The notes beneath the pieces were generated by a model that was not told the DNA's origin, searched no databases, and saw only the letters and a list, made by a program, of their open reading frames with translations. A stretch of 64,000 bases of DNA from Squalus acanthias (taxonomy: Eukaryota), in NCBI GenBank assembly GCA_030390025.1, contig CM059432.1, positions 21,516,001-21,580,000 on the forward strand, in the 5' to 3' direction. Positions 1 to 64,000 of the stretch are shown here, one piece after another. Numbering within the stretch: the first letter of the stretch is position 1; each line of letters starts with the position of its first letter. Both the position numbers and the translations under genes were made by a program.

Positions 1-677
1 GCATTCAGTGTTCATTCACTTGTACATTCAACAGTAATTTCTAAGTTATTGTCTTGTGTGTGTTCAGTGGGTACTGTATTAGAAAATGAAATCAGGTTGG
101 GGGTGTAACTCAGCCTGATTCAGTCCATTGAGGAGCTATGCTTGTCACCAATGGATAGATTTGTATTAACTATTTCATTTGCTATGGGTTAATTTATTAT
201 CTTTCGAATGAGCCAATGGCAAGGAACAAACTACCAAAAAGAACTGAATTCCACTGTACCTACGATGTTTATAGTTGCAGGCTTTGAGAATTGAAATGTT
301 AGGCCTTTCTCCAGCTGGGTACCAGGTTGTGGAGTGACGATATAGAGAGGTGAAGTCAGTCATTTTCCTTATAAATGCTCCTTCTTAGCCAATCAGTGAC
401 ATGTGATTGAGTTGCTCATCATTGATGTGAAACATTAGCAGAAACAGACAGCAGTATTTCAGTCGTGCTGCTTTGCTTTTTTCACATATTAACTATTACC
501 TTTCCTCATGCATCTTTAAAAATCCTGGCCTTTTGAAACACATTTGAGCACACAAGATCGGAAGCTTTCTCCACATCAACCTTGCCTTCAAAAATGCATG
601 AATTTGATTTCATACACAAAACTTAGTTAGTAAAGATCTTAAGATTGGATAATAACCCCTCCAAGCTCTCAGACATT

Positions 678-866
678 GGGGGCAATTTTAATTTAACCCG
701 CTTGTCGGGAAACTGACGGGATCGCGTGCAACGCTGGTTTCACACCCCGCCCGATTTTACTCTCCATTGGAGTAAATGGAGAGCAATATTGGGCTGGGTG
801 CAAACTGGCATTCCACCAGATCCTGTGGGTTTTCTCCTGGCGAGTTTATTAAAATTACCTCCCCCC
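678..866. mobile_element. Short palindromic MITE-like element
   Basis: Ends GGGGCAATTTTAA / TTAAAATTACCTCC are imperfect inverted repeats; central hairpin CTCTCCATT-ggagt-AAATGGAGAG; the two arms are loosely complementary throughout. Confidence 0.55.
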
Positions 867-1107
867 CTTACCCCCATGTTCTCAGTTGGCTTGGTTTGGT
901 CTGCCTTCGGGTTTGCATTTCTTTGCAGCCAAGATGAAGAAATAGTGAAGTAGATTCTTGTGAAACTTATCTTTTCTACCTTTTATGAGCTCTCATAAAG
1001 AGATGGAGCTACAAGTTGCTTGTTTAATGTATGTTGCTTTTTCAAAGCAGTGGAAATTGTGCCATATCACGATAGAAAATGATTGATTTTCACTTTGCAT
1101 GGGTTAC

Positions 1108-1270
1108 CTTGGAGAGAGGCCTGATTTATGGAGATGAGCTAAGAAGAACCCTCCTCCTCCCGGCACACAAAAATAGTTTTCTCCTTTTTTGTAAATGTTA
1201 TCTTTGTAGTACAGGGAATAATAAATGAATCCAGGGCCGTGTCTTTTTAAGTGAGAATGTGAATGGAGAT
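1108..1270 (-). other. Candidate host exon (unidentified)
   Basis: Minus strand: acceptor ggctttcctacag| and donor CCAAG|gtaacc; non-repetitive; one frame open throughout (DLHSHSHLKRHGPGFIYYSLYYKDNIYKKGENYFCVPGGGGFFLAHLHKSGLSPR). No homolog recognised. Confidence 0.3.
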
Positions 1271-2599
1271 CTGTAGGAAAGCCTCCACTGATGTAGTTAT
1301 ACTTTATTAAAGAAGGACAATACAGAAAGGCTGAACTGTATCTTGAACAAGGCTGTGCTTTCATGCCGCATGTTTAGGATTCTAGTCAGGGAAGACCACC
1401 TAGAGACTGAACTTGACCTGATCCAATATGACATCAGAAACCGTGAATTTGTTTCCTGTGCATTGCTCTCTCTGATACACTGCCTTACACACTCTTTTGT
1501 TGCTCATCAAAGAACATCATTGGAGCAAATCCAGTAACCAGCTTACAGAAAATGTTGGCGCCAGGTTCAGTTATGTCACTTCGCCATTGAATGTGTGAGA
1601 ATTCTCTTGAGGTTTTTGTCAGAGCACAAAAAAAAAGAAAGCTGGAAGTTGTTGAAGGGACTGCAGCCAATAATTCGTATCTGTTGTCCTTTTCTGAGCC
1701 ATTCCATTTCCCAAAACATGCGTTGTGAGCTTAAGGGCATCATTGAGTATTTGACCAATTCATATTGGGGAAAAAATAAACAAAACTAGTCAGAAATGTC
1801 TGAAGAACCCTTCCAGAGCAGTTCAAGTGGCTTTAGGTGTCCACATACACATGTGTGGATGGAAAAGCTAGCTCATGGGATGAAAATTTCACTTTTTGTG
1901 CTGGGTGCAGCAAGATTAGAAACTCGTCGGGGTCAATTTATCATCTGTACCATTTGAGTGGGAATTATTGCCTGGGTGGAGTGCAGGGAAGAAAACCGGG
2001 TTGGGGGGAGGAATTGCATTGCCAGTAACAGAGACTAACTCATTTTCCTTAGATTAATTTAAATGAAGGGAAAAATTAGGCAGGATTTGCTCTGGGTGTG
2101 CGATCCTCCCTTCTGGAGCACTGTCCAGGCAATGCTTCTTGCCTGCCCGGGCAGTATCGTAGAAAATCTACCTGATTCTTTATGAACGTGTTTACAATTT
2201 TGTTACACCAAACACACAGATCAAATCTTCCCCTATATTTTCCTGTAGCATGTTACAGGAAGACAAGGATTTTTGACAGCTGTCTTGCATGTTTAAAAAT
2301 AAATCAAAGCATCATAACATGTAACCTCCAATTTTACGAATGTATGCGACTAGTGGGGAGCCTTCCTTGTTGACCACTTGTATTGCAACATTGCAGGCAT
2401 GCCACACAATGTTCCTTCTATAATGGATGGAAAATTATTGGCAGTGTGGCCACAATTTCCTTAAATGCGCAACCAGTGGAATAGGCTCCCTGCCAGAAGC
2501 ACATGTTTGCAAAATAGACCTTGTAGTGCTCCACAGTATATCTTGCAGTGTATTTATTAGAGGCTGGCTTACCTACAAAGATTGTTTGAAGTACCTGAA

Positions 2600-3003
2600 C
2601 ACTTCGATTTTAAAATGCTCATCCCCTGTGCTCAAATCCCTCCATGGCCTCAACCCTCCACATCTCTGTAACCTCCTCCAGCCCTACAACCCTCCGAGAA
2701 TTCTGCGTCCCTCCAACTCTGGCCTCCTTTCCATTCCCCATTTACTTTGCCCCATCATTGGCGCCGTGCCTTCAGCTGCCTAGGCCCTAAGCTCTGGAGA
2801 TCCCTCCCTAGACCTCTCTGCCTCTCCACCTCTCTCTCCTCCTTTAAACCTTCCTTAAAATCAACCTCTTTGACCAAGCTTTTGGTCACTTGTCCAAATG
2901 GCACCTTCTTCGGCTGGTTGTCAATTTCTGTCTGATTACACCTCCTGTAAAGTGCCTTGGGACATTTTACTATGTCAAAGGGGCTATATAAGTAAGTTGT
3001 TGT
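2600..3003 (+). mobile_element. L2-clade LINE 3' fragment
   Basis: Translates to L2 ORF2 C-terminus (KSLHGLNPPHLCNLLQPY; RAFSCLGPKLWRSLP); tail cttgggacattttactatg..gctatata..gttgttgt is shared with copies at 40.2-41.3 kb and 46.7-47.4 kb. Confidence 0.8.
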
Positions 3004-3309
3004 CGTGAGGCAATGCAGTCATGTCATGCCTGTGTGCTTATTTAAACTTTAAATTGGAAGGTAGTCATTTAAAAGAGTGAGATAAATTTGCAGATCACAT
3101 CAAGCTGTTTTAATTGGGAAGAGGCAAAAAGAAAAATTGTGAATGCTGGAAAATTAAAATAAAGGCAATAGCACTGGAAATGCATAGCAAGTTGAAAACA
3201 ACCTGAAAGAAAGAAAGTATTAGGTCAACATTTCAGGCATTGTTGAAACAATTCTGTTCAGCCGAACGCTTGAAATGTTCTTTCTATCTCAGGAAATAGC
3301 TGAATGACT

Positions 3310-3475
3310 GTGACAGCTTCCCTCAGTTGGTTGCACCAGTTGCCTGTGAGTCAGAAGGTTGTAGTTTTAAGTCCATTCCAGGGCATGAGCACTTTATTAC
3401 TGAGGGAGTGCTTCACTATTGGAGATGTCGTCCATGAGATCCGATGTTGAAGCCAGACCTGCCTGTCTGTTCCAA
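3310..3475 (+). mobile_element. tRNA-headed SINE fragment (Deu/SacSINE-like)
   Basis: tRNA-like head (ctcagttggttgcacc..gagtcagaaggttgtagttttaagtcc) followed by ctgagggagtgc; related pieces near 14800, 38960, 41660, 46455 and 53050. Family assignment from memory. Confidence 0.55.
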
Positions 3476-4550
3476 TGGTAGTTTGAGAATTTGAATTCAG
3501 ATAAAAATAAATCTGGAAATAAAAAAAAAACTGGTGTCTGTAAAAGTGATCATGAAGCTGTGTATTGTCATAAAAACTCAACTGGTTCACTAATGTCCTT
3601 TAGGGAAGGAAACCTGCCTTCCTTACCCGGACTGGTCTATGTGTGTCTCCAGTCCCACTCCAAAGTGATTGACTTTTAACTGACTTCTGAAGTGGCCTGG
3701 CAAGCTACTCAGTTGCATCAAACTGCCACAAAGAATAACAAGAACAAAACCGGACGGACCACATCGCTGCAACCTAGGAACTGAGTCAGGACACGTTGAA
3801 GGCACACCTACGATATCCCCTCCCAAGATTGTCACTGTATGGGAGCCGGCTGATATCCCGCTCTCCTCAACCAGCAAGCTGTCTTGGAGTATTGGTTTGG
3901 TGCCCGCACCTTGCCGGCAGCATGCAAATGAGGCCTGGGCCTCCAAATGGCTCAGGCGTCATGGTGGTAAAAGCGGGCACGAGGCGGGCATTCTCCACCC
4001 ACTGACCGCCCATTGTGTGCCTAAAATTAAAATTGGCCCCACTGTCTCACTAATAATAGGACTGTGCTCTGTTACTTCAGCCTGAATGAATCATTAGCAG
4101 TGTATTGTTGAACAGTAACAACATAATGAACAATATAATGATTTTTTTATGCTTTACATATTCTTTGAATAGATGACAAACAATTCTGATCATATTACTT
4201 CTGGATTATTTTGGTCCAGAAATTATACTGAAGTTCGTTTCCACTATGGCAACAGTCACTGCACTCCAAAAAGTAATTCATCATGTGAAGCGCTTTGAGA
4301 CATTTCAACAATGTGAGAAAGCATTATGTAAATGCAAGTCTTCTTTTCTTTTTATTCTTTTAGAAAGCCATATAAGCACAGTAGTTTCTCCATTCTCTGC
4401 TAAAGTGTACAATTATCAATAATTATTTCCATCCGTATAGATAGGCTATAAGACATTAATATAACTGGAGCTTAAAGACTCCCTACTGGCTCAGTTTATA
4501 ACTTCTCTTCTTCTTAGGCAGTCCCTATGGTAGTTAGTCTCATGCAATAC

Positions 4551-4747
4551 CTCATCATTTTGGTGAACGTGCTGTAGGACATCTAAGCTACCTTCCTTTG
4601 TGTGCTTCCAGGAACTTCTGGGCCCGAGGTGGGTCTCTTTACTCTCCAGCCCCCCTCAAATGAAGCATCCTTCCCTGGTTATTACGACAGGAGCGGAACA
4701 GCTTTCGACAAAGAGAGACAAAGATCAGCAAAATGTTTGCAGTAATC
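4551..4747 (-). other. Candidate host exon (mostly non-coding)
   Basis: Minus strand: polypyrimidine acceptor tttttttatgcttggcag| and donor ATGATGAG|gtattg; stops in all three frames; an ATG at 4582 is open to the donor. Confidence 0.3.
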
Positions 4748-5020
4748 CTGCCAAGCATAAAAAAACACACACAAAGGAAAACAGGGTGGGGCGAGGGATC
4801 GTATATTATTGCTGCTCTTTTCCACTGTCACAGTTGAAAATAAATACGTTGTGCCTTATTTTTTTGTCAACTATGTCCAAGATCCATTACTGTAATCACT
4901 TACTAAATTGAGTATATCAGTTGTGCATATGTGCTGGTTAATGTATCATCCCTGTAAATCTTGATTGGGAGTGGGAGGGAAAGCAGGGTACCACTGTTGT
5001 GAGTAAAACAGAACATACTA

Positions 5021-5898
5021 GGGGGTGATTTTGTCAGCGCTCAGGGGTCGGGTTTGGAGGCGGGACTGCTGGCAAAATCAAAAAGATTGGCAGCGGGTCC
5101 CGAACCCACTTCCAACCTGCCTCCAATCAATCTTCCCGGGAGTCGGGTCCCCGATTTGCGCAGGGATCCGACTCCTAGCGGCAGGAAGAGGATTATAGCC
5201 ACTTAACTGCTTGTTAACAGGTAGTTAACAGGCAGTTAAGGGGCTTTTTCCAATTTTTCCAGGTCGACTGCGGGCTTCACGACGCCCAGACACCACGCCA
5301 GGTAAGTGTGGCTTGCGGTGGGTCTACTGTAATGTTTCTTCATTGATGACAGCTGCAGACGTGGTGTGAAGGATCCAATGGTACACTGGTGTATTTCAGA
5401 GGTAAGGAAATGCTGGGAAAATCATTTTTAATGTATTTAGACTTTTCTGTAGGTAATAAGGTTTAAAGTGTTTGTGCAGCCCCACCTCATTGGGAGAACC
5501 TCTCTCACCAGTGACAGATTGCTTCTGTAACCTCACCTGCAGCTGCCATCTGTTTTATACTAAGGAGAGAGTCTCTGGAGAGCCTGGGAGCAAGGGCTCA
5601 CCTTTGTACAGTGATTGGCAGTGTTTGCAGCACATCAATGCTGTCAAACACTGAAAAACCATCTGTCAAACAAAAATAAGCATGTCCACTTTAAGAAAAC
5701 TGACAGATGATGCATCATCAACTGACATTATCTGACACTGGCTTTCTCTTAATTGGCCAGCAAGCCCGCAGGGCGGGCTTAACAAGGCCAATTGATGCAA
5801 AATAGCGTCTGTGCGTCGGACGTCGTTGGGGGCGGGATCGGAACCTGCAAGTCAGCTGACCCGCTCCCAACTCGCACCGAAAGGTAAGATCCCGGCCC
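5021..5898 (+). mobile_element. Non-autonomous PIF/Harbinger-like element (copy A)
   Basis: Both ends align with the reverse complement of 10316-11115 (e.g. agccacttaactg..ttaacaggtagttaacaggcag; aagcccgc.gggcgggcttaacaagg); GGG..CCC termini. Confidence 0.65.
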
Positions 5899-6124
5899 AT
5901 TATGTCAACCTGATTAAGGTAGGTCTATAAGGCATCAATGTTGCAATTAATGTTTAAACTAACTGTACATCAAAATATACTTCATATGGAACTAACCAAA
6001 CGAAAAATTCAAACTAGTGTTGATAACTCGTTGTTTATATTTATGAAATATGTCAGGTTCTCAAAAACAGCAAAAGCAGCAAAGTCAGAATGTCAATTTT
6101 TTAATTCATAGTGGATGAAAGGCC

Positions 6125-6490
6125 AAGTAGCTCTCTGATGCTTTAGTGGGTGAATACACCCTCCTGTGTTGTATAAGTTTGATCCATGTTCTGTGCCGAG
6201 TTAACTAATCTCAACTGGGATAGAAGCAAGAGAGGGAAAATTGGCCCCACTGCCCCTTGGCTCGGGCGGGGAAAAGCTCCCACTTCTAATTGCTACACCA
6301 TTAATCTCTGCTGCACGTGTGAATTTTGAGTGAGAACAGGTTCAGAACTGGCAGCGATGCTCTGCAGGCCCAATTAGCCCGTCAACCCGTCTAGGCTCAC
6401 ACATGAAGAATGGTCACTTGGGTGAGGTACCGGAGTATAGCTGGCTGGAACCCACGCAACCATATCACAGCATGAATCAATGCATTCGGG
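6125..6490 (+). mobile_element. LF-SINE-like element
   Basis: Motifs ctgtgccgagttaactaatctca, tgccccttggct and ctaggctcacacatgaagaatggtcacttgggtgaggtac; related diverged copies at ~17290-17600 (-), ~57430-57740 and ~58440-58650. Family name from memory. Confidence 0.5.
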
Positions 6491-7258
6491 GGAGAAGGAA
6501 AGTATCAGAAGAAGAAAAAAGCTTGTAATGGTCAGTTGCAATGTGCCAAAATGTGACACACCTTCTGAGCGGTGCTTCACAGATCACCATCACTCATATA
6601 GATAGTGGAAGTGCATCTTAAGGATGTAATATTTATGTTCTATTGTGCTCATTCTTATGTGGAAACCCTCTTGTAGTTGAATCATCTGCTTCGATGTCAG
6701 AACACCTGTTACACTCTGTCAACAGTGATCAATCACCAGAGTTAAATTGGAAACGAAGAAATTGAGCTGACCTGATTGAAGCTTTAAAGATTATGAAAGC
6801 AGTTGACAAAAGCTGAGCCAGGCACATTGTCCTCTGTGGTAAAGGATTTCAATGCCAGAGGACAGGTATTAGGAAGAACCTTCAGAAAGACCATTGAAAT
6901 AGGCAGTGTAAGTCGGTTCAAGAGACAATTGGTGTTGAGAGACATGTTAAGGGATATAAGAAGGTGGGTAAGTGGAATTGGTTGGGCCGAATGCTATTTA
7001 CTGTCCTTAGTAGTTGTAACATTCCAACATAATAATGTGTAAATATCATTTCTGGGAAAGACATTACACAAATACATGCACTTATTTTTCAAAGGATGCA
7101 AATATGCACTGGTAACTATTTCATTAATACTATAATTGTTTACATCACTCCTAACCAGGCACAAGTGACAGTGCAAGACACTAGTCGCAACCTGTTAAAA
7201 TGGGGCTGAACAAAGTACCCTTAATCGATGGAATGCAGAGAATCAATCTGATTTTTCT

Positions 7259-7476
7259 GTTGCCTAGCAACCCAGAGACGTATCTCAGTGGCTGCAAGTT
7301 CCACTTTTAACCAGGAGTGATATTAGCAAGGATGGTTTGACTGCACTGTGAGGGAAAGCATTTTTTTATGGATTTTTACTTAAAAGAAAATATTTTGACA
7401 TTAAAGTTTTGGAATGAGTTAACCTGATAATGCTGCTGTCTACTAGCTCCCTCGCACTCTGAAACTATAACTCCCA
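7259..7476. promoter_or_regulatory. RFX X-box plus ZNF143-type motif
   Basis: GTTGCCTAGCAAC (7259-7271) and ACTATAACTCCCA (7464-7476) in non-repetitive DNA. Motif match only. Confidence 0.3.
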
Positions 7477-8076
7477 GTATTACAGCATATTACACTCGCT
7501 CAACAAAGGTTATGTTCTGATGATGTGAATTGTGCATTACTTGTATGCACCAGCCAAGTTACTATAGTTGATTTCCTCTCAATTTTCTCTCTTCCTCTCC
7601 TGAAGTTGCTAACGCATGCTGGGGTAGGGTTTCATGTGTGTCATCAGTCACCCAATGCCTCATGTAACAACAACTAGCACTTATATATGTGCCTTTAATC
7701 TAATGACATTTCTCAAGGCACTTTACAAGGGAGAATCAAGAACCAAGAAACTGAGCAGATCAACCAAATGGTCATTCTTTACCTATGTGTGTAGCTAGTG
7801 AGTGTTTGGCAGTTGATTGGAGTGGTGTGAGGGACGGGGGGTTCACAACCAAGTTTGTGATGTCCACTCATGCACTTTTCAGCAAGGTAACCAGATAGAG
7901 CAGAAACCATGCTGCATTTTCCTCTCACTAGGCCAGAGAAGCTGAGATAAATTGTAGCAGCCCTTTTATGAACCTGGCTGAGATACATCAATGTCAGCCG
8001 ACAGCATTTCACGCTGATGGTCAACAGTTTGGAGACCTGATCAGTGTGTCAGCATTTACAACAAAAATCAGTCCAG

Positions 8077-8660
8077 ACCTGGAATACAAGGGGGTAGAGG
8101 TTATGCTGCAGATATACAAAGCCCTGGTTAGACCACACCTGGAGCACTGTGAGCAGTTCTGGGCACCACACCTTAGGAAGGATATATTGGCCTTGGAGGG
8201 AGTGCAGGCTAGGTTTACCAGAATGATACCCGGACTTCAAGGGTTAAATTACGAGGAAACATTATACAAATTAGGTTTGTATTCCCTAGAATTTAGAAGG
8301 TTAAGGGGTGATTTGATCGAATTTTTCAAGATATTAAGGGGAACAGTTAGGGTAGACAGAGAGAAACTATTTCTGCTGGTTGGGGAGTCTAAAAATTAGA
8401 GCCAGACCTTTCAGGAGTGGAATTAGGAAACACTTCTACACACAAAGGGTGGTAGAAGTTTGGAAACCTCTTCCACAAACAGCCATTGATGCTCGATCAA
8501 TTGCTAATTTTAAATCTGAGATTGATAGATTTTTTGTTAGCCAAAGGTATTACGGGTATGGGATAAAGGCGGGTGTATGGAGTTAGGTCACATATCAGCC
8601 ATGATCTCATTGAATGGGGGAACAGGCTCGAGGGGCTAAATGACCTACTCCTGTTCCTAT
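8077..8660 (+). mobile_element. CR1 LINE 3' fragment
   Basis: LEYKGVEVMLQIYKALVRPHLEHCEQFWAPHLRKDILALEGVQ..RRLRGDLIE; CR1 3' UTR ending ctactcctgttcctatg. Confidence 0.9.
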
Positions 8661-8950
8661 GTCATCATGCTCCTACTGAGTCCAGCTGCTGTTGCACTGG
8701 GTCGTTCTCTCCTTTCAATTCCATTTCGATGCAAATGGCAAGGATTGAAGCCTCAGTACAATGTAGTTGGGAACTCTCGTGCAAACAGGAATTCCCATTT
8801 ACGATATAGAGAGGCCACAATCCCTGCCATTGACACTGTTAGGAGAGAGGGAGCTAGTCCAGTGTGGGACTGAGTGGGCGTGGGGGGAATGGATTGTAAT
8901 GAAGGTAAGAGTGGATGGCAATGAAAGGGGTGAAATAGAAAGCAGATGAC

Positions 8951-9601
8951 TGTGTACATCATGGAGAGTTAAAGGATTAAAATTTGAACTTCTTCGTATC
9001 GTGGAGCAATAGACTTTCCAATATAAACAGAATGGCTTTGAAGTGTCATGAGAGGAAAGCGTAGCTTGTCTTAGGATAATGTAAAGTGCTTGTGCAAAGA
9101 AATACATGAGAGTAATGATATCAGACGTAAATTATTTATGTGTAACTTTAGGGGCTAGGGTAATAAACATAGGTAGAGGTATCCATTAGCTATAGTATGG
9201 AAAGATGACAATTGATAAAGCCTATTCTTCAAAGGGTTTAAGGACAGTTACATCAGGAAGTCTTGTTTAAAGGAAGTAGCTTTGGAGTAAACAACTACAA
9301 CTGTTTACATGAATAGTCTGTCTTCAAAGGATTTGGGAATAGATTTGTCATGAGGTCTTAACTATAACATGTACTTTTGATGCAGGCAAAATATGGTGTA
9401 TAAAGGAGCATAATTTTCAATAGGTCTTCAAAGATTTCGAAAGATGTGGAAATCGAAAAGCCACTCTCTGATCCTGGCTGGGTTGATCCCTCAACCTAGG
9501 TATCAATAAAGTCTGTTCCATGCACAACACTACAAAGTGTCTTGTGCTTACTCAAAACGTGTTGTTGTGAACCTTAGAAGGAAGGAGGTTGAATGCGAAC
9601 A
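8951..9601 (+). mobile_element. Solo LTR, 651 bp, 5-bp TSD
   Basis: TG (8951) ... CA (9601), flanked by ATGAC on both sides (8946-8950, 9602-9606); TATAAA at 9399 and AATAAA at 9505. Confidence 0.8.
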
Positions 9602-10315
9602 ATGACAAATGGATGAGAATGAAATAGGGCAAATAGATGATAATGAAAGGGGGCAAATGGATGGCATTAGTGGTGGGAATAGATGGCAGTGAAAAAGGGG
9701 GAAATAGATGGCAATGAAGGGAAGAGGAATGGGGCAGAAGCTGAGAGAAGTTCTTTTGGCTTTGAGTGCCAACATGAATTCTGGAGAGGGAAGAAAAAGT
9801 GTCAGCTTTGAACTGCGGGGGCGGCGGGCGGGGGGTGGGGGGGGCGGTGAATTAAGCGTATCAGTTGAATCTCATTGGAAGAGAAAGGTGGCCAAGTTAA
9901 ATTGAAGGTGGAGAGGGGGCAAGAGTAGCAGTATGAACAGAGATGGTTATAAGAGAAGAGAAAGTCTTTGTGAAAGGGTAGGGAGTTGGATTGGGTACAG
10001 TGTATCTATGAAATGGGTCTGGTGGGAAGTTGGAAGTGGGACAGTGACTGTTGAGGTAACCTTTTTGCTGTGATGGTTTGGTTGAACTGTTGAAAATCCA
10101 AATGCCAATGACCTTTCCCTGTTTGATTAAAATATGTTAATTTTTATGTATAAAATCATGCCCTTGTCAACATGTGCACTTTACATCAGGGTATATTGGA
10201 TAGCAACCAAGCATGAGAACCATGGCTGATTTTTTTTAACCCCCGTTCCCTACCATGGGAGGTGAGTATATTTACTGAGGCAAAGATGCCAAGAGACGGA
10301 AGAGGCAAACACTTA

Positions 10316-11115
10316 GGGTTGGATTTTGCCAATGGGGAGCTTTTGGAGGCGGGACTCCCACTTGTCGGGTTTTAGTCCCGCCTCCATCGACTTCTGGCCA
10401 ACCCACGCTATTTTCCCTTGATTAACCTTGTTAAGCCCGCCCAGCGGGCTTAGCAGGCCAATTAAGGGAAGCCGGTTACAGAGAACGTCAGCGTATGATG
10501 TTTCATCTGTCAAAAATTTGTGAAGCTGTCAAACACTGACATTCTATGTTGGTGGATGAGTTCTTGTATTCAAGACTCATCAAACCTCTTTTGTGAGCAG
10601 AAATTAGATGGTTGTTGCATCGGAGAATGCAGCAGCCATCTGTCATCTCTGCTGGTGAGATGCGAGACTCTCTGCATCCCCAACGTTTGAAGCCTGCAGG
10701 AAGAAACAAAGGTAAGTAAACATTTTCTATCACTTTCCACTCACCTCACATATTTACCTCTCCACACTTGCACCCATCACTTACCTTCACAGCACACTTT
10801 TGCACCCCACAGACCCCCGCAGACCCACTGCTCGCCTCGGTGACCCTGGCGGGGTTTGCAGCCTTCACTTGTGTGGGTAAAATGGGGACAATCCTCTTAT
10901 CTGCCTGTTAACTACCTGTTAACAGACAGTTAAGTGGCTGTAATCCCCTTCCCGCCTCCAGGAGACGGGACCCGGTGCGGGTTGGCTACCCGCCTCCCGG
11001 GAAGATGGCACGGAGGCGGATTGGGGGCGGGATGCGCACCCGCCCCCAGATTCTGCCATTTTCCCGGCAGTCCCGCCTCCATACCCACCTCCCCAGGGCT
11101 GGCAAGATCACGCCC
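10316..11115 (-). mobile_element. Non-autonomous PIF/Harbinger-like element (copy B)
   Basis: TIRs GGGTTGGATTTTGCCA / TGGCAAGATCACGCCC; TTA target duplication (10313-10315, 11116-11118), typical of PIF/Harbinger; homologous to 5021-5898. Confidence 0.75.
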
Positions 11116-12252
11116 TTAGCATCAGAGGATCAGAGATTCGCCCCTCCAACCTGAACCTAAAAAGTGAAGTTACTTGAGCTCTCATCCCTAACATTTATCC
11201 TTGAATAGGTAGTGTAGCCCAACACACGGTTCACAGCCACTCACATAAGCATTAAGTACCACCTTTTTAATTTCCTGTCGATTTCTAACTAAAATGACAA
11301 GTCTGCAGCTCATCAAATTCTAAGAAAAGTGAGTCAGAAACATAAGGCCTGAGTGGGAGTACATGGAAAGATGTAAGCAAGCCTTGCTGTTCCAGAGTGT
11401 GTGCCTACTCCGTAATTGTAGCAATACATGGTTACACTGGATCACAGGACTAAAGCCGTAAAACCCTGAAGATTTAAATCTCTGCCACCAGAGAAACACG
11501 GTGAAAATCATCGACAATGTCATGTTGGACTAGCCGGAGTAGGATTTGCGGCAAATATCAGATGAGACTTTTGCAGTCAGGTATTCTAATAATAACTTTG
11601 TTCAGATGGGAAGTAATCTGTTTATCATCGAAGTTAATCGAATCACTTTGAGGTTTTGGACATTTATCAACCTTACCATGAAACAATGATAAACTATAAG
11701 CCAAGGTATAACCATAAGCACTTAGCATCTCAGTCTTTTTACACTAACACTACGTGAAGTAGTAGGGTAGGAAGAGGCACTGGCTGCAGGGAAGATGGCG
11801 ATGTTAATATAGAGACAGCCAACAATCACGCTTAAGATTATCATTTGAGTATACACATGGACAAAATGCCACAGGCAGAGGCAAGTACAGATTGTTGCAG
11901 AGTGATGTATCCCACTGGGAAGATGCATTCCCCAAAGAGTAAGCAGAGCGCTGCTAGAGACTTGTTATGACAGAAAAGTAATGTGCTGCCTGAAGCTTTT
12001 CAATTTGCTGCGAACTCTGGAGTAAAAGCTTCTTAATTGCATGACAGTCCTACAGCTCCAGCTCGCTTCAAGATGTTTATAATGAGATGTAACTAAAATG
12101 GTTGTGACACACTATTATAAAAGGCTGCAAAAGAAAAGTTAAAACAAGGATTACTCCGAGCTGATTGTATATCCAATGCAAAATTAACATCACAGTGCAA
12201 CCAAGAGACCAGATCCAACAGCAAGAAAACATTGTGGTTCATTTCTTAAGAA

Positions 12253-12658
12253 AAAGGGAAGGCTGAGGGGTGACCTAATAGAGGTCTTTAACATTATGAA
12301 AGGGCTTGATAGGGTAGATGTAGAGAAGATGTTTCCACTTGTGGGAGAGTTCAAAACTAGCGGTCATAAATATAAGATAGTCACTACCAAATCCAATAAG
12401 GAATTCAGGAGAAACTCCTTTACCCAGGGAGTGGTGAGAATGTGGAACTCGCTACCACGTTGAGTAGTTGAGGCAAATAGCATGGATGCATTTAAGAGGA
12501 AGCTAGATAAGTTCATGAGGGAGAAAGGAATAGAAGTTTATGCTGATAAGGTGAGATGAAGTAGGGCGAAAGGAGGCTTATGTGGAGCATAAACATCGAC
12601 AGAGACCAGTTGGGCCGAATGGCCTGGTTCTGTGCTGTAATTTCTATGTAATTCTATG
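12253..12658 (+). mobile_element. CR1 LINE 3' fragment
   Basis: RLRGDLIEV-type sequence, gggccgaatggcct stem and (ttctatgtaa) tail. Confidence 0.85.
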
Positions 12659-13019
12659 CAAATATACTTTAGCTGTTCATCATTAAAATCCAATTGCTGG
12701 AAAGTGGCACTATTTCGACCTCCTTACCCCACATGGCCCTGTTTATTTTCTGGATCCCTCACAACTCTCTAAGTCCACAGCATGCCGATTGGGAACATGG
12801 AGACCTGTCTTTTGTTCATTAGCACTGTGCAATTATGTAATTTGAGATAATTTTAACCAGGCAGTTTGATGAAATTAACATCATGATATCAGAGGCACTA
12901 AATTGGCTTTGCGTGTTCAGTGGGCCAGAGACCGAGCCAATAGATCTGGTGGCAGCTCACGGAGCCCACAGCAAAGAGGGACATTGTTGCCATTGGAAGA
13001 ACGGCTGCTTCCTTCATAT

Positions 13020-14498
13020 TTAGACATGCCAGCCAACAATGGTGCGACATCGCCCATCACACCCAGCATCATGGCTGGGTCCACAAGATTTCTCATGGAG
13101 TTGCCCATCATTTCCATCCTGGAAATCATGGGCTCCAAGCTCTGTGCAAAGCCCCGTGCAATGTTGGAGCCGGGCTCCTCCATGCTCCTTGACACTGACA
13201 AGAGGCTCTCTGGCTGGCTTGCCATTGCACCAAGCATTTCTGTGTTCATGCTCATCACCCTTCTTCAGAAGGCCGCCCCATCGACGACATCTTCAGACAT
13301 CATCAGAATCCTGTGCAGCAGAACTCATGCGCGAACTCTTCCTCCGGGGAGCTGGCACCCAAGCTACACTTTTCCCCTGGCCTGGCTGCAGCCCACTCAT
13401 GCCCGGTGACTCACCCTGAGCAGATTCCGCTTCTATACTACCTTCTAAAGTCCGAGCAGTGCCATTTTCTGAGCTGGTGCCTGCAAGTGTCAGATGCAGT
13501 GACAGTGTGTCTTCTTCTCCTCCTTCACAGTCCTCGGCAACTGGCTGGCCAGGTTGGAGTTCTTGGGTATCTGAAAGGAGAAATGCACAAGGGGCGGGTT
13601 GTGGTGAGGGGAGGGGGGAAAGCAGGATATCCATGCATACATCATCAGCGGCTTGTAAGTGAGAAGAGATTGTGGGATGAGGGGGAAGTGGGATGTGAGA
13701 AGAAGGATTAGATATGAGCGTACTGTCATCATCTGCAATGCTTTCCAATTCCCCGCTTGCCACGGACTCTGCTGCCCCACCAACAATCTCCAGTGCTGCT
13801 TCCTCCAGCTCTGTGAGGTTCTGCAGATGGGCAGCACTGGAGATCGTTGGTGGGGCAGCAGAGTCCGTGGCAAGCGGGGAATTGGAATTGGAAAGCATTG
13901 CAAATGATGACAGTACGCTCATATCTAATCCCCTCCATCCATCTGCTGCTGCTCCCAATGGTTATGAGCAACCTTTGCCTTCAAGAGAAAGGGAAGTGTG
14001 TCAGTGCATGTGGTGCAATGTGTTTGGGTGATGTGCCTGCCATGGTTGAATACCTGGCAGTGTGTGCAAGGTGTGAGATGTGCTTGTGAGTCTTGCAGCA
14101 GTTCTGTGTGAGGGTGAAGTGAAGCTATGATTGTAAGGTATGAGCGGTGATTGCTAGAGATTGTTGGTAGGTGAGTGATGGGGTGTGGTGCATTGAGCAG
14201 TGTGTGAGGCTTGTGGTGCAGATGGTTGGATATGGCATTTGATGACACATTCACTCACCTTCATCACTCGTGTGATGTCATTGAACTTTTTGCGGCACTG
14301 GGTCCAGGTCCTGGGGACAACGCACGTCGCACTGACGGCTTCAGCGATCTCCTCTCATGGCCTTCTGCTGCTCGGCCTTGAAGGCCTCCTGCCCCCTTGT
14401 GGGTATCGGACCCGACAGCATCTTTGAACACCCAGGGCCACGGCCTCCAGTGCCGCATCTGAACATCTCCACACACTTTCTCTCGGCTGTTGGGTCAT
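13020..14498 (-). pseudogene. Decayed 3-exon Myb/SANT-like gene of a PIF/Harbinger transposon
   Basis: Exon 1 (14498-14259, 80 codons): MTQQPRESVWRCSDAALEAV..P*EEIAEAVSATCVVPRTWTQCRKKFNDITRVMK|gtgagt. Exon 2 starts at 13978 (AKVAHNHWEQQQMDGG..LTELEEAALEIVG); exon 3 starts at 13570. Contains an in-frame stop and a frameshift. Confidence 0.8.
13705..13931. repeat. Long inverted repeat (~95-bp arms, ~30-nt loop)
   Basis: 13705-13799 is the near-perfect reverse complement of 13831-13931 (a few substitutions and one 6-nt duplication). Confidence 0.95.
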
Positions 14499-15255
14499 GG
14501 CTTTCTACACAATCACGATGAGGTGCTTCTGCATCAAAGCACCTCCCCTTTAAGTAGTGCAGAGAGCCTCGGCCAAACTTGATTGACCAGTAGACTGCAC
14601 CCGATAGTGGCCCCGCGTATTCAGCGCAAAGCCAATCAGCAGCGCATTTAGCAGTGCAGCAATCATTTTAATGAGCAGGCAGCACGAATTTTGCATGCTG
14701 CCTGCACCACTTCGAACTGGCGTGGGCACATATCGCATCGCGCTGCCGTTTATCCAACTTCCAACTTATCCCGTTCATCCAACTTCAAGGCCAACGGCTT
14801 TCTCAACCTCAGGATGTCCCAAAGTGCTTTACAGCCAATGAAGTACTTTTTGAAGTGTAGTCACTGTTGTAATGAAGGAATCCCCTGAGCAGGGTGGGGG
14901 TGGATTATGGGGTGAAGCTGAAGAAGGGAGAGTCACATGTCACCTGGCAGTTGTATTGCTATAATGTAAAAGCAGCTTAAAAGTGCCTTCACTTGACTGG
15001 TCAAGGTACTAACATTAGGATTGCTGGCAAATCCATAACGTTCCAGGTTTTCAGAGCTGAAATATCAGCTCGTGCAATCTGATGCTGAAACGAACCACAA
15101 TTTTACAGTAGTAATGTTGCTCAGATCTCACGAGGCACTAAACTCATTATTATAATGTTAACTTGGTATACGAATAAACTAAATATTTCTCAGCAGGAGT
15201 GATCCCTACAAGAAACAACTTTTCACCAATACAGAATTGTGACTTAAAATTCAGG

Positions 15256-15490
15256 ATGGAAGATTCAATGTTGAAGAAATGTTTTACTGATGCAGTGATG
15301 AATTTGGTTGCGCAAGAGATACTGGCCAGGAAGACAATGATATTTGGCTCGGGTACACTCCACTAATTCACATGCAAGAGAGCAAGGCTGGGAGGAAGTC
15401 ATTAATAGTGTCAACATCATGTGCACCAACCATAGAAGTTGAAATGAGGCTGGGAAATGATTCCATGACAGCAAAAAGAAAATTCAGTGA
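15256..15490 (+). pseudogene. Myb/SANT-like domain fossil (Harbinger/NAIF1-like)
   Basis: MEDSMLKKCFTDAVMNLVAQEILARKTMIFG, frameshift, then QGWEEVINSVNIMCTNHRS*NEAGK*FHDSKKK. Confidence 0.6.
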
Positions 15491-15888
15491 AATCTAACAT
15501 TTAATAACACACAACTCTTGATGATGGACCTCAGGAGATTCCTTACCTGAAGAAGCTACCATGGAATTATTTGGCCTGATAAATCTGGGAAGTGACAAAA
15601 GGCAAGATGAGAGTATCTGCCCATTTCCTTGTTATTTTTTGCAAAGTACCTTACTGACTAAGAGGTTTAGCCTGCCGTAAGAGTTTACCTTCTTAATACA
15701 TAATTTGCCTTGCAGTTGGTACACACGAGCATTACTTTGACTCTCATATTATCTTATATTATCTAATCTTGTGTTCTTTACGCACAACATCCTTGATATC
15801 TGGACTTCACAATATAGCTGCATCACACATGGTCATAGAAGATACTCAGACAACCACTACTACTCGATTAGGCATTAACACAGACATA

Positions 15889-16991
15889 GGGGGCTAGAAA
15901 TTCAACAACTTACCGCCACACTGTAGTGCCATGAAATGGCAAAAAATGGCGGCCAACTGGTGGCGGGTCCTGTGGCCGCCACCATTTCTTTCCCTCCCTT
16001 TGCGCTGCCACTAACTTGCCCTGGAAAATACATGGCGGCGTGGTGACGTCAATCGGCGTGCAACGCTGACTTAACGTCATCACTCTGAACTTTGACCCTA
16101 GATCTGAATTCAGCGCTGGGTCCTAAGCACACCAGGTAAACCAGGCTGACTGTGGTGATATCAGCACCTCTTAAAGGGACACACACATCTTTCAGGTAAG
16201 TTTGGATTTAAGCCTTTGGACTGGATTTTTTTGATTTTATTGAAGTAGTGGCTTGCTGCAATAGATGTTAAAAGTTTTTGAAGTGTGCAGGGAGTGCTGC
16301 TGGATGCTTGCACGGCCTCAGATAGTAAAGGAAGGCCTCTGAGAAAACAGAAAATGCTGCAAATACTCAGCAGGTCAGGCAACATCTAAGGAGAGATAAA
16401 CAGAGTTCACGTCTCAGGTTGAGATGCTGCCTGACCAGCTGAGTATTTCCAGCATTTTATGCTGTTATTTCAGATTTACAGCATCTGCTCGCAGAGGGAA
16501 GAGGAAGACACTGAAGAGGAAGAAGCCTGCTGACTTTCAGTGGGGGACACTGCAAATGGCCTTGCAGGTTGACCTTGAGTAGCTGGTGGCTGGGAGTGTC
16601 AAATCAAGTGATTCTTGTGATCATCATCAATATCCTCCTCCTCCTCCTCCTCCTCCTCCTCCTCCAGCATCTCCACCATCATTACCATCATTTCTTGGGC
16701 GTGCAAAATGAGGAAGGCCCCTTTAATTCATAGCCCTTTTAATTGCCCACAATTCCTTGTGAGCTCCACAGCCTCGCTCCCAGAGGCTGTGCGAAGCTCG
16801 AGCACCACTTCAGGTCGGGAACTTCACCTCGGAGGTCTCCACTAATGCACGGAAGGTTAGCGCTGTGTCACCAATCTCCAGCCCCCCAAGATGAATTTAT
16901 TCTCCTTAGAGTTGCGGCCGTTTTCAGCGGTCGTTAACTCCAGTTGCCAGTGACACCGGCAAATTGCGTGGCGAACACGAATTTCTAGGCC
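15889..16991. mobile_element. Non-autonomous TIR element (Harbinger-like)
   Basis: Termini GGGGGCTAGAAATTC / GAATTTCTAGGCC; contains a (CCT)n tract at ~16634-16665 and a nested Penelope-end fold-back. No clear TSD. Confidence 0.55.
16345..16488. repeat. Fold-back of a Penelope 3' terminal segment
   Basis: aaatgctgcaaatactcagcaggtcaggcaacatct ... agatgctgcctgaccagctgagtatttccagcattt; both arms match the Penelope tail at 23295-23335. Confidence 0.75.
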
Positions 16992-17289
16992 AGAATCATT
17001 TGAACTTTCATAACTTCTTGAGTCACCCTGAAGAAGCACCCTCAGACTACCTCCACTAGTTAAAGGTGGATTGAAGACCCAAATAAAGATGCACAGTGAT
17101 CCTATACTAAAGACCCAAACAAAGGAATTGTTAGGTGCAGAAATCAGTAGACCTGCCTTCAAACTGAGGGTGGTGGAACACGAGCACCATGTGAACAATG
17201 ATATGTTCTTCGTCAATTTTTTGCCACCAATTTTCTTCTCTCCTGTACTGTTCTGAAGCTGGATTATGAATCTATGGTTTTGGGACAAC

Positions 17290-17600
17290 TTTGGTAACCT
17301 TTATTCACTTGTGAGACTTGGCAGTTAAGCTGGCTGTTTGGCCACATTGAGTTCAGTGTGTCCTCACCTTACGTAGACACATGCACGCATCCAACAGGTG
17401 TGACTGGATAATGATTAGGAGCCAAAACGCTGGGCAGTTTTTCCCCTTCTTAAACCAGGGCACTGAGTCCAATTGCAACCCCCACACTGTCACCCTGGCA
17501 GAAATCACCTAACACTATACAAATTGGGGATCTAATCTGGGACTATCCTGGTCTGTGTGGCTCATCTCTGCTATTAGTGGTTAAACTCACCGAGTCATCA
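17290..17600 (-). mobile_element. LF-SINE-like element
   Basis: Reverse complement resembles 6125-6490 and 57430-57740 (caattggactcagtgccctgg; gtgaggacac). Confidence 0.45.
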
Positions 17601-18819
17601 GGGAACCTTTTTTGTTGACAGATTTGGCAATCTTTTTCTGATGTCAGAAACAGGCATTGAATGATTGTAACCTCAAGAGATGAAATTGTCAACCCAAGTA
17701 CCATGACAGTTAATGGGTCATTTTACTGTCAGAACAAATTTCTCTTGACATGTATTGAAAAAAGCAATAAAACACATATATTAACCGTGTAAACAGTGCT
17801 TTGAATTGTGACAAATGCGTTTAACTCAATGACAAACATTTGCTGTGGCTGGACTAAAATCAGGGTCCGGTTTAACTGTAATACCCAAGGTCAAGGCTGT
17901 CCATGAGTGTGTCGCAGCCTTTGGGCAAGGTGAGCATAGGGGAAAAATTGGAGGAGAGAAGAAATGTCTTCAAAGTTGAAAATAATTCCCCGAGAAATTT
18001 GAAGAATGCTGAGAAATTAAGTTGCAGAAATGGGACTTTTCTAAATATAGAGTTCTAAAAAGTGTCTTTTCACCCCTCAGTCACAGATGAAGGTAAGCTG
18101 CCTGTAAAGTAGCTGGTGTAGATAATTAAAATACATCAAACATGGATGAAAAAGAACATGGGGAAAAACAATATAGAATATAGCAGTCAACAAGATAGTA
18201 ATTTATTTATGAATGCCATAAGGACAACATTCACTGTAGAAAATTCACAGTAACAAAACCAAATAACTAAAGGGGGAATAGTGTGTACTGTCATTCATGA
18301 CTTTAAGCAATTAACTGAAAATCAACCAGCCAAGGAGGAAAATGCGTTGCATCATTCCTGATTACAGGAGGCAGATCATTAGCTGGAGGCTAGGTATCGG
18401 GAGAGAATAACAAATTCTCACTTTCCAAACTTAATGAGAAGCAGATCACTAACTATAAAAGATAATGATTCCCCTTCCTCCGATCTTCACTTAACCAAAG
18501 TCAAGATATAACAACGTCTGAGGACATGTGGTTTATGAAAGGAGGACTCCAATTATAAAAGCTGAAGTTCTGGAACTGAATATACTACCTCTGGGACACA
18601 CAATATTAAATTGATAAGAAAAATAAGAGATCATGTATTATCGGCACAAAGAGAGGCCATTTGACCCAAAGCACTTGTGCCAGTGCTAACTCCAGATTAC
18701 ACTTCTTTGGGCTGAATTTAACCCGGTGTAAATGGGAAGGTAGCAGCCTGAAAATAATAGGGATGACCTTAGCACCCCAGTTATACTCTTGATCCACTCG
18801 CTGCCATCTTGTGTCGGTT

Positions 18820-20299
18820 GCTGAGAAGGACCACTCAGGCACCTACCTGTCCAATGCCTCAAGCGCTGCACCTGGAAAACCTTCCTAAATGCAGGGCTGT
18901 TCAAGTCGGCATCTCTGCTCTCTGAAGCAGGTCATGGAGCCGGGCTCACCCATGGGCCAGCAACGCTCATTACAGCCCCCTTCCACTTTGCCAGCTGCTG
19001 CTCAATAGTAAAGTGAGATTCACCCTCTCCGGGATTTCTGTGCTGGTGCTTGGGAAGGATTGAATGGGTGGCAGTGCATCTTCTTGAGGTTGCTTCCCCT
19101 CGCTCTCTGCCACAGCAGTATCTGAGTCATGGGAAGGATATGTAAAAACAAGAGAGGGAAAAGGGTCAGCAGGTTAGGGTGCGATAGTAGTTATGCGGCC
19201 GTACCAGGTTACCACACTGTCTGTGTATATTTTTGCTTGAGGAAGAAAGAAAAGATAAGAGAAATTGGCAGACACTCTGCTGAACAAGTCCACCAGCCTC
19301 TGCAACCCTGACGTGCCTCGAGATGCCTGTCCTCATTGTTTCCAAATGCGACTTTGGATCTATGGTTCCCAAAGCTCTTCACCCCTGGGGTTTTCCTTGC
19401 ATCATGTCTAGGTCTGTTGTACACTAATTGATAGAGATTGATTGCTATGATTAGTCAACAACTCCATTATCATTTTATCTAGTGACTACCAAGATGGTAG
19501 AAAGCAAACTAGATGGACCTTGCTCTTTTTTAGTATAGCAATTCCTATGTTCCTGTGTTCCACTGCCTCCTGCTCCACTGAGGCTTGAAGGGAAGCTGGC
19601 CCTCCGTTGGTTCTGGTCCTTTCCCTGAAGTTGTGCGACAGCTTGTCCTGAAGAAAGGTGGGGAGCGAGTTAGTGTTTGGCTGCTGTAAACGATTGTGCG
19701 GAAGTCTGAGGCAGCTTGACATAGTATGAATGCTGAGAGGGTGAAGCAGCAAGTAGTGGACAGGATGGGGAGGTGGTACATTGCACGGAAGTGTCTGCAT
19801 TCTAACATGTGCAACTGGTTAGGAGAAGGGTGGAATGTTTTTCAGTTGTTAACGAGTGAAAGCAGAATGCTGCCTGTGCCGGTTGTGAGGGGCGCAGCTG
19901 CTGGTGAGTTTGGGATTGCAACGAGAAGGAAGGTTGGTGCAGTTGTGCTTGGAGGAGAAGCATATGGAACAGGGGAGGGGAGTACTTGAAATATTGCAGG
20001 GTAGCAAAGTGCTGCGGTAAGCTTTGATGCAGAGGATGAGATAGAGCAGGAACTGATTCACACCTTGGCTGATCGGGTAAGGTCGTTAAACCTCTTTCGA
20101 CACTGCGCTCATGATTTGGGGCTGATGTTTGCAGCTTTCACATCTTACGCCACCTCTCTCCACACCTGCGACAGTCTCTGCCTCAGCACCCTGCTGCCAC
20201 CTGGGGGGGGTGGGGGTAACAAGATATATGTCTCCGAGTCTCAACCTGTTTCAGCAGGGCTTCCACTGATGCATCCGAAAACCTGGGTGTCCTTTCCAT
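18820..20299 (-). pseudogene. Second decayed spliced Myb/SANT-like Harbinger gene
   Basis: Exon 1 (20299-20064): MERTPRFSDASVEALLKQVETRRH..VWREVA*DVKAANISPKS*AQCRKRFNDLTRSAK|gtgtga. Exon 2 starts at 19647: DKLSHNFRERTRTNGGPASL. First intron at the same position as in the 13-14.5 kb copy. Confidence 0.75.
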
Positions 20300-20945
20300 G
20301 TACCATCTCTCACTGAATGTTCAGCAGCAACAACCACAGAATCTCGCCAAAAATAAAAGACACCTCACTTTAAGAGGTGCACACTCGATTTAAATAGGCC
20401 CTGAGCTTGCCGGAAATCCCCCCCCTCTGAATAGGCGGGCTGCCCATCAGGGCTGGAAAACGCGTGGGCAGCTTACCAATGAAATTCAAATGGTTCAGGC
20501 CTCTCACTGAATCCACCAGGCGCCAGAAATGAAAATCAACACCAGCCATTCTCAGCCCATTTCCCAGTAACTTCCTATATTTTTCTTCTTCAAGTGTTCA
20601 CCTGATTCCCTCTTAAGATGTCATGATTGACTCCGCTTCACCTGTCATAATGCATTCCACACCCTAATAATCCTTTATATGAAATTAGGGAGATATGGAA
20701 AAAATATGAGGCAGCTAAGATGCAATAACTGATTACACTACAGTGAAATGGACTGCAATATGAGCTAAAGGCTTACGAAGTAATAGATACAATAATAAAA
20801 TAGTAAGTGTAATAAGATAGCAGTAAATCAATAATGAAGGTATGAAAGAGCAAAAGAGATAAACGTAACAAATGGTAAAAATATTAAATTAAAAAGAATG
20901 ATATCTAACATCATACAAGGTAAATGCAATAATTGCTGAGATTAT

Positions 20946-21350
20946 GGCCCAGAATTTGCTGGAGTGGGGGATCTCATGGTGTGCTATTAGTTAGACTTGT
21001 TCCTGCTCCCTTCAAGTTGCTGAAAGTGCGAGCTGATAACGGCGCGGCGAAAGGCAACAGGGCATTTGGGACTTTGGTGAACGACGAGACCAACAGTGTA
21101 TCTCGTCAGCCAATGAGATTTAAGGATTGAGAAATAAGCAGACAGGAGGACTGAGAAGGAGGGTGAATTAGATGCAGCAACTTCAGGAAAAGTACGGGGA
21201 GGTTAAGCGTGTTTTTGCGAAGCTAACGGTGGAAGCAACTTGTGGCAATTCGCAATTCACAGGGTATCTCTTCCTCACCACAAGTTGCTGGCCGATTTGA
21301 ACATTAATAACGTTGTTCGCATGCTATTATTTTTCAGCAAATTCGAGGCC
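20946..21350. mobile_element. MITE-like element
   Basis: TIRs GGCCCAGAATTTGCTG / CAGCAAATTCGAGGCC. Confidence 0.6.
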
Positions 21351-21775
21351 ATGCTGTTTCTTATCATATGGCATAATCAATGAAATGAATTGGCAGATGA
21401 ATAATATATACAGTGAAATCTTAGAGTAATAAATATATTAGTCTAAATCTAATTCACATAGAAATCATCTATTCAGTCCTTCGAATGCTTCTGAAGGGAG
21501 AAAAACTTACCTTCATTTGCAATACCTCAACAGTTTCACTCTCATCACATATCTACTCTTAAGATATTGTACTGATATCCTTGAGCGCAAACATTCAGCA
21601 ACACATATGCAATGGATACTGCACAATGATAAATGAAGCCAACATAATGGACAATGTGGAATAATAAATGATTGATGAGATACAAAATGTAATGGAAAGC
21701 AAATTAAAATAATATATAACAATAACTTAACAGAAACTTAACTGGGCCAGCCACATAAATACTGTGGCAACAAGA

Positions 21776-23342
21776 GCATGGGTCCTAGCTATGCCTGCCT
21801 TTTCGTGAGATATGTGGAACACTCTTTGTTCCAGTCCTACTTAGGTCCCCTCCCTCACCTCTTTTTCCAGTACACTGATGACTGTATCGGTGCCGTTTCC
21901 TGCTCTCGCTCTGAACTAGATAATTTCATTCACTTTGCTTCCAATTTCCACCCTTCCCTCACCTTCACATGGTCCATCTCCGACTCTTCCCTTCCCTTCC
22001 TCGACTTCTCCGTCTCCATCTCTGGGGATAGGTTATTGACAAATATTCACTACAAGCCCACTGACTCCCACAGCTACCTGGACTACACTTCCTCCCACTC
22101 CGCTTCCTGTAAGGACTCTATTCCATTCTCCCAGTTTCTTCATCTTTGCCGCATCTGCTCTGACGATACCACCTTCCATACCAGTGCTTCTGACATGTCT
22201 TCCTCTTTCCTCCACCGAGGAATCCCCTCTACAGTGGTTGATATGGCCCTTGACCGTGTCCATTCTATCTCCCGCACTTCTGCCCTCACCCCTGCCCCTC
22301 CCTTCTGGAACCACGACAGAGTTCCCCTTGTCCTCACCTTTCACCCCACCAGCCTCCACATTCAACGGATCATCCTCCGCCATTTCCGCCACCTCCAGCG
22401 TGATCCCACCACCAAACGCATCTTCCCCTCACCTCCCCTTTCAGCATTCCGTAGGGACCGCTCCCTCCGCGACACCCTAGTCCACTCCTCTATCACCCCC
22501 AACACCCCTTCCCCTTCGCCCGACACCTTCCCGTGAAAGCGCAGGAGATGCAACACATGCCCTTATACCTCCCCTCTTCCCACTGTCCAGGGCCCCAAAC
22601 ACCCCTTCCAGGTGAAACAGCGATTTACTTGTACTTCTTGCAATTTAGTATACTGTATTCGCTGCTCACGATGTGGTCTCCTCTACATTGGGGAAACCAA
22701 ACGCAGATTGGGTGACCGTTTTGCGGAACACCTCCGTTCAGTCTGTAAGTGGGACCCCGAGCTTCTGGTCGCCTGTCACTTTAATTCTCCGCTCCACTTC
22801 CACTCAGACCTCACCGTCCTCGACCTCTTTCATTGTTCCACGGAAGCTCAGCGTAAGCTCGAGGAACAGCACCTCATCTTTCGATTAGGCACTTTACAGA
22901 CTTCTGGACTCAACATAGAGTTCAACAATTTCAGATCATAACCTCGGCCCCTCTCATATATATATATTTTATCCACACTCTTTGTCTGCCTTTTTTTCTT
23001 CTCCCCCACATGGCAGCTGTCTTTCATTCTGCCAGCGCAATTTACACTTCATCTAGAGCCATCCTTTGTTTCTTAACCTGTCCCATTACCATCTCCTTTT
23101 GCCTTGAATATCTCTTAATGTCTCTTAACCTCTTCCGCCTTCTATCCTATCACAGACCTTCTCTTTTGTTCTTTCATCCCCTCCCCCCTTTCCCAGCTTC
23201 TACCCTTGCTTAAAAATCTGTTCCATTTCCTGCTTTTTTCCAGTTCTGACGAAAGGTCATCGACCTGAAACGTTATCTCTGTTTCTCTCTTCACAGATGC
23301 TGCCTGACCTGCTGAGTTTCTCCAGCATTTTCTGTTTTGATT
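21776..23342 (+). mobile_element. Penelope-like element, 5'-truncated (RT C-terminus plus GIY-YIG endonuclease)
   Basis: MGPSYACLF..FFQYTDDC..LPFLD..IHYKPTD; NLVYCIRCSRCGLLYIGETKRRLGDRFAEH; premature TGA at 22534, where the 43-kb copy has TGC. Confidence 0.92.
23242..23278 (+). ncRNA. Hammerhead ribozyme motif, partly degenerate
   Basis: AGTT-CTGACGA-A-AGGTC/ATC/GACCT-GAAA-CGTT-ATCT; the stem I partner carries a mismatch. Confidence 0.6.
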
Positions 23343-23344
23343 TT

Positions 23345-23957
23345 AGAGCAGGTCAGAGGCTGGGTATTCTGCGGCGAGTGTCTCACCTCCTGACTCCCCA
23401 AAGCCTTTCCACCATCTACAAGGCACAAGTCAAGAGTGTGATGGAATACTCTCCACTTGCCTGGATGAGTGCAGCTCCAACAACACTCAAGAAGCTCGAC
23501 ACCATCCAAGACAAAGCAGCCCGCTTGATCGGCACCCCATCCACCACATTAAACATTCACTCCCTCCATCATCGGTGTACGGTGGCTGCAGTGTGTACTA
23601 TCTACAAGATGCACTGCAGCAACTCGCCAAGGCTTCTTCGACAGCACCTCCCAAACCCACGACCTCTACCACCTAGAAGGACAAGGGCAGCAGGCGCATG
23701 GGAACACCACCACCTCCAAGTTCCCTTCCAAGTCACACATAATCCTGACTTGGAAGTATATTGTCATTCCTTCATTGCCATTGGGTCAAAATCCTAGAAC
23801 CCCCTCCTTAACAGCACTGTCGGAGTACTTTCACCACAAGCACTGCAACGGTTCAAGAAGGCGGTTCACCACCACCTTCTCAAGGGCGACTAGGGATGGG
23901 TAATAAATGCTGGCCTTGCCAGCGATGCCCACATCCCACAAACAAATAGAAAAAAAA
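23345..23957 (+). mobile_element. LINE (CR1/L2 group) 3' fragment
   Basis: RAGQRLGILRRVSHLLTPQSLSTIYKAQVKSVMEYSPLAWMSA..LDTIQDKAARLIG; 3' UTR with AATAAA and an A-rich end. Confidence 0.8.
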
Positions 23958-24156
23958 CATTTCATCAGATCTAATGATATAATAACAGGGGACGTGATGA
24001 GAAGTAACTGTTTAAAAAAAGCTGTGAAACCGCAACCAAACCACAACAGTTCAACAGGAAATGCTGGTTAAACCCCACTGCACCTTCACCTGGGCAGTGA
24101 AACTACATAGGAACAGGAGTAGGCCATTTAGCCCCTTGTGCCTGTTCCAGCAATAT

Positions 24157-24845
24157 GTAGAATTACACAGAACATGCAGCACAGAAACAGACCTTTCGAC
24201 CCAGCTGGTCTATGCTGGTGTTTAAGCCTCCTCCCACCCTACTTCATCCAGCTCTATCAGCATATCCTTTCTTCCTCATGTGTTTATCTAGCTTCCCCTT
24301 AAATGCATCTATGCTATTCACCTCAACTACTCCTTGTGGTGGAGAGCTCCACAGTCTAACCATTCTCTGGATAAAGAGGTTTTTCCTGAATTCCCTATTG
24401 GATTTATTAGTGACTATCTTATATTATGGTCCTAGTTTTGGTCTCTCACACAAGTGGAAACATCTTCGCTACATCTACCCTATCTAAACCTTTCATAATT
24501 TTAAAGGCCTCTATCAGGTCACCCCTCAGCCTTCTCTTTTCCAGAAAAATGAACGTCAGCCTGTTCAATCTTTCCTGATAGGTACAACCTCTCAGTTCTG
24601 GTATCATCCTTGTAAATCTTTTTTACACCTTCACCAGTGCCTCTATATCCTTTTTATAATATGGAGACCAGATCTGTGCACAGTACTCCAAGTGTGGTCT
24701 AACCAAGGTTCTATACAAGTTTAACATAACTTCTCTGCTTTTCAATTCGATCCCTCTAGAAATGAACCCCAGTGCTTTGTTTATATTTTTATGGCCCTAT
24801 TAACCTATGTCGCTACTTTTAGTGATTTGTGTATCTGTACCCCCA
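24157..24845 (-). mobile_element. CR1 LINE 3' fragment
   Basis: Reverse complement encodes LYRTLVRPHLEYCAQIWSP- and RRLRGDLIE-type sequence plus a CR1 3' UTR. Confidence 0.85.
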
Positions 24846-27800
24846 GATTATAAGGTGTTCAGGAAAGATAGGGAAGGAAAAGGAGGGAGGTGGGGTGGCA
24901 GCATTGATTAAGGAAAATATTACAGTGCTGGAGAGAGAGGATGTCCTGGAGGGGTGAAGGACAGAATCTATTTGGTTAGAGTTGAGAATGAATAGAGGTG
25001 CCATTACACTACTAGGTGTGTTCGAAAAGCCGCCAACTAGTGGGAAGGATATAGAGGGGCAAATTTGCTGGGAAATTACAGAGAGGTGCAAGAACTATAG
25101 AGTAGTGATAATGGGGGACTTCAACTATCCTAATATAGACTGGGATAGTAATAGTGTAAAGGGCAGAGAGGGGGAAGAATTTCTGAAGTGTGTTCAGGAG
25201 AACTTTCTTGATCAGTACATTTCTGGACCAACGAGGAAGGAGGCATTGCTGGATCTGGTTCTGGGGAATGAGGTGGGTCAAGTATAGCAAGTGTCAGTAG
25301 GGGAATATTTAGGGAACAGTGACCACCATATCATAAGATTTAGACTAGCTATGGTAAAGGACAGGGAGCAATCTAGAGTAAAAATACTTAATTGGAGGAA
25401 GGCCAATTTCAGTGGGTTGAGAATGGATCTGGCCCGGGTAAATTGGAATCAAAGATTGGCAGGCAAAACTGTAATCGAACAATGGGCTGCTTTTAAAGAG
25501 GAGATGGTTCGGGTACAGTTGAGGTACATTCCCATGAGGGGGAAAGGTAGGGCAAAAAAAGCCAGAGCTCTCTGGATGATGAAAGAGATAGAGTAAGATG
25601 AAGCAGAAAAAGTGGGCATATGACAGATGTCAGGTTCAGAATACAAGTGAGAACCAGGCTGAATATAGAAAGTTCAGAGGGGAAGTGAAAAAGGAAATAA
25701 GAGGGGCAAAGAGAGAGTATGAGAATAGAAAGCAGCTAACATAAAAAGGAATCCAAAAGTCTTCTATAGGCATATAAATAGTGAACGGGTATTAAGAGGA
25801 GGGGTGGGGCTGATTAGGGACCAAAAAGGAGAACTATGCATGAAGGCAGAGGGTATGCCTGAGGTGCTAAATTAATACTTTGCATCTGTCTTAACCAAGG
25901 AAGAAGATGCTGCCATAGACATAGTGAAAGAGGAGATAGAGGAGGTACTGGATGGGATAAAAATTGATAAAGAGGAGGTACTAGAAAGGCCAGATGGGCT
26001 GACTGTACTTAAAGTAAATAAGTCACCAGGATACTGAGGGAAGTAAAGGTGGATATTGCGGAGTTACTGGCCATAATCTTCCAATTCTCCTTGGATACGG
26101 GGCTGGTGCATGAGGACTGGAGAACTGCAAATGTTACACCCTTGTTCAAAAAAGGGTGTAAGAATAAACCCAGCAACTATAGGCCAGTCAGTTTAACCTT
26201 GGTAGTGGGGAAGCTTTTAGAAACGATAATCTGGGACAAAATTAACAGTCACTTGGACAAGTATGGATTAATTAAGGAAAGCCAACATGGATTTGTTAAA
26301 GGCAAATCATGTCTGACTAACTTGATTGAGTTTTTTGCTGAGGTAATAGAGAGGGTTGATGAGGGCAATGTGGTTGATGTGGTGTACATGGACTTCGAAA
26401 AGACTTTTGATAAAGTGCCACATAATAGGCCTGCCAGCAAAGTTGAAGCCCATGGAATAAAAGGGACAGTGGCAGTATGGATACAAAATTGGCTTAGTGA
26501 CAGGAAACAGATAGTAGTGGTGAATGGTTGTTTTTCGGATTGGAGGAAGGTGTACAGGGTGTTCCCCAGGAGTCAGTACTAGGATCACTGCTTTTCTTGA
26601 TATATATTAATGACTTAGACTTGGGTGTGCAGGGCACAATTTCAAAATTTGCAGATGACACAAAACTCGGAAGTACAGTGAACAGTGAGGAGGATAGTGA
26701 TAGACTTCAAGAGGGCATAGACAGGCTGGTGGAATGGATGAACACGTGGCAGATGAAATTTAATGCAGAAAAGTGCGAAGTAATACATTTTGGTAGGAAG
26801 AATGAGGAGAGGCAATATAAACTAAAGGGTACAATTCTAAAGGTGGTGCATGAACAGAGAGACCTGGGGGTATATGTGCACAAATCATTGAAGGTGGCAG
26901 TAAGGGTTAATTATAAGTCCTAGCCCTTTTGGACTACCCCAGATCAGGCGTATTCCCCAGACGTTTACCTTCAACTAAAGTTAGTGGTAGCCGGATCCTA
27001 TAAGATGCTTAATTGGGTCTAAAGGTCAGACTACCTCTCCCTAAAGGAAAGAAATGGTCTAAAGATGTTACCATCCTCCGGATAGTACTTTTAATAAGTT
27101 TAACTAGACTGTAACATTCCAGATATTATGAGGGTCCGGAATACCCCCCAGAATTCTGCAACTCCTCACTGAAGAGTGTACAGAAATTTGAGTTTGCGAG
27201 ATGATACAGAAATACTCTTTGAGATAATTCTAAAAATATATAGATTCATTAAAGAACCGACATTTAGTTAACATCTGTTATGGCAATCGCAACTTTAACC
27301 GTTCAAAATACAAATAGTTTATATTTCTTATCAGAGATCCTTATTCTCAAATCTTAACTTTGTTACATTTCCACACTTCTACTTATTTCCTAATCCAGAA
27401 TATCCACCAAAATCAAATACCTTGATTACCCGAGACTCAAAATTGAAAACTTACAGAGAGTGTCTGTGAAGTTGAAAAACGCTTGTCTTCCCAGTGACTT
27501 CTGACTTTCTATCTGAAAAGCTCTTATTTTTATATCTTTTTTTTGGTGGCTTATCCTTTGAAGTATTCATGCTGATGTAAGCTAATTGTGTTTATTGATA
27601 TCTCTGTTGTATGATTTCTGTCTTTACTGTCAATTTAGCCATTGCCTGCATAATTATGTCTCTACCTTAGATGTTTCAAAAACCATCATAAACACAATGA
27701 CAGCAATGGTTTCTGTTTGATGCAATTCTTAGGAAGTCTTTCTATTGAATTTCTAATACTACTTTAACTGGTTATTATCAGTCTTTGTGACTCTGTGGTA

Positions 27801-29184
27801 TTCCAAGTTCAATACAAGAACAATGTAATTGCTTGGTGCATCCATTGAAGTAATATTTTCAAAGTTGTCTTGTTTGTGTACCTTTTTCAACTTGTAAATA
27901 CTTTATCTAGGGTGTTCCATACATTTCTTATTTACTTCAATTGGTTTTTATCAGACCTCGGGACTCCATATTTCAAGCTTAACATTAAAACTATTTGTTC
28001 AGCAGGCGTTTCTTTTACTTGATGTCATTTCTTCAAAGCCTTCTGTAGGTATCATATTTACAATATGTAAATTGAAAACACTTTAACTCAGTGTTTACTT
28101 GTTTTGTAGCTATCTCAATTGGTTCCATATTTAATCATGTTTCCTGTCTTATTTGATGTTATATTATGAAGGCTTATGGTTGTTTAATATTCTAAGTTTC
28201 TGTTTGCATCAGTGTTAGCTTTTGACACTTTAAACTGGGTGATTCCATTGTTTTGGTTCCAATGTTCAGCCATAGAGGAACCTCCAATGGTTTGCTTCAA
28301 TAGGGGCTTCATCTTTGTCAATATCCCATTCCCATATCAAAGCTTATGTTCACAGCTTTGTGTTAACAAACCATCTTATCTCATAAGCCTGCATTGTGCC
28401 TGCCGCCTGTGTCTGCTAAGGCTTATGTCTTTTAAACCCAGTATGACATTTATTAATAATTTCAGAAATCTGTTCTTAGTATCGTGTATTTTTCTGAATC
28501 CTGGCTATTCCTTCACAGCAGGGCAGGTTGAGAAAGCAGTTAAAAAAGCATACGGGATCGTGGGCTTCATAAATTGAGGCACAGAGTACAAAAGCAGGGA
28601 AGTTAAGATGAACCTTTACAAAACACTGGTTCAGCACTGGAGTATTGTGTCCAATTCTGGGCACTGCACTTTAGGAAGGATTGAAGGCCTTAGAGAGGGT
28701 GCAGAAAAGATTTACAAAATAGTTCCAGGGATGAGGGACTTCAATTACGTGGATAGACTGGAGAAGCTGGGGTTGTTCTCCTTAGAGCAGAGAAGGTTGA
28801 GAGGAGATTTGATAGAGGTGTTCAAAATCACGAGGGGTCTAGACAGAGTAGATAGAGAGAAACTGTTTCCATTGGTGGAAGGGTTGAGAACCAGAGGACA
28901 CAAATTTATGGTGATTGGCAGAAGAACCAAAGGCGACATGAGGAAAAACCTTTTTACGCAGCGAGTGGTTAGGATCTGGAATTCACTGCCTGAAAGGGTG
29001 GTAGAGGCAGATTCAATCATGGCTTTCAAAAGGGAATTGGATAAGTACCTGAAGGAAAAAAATTTGCAGGGCTACGGGGAAAGGTGGGGGAGTGGGAATA
29101 GCTGAAGTGCTCTTGCAGTGAGCCGGCATGGGCTTGACGGGCCGAATGGCATCCGTCTGTGCTCTAACCATTCTATGATTCTAT
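24846..29184 (+). mobile_element. Decayed CR1 LINE (APE endonuclease plus RT), split by a solo LTR at 26901-28517
   Basis: VIMGDFNYPNIDW; GNSDHHII; NYRPVSLT..QHGFVKGKSCLTNL; KFADDTKL. The CR1 sequence resumes at 28518 (AGQVEKAVKKAYG) and ends in a ttctatgattctat tail. Confidence 0.93.
26901..28517 (-). mobile_element. Solo retroviral-type LTR, 1617 bp, 4-bp TSD (family X, copy 1)
   Basis: Minus strand begins TGTGAAGGAATA and ends TAATTAACCCTTA; GCAG duplicated (26897-26900, 28518-28521); TATAAAAA at 27534 and GTAAGT at 27454; aligns end to end with 31500-33727. Confidence 0.88.
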
Positions 29185-30174
29185 AATTCCTTTGCTCCTC
29201 TACCCCATTTAGAATTTCCAAAGAGTATGTGGCCTCCTAATTCTTCCTACCAATATACACCACCTCACGCTTGTGTATATTGAATTATAGAATTATATAT
29301 ATATTATATCATGGCTGATCTGCAGCTCAACTCCATTTAATTCGACTTTGATTGTACCCTTTGTTATCTTACCTAATAAACCTGTCAATCTCTGTCTTGA
29401 AACACAGCCTTTTGGGGGAGAGACTTCCAGATTTCCACTACCCTTTGTGTGAAAAAGTGCTTCCTGATTTCACTTCTGAGTGGCCTAGCTCTGATTTTGA
29501 GATTGTGTCCTCTTGATCTGGAATAGTTTCTCTTGACTTGATTGTCACGGGGAGGCGGGAAGGGTATGGGGGAGCCCAGTAGCGGGTGACAAACCCGGCA
29601 AGGCTGGGGTCCTGGAGGCCCTGCCAGGTTTATTATTGACAGCCGTCTTCGGCACGGCAGGGAGCCGGGTGGAGTATTCTTGCTCTTCACGGTTCCACAT
29701 TAAGGTAAACTGCGTTCAGGGCAGACCAATCTTGCAGTGGGAGCCTCAATCTCTGTTAGGGCCTTTGCATGTGCAAATAAGGGCCCTAACGCCTGTTTCA
29801 GGCGCAGGCCTTGGACGCCTCATTTTCTGCCTTTACCAATATGGCGGCGGCGCGCTTCAGACACGGGCTCGCCAGCCTCCGGACAAAATATTCATTTTTG
29901 AAAGATTTCCACTTTGCCTAGTTCAATCTTTCACTTTGTGTATGGCAGATGGTGTATCACTGTTATTAACATGTCATTTGAATATGCTGCTGACATCTGC
30001 CATCACTTCTGACAGAAGATCCAGACATGCAGCACAGGACGGGGAGCTGGGAAATGCTGGATAACAGGCAACAAATCCGTGGAAAATCCCAGACATGATG
30101 TCCAAGCCGACACATGGTGAATAACCACATGGGCAAAGTACCAGACAGTGTCTGCTATCTGTGTAACCTTACCT

Positions 30175-31123
30175 CACACTCACTGGAAGGAGACACCGCA
30201 TGACACACTCACTGGAAGGAGACACCGCGGGACACACTCGCTAGAAGGAGACACCACGGGACACACTCACTGGAGGGAGACACCGCGGGACACACTCACT
30301 GGAGGGAGACACCGCGGGACACACTCGCTAGAAGGAGACACCGCGGGACACACTCACTGGAGGGAGACACCGCGGGACACACTCACTGGAAGGAGACACC
30401 GCGGGACACACTCGCTAGAAGGAGACACCACGGGACACACTCACTGGAAGGTGACACCGCGGGACACATTCACTGGAAGGAGACACCGTGGGACACCCCC
30501 ACTGGAGACATCGCGGGACACACTCACTGGAAGGAGACACCGCGGGACACACTCACTGGAAGGAGACACCGTGGGACACACTCACTGGAAGGAGACACCG
30601 TGGGACACACTCACTGGAAGGTGACACCGCGGGACACACTCACTGGAAGGAGACACCGCGGGACACACTCACTGGAAGGAGACACTGCAGGACACATTCA
30701 CTGGAAGGAGACACCGCGGGACACACTCACTGGAAGGAGACACCGCGGGACACACTCACTGGAAGGAGACACCGTGGGACACACTCACTGGAAGGAGACA
30801 CCGCGGGACACACTCACTGGAAGGAGACACCGCGGGACACACTCACTGGAAGGAGACACCGCGGGACACACTCACTGGAAGGAGACACCGCGGGACACAC
30901 TCACTGGAAGGAGACACCGCGGGACACACTCACTGGAAGGAGAGACACCGCGGGCCACACTCACTGGAAGGAGACACCACGGGACACACTCATTGGAAGG
31001 AGACACCGCGGGACACACTCACTGGAAGGAGACACCGCGGGACACACTCGCTAGAAGGAGACACCGCGGGATACACTCACTGGAGGGAGACACCGCGGGA
31101 CACACTCACTGGAAGGAGACACA
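30175..31123. repeat. 29-bp minisatellite, about 32 units
   Basis: Unit CACACTCACTGGAAGGAGACACCGCGGGA repeated head to tail with no spacers. Confidence 0.97.
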
Positions 31124-31130
31124 CTATAAG

Positions 31131-31499
31131 GAGGTCGGGACCCAGGAGCGAGGACGGGGCCCAGGAGCGCGGACGGGGCCCAGGAGCGAGGACGAGACCC
31201 AGGAGCAAGGTCGAGGCCCCGGAGCGAGGTCGGGACACAGGAGCGAGGACGAGCCCAGCAGTAAGGTCAAGGCCCAGGAGTGGCGCAGCGTGGACCAGCA
31301 GCGGGGTCAGGAGGACCACACTGCAGCCTATGAAACCCAGGCAGAGAGGACCTGCGGGAAGGAGGGAGGAGGACAGTAGGAGTATGTTTGTGTGTGTGCG
31401 CTAGGCCGATGTAGCAGAGCCTGGTCTCCAATCGTCTTGGATCCCCTTACCATTGGACCAAGACCTTGCTTTGTCAAGCCCGTGTGAAAGCTGGTGTGC
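31131..31499 (+). mobile_element. Probable 5' leader of the RTE element, with a ~19-bp tandem repeat
   Basis: About 8 units of CCCAGGAGCGAGGACGGGG (31131-31280). Removing the LTR joins ..gctggtgtgc to aacggccaccccacgttaaaa, which leads into the RTE ORF. Confidence 0.6.
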
Positions 31500-33727
31500 T
31501 GTGAAGGAATAAGCAATATACCTATTCAGAAAAAATACACCATCCTATGAAAGAATTTTGACTTTATTAAAACATGACAAACTGGGCTTGAAAATCTAAA
31601 AACTTAACAATGGAAAAGCTGTAAACAGCATACAGGCTGTTGAGATAAGATAAGCTGTTGACACTGAATCAATAGTCTTAATGAAACAGAAGGTTAAAGG
31701 TTCCTGAAAGTCTGCAGCCTTGAAAAGAACACAATGGTATACCCTGTTAAAGTGTCTTAAACCAACACTTCGGAAAGAATCACAGAAAATTAAAGAAGCA
31801 TATGCCTTCGTAAAAATGACATCAAATGAAACACGGAGACACGAGTCTGTAATACAACCAGTTGAGGTAACTAAGAAGACAATGGTGCATCCGACTGAGG
31901 TGTTCTAAATGCAAAAGATACAAACAGAAGACCTTGGTAAGAATGACATCAAATAGATGCACCAGCCATCACATTGTTTTTGTGTTAAGCTTGAGACACC
32001 TACACAGGAGACATAATTCTTAATGCTACCAGCTGAACTAACTGTAAGAATAACAGGGGCCAACAGAAAAATGACTAGAGATAATGAGCTTACATCAGCA
32101 GAAAACTTCAAAGGAAATACCACTGAGAAATGGTATAAAAATTGGACTTTCAAATGGGAAGACAGATTCGCTGTAAAGGGGCAAAGCAATTCTCGGCTTC
32201 AGAGACAAGCTCTGTAAGTCTACAACTTTGTATCTCGGGGATCAAGGTACTTGTATTTGATTTTGGTGGATATCCTGGAATAGACTAAGAAATGTAAAAA
32301 TATAACGAAGTTAAGATTTCAGAATAGGGATCTCTGATAATAAGATTGTAAAAGCTGTTTGTATTTGGAACTGTTAATGTCGCGATTGAAACACCTACTG
32401 TAATTACATGTCGGTTCTTTAATAAATCTATATATTTTTAGAATTGTCTCACATAGTATTTCTGTATCAAACTCGCAAACTCAATCTCTGTACACTCTTT
32501 GGTGAAGAGTTGCGGAATTCTGAGGGAGTTTTCCGGACCCTCATAATATCCAGAACATTACAGTCTAGCTAAACTTATTAATCTTATCTCCAAGTTTGCA
32601 GATGACACAAAGCTGGGTGGGCGTGTGTGCTGCGAGGAGGATACCGAGAAACTCCAGGATGATTTGGACAGGTTGGGTGAGTGGGCAGAAGCATGGCAGA
32701 TGCAATATAACGTGGATAAATGCGAGGTTATCCACTTTGGTGTCAAAAACAGAAAGGCAGACTATTATATGAATGGCAATAGATTGGGAGAAGGGGAAGT
32801 GCAACGAGACCTGGGTGTCCTTGTGCACCAGTCGCTGAAGGTAAGCATGCAGGTGCAGCAGGCGGTGAAGAAGGCAAATGGTATGTTGGCCTTCATAGCG
32901 AAAGGGTTTGAGTATAGGAACAGGGATGTCCTGCTGCAGTTGTACAGGGCCTTGGTGAGACCACACCTTGAGTACTGTGTGCAGTTTCGGTCGCCTTATC
33001 TGAGGAAGGATGTTCTTGCCATGGAAGGAGTTCAGCGAAGATTCACAAGGCTGATACCTGGGATGGCAGGAATGACATATGAGGAGAGATTGGGTCGATT
33101 GGGCTTATACTCGCTGGAGTATAGAAGAATGAGAGGGGATCTCATCGAAACATATAAAATTCTGACAGGTCTGGACAAACTAGATGCAGGAAGAATGTTC
33201 CCGATGGTCGGAGAGTCCAGAACCAGGGGTCATAATCTAAGGATAAGGGGTAAGCCATTTAGGACAGAAATGAGGAAGAATTTCTTCACCCAGAGAGTGG
33301 TGAACCTGTGGAATTCTCTACCACAGAAGGTAGTTGAGGCCAAGTCATTAAATATATTCAAGAATGAGTTAGATATATTTCTTAAAGCTAAAGGTATCAA
33401 GGGATATGGGGAGAAGGCAGGTACAGAGTACTAAGTTTGGATGATCAGCCATGATCTCATCGAATGGCGGAGCAGGCTCGAGGGGCCGAATGGCCTACTC
33501 CTGCTCCTATCTTCTATGTTTCTATGTTTCTATGTGAGTGCTATCTGGAGGACGGTAACATCTTCAGGTTGTTCCTTTCCTTTAGGGAGAGATTGTCCGG
33601 ACCTTTAGACCCAATTAAGCGTCTTTAGGATTCGGCTACCTAAAACTTTAGTTGAAGGTGAACGTCTGGGGAATACGCCTGATCCGGGGTAGCCCTAAAG
33701 GGGCTAGGACTAGTAATTATCCCTTCA
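31500..33727 (+). mobile_element. Solo retroviral-type LTR, 1274 bp net of a CR1 insertion, 4-bp TSD (family X, copy 2)
   Basis: TGTGAAGGAATA...TAATTATCCCTTCA; GTGC duplicated (31496-31499, 33728-33731); TATAAAA at 32134, GTAAGT at 32214, AATAAA at 32421. Confidence 0.9.
32582..33535 (+). mobile_element. Young 5'-truncated CR1 LINE inserted in the LTR
   Basis: Uninterrupted RT C-terminal frame (SKFADDTKLGG.. to the stop at 33434); (TTCTATGT)n tail; its flanks are contiguous in LTR copy 1. Confidence 0.95.
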
Positions 33728-36700
33728 GTGCAACGGCCACCCCACGTTAAAAGAATTCACGCACAGGCATCTTCCACCCTTTAAAATGAAGTTCGGAAAT
33801 AGAACGGCAGGACCCTCATGGACAACCCCAACAGCAAAAGGCCGGAACGCCGTACTGCTTTCGTTGCCCGGGAACTCAGACATTTCGACATAGACATCGC
33901 TGCCCTAAGCGAGACCCGACGGGCAGGGGAAGGCCAGCTCAAGGAGCAAGGCGGTGGTTACACCTTTTTCTGGAAAGGCAAACCTGAAGAAGAACGCCGC
34001 CTCCATGGGGTAGGCTTCACCATAAAAAATGAGCTAGTTGAACGTCTCAGAGACTCCCCTTGTGGAATAAATGAACGCCTCATCACTCTACGGCTCACCC
34101 TAGCCCGGAACCATTGTGCTACGGTCATCAGTGTGTACGCCCCAATACTGGAAGTAAAGACGAGACCAAAGAGGAATTCTACTCCAACCTCGAACAATCC
34201 CTGTCTCGAGTCCAAACGGGTGACAAGCTGATCCTCCTCGACGACTTTAACGCCAGTGTTGGAAAGGACACAGACCTCTGGGGAGGTGTGATCGGCAGAG
34301 AGGGGGTAGGGAAAGCCAACTCCAACGGTACCCTCCTCCTAACGAAATGCTTAGAACATGGCCTTGTCATAACCAACACCTTGTTCCGTCAGAGAGACAA
34401 GTACAAAGCTTCATGGCAGCACACTCGCTCCAAGCACTGGCATCTGCTGGACTATGTCATTGTCCGAGCGAGGGACCGCAAGGGCGTCCGCATCACCTGC
34501 GCCATGACAGGAGCCGACGACTGCTGGACAGACCACTGCCTAATCCGCTCTGTCATCTCCATCAACGTAGCCCCAAAACAACAGCGGCAACAGAAGCAAT
34601 GCCGCAGGAAAATCAACGCTGGAGCACTCAAAGACGCTGCTAAGAAAGCCCTATTCAGCCTGCACCTCACAACCAACCTGACTCCCAGTGATTCAGAGAC
34701 ACAACGTGCCCACAGTGCCTGGTCTGCACTCAAAGCCTCCATAATTAGCACCTGTGAAGAGACGCTCGGTCACTCGACCAGGAAACACCAAGACTGGTTC
34801 GACGAGAATGACCAGGAGATCCAGGAGCTAATAAGTCGCAAGCGCAAGGCATTCCTGATCAGGAAACAGCAAAAGAACTCGAGAGCAAGAAAGCAGCTCT
34901 ACAGATGACTGAAGGCGGAGGTCCAACAAAAAACTCGTGACCTAAAGAACAGATGGTGGGTAGAGAAAGCGCAGTAGATCCAGAAGCTAGCCGACAACCA
35001 CGGCGTGCGTGGATTCTTTAGCGCAGTCAAGACCACCTGTGGCCCAAGCACCCAAGGTCCTACCCCACTGTGGGCCAAGAACGGAGAGGTACTCATCAAG
35101 GACAGAGAGACAATGCCCGCTAAAAGGAGCACTTCGAAGATCTCTTTAACCGAGACTCTGTCTTTGACGTGAGTGTCCTCAACTCTATCCCGCAGCATGC
35201 TACCCGCCACCACCTCAGCACAACCCCAGTCTGACATGAGATTGAAAAGGCCGATTCGACAACTGAAGAACAACAAGACCTCAGGAACAGATGGAATCCC
35301 TGCCGAGGCGCTAAAACATGGCGGAGAAGCACTATTGGCGCGAATACATAAACTCATTTCTCTTATTTGGAAGGAGGAGAGCATGCCAGGGGATCTCAGA
35401 GATGCCGTAATCGTGACCATCTTCAAGAAAGGTGACAAGTCCGATTGCGATAATTACAGAGGAGTCTCCCTGATGTCTGCCACAGGGAAAGTCATCGCAA
35501 GAATCCTCCTCAATCGCCTTCTCCCAGTGGCTGAAGAGCTCCTCCCAGTGTCGCAATGCGGATTCCGCCCACTAAGGGGCACAATGGACATGATCTTCAC
35601 CGCGCGTCAACTACAAGAGAAATGCAGGGAACAGCATCAACCACTGTACATGGCCTTCTTTGATCTCACAAAGGCCTTCGACACCATCAACCATGAAGGA
35701 TTATGGAGTGTCCTCCTCAAATTTGGCTGCCCTCAAAAGTTTGTCACCATCCTCCGCCTGTTTCACGACGACATGCAAGCCGTGATCCTGACCAATGGAT
35801 CCACCACAGACCCAATTCACGTACGGACCGGGGTCAAGCAAGGCTGTGTTATCGCATCAACGCTCTTCTCGATCTTCCTGGCTGCAATGCTCCATCTCAC
35901 CCTCAGTAAGCTCCCCACTGGAGTGGAGCTAATCTACAGAACAAATGGGAAACTGTTCAATCTCCGTCGCCTCCACTCCAGATCCAAGGTCATCCCATCC
36001 TCTGTCATTGAATTACAATATGCAGACGACGCTTGCATCTGTGCACACTAAACATCTGTAAGACAAAAGTCCTCTACCAACCTGTCCCCGCCACACAGTA
36101 CTGCTGCCCGATTATCAAAATCCATGACGAGGCCTTGGACAACGTGGACCACTGTCCATACCTCGGGAGCCGACTGTCAACAAGGGCAGACGTCGATGAC
36201 AAAGTCCAACACCGCCTTCAGTGTGCCAGCGCTGCCTTCGGTCGCCTGAGGAAGAGACTGTTTGAAGACCAGGACCTCAAACCCAGCACCAAGCTCATGG
36301 TCTACAGAGCAGTAGTGATACCCGCCCTCCTGTATGCTTCAGAGACATGGACCATGTACAGCATGCACCTCAAAGCACTGGAGAGGTACCACCAACGCTG
36401 CCTCCGCAAGATCCTGCAAATCCATTGGCAGGATAGGCGCACCAACATCGTTGTTCTCGCTCAGGCCAACATCCCCAGCATCGAATCTTTGACCACGCTT
36501 GATCAGCTCCAATGGACGGGCCACATCATCCGCATGCCCGATACGAGACTTCCAAAACAAGCGCTCTACTGAGAGCTCCGACACGGCAAGAGAGCCCCAG
36601 GTGGGCAGAGGAAACGCTTCAAGGATACCCTCAAAGCCTCCTTGAAAAAGTGCAACATCCCCAACGACACCTGGGAATCCCTGGCCCAAGACCGCACAAA

Positions 36701-36950
36701 GTGGAGGAGAAGCATCCGGGAAGGCGCCGAACACCTCGAGTCTCTTCGCCGGGAGCAAGCGGAAGCCAAGCGCAAACAGCGGAAGGAGCGCACGTCAACC
36801 CAAGCACCCCACCCACCCGCCCCTTCAACCACCGTCTGCCCCACCTGTGACAGAGACTGTAGGTCCCGCATTGGACTCATCAGTCACCTGAGAACTCATT
36901 TTTAATGTGGAAGCAAGTCATCCTCGGTTCCGAGGGACTGCTTAAGCAAA
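33728..36950 (+). mobile_element. Near full-length RTE-clade LINE (APE, RT, C-terminal C2H2), disrupted
   Basis: MDNPNSKRPERRTA..DIAALSETR; WTDHCLI; FFDLTKAFDT; GVKQGCV; LQYADD; CPTCDRDCRSRIGLISHLRTH; stops, frameshifts and a deletion after YADD. Confidence 0.95.
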
Positions 36951-37642
36951 AGACCTCAGCATGAGGCAATGACTGCAGGAGAGGCAGATAGAGAATTGAA
37001 TGGGTAAAAATTAGAGTTATAGCCATTGTAACTAAATGTCATAATGGCATTGACAGATAGTTTGATCCTCACCAAATTGAAATGGTGCTTTGTTGATTGT
37101 GCACCGTTGAAATTTTTAATTTAGTTCACTGCAACACTTCAGCCTTGGGCTTTATTTGACTCATTTCTTCCACACTTGTGCAGTATTCCACCTTCTATTG
37201 TTTCTACAAACAGGTGCTGGAGGTGATCTGGCTTTCTGAAATGTAAACAAAAAATCTCCAATGAATTATAGACACCCAAGACTTAACAGAGTCACATAAC
37301 TGGTCATTTTTTAAAAGAAGTAGATCATTGTTGCCTTAATCTAAACATCAATCATTTCATCCCAGGGCAGGGAGCTATTTTCACTATCATATGACTGTTG
37401 CATCATTCCAATACTTGTGACTGAGTCTGCTTTATAATCATGGTGGACAGGACCACAGGCAGCGTGCAACATTTAAAAATATTCTTTTCTCTTTCCCCCC
37501 CGAAATTGCAGGGCTATGGGGAACGAGCAGGGGAGTGGGACTAATTGGATCGCACTTTCAAAAAGCCTGCACAGGCACGATGGGCCAAGTGGCCTCCTTC
37601 TGCGTTGTATGATTCTTATTTGAGAGTGGGTGGACTGTGTGA

Positions 37643-37805
37643 CAATGTTCCCTCTAACTATTTTTTGGGTGCGCAGCCCCTTTAACGGGCTGCGTGGCCC
37701 GTTCAAATTTCCGCGCGCGTGTGGGTTTTCCAACACAAAGCCAGCAAGCGGCCTGCGGGGGACCTCCAGACCACCGCGCGGCCGTGCAGCCTAATGAGAA
37801 CATTG
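37643..37805. mobile_element. hAT-type MITE, 163 bp
   Basis: TIRs CAATGTTCCCTCTAA / CTAATGAGAACATTG; 8-bp TSD CTGTGTGA / CTGTGTGG. Confidence 0.8.
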
Positions 37806-38407
37806 CTGTGTGGTACAGTGGATTTGAATATCGGAGGAAGATTTATGCTGTTCAATATTTATAGCAAAATTATAAATGCAAATGGAACAAACCAGCAAGT
37901 GAGACATATAATGCAAATAGAAATGAGTTGCGTGAACTTTCCAGACTGAATAGCCAGGGGTTGTAGGCTTCATATGGTGCTCAGTCTTAGAGTGGCCCAG
38001 TAGCTCACCTCTGAGATTATGTATTTAGTTTCCATGACAATCTGTCACGTCACTCCCTCTGCCTTATGATTGAGAAATTTCAATAGTCTTTAGGTAGCTA
38101 GTTACAGAGATATTAGGCACCCACCTTTGATCCAATTTAAAAATATCTCAAGGCAAAACAAAACTGGTAATGCTGGGAATTTGAAATAAAATCAGCAAAC
38201 ACTGAAGACACACAGCTGGTCAGTCAGCATCTAAGAGAGAAAAGATAAGCAAACACTTCAGATGGGACACTTTTTCAAAAGAAAGACTTGTATTAATATA
38301 ATGCATTATCATATCTGTCAAAGCACATATTACATACAATACAATAAATTACTCCTGAAGTGCAGTGACTTGCTATTATGTAGGCAAAGGCAGCAACTAT
38401 TTTACAC

Positions 38408-38782
38408 AGAGAAACGTATAAAATTCTGACAGGGCTAGACAGATTGGATGCAGGGAGGATGTTTCCCCTGGCTGGGGGGTCTAGAACGAGGGGTCACAGT
38501 CTCAGGATACGGGGTAGGACATTTAGGACTGAGATGAGGAAAAATTTCTTCACTCAGAGCGTGGTGAACCTGTGGAATTCTTTACCACAGAAGGCTGTGG
38601 AGGCCAAGTCACTGAATATATTTAAGAAGGAGATAGATAGATTTCTAGACACAAAAGGCATCAAGGGGTATCGGGAGAGAGCGGGAATATGGTATTGAGA
38701 TAGAGGATCAGCCACGATCATATTGAATGGCGGAGCAGACTCGAAGCGCCGAATGGCCTACTCCTGCTCCTATTTTTCTATG
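38408..38782 (+). mobile_element. CR1 LINE 3' fragment
   Basis: DAGRMFPLAGGSRTRGHSLRIRG..FFTQSVVNLWNSLP plus CR1 3' UTR. Confidence 0.9.
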
Positions 38783-39401
38783 AGAGATCTGCAAACCGAT
38801 TGGAAAGTCAGCTAATCTGTTTTGGGTGGTGTGAAAATGTTATCCGGGATAACTCAATTCCTCTTCAAATAGTCCATGGAACCTTTAGCATTCAACTAAA
38901 AATGCTCAATTCATCCAAAGAATGACACTTTATAATGCAATACTTCTTTAGTAAAGAAGAAAGAAAGAACTTGCTTTTATATAGAGCCTTTCATGACCTC
39001 AGGACGTCCCAAATGCCAAAAGTTAAGTGCTTTTGAAGTGCAGTTGCTGTAATAATGCACTCAAGTGTCAGCGTAGTCTTGAAAGGGGGCTTGATCCACA
39101 ATCTTGTGTTGCAAAGACAAATCTTTTACCTACGAAGTCAATCTAATGCTAGTTTGAATAGAAGCTCACATTTTTTTCTTTGAACATGAAGTTCAGATAG
39201 GGCTCTAATGGACCAGTGTCTTTAAAAAAAATACTCCTACATATGTCTGCTGACAATTTTGCTTTCTCCCACTATATATGGTTCTAGTGGAATATTGTTA
39301 TTATACTTGTTGTCCTGCGTGGGGTGTGCTGTGTGGTAATTTAACCATAGAATATGCATGCTTCCCAGACAGTCTGCTGGTGTTGTCAGACTAGCAAATA
39401 T

Positions 39402-40137
39402 GGCCGGAATTTTAATTTGGAGGTAGGTCGGGAGCGGGGGGCGGGGTCGAGAAAGTGGTTGGGAAACCCGGGAGAATGGGTTTCCCACAGGTGCTGCCGA
39501 ATTTAACAGCAAGGCCTGATTAATGTTTCAAAGCTGTAGCCGTAGCCAGATGGGGAGGATGGCTGGCTGCAGGTGGGTAGACCTGCGGCACTAAGCCGCA
39601 GAGAGGAGAGGGGAATGGGTCGGGGCCGGAAGATGATCGGGGCAGAAAATTGGGGAACTGCGGAGCATCAGGGGGGCAGGGAGTGCTGGTCGGGGGACTG
39701 AGGACAATCAGGGCTGGAGGGAGGAGGCCGGAAATCAGTGAGTGATCGGAGGCCTCGGGTGGGGGGGAAACCGAAGGCCTTGTGGGGAGGAGGGTTGGTA
39801 TCCGATCATGGGGGTAGGTGAGGCAGGGACTCTGGATCCAGCGAGTAAGTGGAAAGGCACTTACCTCCTAGATCTATCAGTCTTCACCATACTTTAGCTG
39901 GCAGTTCCCCGAGGCCTGGGAAACCCAACCAGCCAGAGTTAAGTTTGTAATAGTGTATCACCATGAGGCACGCCAGCCTCATTATAATATTTAAATGGGC
40001 AACGGGTTGGTTGCCCGCCTCCGTTAAAATCGCAAGTGCGTGGGTTGGAGGCGAGTTGGGGTCAGGATTCAGGTTTTTAACCTCCCACCCGGCCCTAACC
40101 CCCCCCCCCCCCAATTTTTGGGGTTAAAATGCCCCCC
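39402..40137. mobile_element. GC-rich MITE-like (Harbinger-like) element
   Basis: Ends GGCCGGAATTTTAA / TTAAAATGCCCCC; same terminal style as other GG..CC elements in the window. Confidence 0.5.
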
Positions 40138-40159
40138 TCTGCCTCTAACCCCTTGTGTT

Positions 40160-41327
40160 ATATGACATTCTTGGGATTGTGTAGTTATGTGACTGTGACA
40201 GTAGTAAACTATCCCTCCTCGTCCTTCTCGACCTATCTTCAGCATTTGACACAGTTGACCTCACCATTCTCCTTCACCGCCTGTCCACTGTCGTCCAGCT
40301 GGGTGGGACTGCACTCACCTGATTCCATTCTTATCTATCTAGTCGTAGCCAGAGAATCACCTGTAACAGCTTCTCTTATGGCTCCTGCACCATTACGTCT
40401 GGTGTCCACCAAGGATCTATCCTTGATCTCCTCCTATTTCTCATCTACAGGCTGCCCCTCAGCGAAATCATGCGAAAACACAGCGTCAGTTTCCACATGT
40501 ACGCTGATGACACCCAGCTCTACCTCACCACCACCTCTCTCGCCCCCTCCACTGCATCTAAATTGTCCGACATCCAGTACTGGATGAGCAGAAATTTTCT
40601 TCAACCAAATATTGGGAAGACTGAAGCCATTGTCTCTGCTCCCCGCCACAATCTCCGTTCCCTAGCCGCCGACTCCATCCCTCTCCCTGGCAACTGTCTG
40701 AGACTAAACCACACTGTTCGCAAACATGGTGTTGTATTTGACCCTGACGTGATCTTCCAACCCAATATCCTCTCCATCGCTAATACCGCCAATTTCCACC
40801 TCCGTAACATTGCCCGACTCCACCCTGCCTCAGCTTATCGACTGCTGAAACCCTCATCCATGCCCTTGTTACCTCTCGACTTGACTATTCTAATGTACTC
40901 CTGGCGGCTTGACATGTTCCACCCTCAGTAAACTTGAGGTAATCCAAAATTCTGCTGCCCATGTCTTCACTCGCACCAAGTCCGATTCACACGTCACCCT
41001 TGTGCTCGTTGACCTACATTGGCTTCTGGTTAAGCAATGCCTCGATTTTAAAATTCTGCCCTCTTCCTCATCCCCAATTTTAATCACTCCACCATTGGTG
41101 GCCGTGCCTTCAGCTGCTGAGGCCCTAAGCTCTGGAATTCCCTCCCTTAACCTTTCTACTTCTCTTTCCTCTTTGAAGACGCTCCTTAACACCTACCTCT
41201 TTCATCTACCTTAATATCTCCTTATATGGCCTGGTGTCAAATTTTGTTTGATAACTCTCCTGTGAAGCACCTTGGGATGTTTTACTACGTTAAAGGTGCT
41301 ATATAAATACAAGTTGTTGCTGTTGTT
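40160..41327 (+). mobile_element. L2-clade LINE RT/3' fragment
   Basis: FHMYADDTQLY; QNSAAHVFTRTK..LHWL; L2 tail ..gctatataaatacaagttgttg. Confidence 0.9.
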
Positions 41328-42242
41328 AGAATGTCTTGTAGTAGAGTGTAGTTGGTTCTAGTGCCTGCGGGACTGGGATATTTGTAAGCTACGGTTAATT
41401 CTGATCCTATGAGCTGAAGCAAAAAAAAAAGACACAGCCTCACTTGAGGATTGGGATAGAGGAAATAATTAGGATTTAGTGGTAAACTTGAGATGGTAGA
41501 AAATGTAGAAGTGGGAGAACAAAATGAATATACTAAATTTTGGGAAAGCTGACTTTAAAGCCAGGAGGATTAAAATAGGAAGGACAGATTGAAAAAGGAT
41601 ATATTAGTGGGGTATACACCACACCAGAATGGTTAGATTTAAAGAAATAAAGAAATAACTTCCATTTATGTAGCACCATTCATGACCTCAGGATGTCCCA
41701 AAGTGCTTTACTTTTTTTGAAGAGTAGTCACTGTTGTAATGTAGGAACATATATTAAAGGATATATTGGAAAGGAATTATACGAATATTTAGTCTGCACC
41801 ACTTATAGTAGATAACCCGATTCGCCCGCTATAAACTTTGGGCAGTAAAACCATCACAGGTTGTAGGAATCCTACTGAGGGTTTGGAGGGTATCATTCAA
41901 AGTTACACAAAACAGTTCTGACCAATGTTCCCTGAAAGGTGCACGGATGCTGGAGAGCTGGAGCATGGGGAGGGGACCAATACCCAATGGCTCGGGAATC
42001 CTCACAGGGAGAGTCATTTGTGACCTCACAGAGGCAATCCAAATTTGAATGGCGTTTGCTAAGATACAGAGTCCTGGAATCCGACAAGCGTTGTCTCGGG
42101 ATTTTGTCGATACTTTTTACGCAGAGACGCGTGCAGTCGGTTCCTCAGGACTGAGCAGCGGCCGCACTTTGGTGCAACACACTGCAAGAGCTGGTTATTG
42201 ATCGGAGAAAGTTCACACGTTCCTTTTATGAGCACAGAATAA

Positions 42243-42856
42243 ATAGAGGCATACAGTATAAAAGCAAGAAAGTTATGATGAACCTTTATAAAACACTGGT
42301 TCAGCCTCAACTGGACTAGTGTGTCCCATTCTGGGCACCGCACTTTAGGAACGCCTGAGAGAGGGGGCAGAAAAGATTTACGAGAATGGTTCCAGGGATG
42401 AGGGACTTCAGTTACGTGGATAGACTGGAGAAGCTGGGGTTGTTCTCCTTAGAGCAGTGAAGGTTGAGAGGAAGTTTGATAGAGGTGTTAAAAATCATGA
42501 TGGGTCTAGACAGAGTAGATAGACTGAAACTGTTCCCATTGGCGGAAGGGTCAAGGACCAGAGGACACAGATTTTATGGTGATTGGCAAAAGAACCAAAG
42601 GCGACATGAGGAAAAACTTTTTTATGCAGCGAGTGGTTAGGATCTGGAATGCAATGCCTGAGAGGGTGGTGGAGGCAGACTCAGTCATGGCTTTCATAAG
42701 GGAATTGGATAAGTACCTGAAGGAAAAAAAAATTGCAGGGCTACAGGGAAAGGGTGGAGGAGTGGGACTAGCTGAAGTTCTCTTGCAGAGAGCCGACACG
42801 GGCTCGACGGGCCAAAGGGCTTCCTTCTGTACTGTAACCATTCTATGATTCTATGA
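42243..42856 (+). mobile_element. CR1 LINE 3' fragment
   Basis: Closely similar to 28575-29184; ttctatgattctatg tail. Confidence 0.9.
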
Positions 42857-43084
42857 ATACACCGAATCTGAAAAACTCACCACAGAAAATGACATCAGTA
42901 TTACCTGGGGTTGCTCCAACAGACACCATCACCCGATACCACCAGCAGTTCACAGCCAAACACACCTGGACTGCTTGAGGCTGCTACTTTCACATCAAAT
43001 GCCTCTTCCACCAAGCCTTCGGCCCAGAATAAGTGCCATTCCTGCTTTCCCAAGCACTCCAAACCAGGAAGGAAGGAGAAATGC

Positions 43085-44180
43085 CGTGTCCGTTCTATCT
43101 CCCGCACATCTGCCCTCACCCCTGCCCCTCCCTCCCGGAACCACGATAGGGTTCCCCTTGTCCTCACCTTTCACCCCACCAGCCTCCACATTCAACGGAT
43201 CATCCTCCGCCATTTCCGCCACCTCCAGCGTGATCCCACCACCAAACACATCTTCCCCTCACCTCCCCTTTCAGCATTCCGCAGGGACCGCTCCCTCCGC
43301 GACACCCTAGTCCACTCCTCTACCACCCCCAGCACCCCTTCCCCTTCGCCCGGCACCTTCCCGTGCACGCGCAGGAGATGCAACACATGCCCTTATACCT
43401 CCCCTCTTCCCACTGTCCAGGGCCCCAAACACCCCTTCCAGGTGAAACAGCGATTTACTTGTACTTCCTGCAATTTAGTATACTGTATTCGCTGCTCACG
43501 ATGTGGACTCCTCTACATTGGGGAGACCAAACGCAGATTGGGTGACCGCTTTGCGGAACACCTCCGTTCAGTCCGTAAGGGGGACCCCGAGCTCCCGGTG
43601 GCCTGTCACTTTAATTCACCGCTTCACTCCCACTCTGACCTCACCGTCCTCGGCCTAATACACTGTTCCACGGAAGCTCAGCGTAAGCTCGAGGAACAGC
43701 ACCTCATCTTTCGTTTAGGCACGCTACAGCCCTCTGGACTCAATATCGAGTTCAACAATTTTAGATCATAACCTCAGCTCCAATCACATTTATATTTTAT
43801 TTTATCCACCCTTTTATTTGTCCCCCCCACCTTTTTTTTCCTCCTAGAAGCTGGCAGCTGTCCTTCATTCTGCCAGTAGATTTCACACTTCATTCAGCCT
43901 TAATCTGTCACATTAACACCACCTCTAGCCTTGCATATCTCTTAATGTCTCTTAATGTCTCTTCATCTCCTCCTTTGTTCCTTTATCCCCTCCCCCTTTT
44001 CCCAGCTTTACCCTGGCCTTAAATCTATTTGATTTCCAGCTCTTCCCAGTTCTGATGAAAGGTCATCGACCTGAAACGTCAACTCTGTTTCTCTCTCCAC
44101 GGATGCTGCCTGGCCTGCTGAGTTTTTCCAGCGTTTTCTGTTGTTATTTCGGATTTCCAGCATCTGCAGTATTTTGCTAT
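43085..44180 (+). mobile_element. Penelope-like element, 5'-truncated (open GIY-YIG frame plus 3' region)
   Basis: RVPLVLTFHP..CTRRRCNTC..NLVYCIRCSRCGLLYIGETKRRLGDRFAEH..GLNIEF; near-identical to 22255-22941. Confidence 0.93.
44048..44084 (+). ncRNA. Minimal type I hammerhead ribozyme motif
   Basis: Stem I AGTT/AACT, core CTGATGA, stem II AGGTC-atc-GACCT, GAAA, palindromic ACGT stem III, GTC cleavage triplet (predicted cut after 44080). Confidence 0.75.
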
Positions 44181-45029
44181 CGGAGAAATGCAATATATTG
44201 CTTGTTGGAATATATTTATTTTTAGGTTAACTTAAAAAAAAATTATCACATATTTAACATCTGTATATTTATTTAGTTTAATGTTTATTTTTAAGTAAAT
44301 ACATGTTAACGTCCAAAGGTGTCTTTTTTTAAACGTCACTCGGGTTTTAAAGTCTTAAATTGGTCCAACGTTTTTGAAACTGAAGCCAAGAGGAAGACGG
44401 CGAGGAGTTGCAGCTTTGCGAAAGGTGGACTATCGACAAACGGATCGCCCCTCGATGTTTCAGAACTTTCCCGATCTCCAGACAGTGTCTTGGTGAACCT
44501 CTTCAGGCAAACTTTTTTTTTAATGTTTCACATTTCAGTTCATGCAGTGTAATGCAGACAAAGGTGAGCTGTGGATGTGCAACTGAACGAGACGGTCCAG
44601 AACTGGAAATGTTGATGTGAGTGATCAGTGTCTGGTTAAAGCTGAACAATAACAAGGTGGGAGGGGGAGGGAAGCACTTTCTAATCTTAAATTAGACCCC
44701 AGTTCTACAAGTGCTTTTGCTCCCATGGAAAGTGGTTTTGGGTACACCTCAATGAAAAAGTGGTGATATAACCTAAGAGATATTTGAGGGTGCAAAAGGC
44801 GTGAGGCATGAATCTCCTACGGGTTTATGTTTGCACTGAGTGCATGTTAACTCCAGCTTTAGTTTCTCACCACCTCCCAACAAATGTTGGAAACAAATTT
44901 ATTGCTAATGTCTGGTGTAATAATAAGAAAATTTAACAGAATAAGTAATTTGGTTCATCAAGTGTTTTCCTTCCTCCAACAATATCCAGTCTATTTGTTT
45001 TTGGGATGAGACATTAAATCTGCTCCTGT

Positions 45030-45475
45030 GGTTCAGATGGATTAATAAGGGACAGCCAGCATGGATTTGTTAAAGGCAAATTATGTCTGACTAACCTGAT
45101 TGAGTTCTTTGATGAAGTAACAGAGAGGGTAGATGAAGGTACTATAGTAGATGTATATATGGACTTTCAAAAGGCATTTGATGAAGTACCACATAACAGA
45201 CTTATTCAGTAAATAGAAGCACATGATATTAAAGGGACAGTGGTAACTTGGGCACATAATTGGCTATGGGATAGGAGGCAGAGAGTAGTGATGAATGGAT
45301 GTTTTTCTGACTGGAGAAAAGTATGCAGTGGGGTCCACCAGAGGTTGGTATGAGGACCATTGCTTTACTTGTTATATATAAATGACCTGGACTTGGGTAT
45401 AGGGAGTAAAATTTTGAAGTTTACTGATGATATAAAACTTGGCAATGTAGTAAATAGTGAGCAGGATAGTAGCAG
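45030..45475 (+). mobile_element. CR1 RT internal fragment
   Basis: QHGFVKGKLCLTNLIEFFDEVT; YINDLDLG; KFTDDIKL. Confidence 0.85.
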
Positions 45476-46565
45476 AGTAGAGGTAGAATGTGTGAGTAAA
45501 GGTAGTATGGGATGTGTGAGACTTTGCCCAGAATGTATATTGAAGTGAGGATCCTTCTCACCAAACCTCCAGACCTTGACATAATGGCCATCTTGATTTA
45601 ATGAATCAATCTAACCTGATGTTTCCTGTCTGAATTTACAAAGGAACAGGAGATGACGTGGACAATCCCAGTTAGTAAATGTGACCTTGCTAATAGTTGC
45701 GATGTGATGCTTTGGTGTCTCAATTTTTCTGGCCAATCTGCTATGAATACCTCACATGGAATGTTGCTGACCTGTCTGTTTCTTCCTACTCCCCCATTGT
45801 CCCGACTAATCTCCAATATTAGCATATCCTAATCGGACAATGACCCCAAGATGTTATGGTTAACTTTGATGGGACACCCGAAAGAGTAAATTCTAACACG
45901 AGACACAAGTAATAGTGTTTGTAAGAGCTGTGACCTGTTAGAGATTAAATAAAGTCACTAATGAGGTTTATAAACCAAAAAAGAGCAACTGCTTTCATGA
46001 TTTTTAAGAGTTTGTCTGATTGTCTCATGATTTGAGACGGTGTGGTGACTGTATATATGCTTTTAAGTGGTTGCTGTCACTGTCGTTGTTGTTATAAGAG
46101 TTGCTGTTGTTGTAAAATTTGCCCACGGACAAAAAGGTTTCACTCAAAGGAGTTTGTGCCTCACTCAGGACAAAAAAATTAGAGGGAACATTGGTCCTGA
46201 CACTTATGTTGATTTTAATGCATTTGAATCACCCCCTTAATAAATGGTAATTCTTGAAAGACATTCACAAAGGTGGCTACAGCGGTTCATGAACTTTTAA
46301 ATTCACTCTCTCACAGTTCGTAGGCAGAAACTGCCACCAACCATTCACCCTGCAGCACTGGTGGCTTTCACTTCTTTTATTGTGACATGAATACATACAG
46401 TTTCTTTTCTTTTGTTTAATTCATTTTGCCACGGAAATGTCAGGATATTTTAGCCCTCTCAGGTGAATATAAAAAATCTCATGGCACTATTCGAAGAAGA
46501 GCAGGAGAGTCCTCCCTGGTGTCCTGGTCAATATTTATCCCTCAGCACCATCACTAAAACAGATG

Positions 46566-46700
46566 CAATAGCAAAATACTGCGGATGCTGGAAATCTGAA
46601 ACAACAACAGAAAATACTTGAAACACTCAGCAGGTCAGGCAGCATCATGGAGAGAGAAACAGAGTTAACATTTCAGGTCGATGACCCTTCGTCGGAACGT
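46566..46700 (-). mobile_element. Penelope 3' end fragment with mutated hammerhead
   Basis: Reverse complement: gttCCGACGAagggtcatcgacctGAAAtgttaactctgtttctctc..; core T>C change. Confidence 0.7.
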
Positions 46701-47415
46701 TCGCAACCTTGGTGTCATATTTGACCCTGAAATGAGCTTCTGATCACATATCCGCAGCATAACAAAGAGCGCCTATTTCCACCTCTGTAAAACCGCCCAT
46801 CTCCGCCCTTGCCTCAGCTCATCTGCTGCTGAAACTCTCATCCATGCCTTTGTAACCTCTAGACTCGACTATTCCAACACACTCCTGGCTGGCCTTCCAC
46901 ATTCTACGTAAACTTGAGGTCATCCAAAACTTGGCTGCCCGTGTGCTAACCTGCACCAAGTCCCATTCGCCCATCACCCCTGTGCTCGCTGACCTACATT
47001 GGCTCCCGGTTAAGCAATGCCTCGATTTCAAAATTCTCATCCTTGTTTTCAAATCCCTCCATGGCCTCGCCCCTCCCTATCTCTGTAATCTCCAGCAGCC
47101 CCACAAACCCCCTAATTCTGCCCTCTTGAGCATCCCTGATTTTAATCGCTCCACCATTGGTGGCCGTGCCTTCTGTTGCCTAGGCCCTAAGCTCTGGAGT
47201 TCACTGCCTAAACCTCTCCACCTCGCTACCTCTCGTTCCTCCTTTAAGACGCTCCTTAAAACCTACCTCTTTGACCAAGCTTTTGGTCACCTGCCCTAAT
47301 TTCTCCTTATGTGGCTCGGTGTCAAATCTTTTGTCTTATAACACTCCTGTGCAGCGCCTTGGGACGTTTTACTACATTAAAGGCGCTATATAAATACAAG
47401 TTGTTGTTGTTGTTG
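46697..47415 (+). mobile_element. L2-clade LINE 3' fragment
   Basis: AARVLTCTKSHSPITPVLADLHWLPVKQCLDFKIL..GGRAFCCLGPKLWSSLP; (GTT)n tail. Confidence 0.9.
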
Positions 47416-48807
47416 GTATAAACGGTTGCCCGTGGGGAATGCACATCATACACAAGTTGAAAGTTGACAACCAAGAACAAAATGTTAGATTGGGAAATTG
47501 AAATAGCACAAAATGCTAGATGACCATCTGGGTGAGAGAAAATTGCGGGGGGCTGGGGTGAAATTGTGGGGGTTATAAGAGGACGAACAGGACTAACAAG
47601 AGTGTTGGGTGGGAATGTTCAACAGAGAGCAGGGTCATTGGTAAGGAAAAGCAATGTGATGAAGCTTTATATTTTAACAAAGAATGGTGGCAATCCCATT
47701 CCTGGTCACCTGTTTGGTCGAAGATGCAACTCCTGTCACGGAGAAAATTAAGATTATTAAAGAATTTGTTTTACAAAAGCTGTCATGTGTAAATATTGCA
47801 ACAGAATCAGATGGAATCTATCCAAGAATGCTTTAGAAAATGAGGATAAAAGATTGCTTTAAAAAATGAAGACGGGGAAATATGTTATTGCTGAATTATT
47901 TCACAGCTCATTGAATACAGGATTGGTACCAGAAGACTAAAGGATAGCTGGTGTTTGAATTCAAAGCAGCAAAGATCAGAAGTACAATCCTGGGAATTGT
48001 TGGCCTGTTAGCTTAACATCTGTAGTAGAAAAAGCACTAAAATCTATAATGCAGAAAGCAATTTGAGCACATCTACAACCAAAACACAAAGACTTGCATT
48101 AACACAATATTTTTAACATAGAGAAAAAAAATCCCAAGGCGTTCATTGAGACATAAACAGAAAAAAAGGAAAAGGCAATAGTTCCAAGATAACATAGATT
48201 ATAAAAGGCAGTTTATGATTTATTTGGGGGGCGGTGGGACTCCATTGACTGCTGAGTAGGTAAAGGCACTGTGCAGTGTATTATGTTTCAGGCAAGCCAT
48301 TTACAGGCCCGGTTGAAAATTGTATTAGGCAGGCCTTAGGCGTATAATGGGCAGCCGAGGTGCCCATACCTACTCCCTACTCCCTCCTCCCCAATTTTAA
48401 ACTTACTGGCCACTTGCTTTTCACGCAAGAAGCAGACGGGCAGAAGTTGAAAATTGCCTCCATCCTTTTTATATTGTGCATTCTATACTTGAGGCCTGAC
48501 CAAGGCTTTTTATAATGGCTTAATTACTTCCATTGGCTACAGTCTAATCCTCTCTTTATTCAAATCAACTGCCTATTAACTTAGTTAACAGCAGCCAGAT
48601 ATTGGCTTGGTGTCTTGAGGGATCGAGTTACTTTGATTCCTTGTGTCCTCGCTGCCTGCTCAGGAGAGCGGGTTAAAATTGCAGATGTTGTGATCATGGC
48701 GGCTTTCGGACAGGTAAGAGCCAGGGCGATTTTTAACTGTCAACCTGCCAGGTTTCTGCTGAATGAGTAGGGTTAAAATCGCCCCCGTGTCAAATTGTGC
48801 AAATGTA

Positions 48808-50483
48808 TGTAGGGGGTGGTGGTTTGTGTCAGCTTTACCTCTGACTTCTGAGCGGTTCGAAACGCTCCCACTCCCTTGGTTCTAGACCTTGGACTTATTT
48901 GGGGGTTGTGATACAAAAGGTGCAGCAGACAACTGAGTTTGATGAAAGAACTTTAATCTTTATTAAAAGGTAAGACACAAATAATAACACTCTTATCACT
49001 CTAAAGGTGGGGAACACTTCGGTACAAGCGAGGGAAATGACAGTAGAACAATACTTCACCCCTCCCAACCCCACTTTACGAGCTAAGTTAGGTTTTGAAG
49101 GACCAGGGATAATGCTCACCAATCCTTTGACAGTTGGGCTAAATCGCGGTTTTGGGGTTCACTGTTTATGGCGGTTAGTGTCTGCCGTACCCCATACGTG
49201 GTAGAGGACTTCACCTGGGTCTCTGGTCAGTCTTCGCGAGTCCGCTGATGCGGTAGGATGTCGTTTTGGATTTATCTGGTGAGTACCCAAATTTCTTTAG
49301 TTTAGCAGTAGGGCTTAGAGTCTTTGGGGAAAATCTTACCCAGGGGTAAGTCAGGAGTAGTTTGTAGTGTGGAAACTTTGCGATTCTTCGGGTTTTCTTC
49401 CCTGGAGTTGGTCTTTGTTGGTCGCGATGGCCTGCTATTACCCGGTCAGTTGGGGGTAATGCGCGATTGTTGGTTTCGTGAGGCTTTTGGTTTCCGCGAT
49501 GGCTTTAGGCCTTGTTTAGTGTGTCGGTCGACCTTTGTAGAGCCGTCGGTGACTTGTTGCTGCTTGTTGCTCCGGGTGACTGTGTTGGGGCCGTTGTTGG
49601 AGGTCCGTCGAGGTGGTGTCTTCGCGAGCTGGACTCAGGTGTGTCTGAGTGGTGAGCGATGCCGACTCGCTTCCAGCTCGGGCCTTCTTCTTCTTGGTCT
49701 CTTCTCCTTCTGATGATCACCGGTTGCGACTGACTGCTCGATTCCCAACGACTTTGAACTGTGCACTTTCACTCTGGTGTGTGCTTGGTGGGCCTTCAAT
49801 TATACAGAATTGAAGTGGCCTTATCTACCCGCCAAATCTACTCAGTTCATTGTCTGGTTTTGGCGGGCTCCTAAATCGGTAACGATTTACTAGCACGTTA
49901 ACTCGGTTTTTAACAGGCCTTCAACCTCACCCATTGAACATGGCCTTATCTACCCGCCAAATCTGCTCAGTTCATTGTCTGAATTTTGGCGGGCCTGTTA
50001 CCAGTAACTGCTCTGTAAGTGTCAAATGGGTTTTGGGATGGTTTGCATCCTGTCGATCTCCTTGGCTGATCACTGGTGATTGGTTTTGTGTTTTGGGTTT
50101 CTAGGCTGGACTCAGTCTTTTCTATAGACTGGTCCTGAGTGATTTGTATTATGCAAGTTTTCTGATGGGCCCTGTAATCGGTTTGATGGGGCCTGTTGTT
50201 TTGGGTGGGATTGTCTTCTCCTAGGGTCTATTGTCAAAATTTAATGCTTGCTGGGGCTTTGAGTGAGGTCATCCCGATTCCCCAGACATTGCAATTAACT
50301 GCAATACCCAAAACTGCTTTTACAGAGGTTGAACCCACCTTCTCTCGCAACCTTTTCTCCCTTTACATGTCCAGACATAGTTTTACCTTAGGTTAGGCCC
50401 AAATACAATATTATCACTCTGAGGTAGTTCCAAAGTCCTTTTTCCTTAGGATTTGGGGATCTGCAAATTTTGGAAACCTTGCA
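48808..50483 (-). mobile_element. Probable solo LTR, 1676 bp, 4-bp TSD (family Y)
   Basis: TGTAGGGG..CCTTGCA flanked by TGTA on both sides; on the minus strand TATAAT at 49804 and AATAAA at 48964; ~53-bp direct repeat upstream of the TATA; CpG-rich interior. Confidence 0.65.
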
Positions 50484-50853
50484 TGTATCCAATACTTATG
50501 TCAAAGAATCCGATCAATGCCATATCTAGTACATATTTAACAAATATAGGAAAAAGTATGACTGAACAGACATGACTTTTTCCACATTTATATTTGTAAT
50601 TATAGCAAAGGCAAATATATTCTCTAGGTATATGTTGACATAACGCTATTAAAATGACTCACAGTTGAAGAATTGGGCCCGTTATTTTATAACTGGTTCT
50701 TCTGATCTACAGCTATTTTAATTAGCTAATCTTCTCCCTTGGCTGACTAATCTAGGCTTCATATAGTCGGTTCTAGATTACTTTTTCAATATTTGTTCAC
50801 ATGAGTACCAAACAAACAATTATACCGTGGAATCCTTTATTTGCTCACACTCT

Positions 50854-51597
50854 GGGGTAGAATTTCCGCTTTGAGCGCAATTGCTGATTCCGGCACAAAT
50901 TGCGCCCAAAATTGTGCCTGTTTTGAAAAGTGTTTCTCTTCCTCAAGTTTCCGCGCAAACTCATTTGCTTATCACCGAATGCAAAATCTGCCACGAACCA
51001 GCACAATAGGGCAGTGTTTTAAAATGTAATTAAAAAAAAAACTTTGCTTTCAAAAATTTTCCTTCATATATTTAAAAGCAGTAACTTGGTGAAGTTTGAT
51101 TAAAACAGCTGAAAATTAATTTTATCACATGCATTTTTAATCGCAGTGTCAATACACCACCTCTGAGTAACCCGATTTTAAATTACTGAATTCACTTAAA
51201 AAAAAATATATTAAACTATTTTCTAGTTAAATTGTGGGTACATTAGTCAGTTGCTTATTAAATTTAAACAAAAATCACATTTAAAAGCTTTAAAAACGTA
51301 CCATTTAGTGTCCTTGCGCCCAAAAGATCCAGCTTAATTTTTAAAGTCACCTGAAGGCCTGCAAACGAGCGCAATTAGCAGAAATGGTGATTAATTCACC
51401 CCGGGATTTTGGCCAATTTTGTGGGCTGGGCCTGCTTCTAGTGCGATGTTTTTAAAACTACCCCAAAAGATCGCGGAAACGCGAGTTGCGCTGAACGTAA
51501 ATTGCGCTTAAAATTCCGCGATCTTTTGTGCCGGTTACGCCGATTTTGGCCGAATTGCGCCGAAAAAACCAGCGCAATCGAGCGGAATCTCCAGGCC
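50854..51597. mobile_element. MITE-like element with 3-bp TSD
   Basis: TIRs GGGGTAGAATTTCCGCT / AGCGGAATCTCCAGGCC; TCT duplicated on both sides. Confidence 0.7.
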
Positions 51598-52657
51598 TCT
51601 GTCACTAAAAGTTTTCTGAAGGAAATCCTTTCTGGAAGATCATAATTGTTTAATCGAAAGTGTCAGAACTCAAGAGTGCAATTAATAAAAACAAATAACT
51701 AGCTAACTTATTTTTATTAATGACAAGACCTTGTAATATTTTTTGCCAACTAAATTCAACACGCATAAGGTTTGTTCTGATATTAAAGTTAACTACTGGG
51801 CAGATATGCAAATCGAGCTGATATTTGATGCTCAATTTTCTTCTTTTGTTAATACGTAGATGGCATACTCAACTAGTTTTTAATATTTCTTGACAGATTG
51901 ATTGTAATGCCATTTTTATCAGATTTATTCATCATTGTATAATTACAGAATCATGGTGGGGCAATTCTCAAGAGCCTCACATATACTCAATGGAGGGCTT
52001 TGCATATCAAAGAATTTTTTAAAATTTCTACATCTTTAACGCCTCAGGTAATATTTCAGTGCTGGGACTGGGAATTTAACCATGAACAGCTGTACAGTTT
52101 ACAAGGTACAGTGCAACAGAGAATAACAGATACACCGTGGAATGAGTTACAATGCAATGATTTCCGACAGAAATTTGGATGACGTAATCAAATATAACAA
52201 GCATAAAGTTTTATCAATTTGTGAGCATAAAACAAACCCTGAATTAGAACAATTGCATTATCTCACTCTCTGGTTAATTTTTACTTTAATAATATATGCT
52301 TGTTGTTCAGTAATTTAAGTAAAGGGCAAGGAGGGTTGGTAACCAGAATCCATGTCTGAAAGGGAGGTGGAAGCAGATTCAATAGCTTTTCAAAAGGAAT
52401 TGCAGAAATTCTTGAAAAGGAAAAATTTGCAGGGCTATGGGGAAAGAGCAGGGAAGTGGAATTAATTGGATAGCTCTTTCAAAGAGCCAGCACAGGAACG
52501 ATGAGTCCGAATGGCCTCCTTCGATGCTGTATAATTCTGTGATTCGTTGAAAGTCTTGGGTAAAGTAATTTTTGTTCAAAGCTGAGCATGGAGCCAGTGG
52601 TGTGAGTTCCCAGGCTTGTATGGCTCTGCATTGTTACCCGGTCTGGTCCAAAGTCAT

Positions 52658-52832
52658 AGGGGTAGATCTTGACTGTAAAACAGGTGATAGAGATTTGGCA
52701 GCCCAGTTATCATCTCTCCCCATTTTTATTTCTATTGAAGTCAATAGAAATAAAAATTGTGAGCGATGTAAAACAGGCTGCCGACTTGCTAACACCTGTG
52801 TTAGATTATCGCTCAAAGTCCAAATGTACCCC
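52658..52832. mobile_element. Short palindromic MITE
   Basis: GGGGTAGAT / ATGTACCCC ends; perfect 17-bp inverted repeat ATTTTTATTTCTATTGA-ag-TCAATAGAAATAAAAAT at the centre. Confidence 0.65.
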
Positions 52833-53696
52833 ATGGTCTTCATTACTTTCAACGGAGCTGGTTTGGTTCATTCTCCATTGGCAATGACTCCAGAACAGCA
52901 AAGCAGTAAGTGAGATTTGACTTGGCAGATCTCGATGTAAAATTTAGCATTATTAAGTAAACAATCTTTTTCCTCAGTTAAATCCCTATCGGGACCAGTG
53001 GTACTGATGCTGCTGGTGGCTGTTGAGGGAAAACACGGTTGGAAAAGAAAAGAAAGACTTGCATTTATATAGCGCCTTTCACGACCACTGGATGTCCCAC
53101 AACCTTCTGACTCAGAGGCGAGGGTGCTACCAACTGAGCAACAGCTGACACATTAGATTGAGGCAAATAACATAAATGCATTTAAGAGGAAGCTAGATAA
53201 GCACACGAGGGAGAAAGGAATAGAAGGTTATGGTGATAGGGTTAGATGAAGAGGGGTGGGTGGAAGCACATGTGGAGCATAAACACTGGCATGGACCAGT
53301 TGGCCTGTTTCTGTGTAAAAAGATATTGGTGTTACCTACACAAGTCATGCTGTGAGGAACCATGTAAAAGGAACTACTCAATCTATGCTCCATTATAGAG
53401 GATTATCCTCAAGTTGGCTGAGCGCCTGTATACTATTGATGGTGTGATATTATGTTGCTGCTCATGACATTTCTTCTGTAGACCAAGAACAGACTTAATT
53501 GATGGAGGTTTTGACATTTCAGGATTGTTTTGATCGTTTTTCTTCAAGGTAAAAGTTATTGGTATTCAGCCATGTTTAAATGTTATGATTTAAAACAAAT
53601 TGAATTATCACAGGTTTAAAAAGAAAGAGCACATGCTCCAGGCATTGAAGAATGTATATTAAAGCCAGACAGACCTGTTTGAGGTACGTCTGTTAG

Positions 53697-56620
53697 CGGT
53701 ATAAACGAGCGCTTCATGACTCTTCGGCTCACCCTAGCCCGGAACCAGTGCGCTACAGTCTTCAGTGCGTACACCCCAACACTGGAAGCCACAGATGAGA
53801 CCAAAGAGGAATTCTACTCCAGCCTCGAACAATCCCTGTCTCGAGTCCCAACGGGCGACAAGCTGATCCTCCTCGGCGACTTTAACGCCAAAGTTGGAAA
53901 GGACACAGACCTCTGGGGAGGTGTGATTGGCAGAGAGGGGGTAGGGAAAGCCAACTCCACCGGTACCCTCCTCCTATCGAAATGCTCAGAACATGGCCTT
54001 GTCATAACCAACACCTTGTTCCATCAGAGAGACAAGTACAAGGCTTCATGGCAGCACCCTCGCTCCAAGCACTTGCATCTGCTGGACTACGTCATCGTCC
54101 GAGCGAGGGACCGCAAGGACGTCCGCATCACCTGCGCCATGACAGGAGCTGACGACTGCTGGATAGACCATCGCCTAATCCGCTCTGTCATCTCCATCAA
54201 TGTAGCCCCAGAACAGCGGCGGCAACCGAAACAATGCTGCAGGAAAATCAACGCTGGAGCACTCAAAGACCCCGCTAAGAAAGCCCTATTCAGCCTGCAC
54301 CTCACAAACAACATGATGACACCCAGTGATGCAGAGACACAGAGTGTCCATAGCGCCCGGTCTGCACAAAAGGCCTCCATAATCAGCACCTGTGAAGAGA
54401 CGCTCGGTCACTCGACCAGGAAACACCAAGACTGGTTCGACGAGAACGACCAGGAGATCCAGAAGCTAATAAGCCGCAAGCGCAAGGCATTCCTGATCTG
54501 GAAACAGCAACACAACTCGAGAGCAAGAAAACAGCTCTACAGACGCCTGAAGGCCGAGTTCCAACAAAAAACTCGCGACCTAAAGAACAGATGGAGGGTG
54601 GAGAAAGCGCAGGAGATACAGCAGCTAGCTGACAACCATGGATTCTTTAGCGCAGTCAAGACCATCTACGGTCCAAGCACCCAAGGTCCTACCCCACTGT
54701 GGGCCAAGAACGGAGAGGTACTCATCAAGGACAGAGAGGCAGTCAGTGCCCGCTGGAAGGAGCACTTCGAAGATCTCCTTAACCGAGACTCTGTCTTCAA
54801 CACAAGTGTCCTCAACTCCATCCCGCAGCATACTACCCGCCACCACCTCAGCACAACCCCAGCCCGGCATGAGGAGGAATAGGCCATCTGACAACTGAAG
54901 AACAACAAGGCCTCAGGAGCAGATGGAATCCCTGCCGAGGCACTAAAGCATGGCGGAGAAGCACTACTGGCGCGAATTCATGAACTCATTTCTCTTATCT
55001 GGAAGGAGGAGAGCATGCCAGGGGATCTCAGAGATGCCGTAATTGTGACCATCTTCAAGAAAGGTGACAAGTCCGATTGCGGTAATTACAGAGGGGTTTC
55101 CCTGCTGTCTGCCACAGGGAAAGTCATCGCAAGAATCCTCCTCAATCGCCTTCTCCCAGTGGCCGAAGAGCTCCTCCCAGAGTCGCAATGCGGATTCCGC
55201 CCACTAAGGGGCACAATGGACATGATCTTCACCGCGTGTCAATTACAAGAGAAATGCAGGGAACATCACCAACTGCTGTACATGGCCTTCTTTGATCTTA
55301 CAAAGGCCTTCAACACTGTCAACCGTGAGCGATTATGGAGTGTCCTCCTCAAATTCGGCTGCCTACAAAAGTTTGTCACCATCCTCCGCCTGCTTCACGA
55401 CGACATGCAAGCCGTGATCCTGACCAACGGTTCGACCACAGACCCAATTCACGTACGGACCGGGGTCAAGCAAGGCTGTGTCATCGCACCAACGCTCTTC
55501 TCGATCTTCCTTGCTGCAATCTCCATCTCACCCTCAATAAGCTCCCCGCTGGAGTGGAGCTAATTTACAGAACAAACGGGAAACTGTTCAATCTCCATCG
55601 CCTCCAGTCCAGATCCAAGGTCATCCCATCCTCTGTCATCGAATTACAGTATGCAGACGACGCTTGTGTGTCATCGCTCACTCAGAGGTCGAACTCCAAA
55701 CCATCATCAACACCTTCACCGAAGTGTACGAGAGCATGGGCCTTACACTAAACATCCGTAAGACAAAGGTCCTCTACCAACCTGCCCCCACCACACAGTA
55801 CTGTCCCCCGATTATCAAAATCCATGACAAGGCCTTGGACAACGTGGACCACTTTCAATACCTTGGAAGTTTACTGTCAACAAGGGCAGATGTCGATGAC
55901 GAAGTCCAACACTGCCTTCAGTGTGCCAGTGCAGCCTTTGGTCGCCTGAGGAAGAGAGTGTTTGAAGACCAGGACCTCAAACCTGGCACTAAGCTCATGG
56001 TCTACAGAGCCCTCCTGTATGCCTCAGCGACATGGACCATGTACAGCAGGCACCTCAAAGCACTGGAGAGGTACCACCAACGATGCCTCCACAAGATCTT
56101 GCAAATCCATTGGCAGGATAGGCGCACCAACGTCAGTGTTCTTGCTCAGGCCAACATCCCCAGCATCAAAGCTTTGACCACGCTCGATCAGCTCCGATCG
56201 TCCGATACGAGACTCCCAAAACAAGCACTCTACTCTGAGCTCCGTCACGGCAAGAGAGCCCCAGGTGGGCAGAGGAAACGCTTCAAGAATACACTCAAAG
56301 CCTCCTTGAAAAAGTGCAACATCCCCACTGACACCTGGGAATCCCTGGCCCAAGACCGCACAAAGTGGAGGAGAAGTATCCGGGAAGGCGCTGAACACCT
56401 CGAGTCTCTTCGCCGGGAGCAAGCGGAAGCCAAGCGCAAACCGCGCAAGGAGTGCACGTCAACCCGAGAACCCCACCCACCCGCCCCTTCAACCACCGTC
56501 TGCCCCACCTGTAACAGAGACTGTAGGTCTCGCATTGGACTCATCAGTCACCTGAGAACTCATTTTTAATGTGGAAGCAAGTTATCCTCGGTTCCGAGGG
56601 ACTGCCTAAGAAGAAGAAGA
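53697..56620 (+). mobile_element. RTE-clade LINE, 5'-truncated and disrupted
   Basis: LILLGDFNAKVG; GVKQGCVIAPTLF; YADD; C-terminal CPTC..HLRTH; (AAG)n tail; closely similar to 34.0-36.9 kb. Confidence 0.95.
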
Positions 56621-57429
56621 CATCACAAATCACAATCCATTTCAAACTGATACAACGAGGATCTATTGTCTCATCTCAGGTTCATTAGAACGACCGGGGA
56701 TATTAACCTATTCATCTTGTCTCAGACTAGCAACAAATATTCCACACAGTCACACCCATTATAGTGAGAATGATTCTATTCAAGTGGGCAGATCCTCAGA
56801 GTGGCAGCGCACAAGGACTAAAGTCCAGTGTCAGTAGGCCACCTTACTTTTGGGACTCCGCTGAGTGGAGAAAGTAATGTGGAAAGTGTTGTGATGTCAA
56901 CCTTGTCCCATTATCATATAATTTCAATATGGCGTCCGTTGCTGGTGCAAGCAAGCTGCACCCCCTCCCAAGGAAGCCCCTGAATGTCTCAGTGCAACAT
57001 AACGATGGAGTTATCACAAATCTCTGCTAGGAAATAAATGTTTCTGGGCACAATCAGGTCTTATAGCTTCTATAGGACATCTAATTTGGATTTGATATCT
57101 CTTTATTCCTTCTTCTTCCCTCTTTGGCCAGTCTTTGGAGACTGTAATAAAGATTACTTTTATTCACACGCTCCTTCTTCTGAATCATGTTTCAGACCAC
57201 TTCATTTCAAACTATCATCTCACAGTATCCAGAATCCTTTTTCCAAAGATTTCCTATTTCACTTTTGAATTCTGGTGAATCCCAAATAGTTCATCTTCAG
57301 GGGTTTAGCATGGAGGTCATGAATTCATGGATGAGGGTTTCAGTGACAGGAGTAATGAGGTAGTCCCATGGGGACAGATGGGGCAGTGATGTCTTTAATA
57401 AAGGCTATGAGACACTATCCTTGGCTGGA

Positions 57430-58650
57430 GCTAGATGCTAAAATTTAAGGCTAGCTCAACTAAAGTGATAGTAGAAGTGCTACAATTGGCCACAGCACCC
57501 TGGGCTATGAATAAAAAAAAACAAAGGCTGGGTCCCTGTCGCTATACAATGACTCCTGCTGTAAAGCTGAAGTGAGACGAAGAAAGGATCTGGTTCAGCT
57601 GTGATGGTCCCACTGGTTGAACAGCCTACTGATACTCACCGCCAATGCTCCTCCATGGCAATTGGCCAGTTCGGTGAGGCACCTGTGCAATCATCCACTA
57701 ACCTTCAAGAGAGGTGACGAGAAAAAGTTGGTGAGGAAAAAAGTCTTCAGGCAAATAAAACATAAAGATCTGTTGTGTTGAATGTTGACCTTTGTTTGAC
57801 TTTTTGACTGGAAATGGCTGGATAACCCTTTTACTCCATCTTGCTGACAGGCAAATGATCAGCAAGTTATCTTTGACTAGCAGCTAATGACAGAGATCAA
57901 ATGCTGCAGATAGAAATTTAAGAGAGATGTCAAAGATTCAGAAGAATTTGAAAGTACAAACAGCAAATGTCTAGAGTGGCAATTGTCCTTGTCCTTCACT
58001 ACATAACAGGGCAAGCATTATACAATAGGTTGCAGGTGGTTTCTAAAGTCAATCATTGCAGAAATGCGCTTGCATTTGACAACGGCATTGATTTTTTTGT
58101 CCTCTGTGATTGAAGATGGGGTAAAGGCATTGGATTCACACAATTCCTTCTGTAAGTAAGGTTGGCATTGTTCATGATGCTAATTCTCTTCAATGGGCCA
58201 AGAACACTCACCCATTAAAAATGGGCCAGTGGCTTCACAGTAGTTAAGCCAGCCATGAAATAAGTGCTGCAAATAGGTAATGTAATAGATTATCGAATGA
58301 CATGCAGTCATTGCCATGTACAGTTTTTGCTTCATTTGTGATTCAAGGTGAAAAAGGTGCAATGATTAGTAAATTAATTCATTTATTGAGCAAGTACATC
58401 TGTAGTGATTTAAAACACATGATGGATGATTAACTCTTTAAATACTTGCTGAAGTAGCTGATCTCAGCCTGGGCAGCAGCTGAGGTGCCACAGTTAACCT
58501 CAGTCCCAGTGGGACAAGAAGTGGAAGAAAATCAGGCACAATTCCCACTCCTGATTGCGAATGGCTGACCTCTGCTGGAATGTTGGGTGAAGGCAGGATT
58601 GAGCTCAGCTGTGATGCCCCCTAGGGTGGAACAGTCTGATGACACTCAAA
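57430..58650 (+). mobile_element. Two diverged LF-SINE-like fragments (~57430-57740, ~58440-58650)
   Basis: ctacaattggccacagcaccctgggcta, tcagctgtgatg and agctgatctcagcc are shared with the related copies at 6.1 kb and 17.3 kb. Confidence 0.45.
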
Positions 58651-58734
58651 GCTGGATTTCCCTCTGGTTAATGGGTTAGCAGTGGAGTGGGGCTTCCACT
58701 CGCCAATAGGACTTCACTAATGTACTCAAGTTTC

Positions 58735-59010
58735 CTAAGAATGTGCAGGTTAGGTTGATTTGGCTATGATAAATTGACCCTTAGTGTTAGGAGGGGATTA
58801 AATATGTGGGGTTATGGGGATAGGATGGGATATGTTAGGGGGAATTAAATTCGTGGGGTTACGGGGGTAGGGTGGGATATGTGTACTGTGGGGATTAAAG
58901 CAGGGACAGGGTACTGGATTTGGATGATCAGCCATGATCGTATTGAATGGTGGAGCAGGCTCGACGGGCCGAATGGCCTACTCCTGCTCCTAGATTCTAT
59001 GTTTCTATGT
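58735..59010 (+). mobile_element. V-SINE/HE1-like fragment with CR1-type tail
   Basis: atgtgcaggttaggttgatttggctatgataaattgacccttagtgt core, followed by gggccgaatggcctactcctgctcct..ttctatgtttctatg. Confidence 0.55.
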
Positions 59011-59203
59011 TTAAGAAGGGCCCCATTAAGTTACGTGGGGCAGGTGAAACTGTTCGTAATTGGTTTACAATAACTGGGATGGAGAGAAATTGAGTTCCGC
59101 TGCAGTGTTTAAAATGTTGCGTTTGATTAAAGAACCAGACCTTCTCTTGTGCTTGGAGCAGCTGAAAAGAGCAATAATGACTGAGGAAAGAACTCATCAG
59201 GAG

Positions 59204-59352
59204 ATGAGTCAGCCTCAGGAAGCATCTCCAAGGTATTCCAATCCATCCATTGATGTGTTACTAGCAAAAGTAAAGGCCAGAATGGACAGATATTGGAGAC
59301 AGAGAACAGAAAGCTACACAATGATGCAACCATTATGGAAGGAGATTGCACC
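59204..59352 (+). pseudogene. Myb/SANT-like exon fragment
   Basis: MSQPQEASPRYSNPSIDVLLAKVKARMD..LWKEIA parallels PRFSDASVEALLKQVETRR..WREVA at 20.2 kb. Confidence 0.5.
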
Positions 59353-59939
59353 GATGCAACCACTACCACCTCAAGAACTACTACAGGCTTTGGAATTCCC
59401 TCACTAAACCTCTTTACCTCTCTCTCCTCCTTTAAGATGCTCCTTAAAACCTTTGACCAAGCCTCTGGTCACATGTCCTAATATCTCTTTATGTGGCTCA
59501 GTGTCATATTTTGTCTGATAATGCTTCTGTAAGAACATAAGAAATAGGAGCAGGAGTAGGCCATACGGCAGCTCGAGCCTGCCATTGGCCATGAATGTCC
59601 ACAAGGATTCTGCAGGAGTCCCACCATTACTCTGCCGAGAGTACAGCAGAACCCACCAAAAGAGACCGGATTTGGCTACATCTAGTTCCCAACAACTTTG
59701 GGAGTTCTCGAGCAGCTTTATAAGGGGTGCAATATTCACCAACCTATAGGTGGGGTAGCCAAGGGCCAGGACTCCCCACATGGGGAGCCCTCAATTCCCC
59801 AGCTCCGAAGGAACCCACCATAATACTGGAGACTGGTATGCCAAGAGAGATGAGGGGTATCAGCCTCCAGAAGGGTGTAGTAAGTCCTCCCTCCTCAGGA
59901 AGGCGGAGCAGGTGGGTCCAGGCCAGAGAGGTGTTATGG

Positions 59940-60276
59940 GGCCTAGATTGAGTGGATAAGAAGGACCTATTTCTCCTAGCAGAGAGGTCAATAACCGGGG
60001 GCATAGGTTTAAAATAATTTGTAGAGGGGAGTTGAGAACTTTTTTTACCCAGAGGGCGGTTGGGGGTCTGGAACTCACTGCCTGAAAGGGTGGAAGAGGC
60101 AGAGACCCTCATCACATTTAAAAAGTACTTGGATATGCACTTGAAGTTCTGTAACCTGCAAGGCTACAGACCAAGAGATGGAAAGTGGGATTAAGCTGGA
60201 TAGCTCTTTTTCGGCCGGCACAGACACGATGGGCTGAATGGCCTCCTTCTGTGCCATAAATTTCTATGATTCTATG
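59940..60276 (+). mobile_element. CR1 LINE 3' fragment
   Basis: FFTQRAV..WNSLPERVEEA-type sequence; ttctatgattctatg tail. Confidence 0.85.
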
Positions 60277-61086
60277 AAAAATTAAAACCTGAAGGAATGA
60301 AACTTGTAGTAGTTAATTTTCAGTGCTCGAGAGGTCAATTGGCAGTAACACATCATTTTGTTAAAAGGGACAAAAATTAACTTTCTGTGGCGCGTTTAGT
60401 TTGTATCTTCTGTGCAAATAAAGCAACTTCATGCCATTCAATGCATTTCAATGGTGAGGCAGACAGCGAGATGCCGTTTTCACGGAGCTGATGGTGAAGT
60501 GGTGCATCTCGGACATCATCCTTTGGATTTCCGCATTTAACCGCACACCTGCCCTTGCCTGACGTTGCTGTAGCATTTGCGCATAAATAACAACGAGTGC
60601 CATTAGCCTCTCCGCTATTTTGACAGCAAATTATGGCCCTTTTATAAAGATTGTACTCCAACATGAAACATTCTACAGCTGTTGCCTGGACAACCAGTGG
60701 TTTTACTATAAATTTTGAACTCCTCTCCCAAGGTGTTTTGTGGGTCAATCTGGGAAACAACAACAGTGTATATTTTTGTTGCGCTCCCCATGTAGAGAAA
60801 AGACATCTCAAAACTCTTTACAAATAAAGGAACAAAGAGTGAATGGTGAGCAGGAGAGAAAAGGGAAGTGTAAGGATTAGGGTGGGAGTGGGGAGGCATC
60901 GAAGGGACTGCCGAAGAGGAGAATTTTGAGGACATTTTTGAAAGCAAGGAGGGAGATGGCAAGGTGGAAAGATATGAGGAGGGGATTTCAGGGTTTCTAG
61001 AGTGGGTATCAATGATGGAGTGGAGAGAGTGGGAAACAAGGAGTAACCCAATTTCAGAGGAATAGATGGTAAGTATACAGAAAAGC

Positions 61087-61241
61087 AGAGGCTAAGTAAT
61101 TCCTCAAAGCTGGTCCCGCTCCGCCGGCATTATTTCATCGGAAGTGTGGCGGAGATGCCATTCCTTCGTGTAAACGGGGTTACCACGCATTTCCGGCAAA
61201 ATAATGCCAGCGGAGCAGGAGCAACTCCAAGGAATTTCCCA
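61087..61241. mobile_element. Short palindromic MITE-like element
   Basis: gctccgccggcattattt ... aaataatgccagcggagc inverted arms. Confidence 0.55.
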
Positions 61242-62378
61242 GTCATAGAAATATACAACACGGAAGCAGTCCATTTGGTGTTAGCATTTTACTCTCCATG
61301 CGAGCAAGAAGTCCCAATCACATTTACCTCCCATGTTCCCATATATCTTCAGCCCCTTTATCATCACCCACCTTTCCAATCCAATCTTGAAGGTTGACAT
61401 AGTTTCTGCCTCAAACACTAACTCAGGAAGTGAATTCCACAGCTTCACAACTCTCTGTGTAAAATGTTTCTTTTACTCTCTTTTCCAAATCTCTTACATT
61501 TAATCTTGTATTTAGAGCCTATCATTCTAGTACTGGAAACACTTCTTTCGACCATACCCTATCCTTTCCTAATTTTTAATTCTTCTATCATTTGGAGAAA
61601 TATTGAAGCAATGGAGGATTTTGAAAGAGAGAACAAGGATCCTGAAGTCAAATTGCTGGGGCACCAAGATGCAATGGAGCTCGGATAAGACAAGGTAATG
61701 GCAGTGCCAGAGTTTGCGCTGGTGAGGATATGTGTCATGACATTCTAAATGACTTGCAATTTGTGGAGAATGCAGGCCAGCTACTGGGGCATTCGAGAAG
61801 TCGAGGCATGGATTAGGGTTTCAGCAGCAGGAGAGGAAGTGTCAGAGATGGACAATGTTGTGAAACATTAGCGGAATTTTAACTACCTCCGCCTGGCGGA
61901 AACCGTGCGGCACTGGAGTTAAAATGCAACTGCTGCACTTACCATTCTTTTACCGCCCTGTGGCCATTTTAATGTTGCTGTTTTCTTGGGCAATTGAGCT
62001 GTCTGTTCAACTCAGGTGGGAACCTCATGAATTCAGATGTCTTATGGCATACATAGGACCCCAAAGCTATTTTAACAGCCTACTGTTCAGAGCATCCATT
62101 GCTGATGAACATCGACAAACGTGTGACATAACTTGAGCAAAGTTGCCCAAATATAGTGTACCTCAAGAAGCTGTTCTGGTTTGCATTGAATATAATGTAA
62201 CTACAATTAGTGTAAAACTTTATGAAGTCCCCAGAAGGTCCATCTGATTGTAGGAGAAATGCCAGAAGAATCATCTTTAATTTGTCCTCAAAATGGAGGC
62301 ATTAGTCAGAATGAATGCTACGAACATTAAGAAATCCTGCCATATCTGGACTTGTGTGCAACCCCTTTGCTACCAAAA

Positions 62379-63152
62379 ACCTGTCAACAAGGGCAGACGT
62401 CGATGACAAAGTCCAACACCGCCTTCAATGTGCCAGTGCAGCCTTCGGTCACCTGAGGAAGAGAGAGTTTGAAGACCAGGACCTCAAACCCAGCACCAAG
62501 CTCATGGTCTACAGAGCAGTAGTGATACCCGCCCTCCTGTATGCTTCAGAGACATGGACCATGTACAGCATGCACCTCAAAGCACTGGAGAGGTACCACC
62601 AACACTGCCTCCGCAAGATCCTGCAAATCCATTGGCAGGATAGGTGCACCAACGTCAGTGTTCTCGCTCAGGCCAACATCCCCAGCATCGAAGCTTTGAC
62701 CACGCTTGATCAGCTCCGATGGACGGGCCACATCGTCCACATGTCCGATACGAGACTCCCAAAACAAGCACCCTATTCGGAGCTCCGACATGGCAAGAGA
62801 GCCCTAGGTGGGCAGTGGAAACGCTTCAAGGACACCCTCAAAGCCTCCTTGAAAAAGTGCAACTTCCCCACCGACACTTGGGAATCCCTGGCCCAAGACC
62901 GCACAAAGTGGAGGAGAAGCATCCGGAAAGGCGCCGAACACCTCGAGTCTCTTCGCTGGGAGCAAGCGGAAGCCAAGCGCAAACAGCGGAGGGAGTGCAC
63001 GTCATCCCAAGCACCCCACCCACCCGCCCCTTCAACCACCGTCTGCCCCACCTGTGACAGAGACTGTAGGTCCCGCATTGGACTCATCAGTCACCTGAGA
63101 ACTCATTTTTAGTGTGGAAACAAGTCACCCTTGATTCCGAGGGACTGCCTAA
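62379..63152 (+). mobile_element. RTE-clade LINE 3' fragment
   Basis: Open frame LSTRADVDDKVQHRLQCASAAFG..CPTCDRDCRSRIGLISHLRTHF; same family as the two longer copies. Confidence 0.95.
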
Positions 63153-63477
63153 GAGAGACCAAAGACCTGAGATGCTATGGAGTAAATAAGCAACCTAGCA
63201 TGTCAAGGTGCTGGTGCTTCATTGATTTGGTGGCCATCAGAGGTACCAACATGGCTGTGTGAGCTGATTGAGATCGGAAGGGCTAAACTCTTCTAACACA
63301 CATGTCACTCAGATTGGTCAATAGAATTGAGAAGGTGTCCTTGGAAATTAAGGATATATAAGACAGTGTTTTTGAAAATAAAGTTTTCATTCTTCAGTCC
63401 TCAGTCCTTAATTCTTAGTTTAGTTCTTTTAGTAGTTTTTGTAGTAGTCTTTGCAGTAGAAGGTGTAGGAGTTCTTT

Positions 63478-64000
63478 GGACTAGAAATTTGGTGCATTAA
63501 AACCTCTTGTTAGTGCCCTTGGGGGCGCTAATGGGGTGCAAATGACTTTTCGCCTGGGCGTGGCGTCACTAAATTCAACGGGAGTTTAGCAGCGGCGGTA
63601 ACCGGTAGTGCCCCGCTCCGCTACGTAGGCGATGACAGCGACCGATTCAGGGGCTGGGAACGGAGCGGCAGGAGGCTCGCGGGGCGGTAAGTAAAGGGGA
63701 GGTGGCAGGCGGGGGGGATAAAAAACAATTGGCCGACTTACTTGTCCATTGCGCCTTTGAACGTGGGGTCTGACATGAATCTTGTCATTCATGTATGAAG
63801 TAATTCTGGGCGGCCTGCTGGTGGCGCTGTCCAGGGAGAGTATAAATACTCGGGCATGGACCCAGCTTGCTTAGGACATTCCTCAACAGGAACTAGTAAA
63901 GGACACAACTAGATCTCCATGTTGAAAAACAGTTGATTAAAGCTTTGTTTAACGCTCAGACCGAGTGCCTAGTAGTTTTCTTACGTCAAAGTCCATGCTG
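63478..64000. mobile_element. Left part of a Harbinger-like TIR element (runs to the window edge)
   Basis: Starts GGACTAGAAATT, resembling the TIR at 15889; CpG-rich subterminal region. Confidence 0.4.

Follow-up and report, generated by a model that had tools for sequence, protein, structure and literature searches.

A foamy-like endogenous retrovirus family behind two solo LTRs of Squalus acanthias, with gag and pol in a single reading frame

The independent expression of Pol is the textbook divider of foamy viruses from all other retroviruses, and the usual accounts present endogenous foamy viruses as rare. A cartilaginous fish endogenous foamy virus (CFEFV) reportedly roots the vertebrate foamy viruses; we know this work (Wang, Chen and Cui 2023, J Virol 97:e0181622) by its title. 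Judged from that title alone, CFEFV is most likely the published home of the shark family that we describe here.

The shark family shares many features with the exogenous foamy viruses (PFV, SFV, and FFV; Spumaretrovirinae). These include a foamy Gag without a Cys-His box, an A9 protease, a reverse transcriptase (RT) with YVDD, an integrase with SH3_11, two furin-type sites in Env, a lysine primer-binding site (PBS), GGG/TG at the polypurine tract (PPT), 4-bp target-site duplications (TSDs), and donor-like sites upstream of a poly(A) signal that lies in R. (Slashes in motifs mark a border or a putative splice site.) The shark family differs in that gag and pol occupy a single frame with TGA between them, and Pol has no methionine to start from. 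It also lacks WXXW and any homology to tas or bet, and most copies lack env. R is predicted to be longer, with AATAAA near +258 instead of +168 as in PFV (PMC3694450).

Among endogenous elements, the coelacanth CoeEFV has a PF03408-type Env, as does our family, and accessory frame(s) after env, where our family has a candidate frame, according to the portion of the report we draw on (PMC3386198). The avian ERV-Spuma-Cbo likewise has accessory frame(s) after env, as well as solo LTRs. However, the relevant sections of PMC6955096 give overlapping gag (650-2083) and pol (2046-5465) in different frames, not one, and only 13 elements, against thousands of LTRs in the shark. The teleost FLERVs (DrFV and AcERV/AciFLERV) and the chimaera CmiFLERV share with our family a spuma-related Pol, a lysine PBS, the GGGTG motif, a 4-nt TSD, and the lack of a Cys-His box, but the sections cited report no detectable foamy virus homology for their Gag and Env (PMC5210030, PMC5512871), which the shark family does have. 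Finally, XtERV-S, a class III element from a frog, has gag and pol in one frame split by TGA, and its predicted env splice excludes the PBS. It differs in having a class I Env and a dUTPase, and the part of its description that we cite calls it not particularly foamy-like (PMC8278194). XtERV-S is a precedent for the mechanism that we propose below, not for the clade.

Our starting point was a window of 64,000 nucleotides (CM059432.1, positions 21,516,001 to 21,580,000; assembly GCA_030390025.1). A sequence-only reading had proposed that this window contains two solo LTRs, each with its own 4-bp TSD, from two related lineages of a foamy-like endogenous retrovirus. We confirmed both inserts. Copy 1 is on the minus strand (26901..28517, 1617 bp) between two GCAG repeats (26897..26900 and 28518..28521, plus strand). 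It interrupts a host LINE on the plus strand (26022..29185, ends approximate), with RT frames to the left of copy 1 and the 3' part to the right. Copy 2 is on the plus strand (31500..33727) between two GTGC repeats (31496..31499 and 33728..33731, plus strand), and is about 1274 bp long, net of a 5'-truncated CR1-type LINE piece within its U5 (32582..33536, plus strand, about 955 bp, with a short-repeat tail). The best named matches of this nested LINE are from rays and skates. Each insert is likely what remained after the paired LTRs of a provirus recombined.

The motifs that had been reported for the two copies are all where they were said to be. In copy 1 (minus strand), the TATA box of the predicted promoter is at 27528..27534 (TATAAAA at 27534), followed 80 nt on by CTCT/GTAAGT (candidate donor-like site 1, GTAAGT at 27449..27454), then ATCAAG/GTA (candidate donor-like site 2, AAG/GTA at 27418..27423), and a poly(A) signal mutated to AATGAA (27245..27250). 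In copy 2 (plus strand), the corresponding positions are 32134..32140 for the predicted promoter's TATA box, 32214..32219 for candidate site 1 (again 80 nt on), 32244..32249 for candidate site 2, and 32421..32426 for an intact AATAAA, a hexamer that is better conserved than any other in the region. Between the two copies, similarity is 78% and 86% in R/U5 and 67-70% in U3. Copy 1 belongs to a long-U3 subfamily, whose U3 was extended by an internal duplication and whose 5' end is matched exactly 478 times in the genome. Copy 2 belongs to a short-U3 group and is 90% identical to each LTR of an env-less provirus (L100). Rather than coming from two separate viral lineages, the two LTRs seem to represent subfamilies that derive from a single env-deleted ancestor. 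As for accessory ORFs overlapping U3, none survive in these copies, whose longest open stretches are 50 and 66 codons.

The genome contains at least 4,352 LTRs of this family, which is how often a 21-mer from R occurs in it without mismatch. The reversed 21-mer has no matches, so the family is not a chance finding. Both ends could be read in 29 solo copies; of these, 24 have an exact 4-bp TSD, four match at 3 of 4 bases, and one is unclear; none has a 5- or 6-bp TSD. AATAAA is kept in 53 of 56 LTR copies. At least 192 LTR-PBS junctions are present in the genome, and in many copies the PBS follows LTR+GT. As the sequence-only reading expected, the PBS that adjoins the 5' LTR of the proviruses is of the lysine type (presumably Lys1,2). 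The match is only 14 nt in env-less copies, while the env-bearing copy C20 has the full 18 nt with one change and resembles the avian PBS printed in part of PMC6955096. GGG/TG is found at the PPT-LTR border. A search for a second copy of the PPT in pol did not find one.

The proviruses encode a foamy Gag (PF20672), an A9 protease, an RT with YVDD, and a foamy integrase. In Pfam searches, Gag_FV_central matched with E = 2e-15, and Spuma_A9PTase (PF03539) scored 34.7 bits, against a cut-off of 21. The protease is in frame with RT, and PF03539 was above its cut-off in all three protease-containing ORFs. RVT_1, the tether, RNase H, and the integrase with SH3_11 were also detected. Gag matches structures of PFV Gag (5M1H and 8OZK) and Env matches structure 8RM1 (E = 7e-13). 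Gag has no Cys-His (CCHC) box and has a G/R-rich C-terminus (G+R of about 0.19 over the last 150 amino acids). A search for homologs of Gag found nothing at E = 0.001.

The foamy Env (PF03408) is kept at six or more loci, and all of these copies are broken. (The search for PF03408 had a stricter first look, so this count is a floor.) All six loci belong to the family, with 85-95% nucleotide identity in gag/pol, and the five that were included in a tree form a single clade with support of 100. Env shows LP, SU, and TM regions, with furin sites in C6 and C20 (RKRR and RHKKR/RRKKR). The leader motif is W-x5-W, and the foamy WXXW motif for binding Gag is missing. TATAAAA lies about 1.33 kb upstream of the env stop in three of the six env-bearing copies. 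After env, C6 has a candidate accessory frame of 256 codons with two stops, which no Pfam family matched. (The best Atlas score for this frame, 0.86, was to a cluster with 10% zf-BED, which is a lead only.) From these few broken copies, the layout is LTR and PBS (Lys), then gag, TGA, and pro-pol, followed by env (LP-SU-TM) and one candidate accessory frame, and finally PPT and LTR. The family almost certainly descends from an infectious virus that reached the germ line. The layout of this ancestor is read from one copy, C17, which is the only one of the six env-bearing copies to retain the gag-pol junction.

Most of the family lacks env. All 13 sampled copies with a visible span from integrase to LTR are without it. 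The env-less copies share one deletion and dominate the family: the same junction is found in 21 of 22 of them, and the remaining copy is interrupted there. Env-type LTRs are about 45-fold rarer than the other types, with 65 matches to their 5' ends as compared to 478 and 2,517. Mismatch between paired LTRs is 2.9-6.4% in env-bearing copies (four pairs) and 1.5-3.7% in env-less copies (seven pairs; 2 of the 13 pairs failed to align). We think that a single env-deleted descendant probably retrotransposed, split into long-U3 and short-U3 subfamilies, and spawned internally deleted copies. The abundant copies, which lack most of env, would have multiplied by copying within germ cells, and the internally deleted ones would have been mobilised in trans. 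Alternatively, the env-less copies might have been packaged by an env-bearing helper virus and spread through reinfection. The mismatch ranges overlap, and many copies are non-autonomous deletions that would need help in trans anyway. But some env-less copies have complete gag-pol spans, env-type LTRs are far rarer than the others, and intracellular retrotransposition is possible for a primate foamy virus, as indicated by the section cited (PMC3705263). Reinfection seems unlikely.

We then considered how Pol is made. gag and pro-pol are in one frame, and among 79 copies the codon at the junction is TGA in 63, TGG in 14, and TGC in two. The protease is preceded by the same spacing in 98 of the first 100 copies listed. 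In the pol frame, the DTG of the protease is at codon 29 after the stop and the first methionine is at 104 (three of three copies), so there is no methionine between the gag stop and DTG. C17 also has TGA. Judged from the gene layout, the family lacks the foamy hallmark of a Pol that is translated independently of Gag. The shared frame, the TGA, and the absence of a methionine before DTG suggest readthrough: Pol would be made as a Gag-Pol fusion through the UGA stop, possibly aided by a GC-rich stem directly after it. Folding after the stop was modestly better than for shuffled sequences (z of -0.9 to -2.0, four copies). We consider readthrough to be the better bet. Our literature search, in which the CFEFV work figured by its title alone, turned up no account of an endogenous foamy virus that uses readthrough.

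Two other routes to Pol are each rather improbable, and about equally so. First, Pol could be made independently, as in foamy viruses, from an RNA spliced from a donor in R, with a start codon other than AUG or an atypical acceptor near the gag stop. All exogenous foamy viruses use a spliced pol mRNA, in the account given in part of PMC7828637, and R does contain donor-like sites upstream of the poly(A) signal. Env-less copies also have an ATG in another frame shortly upstream of the gag stop. However, that frame closes before the active site of the protease, the ATG is missing from C17, the AG dinucleotides around the gag stop lack a pyrimidine tract, and, as noted, the pol frame has no methionine before DTG.

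Second, an uninterrupted Gag-Pol ORF could be ancestral, with the TGA copies making Gag only and being complemented by sense-codon copies that make Gag-Pol. CGA or TAA was seen at the junction in none of the 79 copies, as compared to 14 with TGG, which implies that TGG was inherited through replication. Also, P0007, a relative in the same region of the tree, is a single Gag-Pol ORF of 1687 amino acids. The family's Gag is not significantly similar to that of P0007 (E = 0.99), which leaves Pol as the only link between P0007 and the family. (We set aside a Pleurodeles model with Gag and RT, P0168, for this question because it has no protease and seems to have been joined together by gene prediction.) And PFV with in-frame Gag-Pol fusions is infectious, per the part of PMC3196705 that we cite. 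Nevertheless, most copies carry TGA, an env-bearing one among them, while several TGG copies have deletions in gag or pol and are mainly from one derived env-less clade. The TGG copies are not a clean clade: one TGA copy and one TAA copy are nested inside, and the placement of one TGG copy is weak.

The sequence-only reading had relied on a splice donor at about +51, 80 nt after the TATA box, and this argument is weak. The position of +51 was counted from an assumed start site. The spacing did hold up (79-81 nt from TATA to site 1 in 52 of 56 copies), but the donor itself did so only in part: GTAAGT is present in 41 of 51 amplified-type LTRs and in 0 of 22 LTRs of the env type, and its retention does not exceed that of 18.5% of the hexamers in R. 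We discarded the +51 donor as a hallmark of the family because it is missing from all 22 env-type LTRs. Site 2 (AAG/GTA) is the one that is kept in env-bearing types. Both putative donors are upstream of the poly(A) signal; we lean slightly towards a PFV-like role for a donor in R, more probably site 2 than site 1: it may have served for splicing env and for silencing the 5' poly(A) site through U1.

We found no RNA record that carries the element. When four presumed-RNA runs (contigs only, from two studies) were compared with two provirus copies, none of the joints listed began at either donor-like site; one comparison gave seven joints, and the other, which was dominated by LINE reads, lists only some of its joints. 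This RNA comparison weighs neither for nor against splicing.

Phylogenetic analyses agree with the domain matches. Among 1.8 billion representatives, the best match to the RT is feline foamy virus Pol, and no protein that we found is above about 41% identity to the family. RT is placed in the spuma clade (SH-aLRT of 99), and integrase groups with PFV, SFV, and FFV (support of 99/100). Support within the spuma clade is moderate (82.5/78). An RT from Scyliorhinus torazame (P0012) groups near the shark family. P0134, a protein that is unplaced, falls into the integrase clade, yet its RT groups with Gypsy-like proteins. AU tests on RT (with eight rows left out: P0146, P0051, P0103, the second Scortum, the second Pleurodeles, SFV, P0061, and P0076) rejected placement of the family with Gypsy or with epsilon/gamma retroviruses (p = 0.0003 each) and within the teleost FLERV clade (p = 0.014), where we assigned the outgroup labels ourselves, the proteins being unnamed or only loosely named. 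Although gammaretroviruses also make 4-bp TSDs (PMC5210030, section 3.4) and the gamma/epsilon layout is an in-frame gag-stop-pol (in the cited part of PMC8278194), the idea that these LTRs are from a Gypsy element or an epsilon/gamma retrovirus with foamy-like motifs by chance is almost certainly wrong, given those rejections and the matches of Gag, protease, RT, integrase, and Env to foamy families. The proposed origin was right: each insert is a solo LTR that comes from a foamy-like endogenous retrovirus. As a whole, a foamy-like family that spread in germ cells without env and made Pol by UGA readthrough is a likely explanation.

The two copies in the window are themselves ordinary dead solo LTRs within repeat-rich DNA. 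But their family combines foamy Gag, protease, integrase, and Env with a gag-stop-pol layout, which means that these traits are separable and that their order of origin can be tested. Tentatively, and at a little under even chances, a basal fish branch of the true foamy viruses, in which foamy Gag and Env can still be recognised, may have used a readthrough Gag-Pol, so that the spliced Pol of tetrapod foamy viruses would be derived, with one member becoming an env-less retrotransposon that left thousands of LTRs. The family also shows that a virus of the foamy type can do without env and act as a high-copy retrotransposon, and such spread scatters promoters, donors, and poly(A) signals across a large genome.

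The two LTRs have TG...CA-type ends, 4-bp TSDs, TATA boxes, donor-like sites and poly(A) positions, all where the sequence-only reading had placed them. Copy 1 (26901-28517, minus strand, TSD GCAG) ends in CCCTTA and interrupts a LINE. Copy 2 (31500-33727, plus strand, TSD GTGC) contains a piece of a CR1-type LINE (32582-33536) whose best named matches are ray and skate proteins, pointing to a cartilaginous fish as host. The longer U3 of copy 1 includes an internal duplication, because two segments of copy 1 align to regions of copy 2 that overlap each other. About 370 bp upstream of copy 2 is a tandem array of a 29-bp unit (30175-31130, about 33 copies), followed by a looser GC-rich repeat of about 24 bp. 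Directly after copy 2 begins the first of three related LINE copies (33740-36900, 53700-56600 and 62250-63100), which are 91-96% alike over long stretches; they have an endonuclease, RT and C-terminal C2H2 finger, and we read them as RTE-like. The window also holds two related copies (21742-23800 and 42849-43771) in which a GIY-YIG domain in one ORF suggests a Penelope-like element, and a near-perfect inverted repeat (13705-13931; arms of 57 and 48 nt, 98% complementary) that would form a long hairpin.

We counted at least 4,352 genome-wide occurrences of a 21-mer at the poly(A) signal (reversed control, 0) and at least 192 of the junction of LTR end and PBS, so most copies are solo LTRs. Exact matches to the 5' end of the copy-1 type number at least 478, against at least 65 for the main env-associated LTRs; a pattern that takes in the short types akin to copy 2 has at least 2,517. 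Both ends could be read in 29 solo copies: 24 of them are flanked by perfect 4-bp TSDs, and in none is the TSD 5 or 6 bp long. (Most proviruses, such as L012, L018 and L021 with the L008-type PBS, match a Lys-type PBS over 14 nt only and then continue with a constant segment that does not match; the complete 18-nt match was seen only in the env-bearing copy C20. At G000:C1:51.05-51.07 Mb, L031/L032 is a tandem provirus, LTR-internal-LTR and then a second PBS and gag that are 99% identical to the first.)

In twenty stretches downstream of PBS candidates, ORFs match Gag_FV_central, Spuma_A9PTase, tether and RNase H, and encode an RT with YVDD and an integrase with an SH3_11 domain. The Gag matches PFV Gag structures; we looked for a Cys-His box in it and found none. 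Among 1.8 billion representatives, the top RT match is feline foamy virus Pol (40%). RT trees put the family in the spuma clade, where PFV/FFV, P0007, a newt element and a catshark fragment also fall, and the integrase tree groups it with PFV/SFV/FFV (support 99/100). AU tests reject the Gypsy-like and epsilon/gamma-like placements that the earlier reading had named as contrary to its guess (p 0.0003), as well as membership in the teleost FLERV clade (p 0.014); they do not reject placing the family as sister to mammalian foamy viruses (p 0.17). The feature is real, and the foamy-like guess was correct. (P0007 is a foamy-related Gag-Pol of 1687 aa, a single ORF from an 11-kb contig; it has a YNLRPR motif that the structure-match alignment also shows in PFV Gag.)

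Endogenous foamy viruses of cartilaginous fish have reportedly been published already. Other shark or chimaera elements are described in PMC5512871, PMC4422223 and PMC10699275. The literature that we searched, which lay outside the two most relevant papers, describes neither an env-less burst nor an in-frame stop for any foamy ERV.

How is Pol expressed? The stop of the 526-codon gag is in frame with pro-pol, and the junction codon is TGA in 63 of 79 copies, TGG in 14 and TGC in 2. The first Met of the pro-pol frame is codon 104, whereas the protease DTG comes earlier, at codon 29. Of the first 100 matches listed, 98 have one and the same spacing ahead of the protease, and a GC-rich stem is possible directly after the gag stop (z -0.9 to -2.0). 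On the env-bearing side the junction evidence is one informative copy, the only one retaining the junction, and it has TGA. The simplest reading of this layout is that Pol would be made by readthrough of the gag stop. In contrast, exogenous foamy viruses have a separate spliced mRNA for Pol translation (PMC7828637). Since the family lacks this independent-Pol feature, as judged from its frames, we class it as foamy-like and not as a canonical foamy virus. An avian EFV, too, differs from this family, with overlapping gag and pol frames (PMC6955096). Readthrough is favoured by an identical layout, with TGA between in-frame gag and pol, in the frog class III element XtERV-S (PMC8278194), by a tolerated Gag-Pol fusion in engineered PFV (PMC3196705), and by P0007, which is tied to the family through Pol and has Gag-Pol as one ORF.

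The donor-like sites in R were a central part of the sequence-only reading. Its TATA spacing holds (79-81 nt in 52 of 56 LTRs), but its "+51" site is not family-wide. GTAAGT is present in 41 of 51 LTRs of the amplified types, those of the env-less copies (18.5% of the region's hexamers are retained at least as well), and in 0/22 env-type LTRs (0/5 proviral and 0/17 further readable copies). The env-type LTRs instead have AAG|GTA about 115 nt after TATA (5/5 and 14/17), and a fourth LTR type has this second site as well. Thus, the whole family has a predicted donor ahead of the poly(A) signal. PFV has one there too, and U1 bound to it keeps the 5' poly(A) site silent (PMC3694450); here the sites are donor-like by sequence.

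PF03408 matches at least six loci. All six carry the family's gag/pol (85-95% identity), five have homologous R/U5, and all six are broken. The Env leader contains a hydrophobic segment; the protein also has two furin-type sites and a TM part that matches the foamy Env structure 8RM1. Five env-bearing copies form one clade in the integrase tree. In one copy (L063:8262-9029, minus strand), a candidate accessory frame of 256 codons with two stops, Cys/His-rich, lies between env and U3, into which it runs, at the position that tas occupies in foamy viruses; deletions shorten it in other env-bearing copies, and we found no known homolog.

Eighteen stretches were picked by their gag-pol junction; in 13 the sequence can be followed from integrase to the 3' LTR, and all 13 lack env. 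An identical deletion junction is present in 21 of 22 env-less copies, with long and short LTRs alike, so both window LTR types likely descend from one env-deleted ancestor. Among 13 LTR pairs (2 failed to align), the difference is 1.5-3.7% for 7 env-less and 2.9-6.4% for 4 env-bearing copies. These correspond to about 15-65 million years at the catshark rate assumed in PMC10699275; the rate of PMC4422223 would more than double these ages. At L061/L062 (C20) and L064 (C6), amplified-type solo LTRs interrupt env-bearing proviruses of this family; therefore, the env-less burst was active after those insertions.

Env loss in ERVs is generally linked to high copy number. Building on the anatomy, copy numbers, single shared env deletion and frame layout, which are observed directly, we propose that a foamy-like virus infected the germ line and then lost env. 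The env-less form would have copied itself within cells, as primate foamy virus can (PMC3705263), and deleted copies may have been mobilised in trans. LTR-LTR recombination would then have left the two solo LTRs in the window.
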